From positions 54,379-118,378 of the forward strand of contig CAXHJY010001633.1 of assembly GCA_964016885.1 (NCBI GenBank): 64,000 nt of DNA, in the 5' to 3' direction. This stretch comes from Eledone cirrhosa (taxonomy: Eukaryota). The notes under the pieces were generated by a model. It ran no database searches. It had not been told where the DNA came from and saw nothing but the letters and a program-made list of their open reading frames with translations. A program made the position numbers and the translations under genes. The stretch's first letter is position 1. Each line of letters begins with the position of its first letter. Positions 1-64,000 of this stretch are shown here, piece by piece.

Positions 1-3000
1 AGGTGTTCGACTGACCATCAGAATGTTGTAGGTTCAATTGCTGGACTGGGTTGTGTGTTGTGTTCTGTGGAGGTGTGTGGCCTAGTGGTAAGGGTGTTGG
101 ACTGACCATCAGAATGTTGTATGTTCAATTGCTAGACTGGGTTGTGTGTTGTGTTCTGTGGAAGTGTGTGGCCTAGTGGTAAGGTTGTTGGATGGACCAT
201 CAGGATGTTGTAGGTTCTATTGCTAGACTGGGTTGTGTGTTGTGTTCTGTGGAGGTGTGTGGTCTAGTGGTAAGGGTGTTGGACTGATCATCAGAATGTT
301 GTAGGTTCATTTGCTGGACTGGGTTGTGTGTTGTGTTCTGTGGAGGTGTGTGGCCTAGTGGTAAGGGTGTTGGACTGACCATCAGAATGTTGTAGGTTCA
401 ATTGCTGGACTGGGTTGTGTGTTGTGTTCTGTGGAGGTGTGTGGCCTAGTGGTAAGGGTGTTGGACTGACCATCAGGATGTTGTAGGTTCAATTGCTGGA
501 CTGGGTTGTGCTCTGTGGAGGTGTGTGGCCTAGTGGTAAGGGTGTTGGATTGACCATCAGGATGTTGTATGTTCAATTGCTGGACTGGGTTGTGTGTTGT
601 GTTCTGTGGAGGTGTTTGGCCTAGTGGTAAGGGTGTTGGACTGACCATCAGAATGTTGTATGTTCAATTGCTAGACTGGGTTGTGTGTTGTGTTCTGTGG
701 AGGTGTTTGGCCTAGTGGTAAGGGTGTTGGACTGACCATCAGAATGTTGTATGTTCAATTGCTAGACTGGGTTGTGTGTTGTGTTCTGTGGAAGTGTGTG
801 GCCTAGTGGTAAGGGTGTTGGACTGACCATCAGAATGTTGTAGGTTCAATTGCTAGACTGGGTTGTGTGTTGTGTTCTGTGGAAGTGTGTGGCCTAGTGG
901 TAAGGGTGTTGGACTGACCATCAGAATGTTGTAGGTTCAATTGCTAGACTGGGTTGTGTGTTGTGTTCTGTGGAGGTGTGTGGCCGAGTGGTAAGGGTGT
1001 TGGACTGACCATCAGAATGTTGTAGGTTCAATTGCTAGACTGGGTTGTGTGTTGTGTTTTGTGGAGGTGTGTGGCCTAGTGGTAAGGGTGTTGGATTGAC
1101 CATCAGGATGTTGTAGGTTCAATTGCTGGACTGGGTTGTGTGTTGTGTTCTGTGGAGGCGTGTGGCCTAGTGGTAAGGGTGTTGGATTGACCATCAGGAT
1201 GTTGTAGGTTCAATTGCTGGACTGGGTTGTGTGTTGTGTTCTGTGGAGGTGTGTGGCCTAGTGGTAAGGGTGTTGGATTGACCATCAGGATGTTGTAGGT
1301 TCAATTGCTGGACTGGGTTGTGTGTTGTGTTCTGTGGAGGTGTGTGGCCTAGTGGTAAGGGTGTTGGATTGACCATCAGGATGTTGTAGGTTCAATTGCT
1401 GGACTGGGTTGTGTGTTGTGTTCTGTGGAGGCGTGTGGCCTAGTGGTAAGGGTGTTGGATTGACCATCAGGATGTTGTAGGTTCAATTGCTGGACTGGGT
1501 TGTGTGTTGTGTTCTGTGGAGGTGTGTGGCCGAGTGGTAAGGGTGTTGGACTGACCATCAGAATGTTGTATGTTCAATTGCTGGACTGGGTTGTGTGTTG
1601 TGTTCTGTGGAAGTGTGTGGCCTAGTGGTAAGGTTGTTGGATGGACCATCAGGATGTTGTAGGTTCTATTGCTAGACTGGGTTGTGTGTTGTGTTCTGTG
1701 GAGGTGTGTGGCCTAGTGGTAAGGGTGTTGGACTGACCATCAGGATGTTGTAGGTTCAATTGCTGGACTAGGTTGTGTGTTGTGTTCTGTTGAGGTGTGT
1801 GGCCTAGTGGTAAGGGTGTTGGACTGACCATCAGGATGTTGTAGGTTCAATTGCTGGACTGGGTTGTGTGTTGTGTTCTGTGGAGGTGTGTGGCCTAGTG
1901 GTAAGGGTGTTGGACTGACCATCAGAATGTTGTAGGTTCAATTGCTAGACTGGGTTGTGTGTTGTGTTCTGTGGAAGTGTGTGGCCTAGTGGTAAGGGTG
2001 TTGGACTGACCATCAGAATGTTGTAGGTTCAATTGCTAGACTGGGTTGTGTGTTGTGTTCTGTGGAGGTGTGTGGCCTAGTGGTAAAGGTGTTGGACTGA
2101 CCATCAGAATGTTGTAGGTTCAATTGCTAGACTGGGTTGTGTGTTGTGTTCTGTGGAAGTGTGTGGCCTAGTGGTAAGGGTGTTGGACTGACCATCAGAA
2201 TGTTGTATGTTCAATTGCTAGACTCGGTTGTGTGTTGTGTTCTGTGGAGGTGTGTGGCCTAGTGGTAAAGGTGTTGGACTGACCATCAGAATGTTGTAGG
2301 TTCAATTGCTAGACTGGGTTGTGTGTTGTGTTCTGTGGAGGTGTGTGGCCTAGTGGTAAAGGTGTTGGACTGACCATCAGAATGTTGTAGGTTCAATTGC
2401 TAGACTGGGTTGTGTGTTGTGTTCTGTGCAAGTGTGTGGCCTAGTGGTAAGGGTGTTGGACTGACCATCAGAATGTTGTAGGTTCAATTGCTGGACTGGG
2501 TTGTGTGTTGTGTTCTGTGGAGGTGTGTGGCCTAGTGGTAAGGGTGTTGGACTGACCATCAGGATGTTGTAGGTTCAATTGCTAGACTGTGTTGTGTTCT
2601 GTGGAGGTGTGTGGCCTAGTGGTAAGGGTGTTGGACTGACCATCAGGATGTTGTAGGTAAAATTGCTAGACTGGGTTGTGTTCTGTGGAGGTGTGTGGCC
2701 TAGTGGTAAGGGTGTTGGACTGACCATCAGAATGTTGTAGGTTCAATTGCTAGACTGTGTTGTGTTCTGTGGAGGTGTGTGGCCTAGTGGTAAGGGTGTT
2801 GGACTCACCATCAGGATGTTGTAGGTTCAATTGCTAGACTGGGTTGTGTTCTGTTGAGGTGTGTGGCCTAGTGGTAAGGGTGTTGGACTGACCATCAGAA
2901 TGTTGTAGGTTCAATTGCTAGACTGGGTTGTGTGTTGTGTTCTGTGCAGGTGTGTGGCCTAGTGGTAAAGGTGTTCGACTGACCATCAGAATGTTGTAGG

Positions 3001-6000
3001 TTCAATTGCTGGACTGGGTTGTGTGTTGTGTTCTGTGGAGGTGTGTGGCCTAGTGGTAAGGGTGTTGGACTGACCATCAGAATGTTGTATGTTCAATTGC
3101 TAGACTGGGTTGTGTGTTGTGTTCTGTGGAAGTGTGTGGCCTAGTGGTAAGGTTGTTGGATGGACCATCAGGATGTTGTAGGTTCTATTGCTAGACTGGG
3201 TTGTGTGTTGTGTTCTGTGGAGGTGTGTGGTCTAGTGGTAAGGGTGTTGGACTGATCATCAGAATGTTGTAGGTTCATTTGCTGGACTGGGTTGTGTGTT
3301 GTGTTCTGTGGAGGTGTGTGGCCTAGTGGTAAGGGTGTTGGACTGACCATCAGAATGTTGTAGGTTCATTTGCTGGACTGGGTTGTGTGTTGTGTTCTGT
3401 GGAGGTGTGTGGCCTAGTGGTAAGGGTGTTGGACTGACCATCAGGATGTTGTAGGTTCAATTGCTAGACTGGGTTGTGTGTTGTGTTCTGTGGAGGTGTG
3501 TGGCCTAGTGGTAAGGGTGTTGGACTGACCATCAGAATGTTGTAGGTTCAATTGCTAGACTGGGTTGTGTGTTGTGTTCTGTGGAGGTGTGTGGCCTAGT
3601 GGTAAGGGTGTTGGACTGACCATCAGAATGTTGTAGGTTCAATTGCTAGACTGGGTTGTGTGTTGTGTTCTGTGGAGGTGTGTGGTCTAGTGGTAAGGGT
3701 GTTGGACTGATCATCAGAATGTTGTAGGTTCATTTGCTGGACTGGGTTGTGTGTTGTGTTCTGTGGAGGTGTGTGGCCTAGTGGTAAGGGTGTTGGACTG
3801 ACCATCAGAATGTTGTAGGTTCATTTGCTGGACTGGGTTGTGTGTTGTGTTCTGTGGAGGTGTGTGGCCTAGTGGTAAGGGTGTTGGACTGACCATCAGG
3901 ATGTTGTAGGTTCAATTGCTGGACTGGGTTGTGTGTTGTGTTCTGTGGAGGTGTGTGGCCTAGTGGTAAGGGTGTTGGACTGACCATCAGGATGTTGTAG
4001 GTTCAATTACTGGACTGGGTTGTGTTCTCTGGAGGTGTGTCTCCTAGTGGTAAGGGTGTTGGACTGACCATCAGGATGTTGTAGGTTCAATTGCTGGACT
4101 GGGTTGTGTGTTGTGTTCTGTGGAGGTGTGTGGCCTAGTGGTAAGGGTGTTGGACTGACCATCAGGATGTTGTAGGTTCAATTGCTGGACTGGGTTGTGC
4201 TCTGTGGAGGTGTGTGGCCTAGTGGTAAGGGTGTTGGATTGACCATCAGGATGTTGTATGTTCAATTGCTGGACTGGGTTGTGTGTTGTGTTCTGTGGAG
4301 GTGTTTGGCCTAGTGGTAAGGGTGTTGGACTGACCATCAGAATGTTGTATGTTCAATTGCTAGACTGGGTTGTGTGTTGTGTTCTGTGGAGGTGTTTGGC
4401 CTAGTGGTAAGGGTGTTGGACTGACCATCAGAATGTTGTATGTTCAATTGCTAGACTGGGTTGTGTGTTGTGTTCTGTGGAAGTGTGTGGCCTAGTGGTA
4501 AGGGTGTTGGACTGACCATCAGAATGTTGTAGGTTCAATTGCTAGACTGGGTTGTGTGTTGTGTTCTGTGGAAGTGTGTGGCCTAGTGGTAAGGGTGTTG
4601 GACTGACCATCAGAATGTTGTAGGTTCAATTGCTAGACTGGGTTGTGTGTTGTGTTCTGTGGAGATGTGTGGCCGAGTGGTAAGGGTGTTGGACTGACCA
4701 TCAGAATGTTGTAGGTTCAATTGCTAGACTGGGTTGTGTGTTGTGTTTTGTGGAGGTGTGTGGCCTAGTGGTAAGGGTGTTGGATTGACCATCAGGATGT
4801 TGTAGGTTCAATTGCTGGACTGGGTTGTGTGTTGTGTTCTGTGGAGGCGTGTGGCCTAGTGGTAAGGGTGTTGGATTGACCATCAGGATGTTGTAGGTTC
4901 AATTGCTGGACTGGGTTGTGTGTTGTGTTCTGTGGAGGTGTGTGGCCTAGTGGTAAGGGTGTTGGATTGACCATCAGGATGTTGTAGGTTCAATTGCTGG
5001 ACTGGGTTGTGTGTTGTGTTCTGTGGAGGTGTGTGGCCTAGTGGTAAGGGTGTTGGATTGACCATCAGGATGTTGTAGGTTCAATTGCTGGACTGGGTTG
5101 TGTGTTGTGTTCTGTGGAGGCGTGTGGCCTAGTGGTAAGGGTGTTGGATTGACCATCAGGATGTTGTAGGTTCAATTGCTGGACTGGGTTGTGTGTTGTG
5201 TTCTGTGGAGGTGTGTGGCCGAGTGGTAAGGGTGTTGGACTGACCATCAGAATGTTGTATGTTCAATTGCTGGACTGGGTTGTGTGTTGTGTTCTGTGGA
5301 AGTGTGTGGCCTAGTGGTAAGGTTGTTGGATGGACCATCAGGATGTTGTAGGTTCTATTGCTAGACTGGGTTGTGTGTTGTGTTCTGTGGAGGTGTGTGG
5401 CCTAGTGGTAAGGGTGTTGGACTGACCATCAGGATGTTGTAGGTTCAATTGCTGGACTAGGTTGTGTGTTGTGTTCTGTTGAGGTGTGTGGCCTAGTGGT
5501 AAGGGTGTTGGACTGACCATCAGGATGTTGTAGGTTCAATTGCTGGACTGGGTTGTGTGTTGTGTTCTGTGGAGGTGTGTGGCCTAGTGGTAAGGGTGTT
5601 GGACTGACCATCAGAATGTTGTAGGTTCAATTGCTAGACTGGGTTGTGTGTTGTGTTCTGTGGAAGTGTGTGGCCTAGTGGTAAGGGTGTTGGACTGACC
5701 ATCAGAATGTTGTAGGTTCAATTGCTAGACTGGGTTGTGTGTTGTGTTCTGTGGAAGTGTGTGGCCTAGTGGTAAGGGTGTTGGACTGACCATCAGAATG
5801 TTGTATGTTCAATTGCTAGACTCGGTTGTGTGTTGTGTTCTGTGGAGGTGTGTGGCCTAGTGGTAAAGGTGTTGGACTGACCATCAGAATGTTGTAGGTT
5901 CAATTGCTAGACTGGGTTGTGTGTTGTGTTCTGTGGAGGTGTGTGGCCTAGTGGTAAAGGTGTTGGACTGACCATCAGAATGTTGTAGGTTCAATTGCTA

Positions 6001-9000
6001 GACTGGGTTGTGTGTTGTGTTCTGTGCAAGTGTGTGGCCTAGTGGTAAGGGTGTTGGACTGACCATCAGAATGTTGTAGGTTCAATTGCTGGACTGGGTT
6101 GTGTGTTGTGTTCTGTGGAGGTGTGTGGCCTAGTGGTAAGGGTGTTGGACTGACCATCAGGATGTTGTAGGTTCAATTGCTAGACTGTGTTGTGTTCTGT
6201 GGAGGTGTGTGGCCTAGTGGTAAGGGTGTTGGACTGACCATCAGGATGTTGTAGGTAAAATTGCTAGACTGGGTTGTGTTCTGTGGAGGTGTGTGGCCTA
6301 GTGGTAAGGGTGTTGGACTGACCATCAGAATGTTGTAGGTTCAATTGCTAGACTGTGTTGTGTTCTGTGGAGGTGTGTGGCCTAGTGGTAAGGGTGTTGG
6401 ACTCACCATCAGGATGTTGTAGGTTCAATTGCTAGACTGGGTTGTGTCCTGTTGAGGTGTGTGGCCTAGTGGTAAAGGTGTTGGACTGACCATCAGAATG
6501 TTGTAGGTTCAATTGCTAGACTGGGTTGTGTGTTGTGTTCTGTGCAGGTGTGTGGCCTAGTGGTAAAGGTGTTCGACTGACCATCAGAATGTTGTAGGTT
6601 CAATTGCTGGACTGGGTTGTGTGTTGTGTTCTGTGGAGGTGTGTGGCCTAGTGGTAAGGGTGTTGGACTGACCATCAGAATGTTGTATGTTCAATTGCTA
6701 GACTGGGTTGTGTGTTGTGTTCTGTGGAAGTGTGTGGCCTAGTGGTAAGGTTGTTGGATGGACCATCAGGATGTTGTAGGTTCTATTGCTAGACTGTGTT
6801 GTGTGTTGTGTTCTGTGGAGGTGTGTGGCCTAGTGGTAAGGGTGTTGGACTGACCATCAGGACGTTGTAGGTTCTATTGCTAGACTGGGTTGTGTGTTGT
6901 GTTCTGTGGAAGTGTGTGGCCTAGTGGTAAGGGTGTTGGACTGACCATCAGAATGTTGTAGGTTCAATTGCTAGACTGGGTTGTGTGTTGTGTTCTGTGG
7001 AAGTGTGTGGCCTAGTGGTAAGGGTGTTGGACTGACCATCAGAATGTTGTAGGTTCAATTGCTAGACTGGATTGTGTGTTGTGTTCTGTGGAGGTGTGTG
7101 GCCTAGTGGTAAAGGTGTTGGACTGACCATCAGAATGTTGTAGGTTCAATTGCTAGACTGGGTTGTGTGTTGTGTTCTGTGGAAGTGTGTGGCCTAGTGG
7201 TAAGATTGTTGGACTGACCATCAGAATGTTGTATGTTCAATTGCTAGACTGGGTTGTGTGTTGTGTTCTGTGGAGGTGTGTGGCCTAGTGGTAAGGGTGT
7301 TGGACTGACCATCAGAATGTTGTAGGTTCAATTGCTAGACTGGGTTGTGTGTTGTGTTCTGTGGAGGTGTGTGGCCTAGTGGTAAAGGTGTTGGACTGAC
7401 CATCAGAATGTTGTAGGTTCAATTGCTAGACTGGGTTGTGTGTTGTGTTCTGTGCAAGTGTGTGGCCTAGTGGTAAGGGTGTTGGACTGACCATCAGAAT
7501 GTTGTAGGTTCAATTGCTGGACTGGGTTGTGTGTTGTGTTCTGTGGAGGTGTGTGGCCTAGTGGTAAGGGTGTTGGACTGACCATCAGGATGTTGTAGGT
7601 TCAATTGCTGGACTGGGTTGTGCTCTGTGGAGGTGTGTGGCCTAGTGGTAAGGGTGTTGGATTGACCATCAGGATGTTGTATGTTCAATTGCTGGACTGG
7701 GTTGTGTGTTGTGTTCTGTGGAGGTGTTTGGCCTAGTGGTAAGGGTGTTGGACTGACCATCAGAATGTTGTATGTTCAATTGCTAGACTGGGTTGTGTGT
7801 TGTGTTCTGTGGAGGTGTTTGGCCTAGTGGTAAGGGTGTTGGACTGACCATCAGAATGTTGTATGTTCAATTGCTAGACTGGGTTGTGTGTTGTGTTCTG
7901 TGGAAGTGTGTGGCCTAGTGGTAAGGGTGTTGGACTGACCATCAGAATGTTGTAGGTTCAATTGCTAGACTGGGTTGTGTGTTGTGTTCTGTGGAAGTGT
8001 GTGGCCTAGTGGTAAGGGTGTTGGACTGACCATCAGAATGTTGTAGGTTCAATTGCTAGACTGGGTTGTGTGTTGTGTTCTGTGGAGGTGTGTGGCCGAG
8101 TGGTAAGGGTGTTGGACTGACCATCAGAATGTTGTAGGTTCAATTGCTAGACTGGGTTGTGTGTTGTGTTTTGTGGAGGTGTGTGGCCTAGTGGTAAGGG
8201 TGTTGGATTGACCATCAGGATGTTGTAGGTTCAATTGCTGGACTGGGTTGTGTGTTGTGTTCTGTGGAGGCGTGTGGCCTAGTGGTAAGGGTGTTGGATT
8301 GACCATCAGGATGTTGTAGGTTCAATTGCTGGACTGGGTTGTGTGTTGTGTTCTGTGGAGGTGTGTGGCCTAGTGGTAAGGGTGTTGGATTGACCATCAG
8401 GATGTTGTAGGTTCAATTGCTGGACTGGGTTGTGTGTTGTGTTGTGTGGAGGTGTGTGGCCTAGTGGTAAGGGTGTTGGATTGACCATCAGGATGTTGTA
8501 GGTTCAATTGCTTGACTGGGTTGTGTGTTGTGTTCTGTGGAGGCGTGTGGCCTAGTGGTAAGGGTGTTGGATTGACCATCAGGATGTTGTAGGTTCAATT
8601 GCTGGACTGGGTTGTGTGTTGTGTTCTGTGGAGGTGTGTGGCCGAGTGGTAAGGGTGTTGGACTGACCATCAGAATGTTGTATGTTCAATTGCTGGACTG
8701 GGTTGTGTGTTGTGTTCTGTGGAAGTGTGTGGCCTAGTGGTAAGGTTGTTGGATGGACCATCAGGATGTTGTAGGTTCTATTGCTAGACTGGGTTGTGTG
8801 TTGTGTTCTGTGGAGGTGTGTGGCCTAGTGGTAAGGGTGTTGGACTGACCATCAGGATGTTGTAGGTTCAATTGCTGGACTGGGTTGTGTGTTGTGTTCT
8901 GTGGAGGTGTGTGGCCTAGTGGTAAGGGTGTTGGACTGACCATCAGGATGTTGTAGGTTCTATTGCTAGACTGTGTTGTGTGTTGTGTTCTGTGGAGGTG

Positions 9001-12000
9001 TGTGGCCTAGTGGTAAGGGTGTTGGACTGACCATCAGGACGTTGTAGGTTCTATTGCTAGACTGGGTTGTGTGTTGTGTTCTGTGGAAGTGTGTGGCCTA
9101 GTGGTAAGGGTGTTGGACTGACCATCAGAATGTTGTAGGTTCAATTGCTAGACTGGGTTGTGTGTTGTGTTCTGTGGAAGTGTGTGGCCTAGTGGTAAGG
9201 GTGTTGGACTGACCATCAGAATGTTGTAGGTTCAATTGCTAGACTGGATTGTGTGTTGTGTTCTGTGGAGGTGTGTGGCCTAGTGGTAAAGGTGTTGGAC
9301 TGACCATCAGAATGTTGTAGGTTCAATTGCTAGACTGGGTTGTGTGTTGTCTTCTGTGGAAGTGTGTGGCCTAGTGGTAAGGGTGTTGGACTGACCATCA
9401 GAATGTTGTATGTTCAATTGCTAGACTGGGTTGTGTGTTGTGTTCTGTGGAGGTGTGTGGCCTAGTGGTAAGGGTGTTGGACTGACCATCAGAATGTTGT
9501 AGGTTCAATTGCTAGACTGGGTTGTGTGTTGTGTTCTGTGGAGGTGTGTGGCCTAGTGGTAAAGGTGTTGGACTGACCATCAGAATGTTGTAGGTTCAAT
9601 TGCTAGACTGGGTTGTGTGTTGTGTTCTGTGCAAGTGTGTGGCCTAGTGGTAAGGGTGTTGGACTGACCATCAGAATGTTGTAGGTTCAATTGCTGGACT
9701 GGGTTGTGTGTTGTGTTCTGTGGAGGTGTGTGGCCTAGTGGTAAGGGTGTTGGACTGACCATCAGGATGTTGTAGGTTCAATTGCTGGACTGGGTTGTGT
9801 GTTGTGTTCTGTGGAGGTGTGTGGCCTAGTGGTAAGGGTGTTGGACTGACCATCAGGATGTTGTAGGTTCTATTGCTAGACTGTGTTGTGTTCTGTGGAG
9901 GTGTGTGGCCTAGTGGTAAGGGTGTTGGATGGACCATCAGGATGTTGTAGGTTCTATTGCTAGACTGGGTTGTGTGTTGTGTTCTGTGGAGGTGTGTGGC
10001 CTAGTGGTAAGGGTGTTGGACTGACCATCAGGATGTTGTAGGTTCAATTGCTGGACTGGGTTGTGTGTTGTGTTCTGTGGAGGTGTGTGGCCTAGTGGTA
10101 AGGGTGTTGGACTGACCATCAGGATGTTGTAGGTTCTATTGCTAGACTGTGTTGTGTGTTGTGTTCTGTGGAGGTGTGTGGCCTAGTGGTAAGGGTGTTG
10201 GACTGACCATCAGGACGTTGTAGGTTCTATTGCTAGACTGGGTTGTGTGTTGTGTTCTGTGGAAGTGTGTGGCCTAGTGGTAAGGGTGTTGGACTGACCA
10301 TCAGAATGTTGTAGGTTCAATTGCTAGACTGGGTTGTGTGTTGTGTTCTGTGGAAGTGTGTGGCCTAGTGGTAAGGGTGTTGGACTGACCATCAGAATGT
10401 TGTAGGTTCAATTGCTAGACTGGATTGTGTGTTGTGTTCTGTGGAGGTGTGTGGCCTAGTGGTAAAGGTGTTGGACTGACCATCAGAATGTTGTAGGTTC
10501 AATTGCTAGACTGGGTTGTGTGTTGTGTTCTGTGGAAGTGTGTGGCCTAGTGGTAAGGGTGTTGGACTGACCATCAGAATGTTGTATGTTCAATTGCTAG
10601 ACTGGGTTGTGTGTTGTGTTCTGTGGAGGTGTGTGGCCTAGTGGTAAGGGTGTTGGACTGACCATCAGAATGTTGTAGGTTTAATTGCTAGACTGGGTTG
10701 TGTGTTGTGTTCTGTGGAGGTGTGTGGCCTAGTGGTAAAGGTGTTGGACTGACCATCAGAATGTTGTAGGTTCAATTGCTAGACTGGGTTGTGTGTTGTG
10801 TTCTGTGCAAGTGTGTGGCCTAGTGGTAAGGGTGTTGGACTGACCATCAGAATGTTGTAGGTTCAATTGCTGGACTGGGTTGTGTGTTGTGTTCTATGGA
10901 GGTGTGTGGCCTAGTGGTAAGGGTGTTGGACTGACCATCAGGATGTTGTAGGTTCAATTGCTAGACTGTGTTGTGTTCTGTGGAGGTGTGTGGCCTAGTG
11001 GTAAGGGTGTTGGACTGACCATCAGGATGTTGTAGGTTCAATTGCTAGACTGGGTTGTGTTCTGTGGAGGTGTGTGGCCTAGTGGTAAGGGTGTTGGACT
11101 GACCATCAGAATGTTGTAGGTTCAATTGCTAGACTGTGTTGTGTTCTGTGGAGGTGTGTGGCCTAGTGGTAAGGGTGTTGGACTCACCATCAGGATGTTG
11201 TAGGTTCAATTGCTAGACTGGGTTGTGTTCTGTTGAGGTGTGTGGCCTAGTGGTAAGGGTGTTGGACTGACCATCAGAATGTTGTAGGTTCAATTGCTAG
11301 ACTGGCTTGTGTGTTGTGTTCTGTGCAGGTGTGTGGCCTAGTGGTAAAGGTGTTCGACTGACCATCAGAATGTTGTAGGTTCAATTGCTGGACTGGGTTG
11401 TGTGTTGTGTTCTGTGGAGGTGTGTGGCCTAGTGGTAAGGGTGTTGTTCTGACCATCAGGATGTTGTAGGTTCAATTGCTAGACTGGGTTGTGTGTTGTG
11501 TTCTGTGGAGGTGTGTGGCCTAGTGGTAAGGGTGTTGGATTGACCATCAGGATGTTGTAGGTTCAATTGCTGGACTGGGTTGTGTGTTGTGTTCTGTGGA
11601 GGTGTGTGGCCGAGTGGTAAGGGTGTTGGATTGACCATCAGTATGTTGTAGGTTCAATTGCTGGACTGGGTTGTGTCTTGTGTTCTGTGGAGGTGTGTGG
11701 CCTAGTGGTAAGGGTGTTGGACTGACCATCAGAATGTTGTATGTTCAATTGCTAGACTGGGTTGTGTGTTGTGTTCTGTGGAAGTGTGTGGCCTAGTGGT
11801 AAGGGTGTTGGACTGACCATCAGAATGTTGTAGGTTCAATTGCTGGACTGGGTTGTGTGTTGTGTTCTGTGGAGGTGTGTGGCCGAGTGGTAAGGGTGTT
11901 GGATTGACCATCAGTATGTTGTAGGTTCAATTGCTGGACTGGGTTGTGTGTTGTGTTCTGTGGAGGTGTGTGGCCTAGTGGTAAGGGTGTTGGATTGACC

Positions 12001-15000
12001 ATCAGGATGTTGTAGGTTCAATTGCTGGACTGGGTTGTGTTCTGTGGAGGTGTGTGGCCTAGTGGTAAGGGTGTTGGATTGACCATCAGGATGTTGTAGG
12101 TTCAATTGCTGGACTGGGTTGTGTTCTGTGGAGGTGTGTGGCCTAGTGGTAAGGGTGTTGGACTGACCATCAAGATGTTGTAGGTTCAATTGCTGGACTG
12201 GGTTGTGTTCTGTGGAGGTGTGTGGCCTAGTGGTAAGGGTGTTGGACTGACCATCAGAATGTTGTATGTTCAAATGCTAGACTGGGTTGTGTGTTGTGTT
12301 CTGTGGAAGTGTGTGGCCTAGTGGTAAGGGTGTTGGATGGACCATCAGGATGTTGTAGGTTCAATTGCTGGACTGGGTTGTGTTCTGTGGAGGTGTGTGG
12401 CCTAGTGGTAAGGGTGTTGGACTGACCATCAGAATGTTGTATGTTCAAATGCTAGACTGGGTTGTGTGTTGTGTTCTGTGGAAGTGTGTGGCCTAGTGGT
12501 AAGGGTGTTGGATGGACCATCAGGATGTTGTAGGTTCTATTGCTAGACTGGGTTGTGTGTTGTGTTCTGTGGAGGTGTGTGGCCTAGTGGTAAGGGTGTT
12601 GGACTGACCATCAGGATGTTGTAGGTTCAATTGCTGGACTGGGTTGTGTGTTGTGTTCTGTGGAGGTGTGTGGCCTAGTGGTAAGGGTGTTGGACTGACC
12701 ATCAGGATGTTGTAGGTTCTATTGCTAGACTGTGTTGTGTGTTGTGTTCTGTGGAGGTGTGTGGCCTAGTGGTAAGGGTGTTGGACTGACCATCAGGACG
12801 TTGTAGGTTCTATTGCTAGCCTGGGTTGTGTGTTGTGTTCTGTGGAAGTGTGTGGCCTAGTGGTAAGGGTGTTGGACTGACCATCAGAATGTTGTAGGTT
12901 CAATTGCTAGACTGGGTTGTGTGTTGTGTTCTGTGGAAGTGTGTGGCCTAGTGGTAAGGGTGTTGGACTGACCATCAGAATGTTGTAGGTTCAATTGCTA
13001 GACTGGATTGTGTGTTGTGTTCTGTGGAGGTGTGTGGCCTAGTGGTAAAGGTGTTGGACTGACCATCAGAATGTTGTAGGTTCAATTGCTAGACTGGGTT
13101 GTGTGTTGTGTTCTGTGCAAGTGTGTGGCCTAGTGGTAAGGGTGTTGGACTGACCATCAGAATGTTGTAGGTTCAATTGCTGGACTGGGTTGTGTGTTGT
13201 GTTCTGTGGAGGTGTGTGGCCTAGTGGTAAGGGTGTTGGACTGACCATCAGGATGTTGTAGGTTCAATTGCTAGACTGTGTTGTGTTCTGTGGAGGTGTG
13301 TGGCCTAGTGGTAAGGGTGTTGGACTCACCATTAGGATGTTGTAGGTTCAATTGCTAGACTGGGTTGTGTTCTGTGGAGGTGTGTGGCCTAGTGGTAAGG
13401 GTGTTGGACTGACCATCAGAATGTTGTAGGTTCAATTGCTAGACTGGGTTGTGTGTTGTGTTCTGTGCAGGTGTGTGGCCTAGTGGTAAAGGTGTTGGAC
13501 TGACCATCAGAATGTTGTAGGTTCAATTGCTGGACTGGGTTGTGTGTTGTGTTCTGTGGAGGTGTGTGGCCTAGTGGTAAGGGTGTTGTTCTGACCATCA
13601 GGATGTTGTAGGTTCAATTGCTAGACTGGGTTGTGTGTTGTGTTCTGTGGAGGTGTGTGGCCTAGTGGTAAGGGTGTTGGACTGACCATCAGGATGTTGT
13701 AGGTTCAATTGCTAGACTGGGTTGTGTTCTGTGGAAGTGTGTGGCCTAGTGGTAAGGGTGTTGGACTGACCATCAGAATGTTGTAGGTTCAATTGCTAGA
13801 CTGGGTTGTGTGTTGTGTTCTGTGGAGGTGTGTGGCCTAGTGGTAAGGGTGTTGGACTGACCATCAGGATGTTGTAGGTTCAATTGCTAGACTGGGTTGT
13901 GTTCTGTGGAGGTGTGTGGCCTAGTGGTAAGGGTGTTGGACTGACCATCAGAATGTTGTGGGTTCAATTGCTAGACTGGGTTGTGTGTTGTGTTCTGTGG
14001 AGGTGTGTGGCCTAGTGGTAAGGGTGTTGGACTGACCATCAGGATGTTGTAGGTTCAATTGCTAGACTGGGTTGTGTTCTGTGGAGGTGTGTGGCCTAGT
14101 GGTAAGGGTGTTGGACTGACCATCAGGATGTTGTAGGTTCAATTACTAGACTGTGTTGTGTTCTGTGGAGGTGTGTGGCCTAGTGGTAAGGGTGTTGGAC
14201 TGACCATCAGGATGTTGTAGGTTCAATTGCTAGACTGGGTTGTGTATTGTGTTCTGTGGAAGTGTGTGGCCTAGTGGTAAGGGTGTTGGACTGACCATCA
14301 GGATGTTGTAGGTTCAATTGCTGGACTGGGTTGTGTTCTGTGGAGGTGTGTGGACTAGTGGTAAGGGTGTTGGACTGACCATCAGGATGTTGTAGGTTCA
14401 ATTGCTAGACTGGGTTGTGTGTTGTGTTCTGTGGAAGTGTATGGCCTAGTGGTAAGGGTGTTGGACTGACCATCAGAATGTTGTAGGTTCAATTGCTAGA
14501 CTGGGTTGTGTGTTGTGTTCTGTGGAAGTGTGTGGTCTAGTGGTAAGGGTGTTGGACTGACCATCAGAATGTTGTAGGTTCAATTGCTAGACTGGGTTGT
14601 GTGTCGTGTTCTGTGGAGGTGTGTGGCCTAGTGGTAAGGGTGTTGGACTGATCACCAGGATGTTGTAGGTTTAATTGCTGGACTGGGTTGTGTGTTGTGT
14701 TCTGTGGAGGTGTGTGGCCTAGTGGTAAGGGTGTTGGACTGACCATCAGAATATTGTAGGTTCAATTGCTAGACTGGGTTGTGTTGTGTTCTGTGGAGGT
14801 GTGTGGCCTAGTGGTAAGGGTGTTGGACTGACCATCAGGATGTTGTAGGTTCTATTGCTAGACTGGGTTGTGTGTTGTGTTCTGTGGAGGTGTGTGGCCT
14901 AGTGGTAAGGGTGTTGGACTGACCATCAGAATGTTGTAGGTTCTATTGCTAGACTGGGTTGTGTGTTGTGTTCTGTGGAGGTGTGTGGCCTAGTCGTAAG

Positions 15001-18000
15001 GGTGTTGGATTGACCATCAGGATGTTGTAGGTTCTATTGCTAGACTGGGTTGTGTGTTGTGTTCTGTGGAGGTGTGTGGCCTAGTGGTAAGGGTGTTGGA
15101 CTGACCATCAGGATGTTGTAGGTTCAATTGCTGGACTGGGTTGTGTGTTTTCTTCTGTGGAGGTGTTCGGCCTAGTGGTAAGGGTGTTGGACTGACAATC
15201 AGAATGTTGTAGGTTCAATTCCAGGACTGGTTTGTGTGTTGTCTTCTGTTGAGGTGTGTGGCCTAGTGGTAAGGGTGTTGGACTGACCATCAGAATGTTG
15301 TAGGTTCAATTGCTAGACTGGGTTGTGTGTTGTGTTCTGTGCAGGTGTGTGGCCTAGTGGTAAAGGTCTTCGACTGACCATCAGAATGTTGTAGGTTCAA
15401 TTGCTGGACTGGGTTGTGTGTTGTGTTCTGTGGAGGTGTGTGGCCTAGTGGTAAGGGTGTTGGACTGACCATCAGAATGTTGTATGTTCAATTGCTAGAC
15501 TGGGTTGTGTGTTGTGTTCTGTGGAGGTGTGTGGCCTAGTGGTAAGGGTGTTGGACTGACCATCAGAATGTTGTAGGTTCAATTGCTAGACTGGGTTGTG
15601 TGTTGTGTTCTGTGGAGGTGTGTGGCCTAGTGGTAAAGGTGTTGGACTGACCATCAGAATGTTGTAGGTTCAATTGCTAGACTGGGTTGTGTGTTGTGTT
15701 CTGTGGAAGTGTGTGGCCTAGTGGTAAGGGTGTTGGACTGACCATCAGAATGTTGTATGTTCAATTGCTGGACTGGGTTGTGTGTTGTGTTCTGTGGAGG
15801 TGTGTAGCCTAGTGGTAAGGGTGTTGGACTGACCATCAGGATGTTGTAGGTTCAATTGCTAGACTGTGTTGTGTTCTGTGGAGGTGTGTGGCCTAGTGGT
15901 AAGGGTGTTGGACTGACCATCAGGATGTTGTAGGTTCAATTGCTAGACTGGATTGTGTTCTGTGGAGGTGTGTGGCCTAGTGGTAAGGGTGTTGGACTGA
16001 CCATCAGAATGTTGTAGGTTTAATTGCTAGACTGTGTTGTGTTCTGTGGAGGTGTGTGGCCTAGTGGTAAGGGTGTTGGACTCACCATCAGGATGTTGTA
16101 GGTTCAATTGCTAGACTGGGTTGTGTTCTGTTGAGGTGTGTGGCCTAGTGGTAAGGGTGTTGGACTGACCATCAGAATGTTGTAGGTTCAATTGCTAGAC
16201 TGGGTTGTGTGTTGTGTTCTGTGCAGGTGTGTGGCCTAGTGGTAAAGGTGTTCGACTGACCATCAGAATGTTGTAGGTTCAATTGCTGGACTGGGTTGTA
16301 TGTTGTGTTCTGTGGAGGTGTGTGGCCTAGTGATAAGGGTGTTGTTCTGACCATCAGGATGTTGTAGGTTCAATTGCTAGACTGGGTTGTGTGTTGTGTT
16401 CTGTGGAGGTGTGTGGCCTAGTGGTAAGGGTGTTGGATTGACCATCAGGATGTTGTAGGTTCAATTGCTGGACTGGGTTGTGTGTTGTGTTCTGTGGAGG
16501 TGTGTGCCCGAGTGGTAAGGGTGTTGGTTGACCATCAGTATGTTGTAGGTTCAATTGCTGGACTGGGTTGTGTGTTGTGTACTGTGGAGGTGTGTGGCCT
16601 AGTGGTAAGGGTGTTGGACTGACCATCAGAATGTTGTATGTTCAATTGCTAGACTGGGTTGTGTGTTGTGTTCTGTGGAAGTGTGTGGCCTAGTGGTAAG
16701 GGTGTTGGACTGACCATCAGAATGTTGTAGGTTCAATTGCTAGACTGGGTTGTGTGTTGTGTTCTGTGGAAGTGTGTGGCCTAGTGGTAAGGGTGTTGGA
16801 CTGACCATCAGAATGTTGTAGGTTCAATTGCTAGACTGGGTTGTGTGTTGTGTTCTGTGGAGGTGTGTGGCCTAGTGGTAAGGGTGTTGGATTGACCATC
16901 AGGATGTTGTAGGTTCAATTGCTGGACTGGGTTGTGTTCTGTGGAGGTGTGTGGCCTAGTGGTAAGGGTGTTGGATTGACCATCAGGATGTTGTAGGTTC
17001 AATTGCTGGACTGGGTTGTGTTCTGTGGAGGTGTGTGGCCTAGTGGTAAGGGTGTTGGACTGACCATCAAGATGTTGTAGGTTCAATTGCTGGACTGGGT
17101 TGTGTTCTGTGGAGGTGTGTGGCCTAGTGGTAAGGGTGTTGGACTGACCATCAGAATGTTGTATGTTCAAATGCTAGACTGGGTTGTGTGTTGTGTTCTG
17201 TGGAAGTGTGTGGCCTAGTGGTAAGGGTGTTGGATGGACCATCAGGATGTTGTAGGTTCAATTGCTGGACTGGGTTGTGTTCTGTGGAGGTGTGTGGCCT
17301 AGTGGTAAGGGTGTTGGACTGACCATCAGAATGTTGTATGTTCAAATGCTAGACTGGGTTGTGTGTTGTGTTCTGTGGAAGTGTGTGGCCTAGTGGTAAG
17401 GGTGTTGGATGGACCATCAGGATGTTGTAGGTTCTATTGCTAGACTGGGTTGTGTGTTGTGTTCTGTGGAGGTGTGTGGCCTAGTGGTAAGGGTGTTGGA
17501 CTGACCATCAGGATGTTGTAGGTTCAATTGCTGGACTGGGTTGTGTGTTGTGTTCTGTGGAGGTGTGTGGCCTAGTGGTAAGGGTGTTGGACTGACCATC
17601 AGGATGTTGTAGGTTCTATTGCTAGACTGTGTTGTGTGTTGTGTTCTGTGGAGGTGTGTGGCCTAGTGGTAAGGGTGTTGGACTGACCATCAGGACGTTG
17701 TAGGTTCTATTGCTAGACTGGGTTGTGTGTTGTGTTCTGTGGAAGTGTGTGGCCTAGTGGTAAGGGTGTTGGACTGACCATCAGAATGTTGTAGGTTCAA
17801 TTGCTAGACTGGGTTGTGTGTTGTGTTCTGTGGAAGTGTGTGGCCTAGTGGTAAGGGTGTTGGACTGACCATCAGAATGTTGTAGGTTCAATTGCTAGAC
17901 TGGATTGTGTGTTGTGTTCTGTGGAGGTGTGTGGCCTAGTGGTAAAGGTGTTGGACTGACCATCAGAATGTTGTAGGTTCAATTGCTAGACTGGGTTGTG

Positions 18001-21000
18001 TGTTGTGTTCTGTGCAAGTGTGTGGCCTAGTGGTAAGGGTGTTGGACTGACCATCAGAATGTTGTAGGTTCAATTGCTGGACTGGGTTGTGTGTTGTGTT
18101 CTGTGGAGGTGTGTGGCCTAGTGGTAAGGGTGTTGGACTGACCATCAGGATGTTGTAGGTTCAATTGCTAGACTGTGTTGTGTTCTGTGGAGGTGTGTGG
18201 CCTAGTGGTAAGGGTGTTGGACTCACCATTAGGATGTTGTCGGTTCAATTGCTAGACTGGGTTGTGTTCTGTGGAGGTGTGTGGCCTAGTGGTAAGGGTG
18301 TTGGACTGACCATCAGAATGTTGTAGGTTCAATTGCTAGACTGGGTTGTGTGTTGTGTTCTGTGCAGGTGTGTGGCCTAGTGGTAAAGGTGTTGGACTGA
18401 CCATCAGAATGTTGTAGGTTCAATTGCTGGACTGGGTTGTGTGTTGTGTTCTGTGGAGGTGTGTGGCCTAGTGGTAAGGGTGTTGTTCTGACCATCAGGA
18501 TGTTGTAGGTTCAATTGCTAGACTGGGTTGTGTGTTGTGTTCTGTGGAGGTGTGTGGCCTAGTGGTAAGGGTGTTGGACTGACCATCAGGATGTTGTAGG
18601 TTCAATTGCTAGACTGGGTTGTGTTCTGTGGAAGTGTGTGGCCTAGTGGTAAGGGTGTTGGACTGACCATCAGAATGTTGTAGGTTCAATTGCTAGACTG
18701 GGTTGTGTGTTGTGTTCTGTGGAGGTGTGTGGCCTAGTGGTAAGGGTGTTGGACTGACCATCAGGATGTTGTAGGTTCAATTGCTAGACTGGGTTGTGTT
18801 CTGTGGAGGTGTGTGGCCTAGTGGTAAGGGTGTTGGACTGACCATCAGAATGTTGTAGGTTCAATTGCTAGACTGGGTTGTGTGTTGTGTTCTGTGGAGG
18901 TGTGTGGCCTAGTGGTAAGGGTGTTGGACTGACCATCAGGATGTTGTAGGTTCAATTGCTAGACTGGGTTGTGTTCTGTGGAGGTGTGTGGCCTAGTGGT
19001 AAGGGTGTTGGACTGACCATCAGGATGTTGTAGGTTCAATTACTAGACTGTGTTGTGTTCTGTGGAGGTGTGTGGCCTAGTGGTAAGGGTGTTGGACTGA
19101 CCATCAGGATGTTGTAGGTTCAATTGCTAGACTGGGTTGTGTATTGTGTTCTGTGGAAGTGTGTGGCCTAGTGGTAAGGGTGTTGGACTGACCATCAGGA
19201 TGTTGTAGGTTCAATTGCTGGACTGGGTTGTGTTCTGTGGAGGTGTGTGGACTAGTGGTAAGGGTGTTGGACTGACCATCAGGATGTTGTAGGTTCAATT
19301 GCTAGACTGGGTTGTGTGTTGTGTTCTGTGGAAGTGTATGGCCTAGTGGTAAGGGTGTTGGACTGACCATCAGAATGTTGTAGGTTCAATTGCTAGACTG
19401 GGTTGTGTGTTGTGTTCTGTGGAAGTGTGTGGTCTAGTGGTAAGGGTGTTGGACTGACCATCAGAATGTTGTAGGTTCAATTGCTAGACTGGGTTGTGTG
19501 TCGTGTTCTGTGGAGGTGTGTGGCCTAGTGGTAAGGGTGTTGGACTGATCACCAGGATGTTGTAGGTTCAATTGCTGGACTGGGTTGTGTGTTGTGTTCT
19601 GTGGAGGTGTGTGGCCTAGTGGTAAGGGTGTTGGACTGACCATCAGAATATTGTAGGTTCAATTGCTAGACTGGGTTGTGTTGTGTTCTGTGGAGGTGTG
19701 TGGCCTAGTGGTAAGGGTGTTGGACTGACCATCAGGATGTTGTAGGTTCTATTGCTAGACTGGGTTGTGTGTTGTGTTCTGTGGAGGTGTGTGGCCTAGT
19801 GGTAAGGGTGTTGGACTGACCATCAGAATGTTGTAGGTTCTATTGCTAGACTGGGTTGTGTGTTGTGTTCTGTGGAGGTGTGTGGCCTAGTCGTAAGGGT
19901 GTTGGATTGACCATCAGGATGTTGTAGGTTCTATTGCTAGACTGGGTTGTGTGTTGTGTTCTGTGGAGGTGTGTGGCCTAGTGGTAAGGGTGTTGGACTG
20001 ACCATCAGGATGTTGTAGGTTCAATTGCTGGACTGGGTTGTGTGTTTTCTTCTGTGGAGGTGTTCGGCCTAGTGGTAAGGGTGTTGGACTGACAATCAGA
20101 ATGTTGTAGGTTCAATTCCAGGACTGGTTTGTGTGTTGTCTTCTGTTGAGGTGTGTGGCCTAGTGGTAAGGGTGTTGGACTGACCATCAGAATGTTGTAG
20201 GTTCAATTGCTAGACTGGGTTGTGTGTTGTGTTCTGTGCAGGTGTGTGGCCTAGTGGTAAAGGTCTTCGACTGACCATCAGAATGTTGTAGGTTCAATTG
20301 CTGGACTGAGTTGTGTGTTGTGTTCTGTGGAGGTGTGTGGCCTAGTGGTAAGGGTGTTGGACTGACCATCAGAATGTTGTATGTTCAATTGCTAGACTGG
20401 GTTGTGTGTTGTGTTCTGTGGAGGTGTGTGGCCTAGTGGTAAGGGTGTTGGACTGACCATCAGAATGTTGTAGGTTCAATTGCTAGACTGGGTTGTGTGT
20501 TGTGTTCTGTGGAGGTGTGTGGCCTAGTGGTAAAGGTGTTGGACTGACCATCAGAATGTTGTAGGTTCAATTGCTAGACTGGGTTGTGTGTTGTGTTCTG
20601 TGGAAGTGTGTGGCCTAGTGGTAAGGGTGTTGGACTGACCATCAGAATGTTGTAGGTTCAATTGCTGGACTGGGTTGTGTGTTGTGTTCTGTGGAGGTGT
20701 GTGGCCTAGTGGTAAGGGTGTTGGACTGACCATCAGGATGTTGTAGGTTCAATTGCTAGACTGTGTTGTGTTCTGTGGAGGTGTGTGGCCTAGTGGTAAG
20801 GGTGTTGGACTGACCATCAGGATGTTGTAGGTTCAATTGCTAGACTGGATTGTGTTCTGTGGAGGTGTGTGGCCTAGTGGTAAGGGTGTTGGACTGACCA
20901 TCAGAATGTTGTAGGTTTAATTGCTAGACTGTGTTGTGTTCTGTGGAGGTGTGTGGCCTAGTGGTAAGGGTGTTGGACTCACCATCAGGATGTTGTAGGT

Positions 21001-24000
21001 TCAATTGCTAGACTGGGTTGTGTTCTGTTGAGGTGTGTGGCCTAGTGGTAAGGGTGTTGGACTGACCATCAGAATGTTGTAGGTTCAATTGCTAGACTGG
21101 GTTGTGTGTTGTGTTCTGTGCAGGTGTGTGGCCTAGTGGTAAAGGTGTTCGACTGACCATCAGAATGTTGTAGGTTCAATTGCTGGACTGGGTTGTATGT
21201 TGTGTTCTGTGGAGGTGTGTGGCCTAGTGGTAAGGGTGTTGTTCTGACCATCAGGATGTTGTAGGTTCAATTGCTAGACTGGGTTGTGTGTTGTGTTCTG
21301 TGGAGGTGTGTGGCCTAGTGGTAAGGGTGTTGGATTGACCATCAGGATGTTGTAGGTTCAATTGCTGGACTGGGTTGTGTGTTGTGTTCTGTGGAGGTGT
21401 GTGGCCGAGTGGTAAGGGTGTTGGATTGACCATCAGTATGTTGTAGGTTCAATTGCTGGACTGGGTTGTGTGTTGTGTACTGTGGAGGTGTGTGGCCTAG
21501 TGGTAAGGGTGTTGGACTGACCATCAGAATGTTGTATGTTCAATTGCTAGACTGGGTTGTGTGTTGTGTTCTGTGGAAGTGTGTGGCCTAGTGGTAAGGG
21601 TGTTGGACTGACCATCAGAATGTTGTAGGTTCAATTGCTAGACTGGGTTGTGTGTTGTGTTCTGTGGAAGTGTGTGGCCTAGTGGTAAGGGTGTTGGACT
21701 GACCATCAGAATGTTGTAGGTTCAATTGCTAGACTGGGTTGTGTGTTGTGTTTTGTGGAGGTGTGTGGCCTAGTGGTAAGGGTGTTGGATTGACCATCAA
21801 GATGTTGTAGGTTCAATTGCTGGACTGGGTTGTGTGTTGTGTTCTGTGGAGGTGTGTGGCCTAGTGGTAAGGGTGTTGGACTGACCATCAGAATGTTGTA
21901 TGTTCAAATGCTAGACTGGGTTGTGTGTTGTGTTCTGTGGAAGTGTGTGGCCTAGTGGTAAGGGTGTTGGATGGACCATCAGGATGTTGTAGGTTCTATT
22001 GCTAGACTGGGTTGTGTGTTGTGTTCTGTGGAGGTGTGTGGCCTAGTGGTAAGGGTGTTGGACTGACCATCAGGATGTTGTAGGTTCAATTGCTGGACTG
22101 GGTTGTGTGTTGTGTTCTGTGGAGGTGTGTGGCCTAGTGGTAAGGGTGTTGGACTGACCATCAGGATGTTGTAGGTTCTATTGCTAGACTGTGTTGTGTG
22201 TTGTGTTCTGTGGAGGTGTGTGGCCTAGTGGTAAGGGTGTTGGACTGACCATCAGAATGTTGTAGGTTCAATTGCTAGACTGGGTTGTGTGTTGTGTTCT
22301 GTGCAAGTGTGTGGCCTAGTGGTAATGGTGTTGGACTGACCATCAGGATGTTGTAGGTTCAATTGCTGGACTGGGTTGTGTGTTGTGTTCTGTGGAGGTG
22401 TGTGGCCTAGTGGTAAGGGTGTTGGACTGACCATCAGAATGTTGTAGGTTCAATTGCAGGACTGGGTTGTGTGTTGTGTTCTGTGGAGGTGTGTGGCCTA
22501 GTGGTAAGGGTGTTGGACTGACCATCAGGATGTTGTAGGTTCAATTGCTAGACTGTGTTGTGTTCTGTGGAGGTGTGTGGCCTAGTGGTAAGGGTGTTGG
22601 ACTGACCATCAGGATGTTGTAGGTTCAATTGCTAGACTGGGTTGTGTTCTGTGGAAGTGTGTGGCCGAGTAGTAAAGGTGTTGGACTGACCATCAGAATG
22701 TTGTAGGTTCAATTGCTGGACTGGGTTGTGTGTTGTGTTCTGTGGAGGTGTGTGGCCTAGTGGTAAGGGTGTTGGACTGACCATCAGAATGTTGTATGTT
22801 CAATTGCTAGACTGGGTTGTGTGTTGTGTTCTGTGGAAGTGTGTGGCCTAGTGGTAAGGGTGTTGGACTGACCATCAGAATGTTGTAGGTTCAATTGCTA
22901 GACTGGGTTGTGTGTTGTGTTCTGTGGAAGTGTGTGGCCTAGTGGTAAGGGTGTTGGACTGACCATCAGAATGTTGTAGGTTCAATTGCTAGACTGGGTT
23001 GTGTGTTGTGTTTTGTGGAGGTGTGTGGCCTAGTGGTAAGGGTGTTGGATTGACCATCAGGATGTTGTAGGTTCAATTGCTGGACTGGGTTGTGTTCTGT
23101 GGAGGTGTGTGGCCTAGTGGTAAGGGTGTTGGATTGACCATCAAGATGTTGTAGGTTCAATTGCTGGACTGGGTTGTGTGTTGTGTTCTGTGGAGGTGTG
23201 TGGCCTAGTGGTAAGGGTGTTGGACTGACCATCAGAATGTTGTAGGTTCAATTGCTAGACTGGGTTGTGTGTTGTGTTCTGTGGAGGTGTGTGGCCTAGT
23301 GGTAAGGGTGTTGGATTGACCATCAGGATGTTGTAGGTTCAATTGCTGGACTGGGTTGTGTTCTGTGGAGGTGTGTGGCCTAGTGGTAAGGGTGTTGGAT
23401 TGACCATCAAGATGTTGTAGGTTCAATTGCTGGACTGGGTTGTGTGTTGTGTTCTGTGGAGGTGTGTGGCCTAGTGGTAAGGGTGTTGGACTGACCATCA
23501 GAATGTTGTATGTTCAAATGCTAGACTGGGTTGTGTGTTGTGTTCTGTGGAAGTGTGTGGCCTAGTGGTAAGGGTGTTGGATGGACCATCAGGATGTTGT
23601 AGGTTCTATTGCTAGACTGGGTTGTGTGTTGTGTTCTGTGGAGGTGTGTGGCCTAGTGGTGAGGGTGTTGGACTGACCATCAGGATGTTGTAGGTTCAAT
23701 TGCTGGACTGGGTTGTGTGTTGTGTTCTGTGGAGGTGTGTGGCCTAGTGGTAAGGGTGTTGGACTGACCATCAGGATGTTGTAGGTTCTATTGCTAGACT
23801 GTGTTGTGTGTTGTGTTCTGTGGAGGTGTGTGGCCTAGTGGTAAGGGTGTTGGACTGACCATCAGAATGTTGTAGGTTCAATTGCTAGACTGGGTTGTGT
23901 GTTGTGTTCTGTGCAAGTGTGTGGCCTAGTGGTAAGGGTGTTGGACTGACCATCAGGATGTTGTAGGTTCAATTGCTGGACTGGGTTGTGTGTTGTGTTC

Positions 24001-27000
24001 TGTGGAGGTGTGTGGCCTAGTGGTAAGGGTGTTGGACTGACCATCAGAATGTTGTAGGTTCAATTGCTGGACTGGGTTGTGTGTTGTGTTCTGTGGAGGT
24101 GTGTGGCCTAGTGGTAAGGGTGTTGGACTGACCATCAGGATGTTGTAGGTTCAATTGCTAGACTGTGTTGTGTTCTGTGGAGGTGTGTGGCCTAGTGGTA
24201 AGGGTGTTGGACTGACCATCAGGATGTTGTAGGTTCAATTGCTAGACTGGGTTGTGTTCTGTGGAAGTGTGTGGCCGAGTAGTAAAGGTGTTGGACTGAC
24301 CATCAGAATGTTGTAGGTTCAATTGCTGGACTGGGTTGTGTGTTGTGTTCTGTGGAGGTGTGTGGCCTAGTGGTAAGGGTGTTGGACTGACCATCAGGAT
24401 GTTGTAGGTTCAATTGCTAGACTGTGTTGTGTTCTGTGGAGGTGTGTGGCCTAGTGGTAAGGGTGTTGGACTCACCATCAGGATGTTGTAGGTTCAATTG
24501 CTAGACTGGGTTGTGTTCTGTTGAGGTGTGTGGCCTAGTGGTAAAGGTGTTGGACTGACCATCAGAATGTTGTAGGTTCAATTGCTAGACTGGGTTGTGT
24601 GTTGTGTTCTGTGCAGGTGTGTGGCCTAGTGGTAAAGGTGTTGGACTGACCATCAGAATGTTGTAGGTTCAATTGCTGGACTGGGTTGTGTGTTGTGTTC
24701 TGTGGAGGTGTGTGGCCTAGTGGTAAGGGTGTTGTTCTGACCATCAGGATGTTGTAGGTTCAATTGCTAGACTGGGTTGTGTGTTGTGTTCTGTGGAGGT
24801 GTGTGGCCTAGTGGTAAGGGTGTTGGACTGACCATCAGGATGTTGTAGGTTCAATTGCTAGACTGGGTTGTGTTCTGTGGAGGTGTGTGGCCTAGTGGTA
24901 AGGGTGTTGGACTGACCATCAGAATGTTGTAGGTTCAATTGCTAGACTGGGTTGTGTGTTGTGTTCTGTGGAGGTGTGTGGCCTAGTGGTAAGGGTGTTG
25001 GACTGACCATCAGGATGTTGTAGGTTCAATTGCTAGACTGGGTTGTGTTCTGTGGAGGTGTGTGGCCTAGTGGTAAGGGTGTTGGACTGACCATCAGAAT
25101 GTTGTAGGTTCAATTGCTAGACTGGGTTGTGTGTTGTGTTCTGTGGAGGTGTGTGGCCTAGTGGTAAGGGTGTTGGACTGACCATCAGGATGTTGTAGGT
25201 TCAATTACTAGACTGTGTTGTGTTCTGTGGAGGTGTGTGGCCTAGTGGTAAGGGTGTTGGACTGACCATCAGGATGTTGTAGGTTCAATTGCTAGACTGG
25301 GTTGTGTATTGTGTTCTGTGGAAGTGTGTGGCCTAGTGGTAAGGGTGTTGGACTGACCATCAGGATGATGTAGGTTCAATTGCTGGACTGGGTTGTGTTC
25401 TGTGGAGGTGTGTGGACTAGTGGTAAGGGTGTTGGACTGACCATCAGGATGTTGTAGGTTCAATTGCTAGACTGGGTTGTGTGTTGTGTTCTGTGGAAGT
25501 GTATGGCCTAGTGGTAAGGGTGTTGGACTGACCATCAGAATGTTGTAGGTTCAATTGCTAGACTGGGTTGTGTGTTGTGTTCTGTGGAAGTGTGTGGTCT
25601 AGTGGTAAGGGTGTTGGACTGACCATCAGAATGTTGTAGGTTCAATTGCTAGACTGGGTTGTGTGTCGTGTTCTGTGGAGGTGTGTGGCCTAGTGGTAAG
25701 GGTGTTGGACTGATCACCAGGATGTTGTAGGTTCAATTGCTGGACTGGGTTGTGTGTTGTGTTCTGTGGAGGTGTGTGGCCTAGTGGTAAGGGTGTTGGA
25801 CTGACCATCAGAATATTGTAGGTTCAATTGCTAGACTGGGTTGTGTTGTGTTCTGTGGAGGTGTGTGGCCTAGTGGTAAGGGTGTTGGACTGACCATCAG
25901 GATGTTGTAGGTTCTATTGCTAGACTGGGTTGTGTGTTGTGTTCTGTGGAGGTGTGTGGCCTAGTGGTAAGGGTGTTGGACTGACCATCAGGATGTTGTA
26001 GGTTCAATTGCTAGACTGGGTTGTGGGTTGTGTTCTGTGGAGGTGTGTGGCCTAGTCGTAAGGGTGTTGGATTGACCATCAGGATGTTGTAGGTTCTATT
26101 GCTAGACTGGGTTGTGTGTTGTGTTCTGTGGAGGTGTGTGGCCTAGTGGTAAGGGTGTTGGACTGACCATCAGGATGTTGTAGGTTCAATTGCTGGACTG
26201 GGTTGTGTGTTTTCTTCTGTGGAGGTGTTCGGCCTAGTGGTAAGGGTGTTGGACTGACCATCAGAATGTTGTAGGTTCAATTCCAGGACTGGTTTGTGTG
26301 TTGTCTTCTGTTGAGGTTTGTGGCCTAGTGGTATGTGTGTTGGACTGACCATCAGGATGTTGTAGGTTTAATTGCTAGACTGGGTTGTGTATTGTGTTCT
26401 GTGGAAGTGTGTGGCCTAGTGGTAAGGGTGTTGGACTGACCATCAGGATGTTGTAGGTTCAATTGCTGGACTGGGTTGTGTTCTGTGGAGGTGTGTGGCC
26501 TAGTGGTAAGGGTGTTGGACTCACCATCAGGATGTTGTAGGTTCAATTGCTAGACTGTGTTGTGTTCTGTTGAGGTGTGTGGCCTAGTGGTAAGGGTGTT
26601 GGACTGACCATCAGAATGTTGTAGGTTCAATTGCTAGATTGGGTTGTGTGTTGTGTTCTGTGCAGGTGTGTGGCCTAGTGGTAAAGGTGTTCGACTGACC
26701 ATCAGAATGTTGTAGGTTCAATTGCTGGACTGGGTTGTGTGTTGTGTTCTGTGGAGGTGTGTGGCCTAGTGGTAAGGGTGTTGTTCTGACCATCAGGATG
26801 TTGTAGGTTCAATTGCCAGACTGGGTTGTGTGTTGTGTTCTGTGGAGGTGTGCGGCCTAGTGGTAAGGGTGTTGGATTGACCATCAGGATGTTGTAGGTT
26901 CAATTGCTGGACTGGGTTGTGTGTTGTGTTCTGTGGAGGTGTGTGGCCGAGTGGTAAGGGTGTTGGATTGACCATCAGTATGTTGTAGGTTCAATTGCTG

Positions 27001-30000
27001 GACTGGGTTGTGTGTTGTGTTCTGTGGAGGTGTGTGGCCTAGTGGTAAGGGTGTTGGACTGACCATCAGAATGTTGTATGTTCAATTGCTAGACTGGGTT
27101 GTGTGTTGTGTTCTGTGGAAGTGTGTGGCCTAGTGGTAAGGGTGTTGGACTGACCATCAGAATGTTGTAGGTTCAATTGCTAGACTGGGTTGTGTGTTGT
27201 GTTCTGTGGAAGTGTGTGGCCTAGTGGTAAGGGTGTTGGACTGACCATCAGAATGTTGTAGGTTCAATTGCTAGACTGGGTTGTGTGTTGTGTTTTGTGG
27301 AGGTGTGTGGCCTAGTGGTAAGGGTGTTGGATTGACCATCAGGATGTTGTAGGTTCAATTGCTGGACTGGGTTGTGTGTTGTGTTCTGTGGAGGTGTGTG
27401 GCCGAGTGGTAAGGGTGTTGGATTGACCATCAGTATGTTGTAGGTTCAATTGCTGGACTGGGTTGTGTGTTGTGTTCTGTGGAGGTGTGTGGCCTAGTGG
27501 TAAAGGTGTTGGACTGACCATCAGAATGTTGTAGGTTCAATTGCTAGACTGGGTTGTGTGTTGTGTTCTGTGCAAGTGTGTGGCCTAGTGGTAAGGGTGT
27601 TGGACTGACCATCAGAATGTTGTAGGTTCAATTGCTGGACTGGGTTGTGTGTTGTGTTCTGTGGAGGTGTGTGGCCTAGTGGTAAGGGTGTTGGACTGAC
27701 CATCAGGATGTTGTAGGTTCAATTGCTAGACTGTGTTGTGTTCTGTGGAGGTGTGTGGCCTAGTGGTAAGGGTGTTGGACTGACCATCAGGATGTTGTAG
27801 GTTCAATTGCTAGACTGGGTTGTGTTCTGTGGAGGTGTGTGGCCTAGTGGTAAGGGTGTTGGACTGACCATCAGAATGTTGTAGGTTCAATTGCTAGACT
27901 GGGTTGTGTGTTGTGTTCTGTGCAGGTGTGTGGCCTAGTGGTAAAGGTGTTGGACTGACCATCAGAATGTTGTAGGTTCAATTGCTGGACAGGGTTGTGT
28001 GTTGTGTTCTGTGGAGGTGTGTGGCCTAGTGGTAAGGGTGTTGGACTGACCATCAGGATGTTGTAGGTTCAATTGCTAGACTGTGTTGTGTTCTGTGGAG
28101 GTGTGTGGCCTAGTGGTAAGCGTGTTGGACTCACCATCAGGATGTTGTAGGTTCAATTGCTAGACTGGGTTGTGTTCTGTTGAGGTGTGTGGCCTAGTGG
28201 TAAAGGTGTTGGACTGACCATCAGAATGTTGTAGGTTCAATTGCTAGACAGGGTTGTGTGTTGTGTTCTGTGCAGGTGTGTGGCCTAGTGGTAAAGGTGT
28301 TGGACTGACCATCAGAATGTTGTAGGTTCAATTGCTGGACTGGGTTGTGTGTTGTGTTCTGTGGAGGTGTGTGGCCTAGTGGTAAGGGTGTTGTTCTGAC
28401 CATCACGATGTTGTAGGTTCAATTGCTAGACTGGGTTGTGTGTTGTGTTCTGTGGAGGTGTGTGGCCTAGTGGTAAGGGTGTTGGACTGACCATCAGGAT
28501 GTTGTAGGTTCAATTGCTAGACTGGGTTGTGTTCTGTGGAGGTGTGTGGCCTAGTGGTAAGGGTGTTGGACTGACCATCAGAATGTTGTAGGTTCAATTG
28601 CTAGACTGGGTTGTGTGTTGTGTTCTGTGGAGGTGTGTGGCCTAGTGGTAAGGGTGTTGGACTGACCATCAGGATGTTGTAGGTTCAATTGCTAGACTGG
28701 GTTGTGTTCTGTGGAGGTGTGTGGCCTAGTGGTAAGGGTGTTGGACTGACCATCAGAATGTTGTAGGTTCAATTGCTAGACTGGGTTGTGTGTTGTGTTC
28801 TGTGGAGGTGTGTGGCCTAGTGGTAAGGGTGTTGGACTGACCATCAGGATGTTGTAGGTTCAATTGCTAGACTGGGTTGTGTTCTGTGGAGGTGTGTGGC
28901 CTAGTGGTAAGGGTGTTGGACTGACCATCAGGATGTTGTAGGTTCAATTACTAGACTGTGTTGTGTTCTGTGGAGGTGTGTGGCCTAGTGGTAAGGGTGT
29001 TGGACTGACCATCAGGATGTTGTAGGTTCAATTGCTAGACAGGGTTGTGTATTGTGTTCTGTGGAAGTGTGTGGCCTAGTGGTAAGGGTGTTGGACTGAC
29101 CATCAGGATGTTGTAGGTTCAATTGCTGGACTGGGTTGTGTTCTGTGGAGGTGTGTGGACTAGTGGTAAGGGTGTTGGACTGACCATCAGGATGTTGTAG
29201 GTTCAATTGCTAGACTGGGTTGTGTGTTGTGTTCTGTGGAAGTGTATGGCCTAGTGGTAAGGCTGTTGGACTGACCATCAGAATGTTGTAGGTTCAATTG
29301 CTAGACTGGGTTGTGTGTTGTGTACTGTGGAAGTGTGTGGTCTAGTGGTAAGGGTGTTGGACTGACCATCAGAATGTTGTAGGTTCAATTGCTAGACTGG
29401 GTTGTGTGTCGTGTTCTGTGGAGGTGTGTGGCCTAGTGGTAAGGGTGTTGGACTGATCACCAGGATGTTGTAGGTTCAATTGCTGGACTGGGTTGTGTGT
29501 TGTGTTCTGTGGAGGTGTGTGGCCTAGTGGTAAGGGTGTTGGACTGACCATCAGGATGTTGTAGGTTCTATTGCTAGACTGGGTTGTGTGTTGTGTTCTG
29601 TGGAGGTGTGTGGCCTAGTGGTAAGGGTGTTGGACTGACCATCAGAATGTTGTAGGTTCTATTGCTAGACTGGGTTGTGTGTTGTGTTCTGTGGAGGTGT
29701 GTGGCCTAGTCGTAAGGGTGTTGGATTGACCATCAGGATGTTGTAGGTTCTATTGCTAGACTGGGTTGTGTGTTGTGTTCTGTGGAGGTGTGTGGCCTAG
29801 TGGTAAGGGTGTTGGACTGACCATCAGGATGTTGTAGGTTCAATTGCTGGACTGGGTTGTGTGTTTTCTTCTGTGGAGGTGTTCGGCCTAGTGGTAAGGG
29901 TGTTGGACTGACCATCAGAATGTTGTAGGTTCAATTCCAGGACTGGTTTGTGTGTTGTCTTCTGTTGAGGTTTGTGGCCTAGTGGTATGTGTGTTGGACT

Positions 30001-33000
30001 GACCATCAGGATGTTGTAGGTTCAATTGCTGGACTGGGTTGTGTTCTGTGGAGGTGTGTGGACTAGTGGTAAGGGTGTTGGACTAACCATCAGAATGTTG
30101 TAGGTTCAATTGCTAGACTGGGTTGTGTGTTGTGTTCTGTGGAGGTGTGTGGCCTAGTGGTAAGGGTGTTGGACTGACCATCAGAATGTTGTATGTTCAA
30201 TTGCTAGACTGGGTTTTGTGTTGTGTTCTGTGGAGGTGTGTGGCCTAGTGGTAAGGGTGTTGGACTGACCATCAGGATGTAGTAGGTTCAATTGCTAGAC
30301 TGGGTTGTGTGTCGTGTTCTGTGGAGGTGTGTGGCCTAGTGGTAAGGGTGTTGGACTGACCATCAGGATGTTGTAGGTTCAATTGCTGGACTGGGTTGTG
30401 TGTTGTGTTCTGTGGAGGCTTGTGGCCTAGTGGTAAGGGTGTTGGACTGACCATCACGATGTTGTAGGTTCTATTGATAGACTGGGTTGTGTGTTGTGTT
30501 CTGTGGAGGTGTGTGGCCTAGTGGTAAGGGTGTTGGACTGACCATCAGAATGTTGTAGGTTCTATTGCTAGACTGGGTTGTGTGTTGTGTTCTGTGGAGG
30601 TGTGTGGCCTAGTGGTAAGGGTGTTGGACTGACCATCAGAATGTTGTATGTTCAATTGCTAGACTGGGTTTTGTGTTGTGTTCTGTGGAGGTGTGTGGCC
30701 TAGTGGTAAGGGTGTTGGACTGACCATCACGATGTTGTAGGTTCTATTGATAGACTGGGTTGTGTGTCGTGTTCTGTGGAGGTGTGTGGCCTAGTGGTAA
30801 GGGTGTTGGACTGACCATCAGGATGTTGTAGGTTCAATTGCTGGACTGGGTTGTGTGTTGTGTTCTGTGGAGGCTTGTGGCCTAGTGGTAAGGGTGTTGG
30901 ACTGACCATCACGATGTTGTAGGTTCTATTGATAGACTGGGTTGTGTGTTGTGTTCTGTGGAGGTGTGTGGCCTAGTGGTAAGGGTGTTGGACTGACCAT
31001 CAGAATGTTGTAGGTTCTATTGCTAGACTGGGTTGTGTGTTGTGTTCTGTGGAGGTGTGTGGCCTAGTGGTAAGGCTGTTGGATTGACCATCAGAATGTT
31101 GTAGGTTCAATTGCTGGACTGGGTTGTGTGTTGTGTTCTGTGGAGGTGTGTGGCCTAGTGGTAAGGGTGTTGGACTGACCATCAGAATGTTGTATGTTCA
31201 ATTGCTAGACTGGGTTTTGTGTTGTGTTCTGTGGAGGTGTGTGGCCTAGTGGTAAGGGTGTTGGACTGACCATCAGGATGTAGTAGGTTCAATTGCTAGA
31301 CTGGGTTGTGTGTCGTGTTCTGTGGAGGTGTGTGGCCTAGTGGTAAGGGTGTTGGACTGACCATCAGGATGTTGTAGGTTCAATTGCTGGACTGGGTTGT
31401 GTGTTGTGTTCTGTGGAGGCTTGTGGCCTAGTGGTAAGGGTGTTGGACTGACCATCACGATGTTGTAGGTTCTATTGATAGACTGGGTTGTGTGTTGTGT
31501 TCTGTGGAGGTGTGTGGCCTAGTGGTAAGGGTGTTGGACTGACCATCAGAATGTTGTAGGTTCTATTGCTAGACTGGGTTGTGTGTTGTGTTCTGTGGAG
31601 GTGTGTGGCCTAGTGGTAAGGGTGTTGGATTGACCATCAGAATGTTGTAGGTTCAATTGCTGGACTGGGTTGTGTGTTGTGTTCTGTGGAGGTGTGTGGC
31701 CTAGTGGTAAGGGTGTTGGACTGACCATCATGATGTTGTAGGTTCTATTGCTAGACTGGGTTGTGTGTTGTGTTCTGTGGAGGTGTGTGGCCTAGTGGTA
31801 AGGGTGTTGGACTGACCATCAGGATGTTGTAGGTTCAATTGCTGGACTGGGTTGTGTGTTGTGTTCTGTGGAGGTGTGTGGCCTAGTGGTAAGGGTGTTG
31901 GACTGACCATCAGAATGTTGTAGCTTCAATTCCAGGACTGGGTTGTGTGTCGTCTTCTGTTGAGGTGTGTGGCCTAGTGGTAAGGGTGTTGGACTGACCA
32001 TCAGGATGTTGTATGTTCAATTGCTGGACTGGGTTGTGTGTTGTGTTCTGTGGAGGTGTGTGGCCTAGTGGTAAGGGTGTTGGACGGACCATCAGGATGT
32101 TGTAGGTTCTATTGCTAGACTGGGTTGTGTGTTGTGTTCTGTGGAGGTGTGTGGCCTAGTGGTAAGGGTGTTGGACTGATCATCAGGATGTTGTAGGTTC
32201 TATTTCTAGACTGGGTTGTGTGTTGTGTTCTGTGGAGGTGTGTGGCCTAGTGGTAAGGGTTTTGGACTGACCATCAGAATGTTGTAGGTTGTATTGCTAG
32301 ACTGGTTGTGTGTTGTGTTCTGTGGAGGTGTGTGGCCTAGTGGTAAGGGTGTTGGACTGATCATCAGAATGTTGTATGTTCTATTGCTAGACTGGGTTGT
32401 GTGTTGTGTTCTGTGGAGGTGTGTGGCCTAGTGGTAAGGGTGTTGGACTGATCATCAGGATGTTGTAGGTTCTATTGCTAGACTGGGTTGTGTGTTGTGT
32501 TCTGTGGAGGTGTGTGGCCTAGTGGTAAGTGTGTTGGACTGACCATCAGAATGTTGTATGTTCTATTGCTAGACTGGGTTGTGTGTTGTGTTCTGTGGAG
32601 GTGTGTGGCCTAGTGGTAAGGGTGTTGGACTGATCATCAGGATGTTGTAGTTTCTATTGCTAGACTGGGTTGTGTGTTGTGTTCTGTGGTGGTGTGTGGC
32701 CTAGTGGTAAGGGTGTTGGACTGACCCTCAGGATGTTGTAGGTTCTATTGCTAGACTGGGTTGTGTGTTGTGTTCTGTGGAGGTGTGTGGTCTAGTGGTA
32801 AGGGTGTTGGACTGACCATCAGGATGTTGTAGGTTCTATTGCTAGACTGGGTTGTGTGTTGTGTTCTGTGGAGGTGTGTGGCCTAGTGGTAAGTGTGTTG
32901 GACTGACCATCAGAATGTTGTATGTTCAATTGCTGGACTGGGTTGTGTGTTGTGTTCTGTGGAGGTGTGTGGCCTAGTCGTAAGGGTGTTGGACTGACCA

Positions 33001-36000
33001 TCAGGTTGTTGTAGGTTCTATTGCTAGACTGGGTTGTGTGTTGTGTTCTGTGGAGGTGTGTGGCCTAGTGGTAAGGGTGTTGAACTGACCATCAGGATGT
33101 TGTAGGTTCTATTGCTAGACTGGGTTGTGTGTTGTGTTCTGTGGAGGTGTTTGGCCTAGTGGTAAGGGTGTTGGACTGACCATCAGGATGTTGTAGGTTC
33201 TATTGCTAGACTGGGTTGTGTGTTGCGTTCTGTGGAGGTGTGTGGCCTAGTGGTAAGGGTATTGGACTGACCATCAGGATGTTTTAGGTTCAATTGCTAG
33301 ACTGGGTTGTGTGTTGTGTTCTGTGGAGGTGTGTGGCCTAGTGGTAAGGGTATTGGACTGACCATCAGGATGTTGTAGGTTCAATTGCTGGACTGGGTTG
33401 TGTGTTGTGTTCTGTGGAGGTGTGTGGCCTAGTGGTAAGGGTGTGGGACTGACCATCAGGATGTTGTAGGTTCAATTGCTGGACTGGGTTGTGTGTTGTG
33501 TTCTGTGGAGGTGTGTGGCCTAGTGGTAAGGGTGTTGGACTGACCATCAGGATGTTGTAGGTTCAATTGCTGGACTGGGTTGTGTGTTGTGTTCTGTGGA
33601 GGTGTGTGGCCTAGTGGTAAGGGTGTTGGACTGACCATCAGGATGTTGTAGGTTCAATTGCTGGACTTGGTTGTGTGTTGTCTTCTGTGGAGGTGTGTGG
33701 CCTAGTGGTAAGGGTGTTGGACTGACCATCAGAATGTTGTAGGTTCAATTCCAGGACTGGGTTGTGTGTTGTCTTCTGTGGAGGTGTGTGGCCTAGTGGT
33801 AAGGGTGTTGGACTGACTATCAGAATGTTGTAGGTTCAATTCCAGGACTGGGTTGTGTGTTGTGTTGTGTGGAGGTGTGTGGCCTAGTGGTAAGGGTGTT
33901 GGATTGACCATCAGGATGTTGTAGGTTCAATTGCTGGACTGGGTTGTGTGTTGTGTTCTGTGGAGGTGTGTGGCCTAGTGGTAAGGGTGTTGGATTGACC
34001 ATCAGGATGTTGTAGGTTCAATTGCTGGACTGGGTTGTGTGTTGTGTTCTGTGGAGGTGTGTGGCCTAGTGGTAAGGGTGTTGGATTGACCATCAGGATG
34101 TTGTAGGTTCAATTGCTGGACTGGGTTGTGTGTTGTGTTCTGTGGAAGTGTATGGCCTAGTGGTAAGGGTGTTGGACTGACCATCAGGATGTTGTAGGTT
34201 CAATTGCTAGACTGGGTTGTGTTCTGTGGAGGTGTGTGGCCTAGTGGTAAGGGTGTTGGACTGACCATCAGAATGTTGTAGGTTCAATTGCTAGACTGGG
34301 TTGTGTGTTGTGTTCTGTGCAGGTGTGTGGCCTAGTGGTAAAGGTGTTGGACTGACCATCAGAATGTTGTAGGTTCAATTGCTGGACAGGGTTGTGTGTT
34401 GTGTTCTGTGGAGGTGTGTGGCCTAGTGGTAAGGGTGTTGGACTGACCATCAGGATGTTGTAGGTTCAATTGCTAGACTGTGTTGTGTTCTGTGGAGGTG
34501 TGTGGCCTAGTGGTAAGCGTGTTGGACTCACCATCAGGATGTTGTAGGTTCAATTGCTAGACTGGGTTGTGTTCTGTTGAGGTGTGTGGCCTAGTGGTAA
34601 AGGTGTTGGACTGACCATCAGAATGTTGTAGGTTCAATTGCTAGACAGGGTTGTGTGTTGTGTTCTGTGCAGGTGTGTGGCCTAGTGGTAAAGGTGTTGG
34701 ACTGACCACCAGAATGTTGTAGGTTCAATTGCTGGACTGGGTTGTGTGTTGTGTTCTGTGGAGGTGTGTGGCCTAGTGGTAAGGGTGTTGTTCTGACCAT
34801 CACGATGTTGTAGGTTCAATTGCTAGACTGGGTTGTGTGTTGTGTTCTGTGGAGGTGTGTGGCCTAGTGGTAAGGGTGTTGGACTGACCATCAGGATGTT
34901 GTAGGTTCAATTGCTAGACTGGGTTGTGTTCTGTGGAGGTGTGTGGCCTAGTGGTAAGGGTGTTGGACTGACCATCAGAATGTTGTAGGTTCAATTGCTA
35001 GACTGGGTTGTGTGTTGTGTTCTGTGGAGGTGTGTGGCCTAGTGGTAAGGGTGTTGGACTGACCATCAGGATGTTGTAGGTTCAATTGCTAGACTGGGTT
35101 GTGTTCTGTGGAGGTGTGTGGCCTAGTGGTAAGGGTGTTGGACTGACCATCAGAATGTTGTAGGTTCAATTGCTAGACTGGGTTGTGTGTTGTGTTCTGT
35201 GGAGGTGTGTGGCCTAGTGGTAAGGGTGTTGGACTGACCATCAGGATGTTGTAGGTTCAATTGCTAGACTGGGTTGTGTTCTGTGGAGGTGTGTGGCCTA
35301 GTGGTAAGGGTGTTGGACTGACCATCAGAATGTTGTATGTTCAATTGCTAGACTGGGTTGTGTGTTGTGTTCTGTGGAAGTGTGTGGTCTAGTGGTAAGG
35401 GTGTTGGACTGACCATCAGAATGTTGTAGGTTCAATTGCTAGACTGGGTTGTGTGTCGTGTTCTGTGGAGGTGTGTGGCCTAGTGGTAAGGGTGTTGGAC
35501 TGATCACCAGGATGTTGTAGGTTCAATTGCTGGACTGGGTTGTGTGTTGTGTTCTGTGGAGGTGTGTGGCCTAGTGGTAAGGGTGTTGGACTGACCATCA
35601 GAATATTGTAGGTTAAATTGCTAGACTGGGTTGTGTTGTGTTCTGTGGAGGTGTGTGGCCTAGTGGTAAGGGTGTTGGACTGACCATCAGGATGTTGTAG
35701 GTTCTATTGCTAGACTGGGTTGTGTGTTGTGTTCTGTGGAGGTGTGTGGCCTAGTGGTAAGGGTGTTGGACTGACCATCAGAATGTTGTAGGTTCTATTG
35801 CTAGACTGGGTTGTGTGTTGTGTTCTGTGGAGGTGTGTGGCCTAGTCGTAAGGGTGTTGGATTGACCATCAGGATGTTGTAGGTTCTATTGCTAGACTGG
35901 GTTGTGTGTTGTGTTCTGTGGAGGTGTGTGGCCTAGTGGTAAGGGTGTTGGACTGACCATCAGGATGTTGTAGGTTCAATTGCTGGACTGGGTTGTGTGT

Positions 36001-39000
36001 TTTCTTCTGTGGAGGTGTTCGGCCTAGTGGTAAGGGTGTTGGACTGACCATCAGGATGTTGTAGGTTCAATTACTGGACTGGGTTGTGTTCTCTGGAGGT
36101 GTGTGTCCTAGTGGTAAGGGTGTTGGACTGACCATCAGGATGTTGTAGGTTCAATTGCTGGACTGGGTTGTGTGTTGTGTTCTGTGGAGGTGTGTGGCCT
36201 AGTGGTAAGGGTGTTGGACTGACCATCAGGATGTTGTAGGTTCAATTGCTGGACTGGGTTGTGCTCTGTGGAGGTGTGTGGCCTAGTGGTAAGGGTGTTG
36301 GATTGACCATCAGGATGTTGTATGTTCAATTGCTGGACTGGGTTGTGTGTTGTGTTCTGTGGAGGTGTTTGGCCTAGTGGTAAGGGTGTTGGACTGACCA
36401 TCAGAATGTTGTATGTTCAATTGCTAGACTGGGTTGTGTGTTGTGTTCTGTGGAGGTGTTTGGCCTAGTGGTAAGGGTGTTGGACTGACCATCAGAATGT
36501 TGTATGTTCAATTGCTAGACTGGGTTGTGTGTTGTGTTCTGTGGAAGTGTGTGGCCTAGTGGTAAGGGTGTTGGACTGACCATCAGAATGTTGTAGGTTC
36601 AATTGCTAGACTGGGTTGTGTTCTGTGGAGGTGTGTGGCCTAGTGGTAAGGGTGTTGGACTGACCATCAGGATGTTGTAGGTTCAATTACTAGACTGTGT
36701 TGTGTTCTGTGGAGGTGTGTGGCCTAGTGGTAAGGGTGTTGGACTGACCATCAGGATGTTGTAGGTTCAATTGCTAGACTGGGTTGTGTATTGTGTTCTG
36801 TGGAAGTGTGTGGCCTAGTGGTAAGGGTGTTGGACTGACCATCAGGATGTTGTAGGTTCAATTGCTGGACTGGGTTGTGTTCTGTGGAGGTGTGTGGACT
36901 AGTGGTAAGGGTGTTGGACTGACCATCAGGATGTTGTAGGTTCAATTGCTAGACTGGGTTGTGTGTTGTGTTCTGTGGAAGTGTATGGCCTAGTGGTAAG
37001 GGTGTTGGACTGACCATCAGAATGTTGTAGGTTCAATTGCTAGACTGGGTTGTGTGTTGTGTTCTGTGGAAGTGTGTGGTCTAGTGGTAAGGGTGTTGGA
37101 CTGACCATCAGAATGTTGTAGGTTCAATTGCTAGACTGGGTTGTGTGTCGTGTTCTGTGGAGGTGTGTGGCCTAGTGGTAAGGGTGTTGGACTGATCACC
37201 AGGATGTTGTAGGTTCAATTGCTGGACTGGGTTGTGTGTTGTGTTCTGTGGAGGTGTGTGGCCTAGTGGTAAGGGTGTTGGACTGACCATCAGAATATTG
37301 TAGGTTCAATTGCTAGACTGGGTTGTGTTGTGTTCTGTGGAGGTGTGTGGCCTAGTGGTAAGGGTGTTGGACTGACCATCAGGATGTTGTAGGTTCTATT
37401 GCTAGACTGGGTTGTGTGTTGTGTTCTGTGGAGGTGTGTGGCCTAGTGGTAAGGGTGTTGGACTGACCATCAGAATGTTGTAGGTTCTATTGCTAGACTG
37501 GGTTGTGTGTTGTGTTCTGTGGAGGTGTGTGGCCTAGTCGTAAGGGTGTTGGATTGACCATCAGGATGTTGTAGGTTCTATTGCTAGACTGGGTTGTGTG
37601 TTGTGTTCTGTGGAGGTGTGTGGCCTAGTGGTAAGGGTGTTGGACTGACCATCAGGATGTTGTAGGTTCAATTGCTGGACTGGGTTGTGTGTTTTCTTCT
37701 GTGGAGGTGTTCGGCCTAGTGGTAAGGGTGTTGGACTGACCATCAGGATGTTGTAGGTTCAATTACTGGACTGGGTTGTGTTCTCTGGAGGTGTGTGTCC
37801 TAGTGGTAAGGGTGTTGGACTGACCATCAGGATGTTGTAGGTTCAATTGCTGGACTGGGTTGTGTGTTGTGTTCTGTGGAGGTGTGTGGCCTAGTGGTAA
37901 GGGTGTTGGACTGACCATCAGGATGTTGTAGGTTCAATTGCTGGACTGGGTTGTGCTCTGTGGAGGTGTGTGGCCTAGTGGTAAGGGTGTTGGATTGACC
38001 ATCAGGATGTTGTATGTTCAATTGCTGGACTTGGTTGTGTGTTGTGTTCTGTGGAGGTGTTTGGCCTAGTGGTAAGGGTGTTGGACTGACCATCAGAATG
38101 TTGTATGTTCAATTGCTAGACTGCGTTGTGTGTTGTGTTCTGTGGAGGTGTTTGGCCTAGTGGTAAGGGTGTTGGACTGACCATCAGAATGTTGTATGTT
38201 CAATTGCTAGACTGGGTTGTGTGTTGTGTTCTGTGGAAGTGTGTGGCCTAGTGGTAAGGGTGTTGGACTGACCATCAGAATGTTGTAGGTTCAATTGCTA
38301 GACTGGGTTGTGTGTTGTGTTCTGTGGAAGTGTGTGGCCTAGTGGTAAGGGTGTTGGACTGACCATCAGAATGTTGTAGGTTCAATTGCTAGACTGGGTT
38401 GTGTGTTGTGTTCTGTGGAGGTGTGTGGCCGAGTGGTAAGGGTGTTGGACTGACCATCAGAATGTTGTAGGTTCAATTGCTAGACTGGGTTGTGTGTTGT
38501 GTTTTGTGGAGGTGTGTGGCCTAGTGGTAAGGGTGTTGGATTGACCATCAGGATGTTGTAGGTTCAATTGCTGGACTGGGTTGTGTGTTGTGTTCTGTGG
38601 AGGCGTGTGGCCTAGTGGTAAGGGTGTTGGATTGACCATCAGGATGTTGTAGGTTCAATTGCTGGACTGGGTTGTGTGTTGTGTTCTGTGGAGGTGTGTG
38701 GCCTAGTGGTAAGGGTGTTGGATTGACCATCAGGATGTTGTAGGTTCAATTGCTGGACTGGGTTGTGTGTTGTGTTCTGTGGAGGTGTGTGGCCTAGTGG
38801 TAAGGGTGTTGGATTGACCATCAGGATGTTGTAGGTTCAATTGCTGGACTGGGTTGTGTGTTGTGTTCTGTGGAGGCGTGTGGCCTAGTGGTAAGGGTGT
38901 TGGATTGACCATCAGGATGTTGTAGGTTCAATTGCTGGACTGGGTTGTGTGTTGTGTTCTGTGGAGGTGTGTGGCCGAGTGGTAAGGGTGTTGGACTGAC

Positions 39001-41639
39001 CATCAGAATGTTGTATGTTCAATTGCTGGACTGGGTTGTGTGTTGTGTTCTGTGGAAGTGTGTGGCCTAGTGGTAAGGTTGTTGGATGGACCATCAGGAT
39101 GTTGTAGGTTCTATTGCTAGACTGGGTTGTGTGTTGTGTTCTGTGGAGGTGTGTGGCCTAGTGGTAAGGGTGTTGGACTGACCATCAGGATGTTGTAGGT
39201 TCAATTGCTAGACTGGGTTGTGTTCTGTGGAGGTGTGTGGCCTAGTGGTAAGGGTGTTGGACTGACCATCAGAATGTTGTAGGTTCAATTGCTAGACTGG
39301 GTTGTGTGTTGTGTTCTGTGGAGGTGTGTGGCCTAGTGGTAAGGGTGTTGGACTGACCATCAGGATGTTGTAGGTTCAATTGCTAGACTGGGTTGTGTTC
39401 TGTGGAGGTGTGTGGCCTAGTGGTAAGGGTGTTGGACTGACCATCAGAATGTTGTAGGTTCTATTGCTAGACTGGGTTGTGTGTTGTGTTCTGTGGAGGT
39501 GTGTGGCCTAGTCGTAAGGGTGTTGGATTGACCATCAGGATGTTGTAGGTTCTATTGCTAGACTGGGTTGTGTGTTGTGTTCTGTGGAGGTGTGTGGCCT
39601 AGTGGTAAGGGTGTTGGACTGACCATCAGGATGTTGTAGGTTCAATTGCTGGACTGGGTTGTGTGTTTTCTTCTGTGGAGGTGTTCGGCCTAGTGGTAAG
39701 GGTGTTGGACTGACCATCAGGATGTTGTAGGTTCAATTACTGGACTGGGTTGTGTTCTGTGGAGGTGTGTGGCCTAGTGGTAAGGGTGTTGGACTGACCA
39801 TCAGGATGTTGTAGGTTCAATTGCTAGACTGGGTTGTGTTCTGTGGAGGTGTGTGGCCTAGTGGTAAGGGTGTTGGACTGACCATCAGGATGTTGTAGGT
39901 TCAATTACTAGACTGTGTTGTGTTCTGTGGAGGTGTGTGGCCTAGTGGTAAGGGTGTTGGACTGACCATCAGGATGTTGTAGGTTCAATTGCTAGACTGG
40001 GTTGTGTATTGTGTTCTGTGGAAGTGTGTGGCCTAGTGGTAAGGGTGTTGGACTGACCATCAGGATGTTGTAGGTTCAATTGCTGGACTGGGTTGTGTTC
40101 TGTAGAGGTGTGTGGACTAGTGGTAAGGGTGTTGGACTGACCATCAGGATGTTGTAGGTTCAATTGCTAGACTGGGTTGTGTGTTGTGTTCTGTGGAAGT
40201 GTATGGCCTAGTGGTAAGGGTGTTGGACTGACCATCAGAATGTTGTAGGTTCAATTGCTAGACTGGGTTGTGTGTTGTGTTCTGTGGAAGTGTGTGGTCT
40301 AGTGGTAAGGGTGTTGGACTGACCATCAGAATGTTGTAGGTTCAATTGCTAGACTGGGTTGTGTGTCGTGTTCTGTGGAGGTGTGTGGCCTAGTGGTAAG
40401 GGTGTTGGACTGATCACCAGGATGTTGTAGGTTCAATTGCTGGACTGGGTTGTGTGTTGTGTTCTGTGGAGTTGTGTGGCCTAGTGGTAAGGGTGTTGGA
40501 CTGACCATCAGAATATTGTAGGTTCAATTGCTAGACTGGGTTGTGTTGTGTTCTGTGGAGGTGTGTGGCCTAGTGGTAAGGGTGTTGGACTGACCATCAG
40601 GATGTTGTAGGTTCTATTGCTAGACTGGGTTGTGTGTTGTGTTCTGTGGAGGTGTGTGGCCTAGTGGTAAGGGTGTTGGACTGACCATCAGAATGTTGTA
40701 GGTTCTATTGCTAGACTGCGTTGTGTGTTGTGTTCTGTGGAGGTGTGTGGCCTAGTCGTAAGGGTGTTGGATTGACCATCAGGATGTTGTAGGTTCTATT
40801 GCTAGACTGGGTTGTGTGTTGTGTTCTGTGGAGGTGTGTGGCCTAGTGGTAAGGGTGTTGGACTGACCATCAGGATGTTGTAGGTTCAATTGCTGGACTG
40901 GGTTGTGTGTTTTCTTCTGTGGAGGTGTTCGGCCTAGTGGTAAGGGTGTTGGACTGACCATCAGGATGTTGTAGGTTCAATTACTGGACTGGGTTGTGTT
41001 CTCTGGAGGTGTGTGTCCTAGTGGTAAGGGTGTTGGACTGACCATCAGGATGTTGTAGGTTCAATTGCTGGACTGGGTTGTGTGTTGTGTTCTGTGGAGG
41101 TGTGTGGCCTAGTGGTAAGGGTGTGGGACTGACCATCAGGATGTTGTAGGTTCAATTGCTGGACTGGGTTGTGTGTTGTGTTCTGTGGAGGTGTGTGGCC
41201 TAGTGGTAAGGGTGTTGGACTGACCATCAGGATGTTGTAGGTTCAATTGCTGGACTTGGTTGTGTGTTGTCTTCTGTGGAGGTGTGTGGCCTAGTGGTAA
41301 GGGTGTTGGACTGACCATCAGAATGTTGTAGGTTCAATTCCAGGACTGGGTTGTGTGTTGTCTTCTGTGGAGGTGTGTGGCCTAGTGGTAAGGGTGTTGG
41401 ACTGACTATCAGAATGTTGTAGGTTCAATTCCAGGACTGGGTTGTGTGTTGTGTTGTGTGGAGGTGTGTGGTCTAGTGGTAAGGGTGTTGGACTGACCAT
41501 CAGGATGTTGTAGGTTCAATTGCTGGACTGGGTTGTGTGTTGTGTTCTGTGGAGGTGTGTCGCCTAGTGGTAAGGGTGTTGGACTGACCATCAGGATGTT
41601 GTAGGTTCTATTGCTAGACCGGGCTGTGTGTTGTGTTCT
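1..41639 (+). repeat. 91-bp tandem satellite (~460 monomers, runs off the left edge) made of a tRNA-derived SINE head
   Basis: Consensus GGAGGTGTGTGGCCTAGTGGTAAGGGTGTTGGACTGACCATCAG(A/G)ATGTTGTAGGTTCAATTGCT(A/G)GACTGGGTTGTGTGTTGTGTTCTGT, head-to-tail. The ORF track shows a 91-bp step, and 84-bp monomers lacking 7 bp of the GT-rich tail are frequent. Each monomer has TGGCCTAGTGG (A box) and GGTTCAATT(G/C)C (B-box-like) about 44 nt apart. Confidence 0.97.
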
Positions 41640-41806
41640 TGAGCAAAACACTTCATTTCACATTACTCCAGTATACTCAGCTGAAAATGAGTATTCGCAA
41701 TAGCTGGGGGTTTAACCCCACAATGGACTGGCCTCTTGTCCAGGGGAACTCTGGTACTCTCAGTTACTTCAGGCCTGATGAGCTATCGGGCTCTAGGCCA
41801 ACTTTA
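41551..41806 (+). mobile_element. tRNA-derived SINE whose head is the last satellite monomer (CORE-like centre; resembles octopus OR2-type SINEs)
   Basis: The last monomer continues as TTCTTGAGCAAAACACTTCATTTCACATTACTCCAGTATACTCAGCTGAAAATGAGTA, similar to the SINE CORE motif CCTTGGGCAAGTCACTT...CATCTGTAAAATG. It is followed by ATGGACTGGCCTCTTGTCCAGGG and a GGCCTGATGAGC...ACTTTA tail. Family assignment is from recall, not a search. Confidence 0.8.
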
Positions 41807-41970
41807 GATATATATGGATAGACAGCCGTCCAGAAAATACTAAAACTAGGATCTGTAAATATTGCCAGAACACTCACGCAATAAATTTATTAACTTTGTG
41901 TACACTTTGTCTTCTAAAGTGTATTGAGTTCTTTTTTATGAATGAAAGGTACCTTCTGGTGTATTTCTCG

Positions 41971-42045
41971 AACAACAACAACAACAACAACAGCAGCAGT
42001 AGCAGCAGCAGCAGCAACAACAACAACAATAATAATAATAATAAT
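41971..42045. repeat. compound (AAC)n(AGC)n(AAC)n(AAT)n microsatellite
   Basis: Directly visible triplet runs. Confidence 0.95.
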
Positions 42046-42236
42046 CAGTTTTTATTGTCAAATAAATATGAATTGAAACGTCCTTGATTTTGTTTGTTTG
42101 TTTGTTTTAATTAATTAATTTTTTATATATCGATATATCGATATATTTCAGTAATCGATCACGTCGTCAAGGCAACTGAGATTATAAAACAACAACAATA
42201 AAACAAACAAAATTCTTCCCGCAAAATAGCAGGAAA

Positions 42237-42447
42237 GGGGATCAACGTTCAATTCTCTGGAGAGGGGATAATTTGGGGGATCAACATTCAAATCTCTGGA
42301 GAGGGGATAATTTGGGGGGAATCAATGTTCAAATCTCTGGAAAAGGGGATAATTTTGGGAGAATCAATGTTCAAATCTCTGGAAAAGGGGATAATATTTT
42401 GGAGTCAAGGTTCAAATCTTTGGATAGGGGAAATATATTTTGGGGTC
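42237..42447 (+). repeat. ~40-bp degenerate minisatellite, ~5 copies
   Basis: Unit ATCAATGTTCAAATCTCTGGA(G/A)AGGGGATAATTTGGGGG recurs five times with small indels. Confidence 0.9.
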
Positions 42448-42683
42448 ATAGCTTAAATTTCTGCTTTAGAATCATTTTTTAAAACTCAGCAGCAAACATT
42501 TTCTATATCGGTTAGATGATTGATTTACATATCGATTGATTAATTCATCAATTGATTTGGTAAATCAGAGAGAAAGAAAGCAAAATTGAAGAGAGAGAAA
42601 AGAGCATAAAAATAAAGGAGCAAAGATGGAGGAGGAGTAATTTATTAAAAAAGAAAGAATGAGGGGGGTGTAGTGATGAAAGT

Positions 42684-44370
42684 CCACAGCAACCTAAACA
42701 TCAACCATCTCAGGTGTTTAACCAATTCCACAGCCACTAGGACTGGAATATGTTTAACATTGCCACATTGACCTAAACCAGGTATGGACCATATTTAACC
42801 AGTGGAACAAGGATCTATACTCCAGACCTGGAATATGTTAAAACAATGCCGCAGTGAACTAAACACCAGGCCTGGAATATGTTTAACCAATGTTACAGTG
42901 ATCAGGCAAGACTTGTATGTAACCAATATCACAAGGATCTAAACACCAGGCATGAAATATGTTTAACCAATATTCCAAGGACCTAAACACTAAGCAAACC
43001 AGGATTTTCAATGTCATAAATATCTAAACAGCAGATGTTAGTACCTCCTTCTCGTCCAACAACCTAAACATGTAATAAGGCTTCTGTTTACTCAATGTCC
43101 CAGTAAATAAATGAAGCTGGACATATATTTAATTAAGGCATGTCACTATAATGGTGAATTAAAAACCAATGTCCCAGCAATATACACACCATGCTTCAAA
43201 CATGTTTAGATATTGTGCCACAGCAACCCAAACACCAAATAAGGCACACGTTTAGTCAACTCTCGGGTTTCGAATAATCCTCCAATCCCACCCCACCAAC
43301 ACCGCTTATTATATTTGGCTAATCTATCTCCGACGAGATTTTATTTTATATGGTGGGGTTCCTGCGACAATTAATTATCTTCAAAACATTTTAAACACAT
43401 TATATATGACAAAATAAGTACATTACTAGAAATCTCATACGTTATAAAATAGGATGGGTTGGTGTCTCAATATGTAAAGTAAATGACTAATTCTGTTTGT
43501 TTTTTAATTAAGGGAGACAACCTAGAACAATTACCGATTTTGCAGCCCCATCCTCCGCTTATTTCAACAGCCACCCACCCACCCACTTTTATTATTTGGG
43601 ACCCGAGGGTAGCTCACAAATATTAACTATGTCAGATATTTCACTGCTTTTGAAGAAATTATAAACGTCAAATATGGCTGGAGTCTAATCATTATCACAA
43701 TCTAAACACCTAGTACACTAGGTGTTTAACTAATCTGACAGCAACCAAACTACCATGTATATTGTGTACATCATATGCTTAATCAATGTCATGGCAACCT
43801 AAACACCAAATATGTCACGTCTGATGAATGTTACATCAATGTTAACACCAAGTACCACAAATGTTTAATCATTGTCACGGCAGTCTAAACACCAAGTATG
43901 ACAGATGTTTAAAAAATGTCACAGCATTGTAAACACCAAGTATAACAGGTGTTGAAAGAATGTCACAGCAATCTAAACACCAAGTATGGCAGATATTTAA
44001 CGAATGTCACAACAATCTAAACACCAAGTATGACATGTTTAAAGAATGTCACAGCAACCTAAACACCAAGTATGACATTTTAAAAGAATGTCCAGCAACC
44101 TAAACACCAAGTATAACAGGTGTTGAAAGAATGTCACAGCAATCTAAGCACCAAACATGACAGATATTTAAAGAATGTCACAGCAACCTAAACACCAAGT
44201 ATGACAGATATTTAAAGAATGTCACAGCAACCTAAACACCAAGCATAACACACGCTTAATCAATTTCATAACAACCTAAACACCAGATTAGTCAGTGTTT
44301 TATTAGTATTAAAGCAAGCTTAAACACCAAATATGTTAAATGTTTAGCTAACATCACAACCTAAACACAA
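42684..44370 (+). repeat. 44-bp minisatellite, old and degenerate on the left, homogeneous at ~43860-44245, interrupted by an insertion
   Basis: Unit GTCACAGCAACCTAAACACCAAGTATGACAGATATTTAAAGAAT (starts at 44177 and 44221). The CTAAACACCA...TGTTTAA motif recurs from ~42690. Confidence 0.88.
43259..43611. mobile_element. putative MITE (~350 bp) inserted in the 44-bp minisatellite
   Basis: Imperfect terminal inverted repeats: ACTCTCGGGTTTCGAATAAT on the left and ATTATTTGGGACCCGAGGGT on the right. The minisatellite register is broken here and resumes after it. Confidence 0.65.
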
Positions 44371-44414
44371 ACAATTCAATGACAATTCTGGATAAAATAT
44401 TTTCAAAGAAAATA

Positions 44415-44457
<43 letters not shown>

Positions 44458-44489
44458 AGTAGTAGTAGTAGTAGTTGTTGTTGTTGTTG
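44415..44489. repeat. (TAG)n/(TTG)n microsatellite
   Basis: Directly visible. Confidence 0.95.
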
Positions 44490-45104
44490 CTTCTTTTCGT
44501 CTTCTTAGGTGCAAGTTTGAGTTATTTCACTTATTTAAATCAGTGAGGTGTGATTTGAGGGAGGTTTAGCTGCTCTTTCTTGCAAGTCGAGTAAACAGGT
44601 ACTGGCACGGCTGTTGTTTCGGTGGGTCCGTTGCTACTGCTACTACCACTGTTATTATTATTGTCATTATTGTGTACTTTTACTCGGCCTTATTGTAAAC
44701 CACCACTGTCCCTGTCTTTGTATTGTCCTCTACTTGTCGGCCCTTGTGGCCAATAAAGGAAATCATTATTATTGCTGCTGTGGTTGCTGCTGTTGTGTTG
44801 TCGTTGCTATTGTTGTTGTTGTTGGTGGTGGTGGTGGTGGTGTCAATGAAGAAATATCAGTGTACATTGGGGTCTTAAAGCTTTTGGCTTCGGCAACATA
44901 TTTGCAGGGAGCAAAACATTACGAGAGACTGAAACAGTGAGGTGACGGGTTCAAATCAATGCTGGGGAGTTTTTAAATTTAACACTGAGATCTTTTATTT
45001 CTATCACAAATGGGTAGCGGCCAGGGGGAAGCAACAGTGGTGGAGTTGAATGAGATGTGTCAGAGTAGAGGACGAGAGACTGGTGGGATGGGGTTAGGGA
45101 TTTG

Positions 45105-45176
45105 AAGGTGGGACTAAGGTGGGACTAAGGTAGGACTAAGGTGGGACTAAGGTGGGACTAAGGTGGGACTAAGGTG
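45105..45176 (+). repeat. 11-bp G-rich minisatellite (AAGGTGGGACT) x ~6.5
   Basis: Near-perfect tandem copies with one G>A variant. Confidence 0.93.
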
Positions 45177-45363
45177 AGATGGTGAGAGGTTTGAACATAA
45201 CGAAGGTTCACTTTGGGTTAAGTTGGGGCAAGTTTAGAACAGCATGAGAATAACAGGAATACTTCTCAAATTGTAGGGTACACCACTTACCCATACTCAC
45301 AGATTCTTCCTGTGAGCTACGAAATGTATACATATATCTATATACACGCACATACATGCATGC

Positions 45364-45367
<4 letters not shown>

Positions 45368-45427
<60 letters not shown>
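45368..45427. repeat. (TA)n microsatellite
   Basis: Directly visible. Further (TA)n tracts at ~45625-45681, 49482-49591 (with CA), 49638-49671, 49740-49802 and 51613-51675. Confidence 0.97.
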
Positions 45428-45432
<5 letters not shown>

Positions 45433-45622
45433 AACAATGTACGAAGCTCAATTTTCGGCTTTTGAAGCGCTGATTTTATATGCAATTATATAAGTATAAA
45501 GTTTTCAAACGCAAAAATGCTTTAAAGATAACTTATAAAATTTGTTTCCGTCTTTTAAGGAGCTTCACCCTATTTCATAAGCTATCTTTGTACCGTTTCT
45601 GCTCTTGAGCACTTTCCTTATA

Positions 45623-45684
<62 letters not shown>

Positions 45685-45831
45685 ATATTGTATAAAATAC
45701 AAGTCAAACTGTCGTATACTTGCTAAGGTATTCGGAGTTTCTTGGAGTTGTATTCACTTCATTCTTCAGTCTTCAGAAAGTCATTTATACAATATAATAT
45801 ATTTACCTCAATGATTACAGCCATACATTCA

Positions 45832-46026
45832 CAGACATGTCAACCTTCCCCGACCGACGGGGATATTTCCCATCCACTTTGCGGCGGGTGAGAGATGTCT
45901 TTTCAAGTGAAAATGGGTATAACTTTCATTATGTAAAATCTCCCCATTTTGCCACATTTCTCCCCGTTTTGGGGCACTTTTTTTCATGGTATCTCCCGCT
46001 TGGGTTTTTAGAGGTTGGCAAGTCTG
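45832..46026. mobile_element. 195-bp MITE with hAT/Tip100-like termini and a 6-bp target-site duplication
   Basis: Left TIR CAGACATGTCAACCT and right TIR (reverse complement) CAGACTTGCCAACCT match at 13/15. CATTCA flanks both ends directly (45826-45831 and 46027-46032). Confidence 0.8.
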
Positions 46027-46277
46027 CATTCAAGCAATATATATATATAAATATATATAATGTGTATATTAAATCATACATGTATTTCCATGTCATTCTT
46101 CAGAGTAGAGTTGTTTTTAGCAGTGTAGGTGGCCAATAATGACTGGTTTAGTTCAGGATTGCTGTATGCAAACCTTTTTGAATTAAATGTTTGAAGGCTC
46201 AGCTTTTCCTCCCGTTCAAATTCTGAAATACAAAAAAATTGGTAAAAATAAAATAAAATTATATATAGAATGGGATA

Positions 46278-46465
46278 ATTGTTTCTACTTTTGGCACAAG
46301 ATCAGCAATTATCCCAGTGTATTGCTGTTACTTTATTTTATCGACCCCATAAGGATAAAAGGCAAAGTTAACCTCGGTGGGATTTGAACTCGGATCATAA
46401 AGGGTCGGAACTATTTGCTGCAAACCATGCGTGCGACCCTCTACCGATACTGCCAATCCACCGCC
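46278..46465 (-). mobile_element. tRNA-derived SINE, second family (octopus-like), near full length
   Basis: Minus strand reads GGCGGTGGATTGGCAGTATCGG (A box)...GAGTTCAAATCCC (B box)...GCCTTTTATCCTTATGGGGTCGATAAAATAAAGTA...TTGTGCCAAAAGTAGAAACAAT. It aligns end to end with the copy at 50345-50532. Confidence 0.9.
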
Positions 46466-46586
46466 CGTATATAGACAATAGCATAGTAGTAGTAATTTAC
46501 GTTCTAATTCAATTTCAAATGCCGCCGGTGTTAGCTTTGTGTCTTTTTTCCTTACAAGGACGATACAATATAGTAACAATAATTCA

Positions 46587-46655
46587 TTGGGGTTATTTAA
46601 TCGACTTTCCCCTCCACCACAACTGTTGGCCTTCTCATTAAGTCGGAAACCACTT
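46587..46655 (+). mobile_element. probable 3' fragment of the second SINE family
   Basis: GGGGTTATTTAATCGACTT...TGTTGGCCTTCTC...GAAACC resembles the TGCTGGCCTTGTGCC...GAAAC tail of the other copies. Short and degenerate. Confidence 0.45.
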
Positions 46656-46829
46656 TATAGGATTGCCTAGTAAAATCATATTTTCTTATCGGTTAGACAG
46701 GAAGAAAAGCAATGCCTTTGAGACGGATAGAAGTAAAAACAAAAAGTATCCATGAACCAGAGACTTGTTCATGGCATCAAATGACCAGGTGGTAGTGTTA
46801 AACCGGGCGATGGATTAACTCTGTAACTC

Positions 46830-46930
46830 AGATAGGCAATGACAAGATTTAAACTCAGAACTCATTAAGCCTGAGCAATACGACAAGCCATTTTATCTGA
46901 CGTTCTAATAATGAAGCTACTCTACGCCAC
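46830..46930 (-). mobile_element. degenerate SINE of the second family; its head forms the adjacent 42-bp array
   Basis: GATTTAAACTCAGA (46846) matches GATTTGAACTCAGA (B box, reverse strand) in the copies near 48974 and 50447, at the expected distance from the head. Confidence 0.7.
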
Positions 46931-47264
46931 CATTTTATCTGACGTTCTAATAATGAAGCTACTCTACGCCACCATTTTATCTGACGTTCTAATAATGAAG
47001 CTACTCTACGCCACCATTTTATCTGACGTTCTAATAATGAAGCTACTCTACGCCACCATTTTATCTGACGTTCTAATAATGAAGCTACTCTACGCCACCA
47101 TTTTATCTGACGTTCTAATAATGAAGCTACTCTACGCCACCATTTTATCTGACGTTCTAATAATGAAGCTACTCTACGCCACCATTTTATCTGACGTTCT
47201 AATAATGAAGCTACTCTACGCCACCATTTTATCTGACGTTCTAATAATGAAGCTACTCTACGCC
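46889..47264 (-). repeat. 42-bp perfect minisatellite x9 derived from a SINE 5' end
   Basis: CATTTTATCTGACGTTCTAATAATGAAGCTACTCTACGCCAC starts at 46889, 46931 ... 47225, and the copies are identical. It shares GACGTTCTAAT with the SINE head near 49029 and ends in CGCC like the other copies. Confidence 0.95.
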
Positions 47265-47329
47265 CTTTAGATAGATTTATTTCAACAAAACATTCCTAAC
47301 AAGGCCTGAACATAATAGAATTTGTCACT

Positions 47330-47584
47330 GCTTCCGTCTCTCTCGCTCTCCCCATCTCTCACTATTATAGGCAAATGGGGGTCCACACGCTGGCCGCCCC
47401 ACGGCCCCGGTGGACAGAATAGAGAGGGTGGTTCCTCGGAGGATGGTGAAGGAGAGGTGCTGGAAGAGCCATTCCAGCTCCTGAGGCTCACACCTGCGAG
47501 TAGCCAGCACTGTACCGATGGTGGTGAGTAGGGAGGTGGTCCTAGGGCCAAGGACACCAGAAGTCTTCACAGTTACGGGGTACA
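47330..47584 (-). mobile_element. 5'-truncated CRE-like (restriction-like endonuclease) non-LTR retrotransposon relic
   Basis: Translation PVTVKTSGVLGPRTTSLLTTIGTVLATRRCEPQELEWLFQHLSFTILRGTTLSILSTG matches the recalled CRE C-terminal pattern PxAVETxGxxGP...(D/E)PRExxWLFQRLSxAxxRGNAxSIL. Confidence 0.75.
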
Positions 47585-47757
47585 GATGGTGGTGAGTAGG
47601 GAGGTGGTCCTAGGGCCAAGGACACCATAAGTCTTCACAGTTACGAGGTACAGATGGTGGTGAGTAGGGAGGTGGTCCTAGGGCCAAGGACACCAGAAGT
47701 CTTCACAGTTACGGGGTACAGATGGTAGTAAGTAGGGAGGTGGTCCTAGGGCCAAAG
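47512..47757 (-). repeat. 68-bp tandem repeat x ~3.5 at the 5' truncation of the CRE-like relic
   Basis: GATGGTGGTGAGTAGGGAGGTGGTCCTAGGGCCAAGGACACCAGAAGTCTTCACAGTTACGGGGTACA starts at 47517, 47585, 47653 and 47721 (partial). Confidence 0.95.
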
Positions 47758-47760
47758 ACT

Positions 47761-47880
47761 TGGTACTTTATTTTATTGACATCGAAAGACTGAAAAAAAA
47801 CAAGTTAACTTCAGTGAGATACGAGAACTGGAATAAATACAAGACATTTTTTCTTTCCTTCTCTCTAATGACTCTGATGA
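47761..47880 (-). mobile_element. degenerate partial SINE of the second family
   Basis: TGGTACTTTATTTTATTGAC...GAAA...CAAGTTAACTTCAGTGAGAT aligns with 50392-50449. Confidence 0.7.
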
Positions 47881-48179
47881 CCATTTTAAAGCAAATTTCT
47901 GTCCTTTTTAAAAATCTCCGATCGTCCTCAGGATTTTAATATCGAGCTAAACAAATTGTACAAGACTGTATTTACATTAGAAATCTTCTTATCTAAATAA
48001 AGCTAAATTAACATTATTATCCACTTGATCAATAACAAGTTTGGTTAATATTGAAGAAAGAGATTATACTATTAACAACAACCTTCCTGTTTCCGTAACT
48101 CCCGAGGGAGCCGTAGTCACCATATTGACATGCGGCGTTTCTTTGACATTTTAAGTCTGCCAATCTACAACTCACAATC

Positions 48180-48786
48180 TACAGCAAATTGCTCAAGTTA
48201 CGGAGTTTGTATATCTCGGTCACAAACTATCATCAAACAACAACGAAATGGTCACTGAACAGTATGGCATCGCTCTAGGTTGGACAGCTTTCAACAAGAA
48301 CAAGGAAGTACTAACAACAAAACGAGTTTCCTATCATTTGAAGGCTAAGTTCTTGATACTTACATCCTACCAGTTGTGTTATGTGGTCTTGACTGTGTTA
48401 ATTGGACGGCAATGTCACTACAGAAGCTCTCTACATTCCAGAACCACATCAAGAAAATTATGACTGGCAAGCGGCTCAGCAAACGTATCTGTATCAGTGA
48501 GCTGTTCAACATCACCAGACTTAGAACAATTACATCAGTTGTCAGGTTAAGAGTGCTTAAACCGTATGGTCATATCAAAAGATCAACTTGTGGTGTGAGT
48601 AGGTTATGCCTAGAAGGAAAGTTGACTGGTAAGAGAAGCAGAGGCCGGCAGCCAAAACGAAGGCTTGACAATGTCAACTTATGGACTGGACTTGACCTTT
48701 GCTCTTTAAACTCTGCTGTTGGTGATCGAACTTTGTGGAGAAAAATATCTCATATTGGTGCGCAGTCTGCAACTGGCGGAGTTTAG
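48180..48786 (+). mobile_element. RTE-clade LINE 3' fragment (RT thumb and C-terminus), frameshifted
   Basis: Joined frames give VTEFVYLG...TAFNKNKEVL...LKAKF / YILPVVLCGLDCVNW...YGHIKR...LEGKLTGKRSRGRQPKRRLDNV, matching the RTE motifs F.YLG, LYG.E.W, GH..R and G.R.RGRP..RW.D. Frameshift near 48350. Confidence 0.88.
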
Positions 48787-48892
48787 CGTCTGGATATATA
48801 GAGCCCGTCCCCTCTCCAGGCCTGGGTACAGTAGATTTCTTTTAGAGAAAGATAGAAACAGAGAAATGGAAGTAAGAAAGAGATATAGAGGA

Positions 48893-49058
48893 AGAATCGA
48901 CCTCAGTACAAAACTGCTACATTTTTTTTTTTATTGATCTCGAAAGAATGAAAGGCAAAGTTGACCTCGGCGGGATTTGAACTCAGAGAGCACTAAGTCG
49001 AAATGAACACCGCAAATTATTCTATACGACGTTCTAATCACTCTGCCATTTCGCTGTC
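48893..49058 (-). mobile_element. SINE of the second family
   Basis: GAATGAAAGGCAAAGTTGACCTCGGCGGGATTTGAACTCAGA is nearly identical to the 50345-50532 copy. The head CTCTGCCATTTCGCTGTC is present. Confidence 0.88.
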
Positions 49059-49252
49059 TAAGAAGTGTATTGCATGCATACAAAGGCCCGTAACACCCGG
49101 AGGGTTCGTAGGAGCACTACATTAATATACAGCGTCTCTGGGGAATTTTTAAACCTGGCAAAGTCCATCAATACCAATTCACACCCTATTTAACAACAAT
49201 AGCTTATCTCAAATATCTAGACATTTAAAGAAGTGTTGTTAGTGTTTCTTAC

Positions 49253-49412
49253 CAGAAATCTCCCAATCTTCCCAGTAGATATCATCATCAGTAAGACTGT
49301 GAAGTTCATGTTGTTCGGCAGCCTGCTGCCTTTGACTTTTCAGGCGTTCTATCTTTTCTTGACATTGCTGTAGTTGGGAGAGCAGCGCTTTGTCTTGAGC
49401 ACGAATGAAGCT
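49253..49412 (-). CDS. probable internal coding exon (160 nt) of a LURAP1/FAM89/FAM167-like coiled-coil adaptor
   Basis: Acceptor TATTTCAG| (phase 0) and donor CTG|GTAAGA bracket SFIRAQDKALLSQLQQCQEKIERLKSQRQQAAEQHELHSLTDDDIYWEDWEIS(G). The RxxDxxLLxQLxxxxExIExLK pattern resembles the LURAP/FAM89/FAM167 helix. Confidence 0.7.
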
Positions 49413-49479
49413 CTGAAATAGTATCAAGTGGCAGAGTTTAGTTAAATATCCCACATACAATAGAGACACATCATTTAGC

Positions 49480-49545
<66 letters not shown>

Positions 49546-49559
49546 TATATATACACACG

Positions 49560-49592
<33 letters not shown>

Positions 49593-49633
49593 GTTATCCA
49601 TGTGCAACCAGCAGTATTCTTCTCACCCATATT

Positions 49634-49674
<41 letters not shown>

Positions 49675-49734
49675 AAAAGAGAAAACACAGGTAAGCATTA
49701 AAAAAAGGATTACAATAAGCAATTTTCTGCTTCC

Positions 49735-49802
<68 letters not shown>

Positions 49803-50187
49803 ATGAATGAAGTAATTCCGTCGGAAAGGTCCAGGAAAAAAGAGTGCTCTATGTAGGTTACAGAGCTTATTAGTTATGTAATAAACAACATAAGATAATT
49901 ATTTTATTTACCAGTGGTTTCTTGAAAGCAAACAAATCTGCTTTCAGTCAGGAAAAATAATTGTTTTTATTAGAAAATAACATGTTAATAAATAAATATG
50001 GAAATTAAAAAAAAAGTAATTATCTGCAAACTTGCATAACTATATCTCATAATTGTATGAGCATCTGATGATGTCGCATGGAGACTGATATAACCATTGC
50101 ATAACGATATCATTGAAGTATGTATTATGCAATAAAACAAGTATGTAAAAGTAACCCTGTCTCAACAACATTTCGGAAATGGAAACT

Positions 50188-50247
50188 CCGTCACACCTTA
50201 CCACCAACATGTCGCTGCCGTCACACCTTACCACCAACATGTCGCTG
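50188..50247. repeat. 30-bp perfect tandem duplication
   Basis: CCGTCACACCTTACCACCAACATGTCGCTG x2. Confidence 0.93.
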
Positions 50248-50344
50248 GAGATATACTACTGACGTGAAGTGCTTTTGGACGGTTTAAAACGGTTTAACCT
50301 CCACGGATAAACACCCTTATTATCTGCACTATATATATAATATA

Positions 50345-50532
50345 ATTGTTTCTACTATTGGCACAAGGCCAGCAATTACCCAGTACATTACTGGTACTTT
50401 ATTTTATCGACCCCGTAAGGATGAAAGGCAAAGTTAACCTCGGCGGGATTTGAACTCAGACCGTAAAGGGACGTAACTCTATACGTCAAAGCATGGTGTC
50501 CGACCCTCTACCGATACTGCCAATTCACCGCC
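50345..50532 (-). mobile_element. SINE of the second family, best-preserved copy
   Basis: Minus strand GGCGGTGAATTGGCAGTATCGG...GAGTTCAAATCCCGCCGAGGTTAACTTTGCCTTTCATCCTTACGGGGTCGATAAAATAAAGTACCAG...GGCCTTGTGCCAATAGTAGAAACAAT. ATATATAATAT occurs on both flanks. Confidence 0.92.
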
Positions 50533-50739
50533 ATATATAATATTATATATATATAATATTATATAATATATAATATTATATAATATATAATATTATAATA
50601 TATATAATATATATAATATTATAATATATAATATATAATATATAATATTATATAATATTATATAATATATAATATAATATAATATAATATTATATAATAT
50701 AATATTATATAATATAATATTATATATATAGATATATAT

Positions 50740-50776
<37 letters not shown>

Positions 50777-50799
50777 GAGAGAGAGAGAGAGAGAGAGAG
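50533..50799. repeat. (TATAA/TATTA)n AT-only tract followed by (GA)n
   Basis: Directly visible. Confidence 0.95.
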
Positions 50800-51038
50800 G
50801 CCGTCGAAGAAACAACACCCTATGTTCGGCCGGCCTCTGTATCACGAAAAGAAAATCTTTTTCTAGGAAATTATTTTTCTCAACTTAAAGGTTTCTTAGG
50901 AACTTTCAATGTTTATTTTAGGTTTTGCCGTCTGAAGAGCTTAGGCTTTCATAACTGACAACCTTCAGTGAAATGTGTATAACGGGGTTTTAAATAAACC
51001 TGACTTAACTGAATATGGCCTCCGATATTTTATAATAT

Positions 51039-51046
51039 AACCTCAC

Positions 51047-51088
<42 letters not shown>

Positions 51089-51096
51089 GTGAGGTT
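51039..51096. other. 58-bp perfect palindrome centred on (AT)15
   Basis: AACCTCACTTTCTA(AT)15TAGAAAGTGAGGTT is its own reverse complement. Confidence 0.92.
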
Positions 51097-51610
51097 TTTT
51101 TTACAAAATGAAAAATACCCGAGGTGTCCTACACGAGTGAAAGTATAAAGAAAAAAAGATGAAATCGAAAATGCAACTGGAGTCTTATTTTTTTTAAAAA
51201 TATATATATTTATTTGCTTCCTTTACCGGTTTCGCAGTTCTTCTGCTTTTCAAAAGGTGAGTTGAGATGGAGGGTCTGTGGTTTTTCTCACATCTAGTTG
51301 GTCTCTGAATGTTACTTGTTTTATATGGAAAAAGTGGCTCGAAATGCCAGGTTTTTCGAGAAGTAATTTGATTGGTTTGTCAATAATTATAATAATTTTC
51401 GCGCCAGTTCGCGTAGACATGATATGAAGCTTAAAAAACAATTGCGAGCAGTGTCATGTCTCCCTATTTTATCTGATGAGAACGCAAATATCATTCCATG
51501 ATGATATTTGTTTTTGATCTTATATTATTTATACTCTAGTCCTATAAACTGTTGAGTGCTACTTATCCGATATTTGCATTGCTTTATTGTGTTACGATAA
51601 AACTAACTTG

Positions 51611-51674
<64 letters not shown>

Positions 51675-51681
<7 letters not shown>

Positions 51682-52528
51682 TTAGAAACACACAGATACA
51701 TGCGGACACACACATATATACATGAATGCATCCGCACCCAACTGTGAGTTAAGGGTGCCAACTTCACCGATGTTGCTCAATGAATGACTGGGACAGACCA
51801 ATTCAGTTGAACTAGACTGAACCAGTATCAGAGTTAAAAATACATTATGAAGAGAGAAGAAACATTTAGATATAATTAGTAATAAAATGTATCATACCTA
51901 AACTGCTCCTAAATTCCTCGACTACGTAGTTTCGTGGCATAAACAAAAACAATATATCATAAAGATATAGAGTCCTTGCGAGGTCTGCCGACTTATCAAG
52001 AGGATACCTCATTTTACTAGTCTCAAGAACGCGTCTACACGACGTGAGAAAGAATCCCAAAAGGCGGAGGGGGAGATAGTCACGCGATATAACGGTCGAG
52101 AAACAGAGCTAAGCCTCTTATAACCCCGAAGAAAATACCACGGAGGCGGAGGGGGTATTTATATCGAGGCCGTAGAAGAGGTGGTGAAGAAGGCGAGAAG
52201 TATGAGTAATGGAAGCTTTCCAGCTGTCCCCACACTTCAAAGATTGCTCGACCAGAGGGAGTTATTAACAATATATTTAGAAACACACAGATACATGCGG
52301 ACACACACATATATACATGAATGCATCCGCACCCAACTGTGAGTTAAGGGTATCAACTTCACCGATGTTGCTCAATGAATGACTGGGACAGACCAATTCA
52401 GTTGAACTAGACTGAACCAGTATCAGAGTTAAAAATACATTATGAAGAGAGAAGAAACATTTAGATATAATTAGTAATAAAATGTATCATACCTAAACTG
52501 CTCCTAAATTCCTCGACTACGTAGTTTC
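51675..52528 (+). repeat. ~259-bp direct duplication (51675-51933 and 52270-52528)
   Basis: Offset 595 bp. The only difference I saw is GGGTGCCAAC versus GGGTATCAAC. Confidence 0.93.
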
Positions 52529-52546
52529 ATAAGTCGGTTTCATAGT

Positions 52547-52659
52547 TTGATAAGTCGGCAGACCTCGCAAGGACTCTATATCTTTATGATATATTGTTTT
52601 TGTTTATGCCACGAAACTACGTAGTCGAGGAATTTAGGAGCAGTTTAGGTATGATACAT
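52547..52659 (-). repeat. 113-bp inverted copy of 51887-51999
   Basis: TTGATAAGTCGGCAGACCTCGCAAGG...TTTAGGTATGATACAT is the reverse complement of ATGTATCATACCTAAA...GCCGACTTATCAA. Confidence 0.93.
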
Positions 52660-55600
52660 ACCAACACCACCACCTTCACGACCAACACCACCACCTTCAC
52701 CACCAACACCACCACCTTCACTACCAACACCACCACCTTCACTACCAACACTACCACCTTCACTACCAACACCACCACCTTCACCACCAACACCACCACC
52801 TTCACCACCAACACCACCACCTTCACTATCAACACCACCACCTTCACCACCAACACCACCACCTTCACTACCAACACCACCACCTTCACTACCAACACTA
52901 CCACCTTCACTACCAACACCACCACCTTCACCACCAACACCACCACCTTCACCACCAACACCACCACCTTCACTATCAACACCACCACCTTCACCACCAA
53001 CACCACCACCTTCACTACCAACACCACCACCTTCACTACCAACACCACCACCTTCACCACCAACACCACCACCTTCACTACCAACACCTTCACCACCAAC
53101 ACCACCACCTTCACCACCAACAACACCACCTTCACTATCAACACCACCACCTTCACCACCAACACCACCACCTTCACTACCAACACCACCACCTTCACTA
53201 CCAACACTACCACCTTCACTACCAACACCACCACCTTCACCACCAACACCACCACCTTCACCACCAACACCACCACCTTCACTATCAACACCACCACCTT
53301 CACCACCAACACCACCACCTTCACTACCAACACCACCACCTTCACTACCAACACCACCACCTTCACTACCAACACCACCACCTTCACCACCAACACCACC
53401 ACCTTCACTACTAACACCTTCACCACCAACACCACCACCTTCACCACCAACACCACCACCTTCACTACCAACACCACCACCTTCACCCCCAACACCACCA
53501 CCTTCACTACCAACACCACCACCTTCACCACCAACACCACCACCTTCACCACCAACACCACCACCTTCACTACCAACACCACCACCTACACTACCAACAC
53601 CACCACCTTCACCACCAACACCACCACCTTCACAACCAACACCACCACCTTCACTACCAACACCACCACCTTCACCACCAACACCACTACCTTCACTACC
53701 AACACCACCACCTTCACCACCAACACCACCACCTTCACCACCAACACCACCACCTTCACTACCAACACCACCACCTTCACCACCAACACCACCACCTTCA
53801 CAACCAACACCACCACCTTCACTACCAACACCACCACCTTCACCACCAACACCACCACCTTCACAACCAACACCACCACCTTCACTACCAACACCACCAC
53901 CTTCACCACCAACACCACCACCTTCACCACCAACACCACCACCTTCACCACCAACACCACCACCTTCACTACCAACACCACCACCTTCACCACCAACACC
54001 ACCACCTTCACTACGAACACCTTCACCACCAACACCACCACCTTCACTACCAACACCACCAGCTTCACCACCAACACCACCACCTTCACCACCAACACCA
54101 CCACCTTCACCACCAACACCACCACCTTCACCACCAACACCACCATCTTCACCACCAACACCACCACCTTCACCACCAACACCACCACCTTCACCACCAA
54201 CACCACCACCAACACCACCACCTTCACCACCAACACCACCACCTTCACCACCAACACCACCACCTTCACTACCAACACCACCACCTTCACTACCAACTCC
54301 ACCACCTTCACCACCAACACCACCACCTTCACCACCAACACCACCACCTTCACCACCAACACCACCACCTTCACTACCAACACCACCACCTTCACCACCA
54401 ACACCACCACCTTCACTACCAACACCTTCACCACCAACACCACCACCTTCACTACCAACACCACCAGCTTCACCACCAACACCACCACCTTCACCACCAA
54501 CACCACCACCTTCACCACCAACACCACCACCTTCACCACCAACACCACCACCTTCACTACCAACACCACCACCTTCACTACCAACACCACCACCTTCACT
54601 ACCAACACCACCACCTTCACCACCAACACCACCACCTTCACCACCAACACCACCACCTTCACCACCAACACCACCACCTTCACCACCAACACCACCACCT
54701 TCACTACCAACACCACCACCTTCACTACCAACACCACCACCTTCACTACCAACACCACCACCTTCACTACCAACACCACCACCTTCACCACCAACACCAC
54801 CACCTTCACCACCAACACCACCACCTTCACCACCAACACCACCACCTTCACTACCAACACCACCACCTTCACTACCAACACCACCACCTTCACTACCAAC
54901 ACCACCACCTTCACTACCAACACCACCACCTTCACCACCAACACCACCACCTTCACTACCAACACCACCACCTTCACCACCAACACCACCACCTTCACTA
55001 CCAACACCACCACCTTCACTACCAACACCACCACCTTCACTACCAACACCACCACCTTCACCACCAACACCACCACCTTCACTACCAACACCACCACCAA
55101 CACCACCACCTTCACTACCAACACCACCACCTTCAGCACCAACACCACCACCTTCACTACCAACACCACCACCTTCACTACCAACACCACCACCAACACC
55201 ACCACCTTCACTACCAACACCACCACCAACACCACCACCTTCACTACCAACACCACCACCTTCACTACCAACACCACCACCTTCAGCACCAACACCACCA
55301 CCTTCACTACCAACACCACCACCTTCACTACCAACACCACCACCTTCACCACCAACACCACCACCTTCACTACCAACACCACCACCTTCACCACCAACAC
55401 CACCACCTTCACTACCAACACCACCACCTTCACTACCAACACCACCACCAACACCACCACCTTCACTACCAACACCACCACCTTCACTACCAACACCACC
55501 ACCTTCACTACCAACACCACCACCTTCACTACCAACACCACCACCTTCACTACCAACACCACCACCTTCACCACCAACACCACCACCTTCACTACCAACA

Positions 55601-58600
55601 CCACCACCTTCACTACCAACACCACCACCTTCACTACCAACACCACCACCTTCACTACCAACACCACCACCTTCACCACCAACACCACCACCTTCACTAC
55701 CAACACCACCACCTTCACTACCAACACCACCACCTTCACCACCAACACCACCACCTTCACTACCAACACCACCACCTTCACCACCAACACCACCACCTTC
55801 ACCACCAACACCACCACCTTCACCACCAACACCACCACCTTCACTACCAACACCACCACCTTCACTACCAACACCACCACCTTCACTACCAACACCACCA
55901 CCTTCACCACCAACACCACCACCTTCACTACCAACACCACCACCTTCACCACCAACACCACCACCTTCACTACCAACACCACCACCTTCAATACCAACAC
56001 CACCACCTTCACCACCAACACCACCACCTTCACCACCAACACCACCACCTTCACCACCAACACCACCATCTTCACTACCAACACCACCACCTTCACTACC
56101 AACACCACCACCTTCACCACCAACACCACCACCTTCACCACCAACACCACCACCAACACCACCACCTTCACTACCAACACCACCACCTTCACTACCAACA
56201 CCACCACCTTCACTACCAACACCACCACCTTCACCACCAACACCACCACCTTCACTACCAACACCACCACCTTCACTACCAACACCACCACCTTCACTAC
56301 CAACACCACCACCTTCACTACCAACACCACCACCACCACCACCACCTTCACTACCAACACCACCACCTTCACCACCAACACCACCACCAACACCACCACC
56401 TTCACTACCAACACCACCACCTTCACTACCAACACCACCACCAACACCACCACCTTCACTACCAACACCACCACCTTCACTACCAACACCACCACCTTTA
56501 CCACCAACACCACCACCTTCACTACCAACACCACCACCTTCACCACCAACACCACCACCTTCACTACCAACACCACCACCTTCACTACCAACACCACCAC
56601 CTTCACTACCAACACCACCACCTTCACCACCAACACCACCACCTTCACCACCAACACCACTACCTTCACTTCCAACACCACCACCTTCACTACCAACACC
56701 ACCACCTTCACCACCAACACCACCACCTTCACCACCAACACCACCACCTTCACTACCAACACCACCACCTTCACCACCAACACCACCACCTTCACTACCA
56801 ACACCACCACCTTCACCACCAACACCACCACCTTCACTACCAACACCACCACCTTCACCACCAACACCACCACCTTCACCACCAACACCACCACCTTCAC
56901 TACCAACACCACCACCTTCACCACCAACACCACCACCTTCACCACCAACACCACCACCTTCACCACCAACACCACCACCTTCACTACCAACACCACCACC
57001 TTCACTACCAACACCACCACCAACACCACCACCTTCACCACCAACACCACCACCTTCACTACCAACACCACCACCTTCACTACCAACACCACCAACACCA
57101 CCACCTTCACTACCAACACCACCACCTTCACCACCAACACCACCACCTTCACCACCAACACCACCACCTTCACCACCAACACCACCACCTTCACTACCAA
57201 CACCACCACCTTCACTACCAACACCACCACCTTCACCACCAACACCACCACCTTCACTACCAACACCACCACCTTCACCACCAACACCACCACCTTCACC
57301 ACCAACACCACCACCTTCACCACCAACACCACCACCTTCACCACCAACACCACCACCTTCACTACCAACACCACCACCTTCACTACCAACACCACCACCA
57401 ACACCACCACCTTCACCACCAACACCACCACCTTCACCACCAACACCACCACCTTCACTACCAACACCACCACCTTCACTACCAACACCACCACCAACAC
57501 CACCACCTTCACTACCAACACCACCACCTTCACCACCAACACCACCACCTTCACCACCAACACCACCACCTTCACCACCAACACCACCACCTTCACCACC
57601 AACACCACCACCTTCACTACCAACACCACCACCTTCACCACCAACACCACCACCTTCACTACCAACACCACCACCTTCACTACCAACACCACCACCTTCA
57701 CTACCAACACCACCACCTTCACTACCAACACCACCACCTTCACTACCAACACCACCACCTTCACCACCAACACCACCACCTTCACCACCAACACCACCAC
57801 CTTCACCACCAACACCACCACCTTCACTACCAACACCACCACCTTCACCACCAACACCACCACCTTCACTACCAACACCACCACCTTCACCACCAACACC
57901 ACCACCTTCACCACCAACACCACCACCTTCACCACCAACACCACCACCTTCACTACCAACACCACCACCTTCACCACCAACACCACCACCTTCACCACCA
58001 ACACCACCACCTTCACCACCAACACCACCACCTTCACTACCAACACCACCACCTTCACTACCAACAGCACCACCAACACCACCACCTTCACCACCAACAC
58101 CACCACCTTCACTACCAACACCACCACCTTCACTACCAACACCACCAACACCACCACCTTCACTACCAACACCACCACCTTCACCATCAACACCACCACC
58201 TTCACCACCAACACCACCACCTTCACCACCAACACCACCACCTTCACCACCAACACCACCACCTTCACCACCAACACCACCACCTTCACTACCAACACCA
58301 CCACCTTCACTACCAACACCACCACCAACACCACCACCTTCACCACCAACACCACCACCTTCACTACCAACACCACCACCTTCACTACCAACACCACCAA
58401 CACCACCACCTTCACTACCAACACCACCACCTTCACTACCAAAACCACCACCAACACCACCACCTTCACCACCAACACCACCACCTTCACTACCAACACC
58501 ACCACCTTCACTACCAACACCACCAACACCACCACCTTCACTACCAACACCACCACCTTCACTACCAACACCACCACCTTCACTACCAACTCCACCACCT

Positions 58601-61600
58601 TCACCACCAACACCACCACCTTCACTACCAACACCACCACCTTCACTACCAACACCACCAACACCACCACCTTCACTACCAACACCACCACCTTCACCAC
58701 CAACACCACCACCTTCACCACCAACACCACCACCTTCACCACCAACACCACCACCTTCACCACCAACACCACCACCTTCACTACCAACACCACCACCTTC
58801 ACTACCAACTCCACCACCTTCACCACCAACACCACCACCTTCACTACCAACACCACCACCTTCACTACCAACACCACCACCTTCACTACCAACACCACCA
58901 CCTTCACTACCAACACCACCACCTTCACTACCAACACCACCACCTTCACTACCAACACCACCACCTTCACTACCAACACCACCACCTTCACCACCAACAC
59001 CACCACCTTCACTACCAACACCACCACCTTCACTACCAACACCACCACCTTCAGTACCAACACCACCACCTTCACTACCAACACCACCACCTTCACTACC
59101 AACACCACCACCTTCACTACCAACACCACCACCTTCACTACCAACACCACCACCTTCACTACCAACACCACCACCTTCACTACCAACACCACCACCTTCA
59201 CTACCAACACCACCACCTTCACCACCAACACCACTACCTTCACCACCAACACCACCACCTTCACTACCAACACCACCACCTTCACCACCAACACCACCAC
59301 CTTCACTACCAACACCACCACCTTCACTACCAACACCACCACCTTCACTACCAACACCACTACCTTCACCACCAACACCACCACCTTCACTACCAACACC
59401 ACCACCTTCACTACCAACACCACCACCTTCACTACCAACACCACCACCTTCACCACCAACACCACCACCTTCACTACCAACACCACCACCTTCACCACCA
59501 ACACCACCACCTTCACTACCAACACCACCACCTTCACTACCAACACCACCACCTTCACTACCAACACCACCACCTTCACACCAACACCACCACCTTCACT
59601 ACCAACACCACCACCTTCACCACCAACACCACCACCTTCACTACCAACACCACCACCTTCACTACCAACACCACCACCTTCACTACCAACACCACCACCT
59701 TCACACCAACACCACCACCTTCACTACCAACACCACCACCTTCACTACCAACACCACCACCTTCACTACCAACACCACCACCTTCACCACCAACACCACC
59801 ACCTTCACTACCAACACCACCACCTTCACCACCAACACCACCACCTTCACTACCAACACCACCACCTTCACCACCAACACCACCACCTTCACTACCAACA
59901 CCACCACCTTCACTACCAACACCACCACCTTCACTACCAACACCACCACCTTCAACACCAACACCACCACCTTCACTACCAACACCACCACCTTCACCAC
60001 CAACACCACCACCTTCACTACCAACACCACCACCTTCACCACCAACACCACTACCTTCACTACCAACACCACCACCTTCACTACCAACACCACCACCTTC
60101 ACTACCAACACCACACCTTCACCACCAACACCACCACCTTCACTACCAACACCACCACCTTCACTACCAACACCACCACCTTCACCACCAACACCACCAC
60201 CTTCACTACCAACACCACCACCTTCACCACCAACACCACCACCTTCACCACCAACACCACCACCTTCACTACCAACACCACCACCTTCACTACCAACACC
60301 ACCACCAACACCACCACCTTCACTACCAACACCACCACCTTCACTACCAACACCACCACCTTCACCACCAACACCACCACCTTCACCACCAACACCACCA
60401 CCTTCACCACCAACACCACCACCTTCACCACCTTCACCACCAACACCACCACCTTCACCACCAACACCACCACCTTCACCACCAACACCACCACCTTCAC
60501 TACCAACACCACCACCTTCACCACCAACACCACCACCTTCACCACCAACACCACCACCTTCACTACCAACACCACCACCTTCACTACCAACACCACCACC
60601 TTCACTACCAACACCACCACCTTCACTACCAACACCACCACCTTCACTACCAACACCACCACCTTCACTACCAACACCACCACCTTCACTACCAACACCA
60701 CCACCTTCACTACCAACACCACCACCTTCACTACCAACACCACAACCTTCACCACCAACACCACCACCTTCACTACCAACACCACCACCTTCACCACCAA
60801 CACCACCACCTTCACAACCAACACCACCACCTTCACTACCAACACCACCACCTTCACTACCAACACCACCACCTTCACTACCAACACCACCACCTTCACT
60901 ACCAACACCACCACCTTCACCACCAACACCACCACCTTCACTACCAACACCACCACCTTCACCACCAACACCACCACCTTCACTACCAACACCACCACCT
61001 TCACCACCAACACCACCACCTTCACTACCAACACCACCACCTTCACTACCAACACCACCACCTTCACCACCAACACCACCACCTTCACTACCAACACCAC
61101 CACCTTCACTACCAACACCACCACCTTCACTACCAACACCACCACCTTCACTACCAACACCACCACCTTCACTACCAACACCACCACCTTCACCACCAAC
61201 ACCACCACCTTCACTACCAACACCACCACCTTCACCACCAACACCACCACCTTCACTACCAACACCACCACCTTCACTACCAACACCACCACCTTCACTA
61301 CCAACACCATTACCTTCACTACCAACACCACCACCTTCACTACCAACACCACCACCTTCACCACCAACACCACCACCTTCACTACCAACACCACCACCTT
61401 CACCACCAACACCACTACCTTCACTACCAACACCACCACCTTCACTACCAACACCACCACCTTCACCACCAACACCACCACCTTCACTACCAACACCACC
61501 ACCTTCACCACCAACACCACCACCTTCACCACCAACACCACTACCTTCACTACCAACACCACCACCTTCACTACCAACACCACCACCTTCACTACCAACA

Positions 61601-64000
61601 CCACCACCTTCACCACCAACACCACCACCTTCACTACCAACACCACCACCTTCACTACCAACACCACCACCTTCACCACCAACACCACCACCTTCACCAC
61701 CAACACCACCACCTTCACCACCAACACCACCACCTTCACCACCAACACCACCACCTTCACTACCAACACCACCACCTTCACTACCAACACCACCACCTAC
61801 ACCACACCACCTTCACCACCAACACCACCACCTTCACTACCAACACCACCACCTTCACTACCAACACCACCACCTTCACCACCAACACCACCACCTTCAC
61901 CACCAACACCACCACCTTCACCACCAACACCACCACCTTCACCACCAACACCACCACCTTCACCACCAACACCACCACCTTCACCACCAACACCACCACC
62001 TTCACTACCAACACCACCACCTTCACTACCAACACCACCACCTTCACTACCAACACCACCACCTTCACCACCAACACCACCACCTTCACCTACCAACACC
62101 ACCACCTTCACCACCAACACCACCACCTTCACTACCAACACCACCACCTTCACTACCAACACCACCACCTTCACTACCAACACCACCACCTTCACTACCA
62201 ACACCACCACCTTCACTACCAACACCACCACCTTCACCACCAACACCACCACCTTCACCTACCAACACCACCACCTTCACCACCAACACCACCACCTTCA
62301 CCACCAACACCACCACCTTCACTACCAACACCACCACCTTCACTACCAACACCACCACCTTCACTACCAAACACCACCACCTTCACTACCAACACCACCA
62401 CCTTCACTACCAACACCACCACCTTCACTACCAACACCACCACCTTCACTACCAACACCACCACCTTCACTACCAACACCACCACCTTCACTACCAACAC
62501 CACCACCTTCACTACCAACACCACCACCTTCACTACCAACACCACCACCTTCACCACCAACACCACCACCACCTTCACTACCAACACCACCACCTTCACT
62601 ACCAACACCACCACCTTCACTACCAACACCACCACCTTCACTACCAACACCACCACCTTCACTACCAACACCACCACCTTCACTACCAACACCACCACCT
62701 TCACTACCAACACCACCACCTTCACACCAACACCACCACCTTCACTACCAACACCACCACCTTCACTACCAACACCACCACCTTCACTACCAACACCACC
62801 ACCTTCACCTACCAACACCACCACCTTCACTACCAACACCACCACCTTCACTACCAACACCACCACCTTCACTACCAACACCACCACCTTCACTACCAAC
62901 ACCACCACCTTCACTACCAACACCACCACCTTCACCACCAACACCACCACCTTCACTACCAACACCACCACCTTCACTACCAACCACACCACCACCTTCA
63001 CTACCAACACCACCACCTTCACCACCAACACCACCACCTTCACTACCAACACCACCACCTTCACCACCAACACCACCACCTTCACTACCAACACCACCAC
63101 CTTCACTACCAACACCACCACCTTCACTACCAACACCACCACCTTCACACCAACACCACCACCTTCACTACCAACACCACCACCTTCACCACCAACACCA
63201 CCACCTTCACTACCAACACCACCACCTTCACTACCAACACCACCACCTTCACTACCAACACCACCACCTTCACTACCAACACCACCACCTTCACCACCAA
63301 CACCACCACCTTCACTACCAACACCACCACCTTCACCACCAACACCACCACCTTCACTACCAACACCACCACCTTCACTACCAACACCACCACCTTCACC
63401 ACCAACACCACCACCTTCACTACCAACACCACCACCTTCACCACCAACACCACCACCTTCACTACCAACACCACCACCTTCACCACCAACACCACCACCT
63501 TCACTACCAACACCACCACCTTCACTACCAACACCACCACCTTCACTACCAACACCACCACCTTCACCACCAACACCACCACCTTCACTACCAACACCAC
63601 CACCTTCACTACCAACACCACCACCTTCACTACCAACACCACCACCTTCACCACCAACACCACCACCTTCACTACCAACACCACCACCTTCACTACCAAC
63701 ACCACCACCTTCACTACCAACACCACCACCTTCACCACCAACACCACCACCTTCACTACCAACACCACCACCTTCACCACCAACACCACCACCTTCACTA
63801 CCAACACCACCACCTTCACCACCAACACCACCACCTTCACTACCAACACCACCACCTTCACTACCAACACCACCACCTTCACTACCAACACCACCACCTT
63901 CACCACCAACACCACCACCTTCACTACCAACACCACCACCTTCACTACCAACACCACCACCTTCACCACCAACACCACCACCTTCACTACCAACACCACC
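52660..64000 (+). repeat. 21-bp satellite ACCAACACCACCACCTTCAC(C/T), ~540 copies, runs off the right edge
   Basis: Directly visible and derived from (ACC)n. Last base is dimorphic C/T, and shortened units of 9, 12 and 15 bp occur. Confidence 0.98.

Follow-up and report, generated by a model that had tools for sequence, protein, structure and literature searches.

In the octopus Eledone cirrhosa, tandem repeats are built from parts of SINEs and LINEs, taken from the front, the middle or the end of the element. We think it probable that the resulting minisatellites and macrosatellites began as rare duplications at the DNA level, expanded in place and were then carried into homologous copies by ectopic gene conversion. 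Many copies that are otherwise unrelated, often close to chromosome ends, hold the same arrays, and transfer between copies by DNA recombination is the likely reason. All of our results come from one assembly, and the window (the whole stretch of DNA that was analysed) is 64 kb of an unplaced contig. A preliminary description of the window had noted three unrelated retroposons, each with its 5'-most segment reiterated ahead of one body, and had suggested copying at the 5' junction during insertion as their possible cause. The three arrays are real, but the 5' join of a retroposon in the act of inserting is most likely not their place of origin.

The largest array is a macrosatellite of 91-bp units on the forward strand (1..41548), made of positions 1-89(91) of a family we call SINE1. 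The array runs from about 2 to 41639, which is 464.7 units in the window, and reaches 807 units and 72.7 kb on the whole contig (contig 23340-96017). It opens at contig position 23340 at the 5' end of the SINE, where the first unit is specific to the host. The last unit (41549..41639, forward) opens with GTGGAGG, the element's own start, and is array-type to about position 66. It then carries the letters ACCGGGCTG, which occur a single time in the entire array and which we read as host sequence. The body and tail follow (41640..41808, forward), with a 24-bp internal deletion and 84% identity to family copies; inspection by eye found no target-site duplication (TSD) around them. The GT between units had been taken for an untemplated linker, but GT directly precedes GGAGG in 20 of 29 dispersed copies and so belongs to the element.

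A second array of this unit lies at 1.742-1.749 Mb on chromosome C1, 1.74 Mb from its start; the window contig itself is unplaced. Single units of the two arrays are 95.8% identical, compared with 96.1% within arrays, and 10 derived letters are common to both. The SINE1 bodies behind them, however, are only 81-83% identical, with 4 of 23 differences in common, and the flanks are unrelated. The window contig could have been allelic to the C1 locus or a segmental duplication of it; we rejected both, since the flanks are without homology over 3.3 kb on the left and 3 kb on the right. The 91-bp array is a shared array inside its own host SINE copy.

The second array (46888 to about 47265, reverse strand) holds 9.0 units of 42 bp, called with 100% matches; only the first two letters of the first unit differ. 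The unit is the head of another family, SINE2. The last unit, a B-box-like motif (GAGTTTAAATC) and the body make up an old SINE2 monomer (46773..46929, reverse, 111.9 bits). With one mismatch allowed, the junction has eight matches in the genome, all of them here, so it is private to the window. The array postdates the insertion, because its units are identical inside an element that is 70-80% identical to its relatives (about 25% diverged). As for a GT linker, the body (AAAATGG-CTTG) itself supplies the template for the G, and a single T is left over. We also consider it doubtful that this unit is the 5'-most segment. In all 10 relatives that we chose for a recognisable head, among 19 listed, the 3' end of another SINE monomer lies directly upstream of the head, and for that reason we read the window head as the second head of a dimer. 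The 33 bp upstream of the window array match a monomer 3' end weakly (7.1 bits). This array is a recent private duplication.

The third array (47512..47759, reverse) has 3.6 units of 68 bp, opens in mid-unit and belongs to a LINE-like 3' end with the end of a coding frame and a tail (47301..47579, reverse). The label of a 5'-most segment does not hold here. The 68-bp junction is common to the window and 25 further loci among those examined, and at 7 of these 26 the unit and junction are internal to the LINE, of which 13-264 bp are still present upstream. The junction is constant while 5' ends range from 1237 to 1536 on the reference, and it is found with all three types of 3' tail. In the arrays, unit identity is 89.1% and host identity 79.7%, against a background of 87.1% and 84.1% that is biased to top matches. 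A 3' remnant of a SINE3-type element (47760..47812, reverse, with loose ends at 47780) abuts the array, and therefore the 5' edge of the LINE need not be an insertion junction. The third array is one instance of an internal array that is widespread, and it was either inherited or copied. The LINE is putatively CRE-like, going by the motifs of a 137-aa frame at one locus, L053 (PDG..WD.T..KY..AVE..R.S.AI.RG); this frame had no Pfam match and matched only unnamed eukaryotic clusters.

SINE1 and SINE2 both have high dispersed copy number, and we take them to be putative tRNA-derived SINEs from A and B boxes read by eye against the consensus. Neither ARAGORN nor Rfam found a tRNA match, and the matches of the Rfam scan were all below the gathering score and mostly on (TA)n. 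The presence of three arrays in 6 kb had been called suggestive but not a statistical result. As a measure of chance, 20 arbitrary 10-kb stretches contain 13 complex arrays with units of 30-150 bp, or one per 15 kb, and the same 6 kb has three more (42237-42448, 42735-42971 and 43785-44285) that lack the head-then-body architecture. The contig has satellites at both of its ends. Hairpin-driven slippage was considered and rejected: three units fold no better than shuffled sequence (z 0.37-0.67).

Genome-wide, the expected enrichment of duplications at 5' ends was borne out in one comparison and failed in another. SINE1 has duplications of the head at 34 loci and of the middle at 12 (of 2610; Fisher p=0.002), but the 3' part is duplicated as often as the head (44 of 3176, p=0.82). 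For the young family SINE3, represented in the window by an ordinary copy of this TSD-making family without an array (50345..50515, reverse; our reference for the genome-wide test), there were 1135 head matches and 151 middle matches of 129,347, and 2037 matches to the 3' word. These are counts of matches and not of loci (a multi-unit array is counted repeatedly, and 100 matches were listed one by one); for the 3' word, 12 versus 10 word pairs in 200 kb suggest a denominator of similar size. The claim that units start at the first bases stands for SINE1, where 13 of 22 hand-classified head junction classes restart at -2 to +3 of the first base (3.6 expected), and is in doubt for the SINE2 head. 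All 22 classes hold at most 7 flank bases, while several SINE3 head duplications take in 10-30 flank-like bases. Microhomology of 9 bp or 5 bp borders several units. Two-unit SINE1 loci have 42 mismatches in 382 sites, where body clocks predict 99; this equals the 11% family background. Five of 11 such loci have private changes common to both units, as judged by eye, and three have divergent units with no private change in common.

The evidence for transfer comes from arrays that are common to unrelated hosts. We examined 23 loci with a 45-bp array of the SINE3 head, one of them a 41-bp variant, and compared them with 30 ordinary copies. Among the 14 loci with a visible 5' end, 10 have the array inside the TSD. 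The arrays span four body classes (subfamilies), the same as the ordinary copies. A derived letter, TCTGAC, is found in 14 of the 23 arrays and in none of the 30 ordinary heads, and in 8 of 10 arrays that it dominates, the last unit is without it. On C1, 39 of 43 loci with this array fall in the outer 40 Mb at either end (P=6e-25 under a uniform distribution), and 8 of the first 100 family copies carry it. Array loci cluster distally and by chromosome, unlike their parent families. One and the same junction comes back at many loci whose flanks are unrelated, and the units at the edge of an array often hold letters of the host.

An 84-bp array shows the same on C27, which has 11 of its 14 loci. 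Across 10 loci the units are 97.7% identical and the 5' host parts 84.4%, against a background of 86.9% and 90.9%; this comparison covers the C27 loci other than L272, with the three members on other chromosomes set aside. Units exceed hosts in 45 of 45 pairs, which are not independent. The 3' host side is 73% identical, from only two comparable loci, and one host carries the head of a sister SINE family. At two C23 loci the units are 98.6% identical versus 86.1% for the hosts, and one of the two has a host-type first unit. The 101-bp cluster on C25 differs: its units are 93.4% identical and its hosts 92.5% (units higher in 21 of 36 pairs). Units and hosts are not discordant there, and descent from a single source would fit. 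Segmental duplication was rejected as the origin of the clusters; among 25 loci only L271 and L272 have common flanks. A nested insertion with a leftover 3' part was looked for and was absent at L180 and L199, and is possible at L184 and L210. A tract that is more alike than the host on both sides, between flanks that are not homologous, points to interlocus gene conversion. We see this for the window and C1, the C23 pair, the C27 cluster and the SINE3 arrays, and not for the C25 cluster.

On this reading, a rare DNA-level duplication within an existing SINE or LINE copy would start an array, which would then expand in place. A break in or near another SINE could be repaired from an array-bearing copy close by in the nucleus, guided by the homology that flanks the array on both sides, as in synthesis-dependent strand annealing, and ectopic gene conversion would in this way carry the array into further homologous copies. 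Unequal exchange would afterwards alter the number of units. Conversion does not account for the exact first-base restarts in the 13 SINE1 classes, and the short contigs and RAD reads that were compared gave no orthologous or allelic empty site. We consider it unlikely, but worth stating, that the arrays are selfish conversion tracts that, lacking any dedicated enzyme, are "homing" through roughly a hundred thousand SINE copies. Close to chromosome ends they would have converted as many as about 8% of copies, and they would have given rise to satellites of 70-95 kb or larger. Founders of the head arrays would then be true cDNA 5' junctions, and the top unit would be favoured by a junction that spells the telomere-type hexamer (C/T)TAGGG.

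The original proposal was that all three sets of repeats form during insertion, when the reverse transcriptase re-primes or ends are joined at the 5' junction. Non-LTR reverse transcriptases such as that of R2 can jump between templates, which joins the 5' end of one to another with untemplated bases; the junctions predicted by this belong to individual insertions and spread as the family does. The junctions here are fixed, shared and distal. Target-primed reverse transcription should also give unit boundaries that track the 5' end of each insertion and units as old as the insertion. The 68-bp junction does not track the 5' ends, and the 42-bp units are identical in an old element. In favour are the excess of heads over middles, the SINE1 restarts at the first base with few flank bases and the three two-unit loci with divergent units; weighing against it are the templated GT, the equally common 3' duplications, the private changes at five two-unit loci and the flank-like bases in SINE3. 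That the three arrays are stages of one insertion-time pathway is likewise not supported, as the second postdates insertion, the third has a fixed internal junction and the first has units in common with an unrelated host copy on C1. As a common cause this model is largely refuted and we hold it to be very unlikely, while such a process may supply some founding duplications, which we find somewhat doubtful.

Array-bearing master elements could instead have retrotransposed as subfamilies, with truncation inside the array mimicking 5' reiteration and later homogenisation inflating unit identity. The arrays inside TSDs and the C25 cluster fit this, as do the 19 of 26 LINE loci whose start falls within a unit (compared with 2 of 20 copies that lack the array), which is what truncated array-bearing transcripts would give and which counts against conversion for the third array. 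Yet one junction and one derived letter extend across four SINE3 body classes, the junction of the LINE across three tails and the C27 array to a sister-family head; the distal, single-chromosome clustering is not that of the parent families, and the window and C1 bodies are unrelated. Masters are an improbable general explanation; they are most plausible for the third array alone, where their chance falls not far short of even. Extrachromosomal circles excised from one array and re-integrated by homology into another SINE copy would leave the same products and the same discordance between host and array, and have been proposed beside conversion for Rsp-like satellites in Drosophila (PMC7403614). 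The near-restriction of the 84-bp loci to one chromosome and the distal bias would fit proximity better, and we judge circles, too, to be improbable. An assembly artefact, in the arrays themselves or in their lengths, is extremely unlikely. The contig is unplaced, the 42-bp units are perfectly identical and no read-derived contig spans the array, but the 91-bp units differ by about 4% in structured ways, derived arrays are common to many placed loci and a contig from one sequencing run passes from unique DNA into the 42-bp array with no differences.

In the open texts, without supplements, our searches gave no report of such arrays in octopus, nor one in which transfer into SINE copies bounded by TSDs is shown; the accessible text of PMC13282606 contains neither "satellite" nor "gene conversion". 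TSD-bounded hosts of known subfamily are built-in controls, and therefore the movement of an array from locus to locus can be placed in time and on the chromosomes. For a 3-Gb genome this would amount to a map of ectopic recombination, distal and within chromosomes, from sequence alone, and such chimeras distort SINE subfamily trees and repeat libraries.

The nearest known systems, as far as the accessible parts of these papers describe them, share the architecture or the manner of spread. Human TE-derived tandem repeats include 136 partial-Alu repeats (mean 88.6 bp) 5' of a full Alu (Ahmed and Liang 2012, PMC3389668, which cites Jurka and Gentles 2006). They share the head-then-body architecture, but mostly have two units and are ascribed to recombination at the endonuclease site; flanking short direct repeats account for some and most are unexplained. 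No transfer of arrays between copies is reported there, and the paper calls open how dispersed repeats become satellites and why one unit reaches hundreds of loci. In Drosophila, Rsp-like spread into 1.688 clusters on the X, for which interlocus conversion or eccDNA was proposed (Sproul et al. 2020, PMC7403614). There too a fixed junction reaches many loci on one chromosome through an abundant repeat as homologous landing site. In that case one satellite is delivered into clusters of another, whereas here a reiterated piece of a retroposon lands in single, dispersed copies of that same element.

The closest match is to the squamate SINE-derived satellites sSat1-3 (Vassetzky, Kosushkin and Ryskov 2023, PMC10702118). 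Their units come from the 5', middle or 3' part of tRNA-SINEs, and the terminal unit is longer and extends to the end of the SINE. A given unit can occupy as many as thousands of loci, units are 89% alike versus 64% for the SINEs, and the arrays have a subtelomeric tendency and up to about 1200 units. The architecture, the use of element parts, the higher similarity of units and the multi-locus units all recur here, as does the subtelomeric tendency for the SINE3 45-bp array on C1. Our 91-bp unit is part of, and shorter than, a dispersed SINE with at least 2610 copies; it recurs at several loci, where it varies less than the SINE copies do. Both the 807-unit and the 9-unit arrays pass the minimum of four units for sSat, and the terminal unit of each runs on to the SINE end. 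Our case is from another animal group and involves a LINE as well. In its accessible part, the squamate paper explains sSat by unequal recombination and leaves the spread of one unit to concerted evolution; one array across TSD-bounded hosts of different subfamilies, and clades on single chromosomes, are seen here and are absent from that part. The arrays match the reptile SINE-derived satellites, and what is new is the evidence on their mode of spread.

The contig holding the window measures 118 kb and is unplaced within the 3.0-Gb genome; a tandem-repeat scan found satellites at both its ends. A 24/25-bp satellite occupies contig 1-14939, and an ACC-rich 21-bp satellite of 540 units (window 52660-64000) reaches the other end. 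The scan also found all three arrays of the preliminary description in place. The SINE sequences appear to resemble octopus SINEs. Complex tandem arrays are frequent genome-wide, with 13 in 20 arbitrary 10-kb stretches chosen at round coordinates. Three older, degenerate 42-44 bp minisatellites (window 42237-42448, 42735-42971 and 43785-44285) share the flagged interval, and we saw no retroposon head in them. By eye, ~270 bp is duplicated (window 51665-51935 and 52275-52530), and 52545-52660, directly bordering the 21-bp satellite, is an inverted copy mirroring about 51880-52000; the arrangement across 51662-52660 is like a fold-back or template-switch scar. In the large arrays (window 1-41639, 47512-47759 and 52660-64000) one strand is very rich in G (GC skew +0.54 and -1.0), a feature also of unstable minisatellites with G-quadruplex potential.

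The 91-bp array of the SINE1 head (window 1-41639, + strand) exists as described, but the ~460 units counted are the window portion only. The whole array has 807 units over 72.7 kb, and its far end, upstream of the window, is a SINE 5' end. Its junction, the join between units, recurs elsewhere in the assembly with unrelated flanks (C1:1.74, C4:205.1, C12:48.2 and three C23 loci). Units are 95.8% identical between the window and C1 arrays, against 96.1% within arrays, and have 10 derived letters in common, while the host bodies are 81-83% identical. The last unit in the window goes back to letters found once in the array. At a C23 locus pair the units are 98.6% identical and the hosts 86.1%. 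An 84-bp SINE1 3' array has 11 of its 14 loci on C27, where ten loci gave 97.7% for units and 84.4% for hosts, and one host carries a sister family's head. A 101-bp cluster on C25 had no such gap (93.4 vs 92.5%). Deletion between two GTGTT motifs can turn the 91-bp unit into a 34-bp unit, the SINE1 A-box segment, with arrays on C1, C9, C21 and C3. The C3 macrosatellite, at least 95 kb long near the C3 start (G000:C3:770001-865230; six pieces, L144-L147, L289, L290, span it), terminates in a SINE body.

We counted SINE1 duplications with 30-110 bp units by matched word patterns. Head positions 15-24 gave 40 matches at 34 loci of 2610, positions 91-100 gave 12 of 2610, 133-142 three loci of 3176, and the 3' positions 204-213 44 loci of 3176. 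The middle is below both ends, so the proposed 5' enrichment holds against the middle but not against the 3' part, which is duplicated as often (p=0.82). Classified by hand, the 34 head loci form 22 junction classes. Thirteen restart within -2..+3 (3.6 expected), in keeping with units said to begin at the element's first bases, and the others mostly near the second GTGG, position 11; all 22 hold at most 7 flank bases. Such founding duplications may date from insertion or be younger: eleven two-unit loci have 42 mismatches in 382 sites, far fewer than the 99 that body divergence predicts yet no different from the family background. Some copies carry both head and 3' arrays (L185-L188, L204, L217, L218, L256, L258), suggesting that the same hosts were converted repeatedly. 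The untemplated GT linker did not survive: GT precedes GGAGG in 20 of 29 dispersed SINE1 copies, and in the 42-bp SINE2 array a single T lacks a template.

That array (window 46888-47265, - strand) has nine mutually identical units in a host 70-80% identical to most relatives, and its junction has no second locus in the genome; judged on these sequences, the array is thus a recent duplication confined to this locus. Another monomer's 3' end lies upstream of the SINE2 head in 10/10 relatives examined, and the family also has an interior-derived array (C4:325.29-325.31 Mb). The 42-bp unit (window 46888-46929) and a 45-bp unit of SINE3, a young family, have related heads but separate sequences; they stop at a similar head position, 41-42 (ATGG/ATGC), by coincidence or at a shared fragile site.

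The 68-bp array (window 47512-47759, - strand) lies in a LINE that is presumably CRE-like from its motifs, and a SINE remnant adjoins it. A genome search with the LINE fragment found the array in 10 of 30 loci, the window included, and an exact junction pattern matched 123 times. We used 26 loci, combining search loci with places retrieved among the junction matches listed; one is ~28 kb long (L156-L157, G000:C1:30.03-30.06 Mb). Nine more loci cluster at C6:95-98 Mb. The unit had been taken for the LINE's 5'-most segment. Since the junction is fixed, 5' ends differ between loci, and 13-264 bp of upstream LINE is retained at 7 of the 26, the unit is instead internal. Against a simple internal-unit reading, 19 of the 26 start within a unit, compared with 2 of 20 non-array copies. 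Unit and host identities are 89.1 and 79.7% (background 87.1 and 84.1%). The LINE also has 3'-end arrays (43, 44, 77 and 78 bp), and all three of its tail types occur with the 68-bp array.

SINE3, which makes target-site duplications (TSDs), served as an independent family (129,347 word pairs). Duplicated words gave 1135 head, 151 B-box and 2037 3' matches. Among the matches listed, the 3' duplications are of mixed length and scattered along C1, and most head matches are a single 44/45-bp array, detailed here from 23 loci. This array is enclosed by TSDs in 10 of 14 loci with a visible start. Four body classes occur among the hosts. Of the 23 arrays, 14 carry a derived letter that none of 30 ordinary heads has; where it dominates, the final unit lacks it in 8 of 10. 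On C1, 39 of 43 head-array loci are in the outer 40 Mb, although SINE3 copies at the C1 start (100 in 5.5 Mb) are sparser than average. Junctions in the distal 40 Mb of C1 (L293-L322) read CTAGGG or TTAGGG (82 vs 124, the two commonest strings); TTAGGG is the telomere hexamer in many animals. SINE3 3'-end duplications and full-length tandem pairs are frequent (C1 22-270 Mb; L107, L176), possibly through repeated insertion at one target; the reverse of head arrays, no 3' duplication among the matches listed lies within 22 Mb of the C1 start.

Across families, then, arrays are position-independent, junctions are common to loci, array and host are discordant, and loci are clustered. We think this probably reflects a rare duplication, often microhomology-bounded, that would expand through unequal exchange and would then be copied into homologous copies in the course of break repair, favoured by proximity. 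Spread on extrachromosomal circles that carry arrays seems unlikely, and retrotransposition of array-bearing master elements slightly more so, although for the 68-bp LINE array alone such masters are a serious possibility.

The preliminary description had proposed one insertion-time pathway, 5' reiteration, behind all three arrays. The LINE unit is internal, the 42-bp duplication recent and private, and the 91-bp units common to unrelated hosts, which leaves this improbable as a common cause; restarting at the first bases stands for SINE1 head classes, not as a shared mechanism. Five SINE3 hosts start at positions 3-7, without bases present in internal units, so their arrays cannot have been copied locally from the host's own 5' end. 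That the arrays are an artefact is very improbable.

The arrays are real and the proposed common mechanism is most likely wrong, yet they are a well-controlled example of satellites spreading via dispersed retroposons. Searches of open-access main texts turned up neither a report of such arrays in this group of animals nor a test of whether arrays pass into TSD-bounded hosts. The flagged architecture is already described for Alu, in section 3.4 of PMC3389668. As far as the portions seen of the two sources go, the Eledone arrays belong to the sSat kind (PMC10702118) and work like the spreading Rsp-like arrays (PMC7403614).
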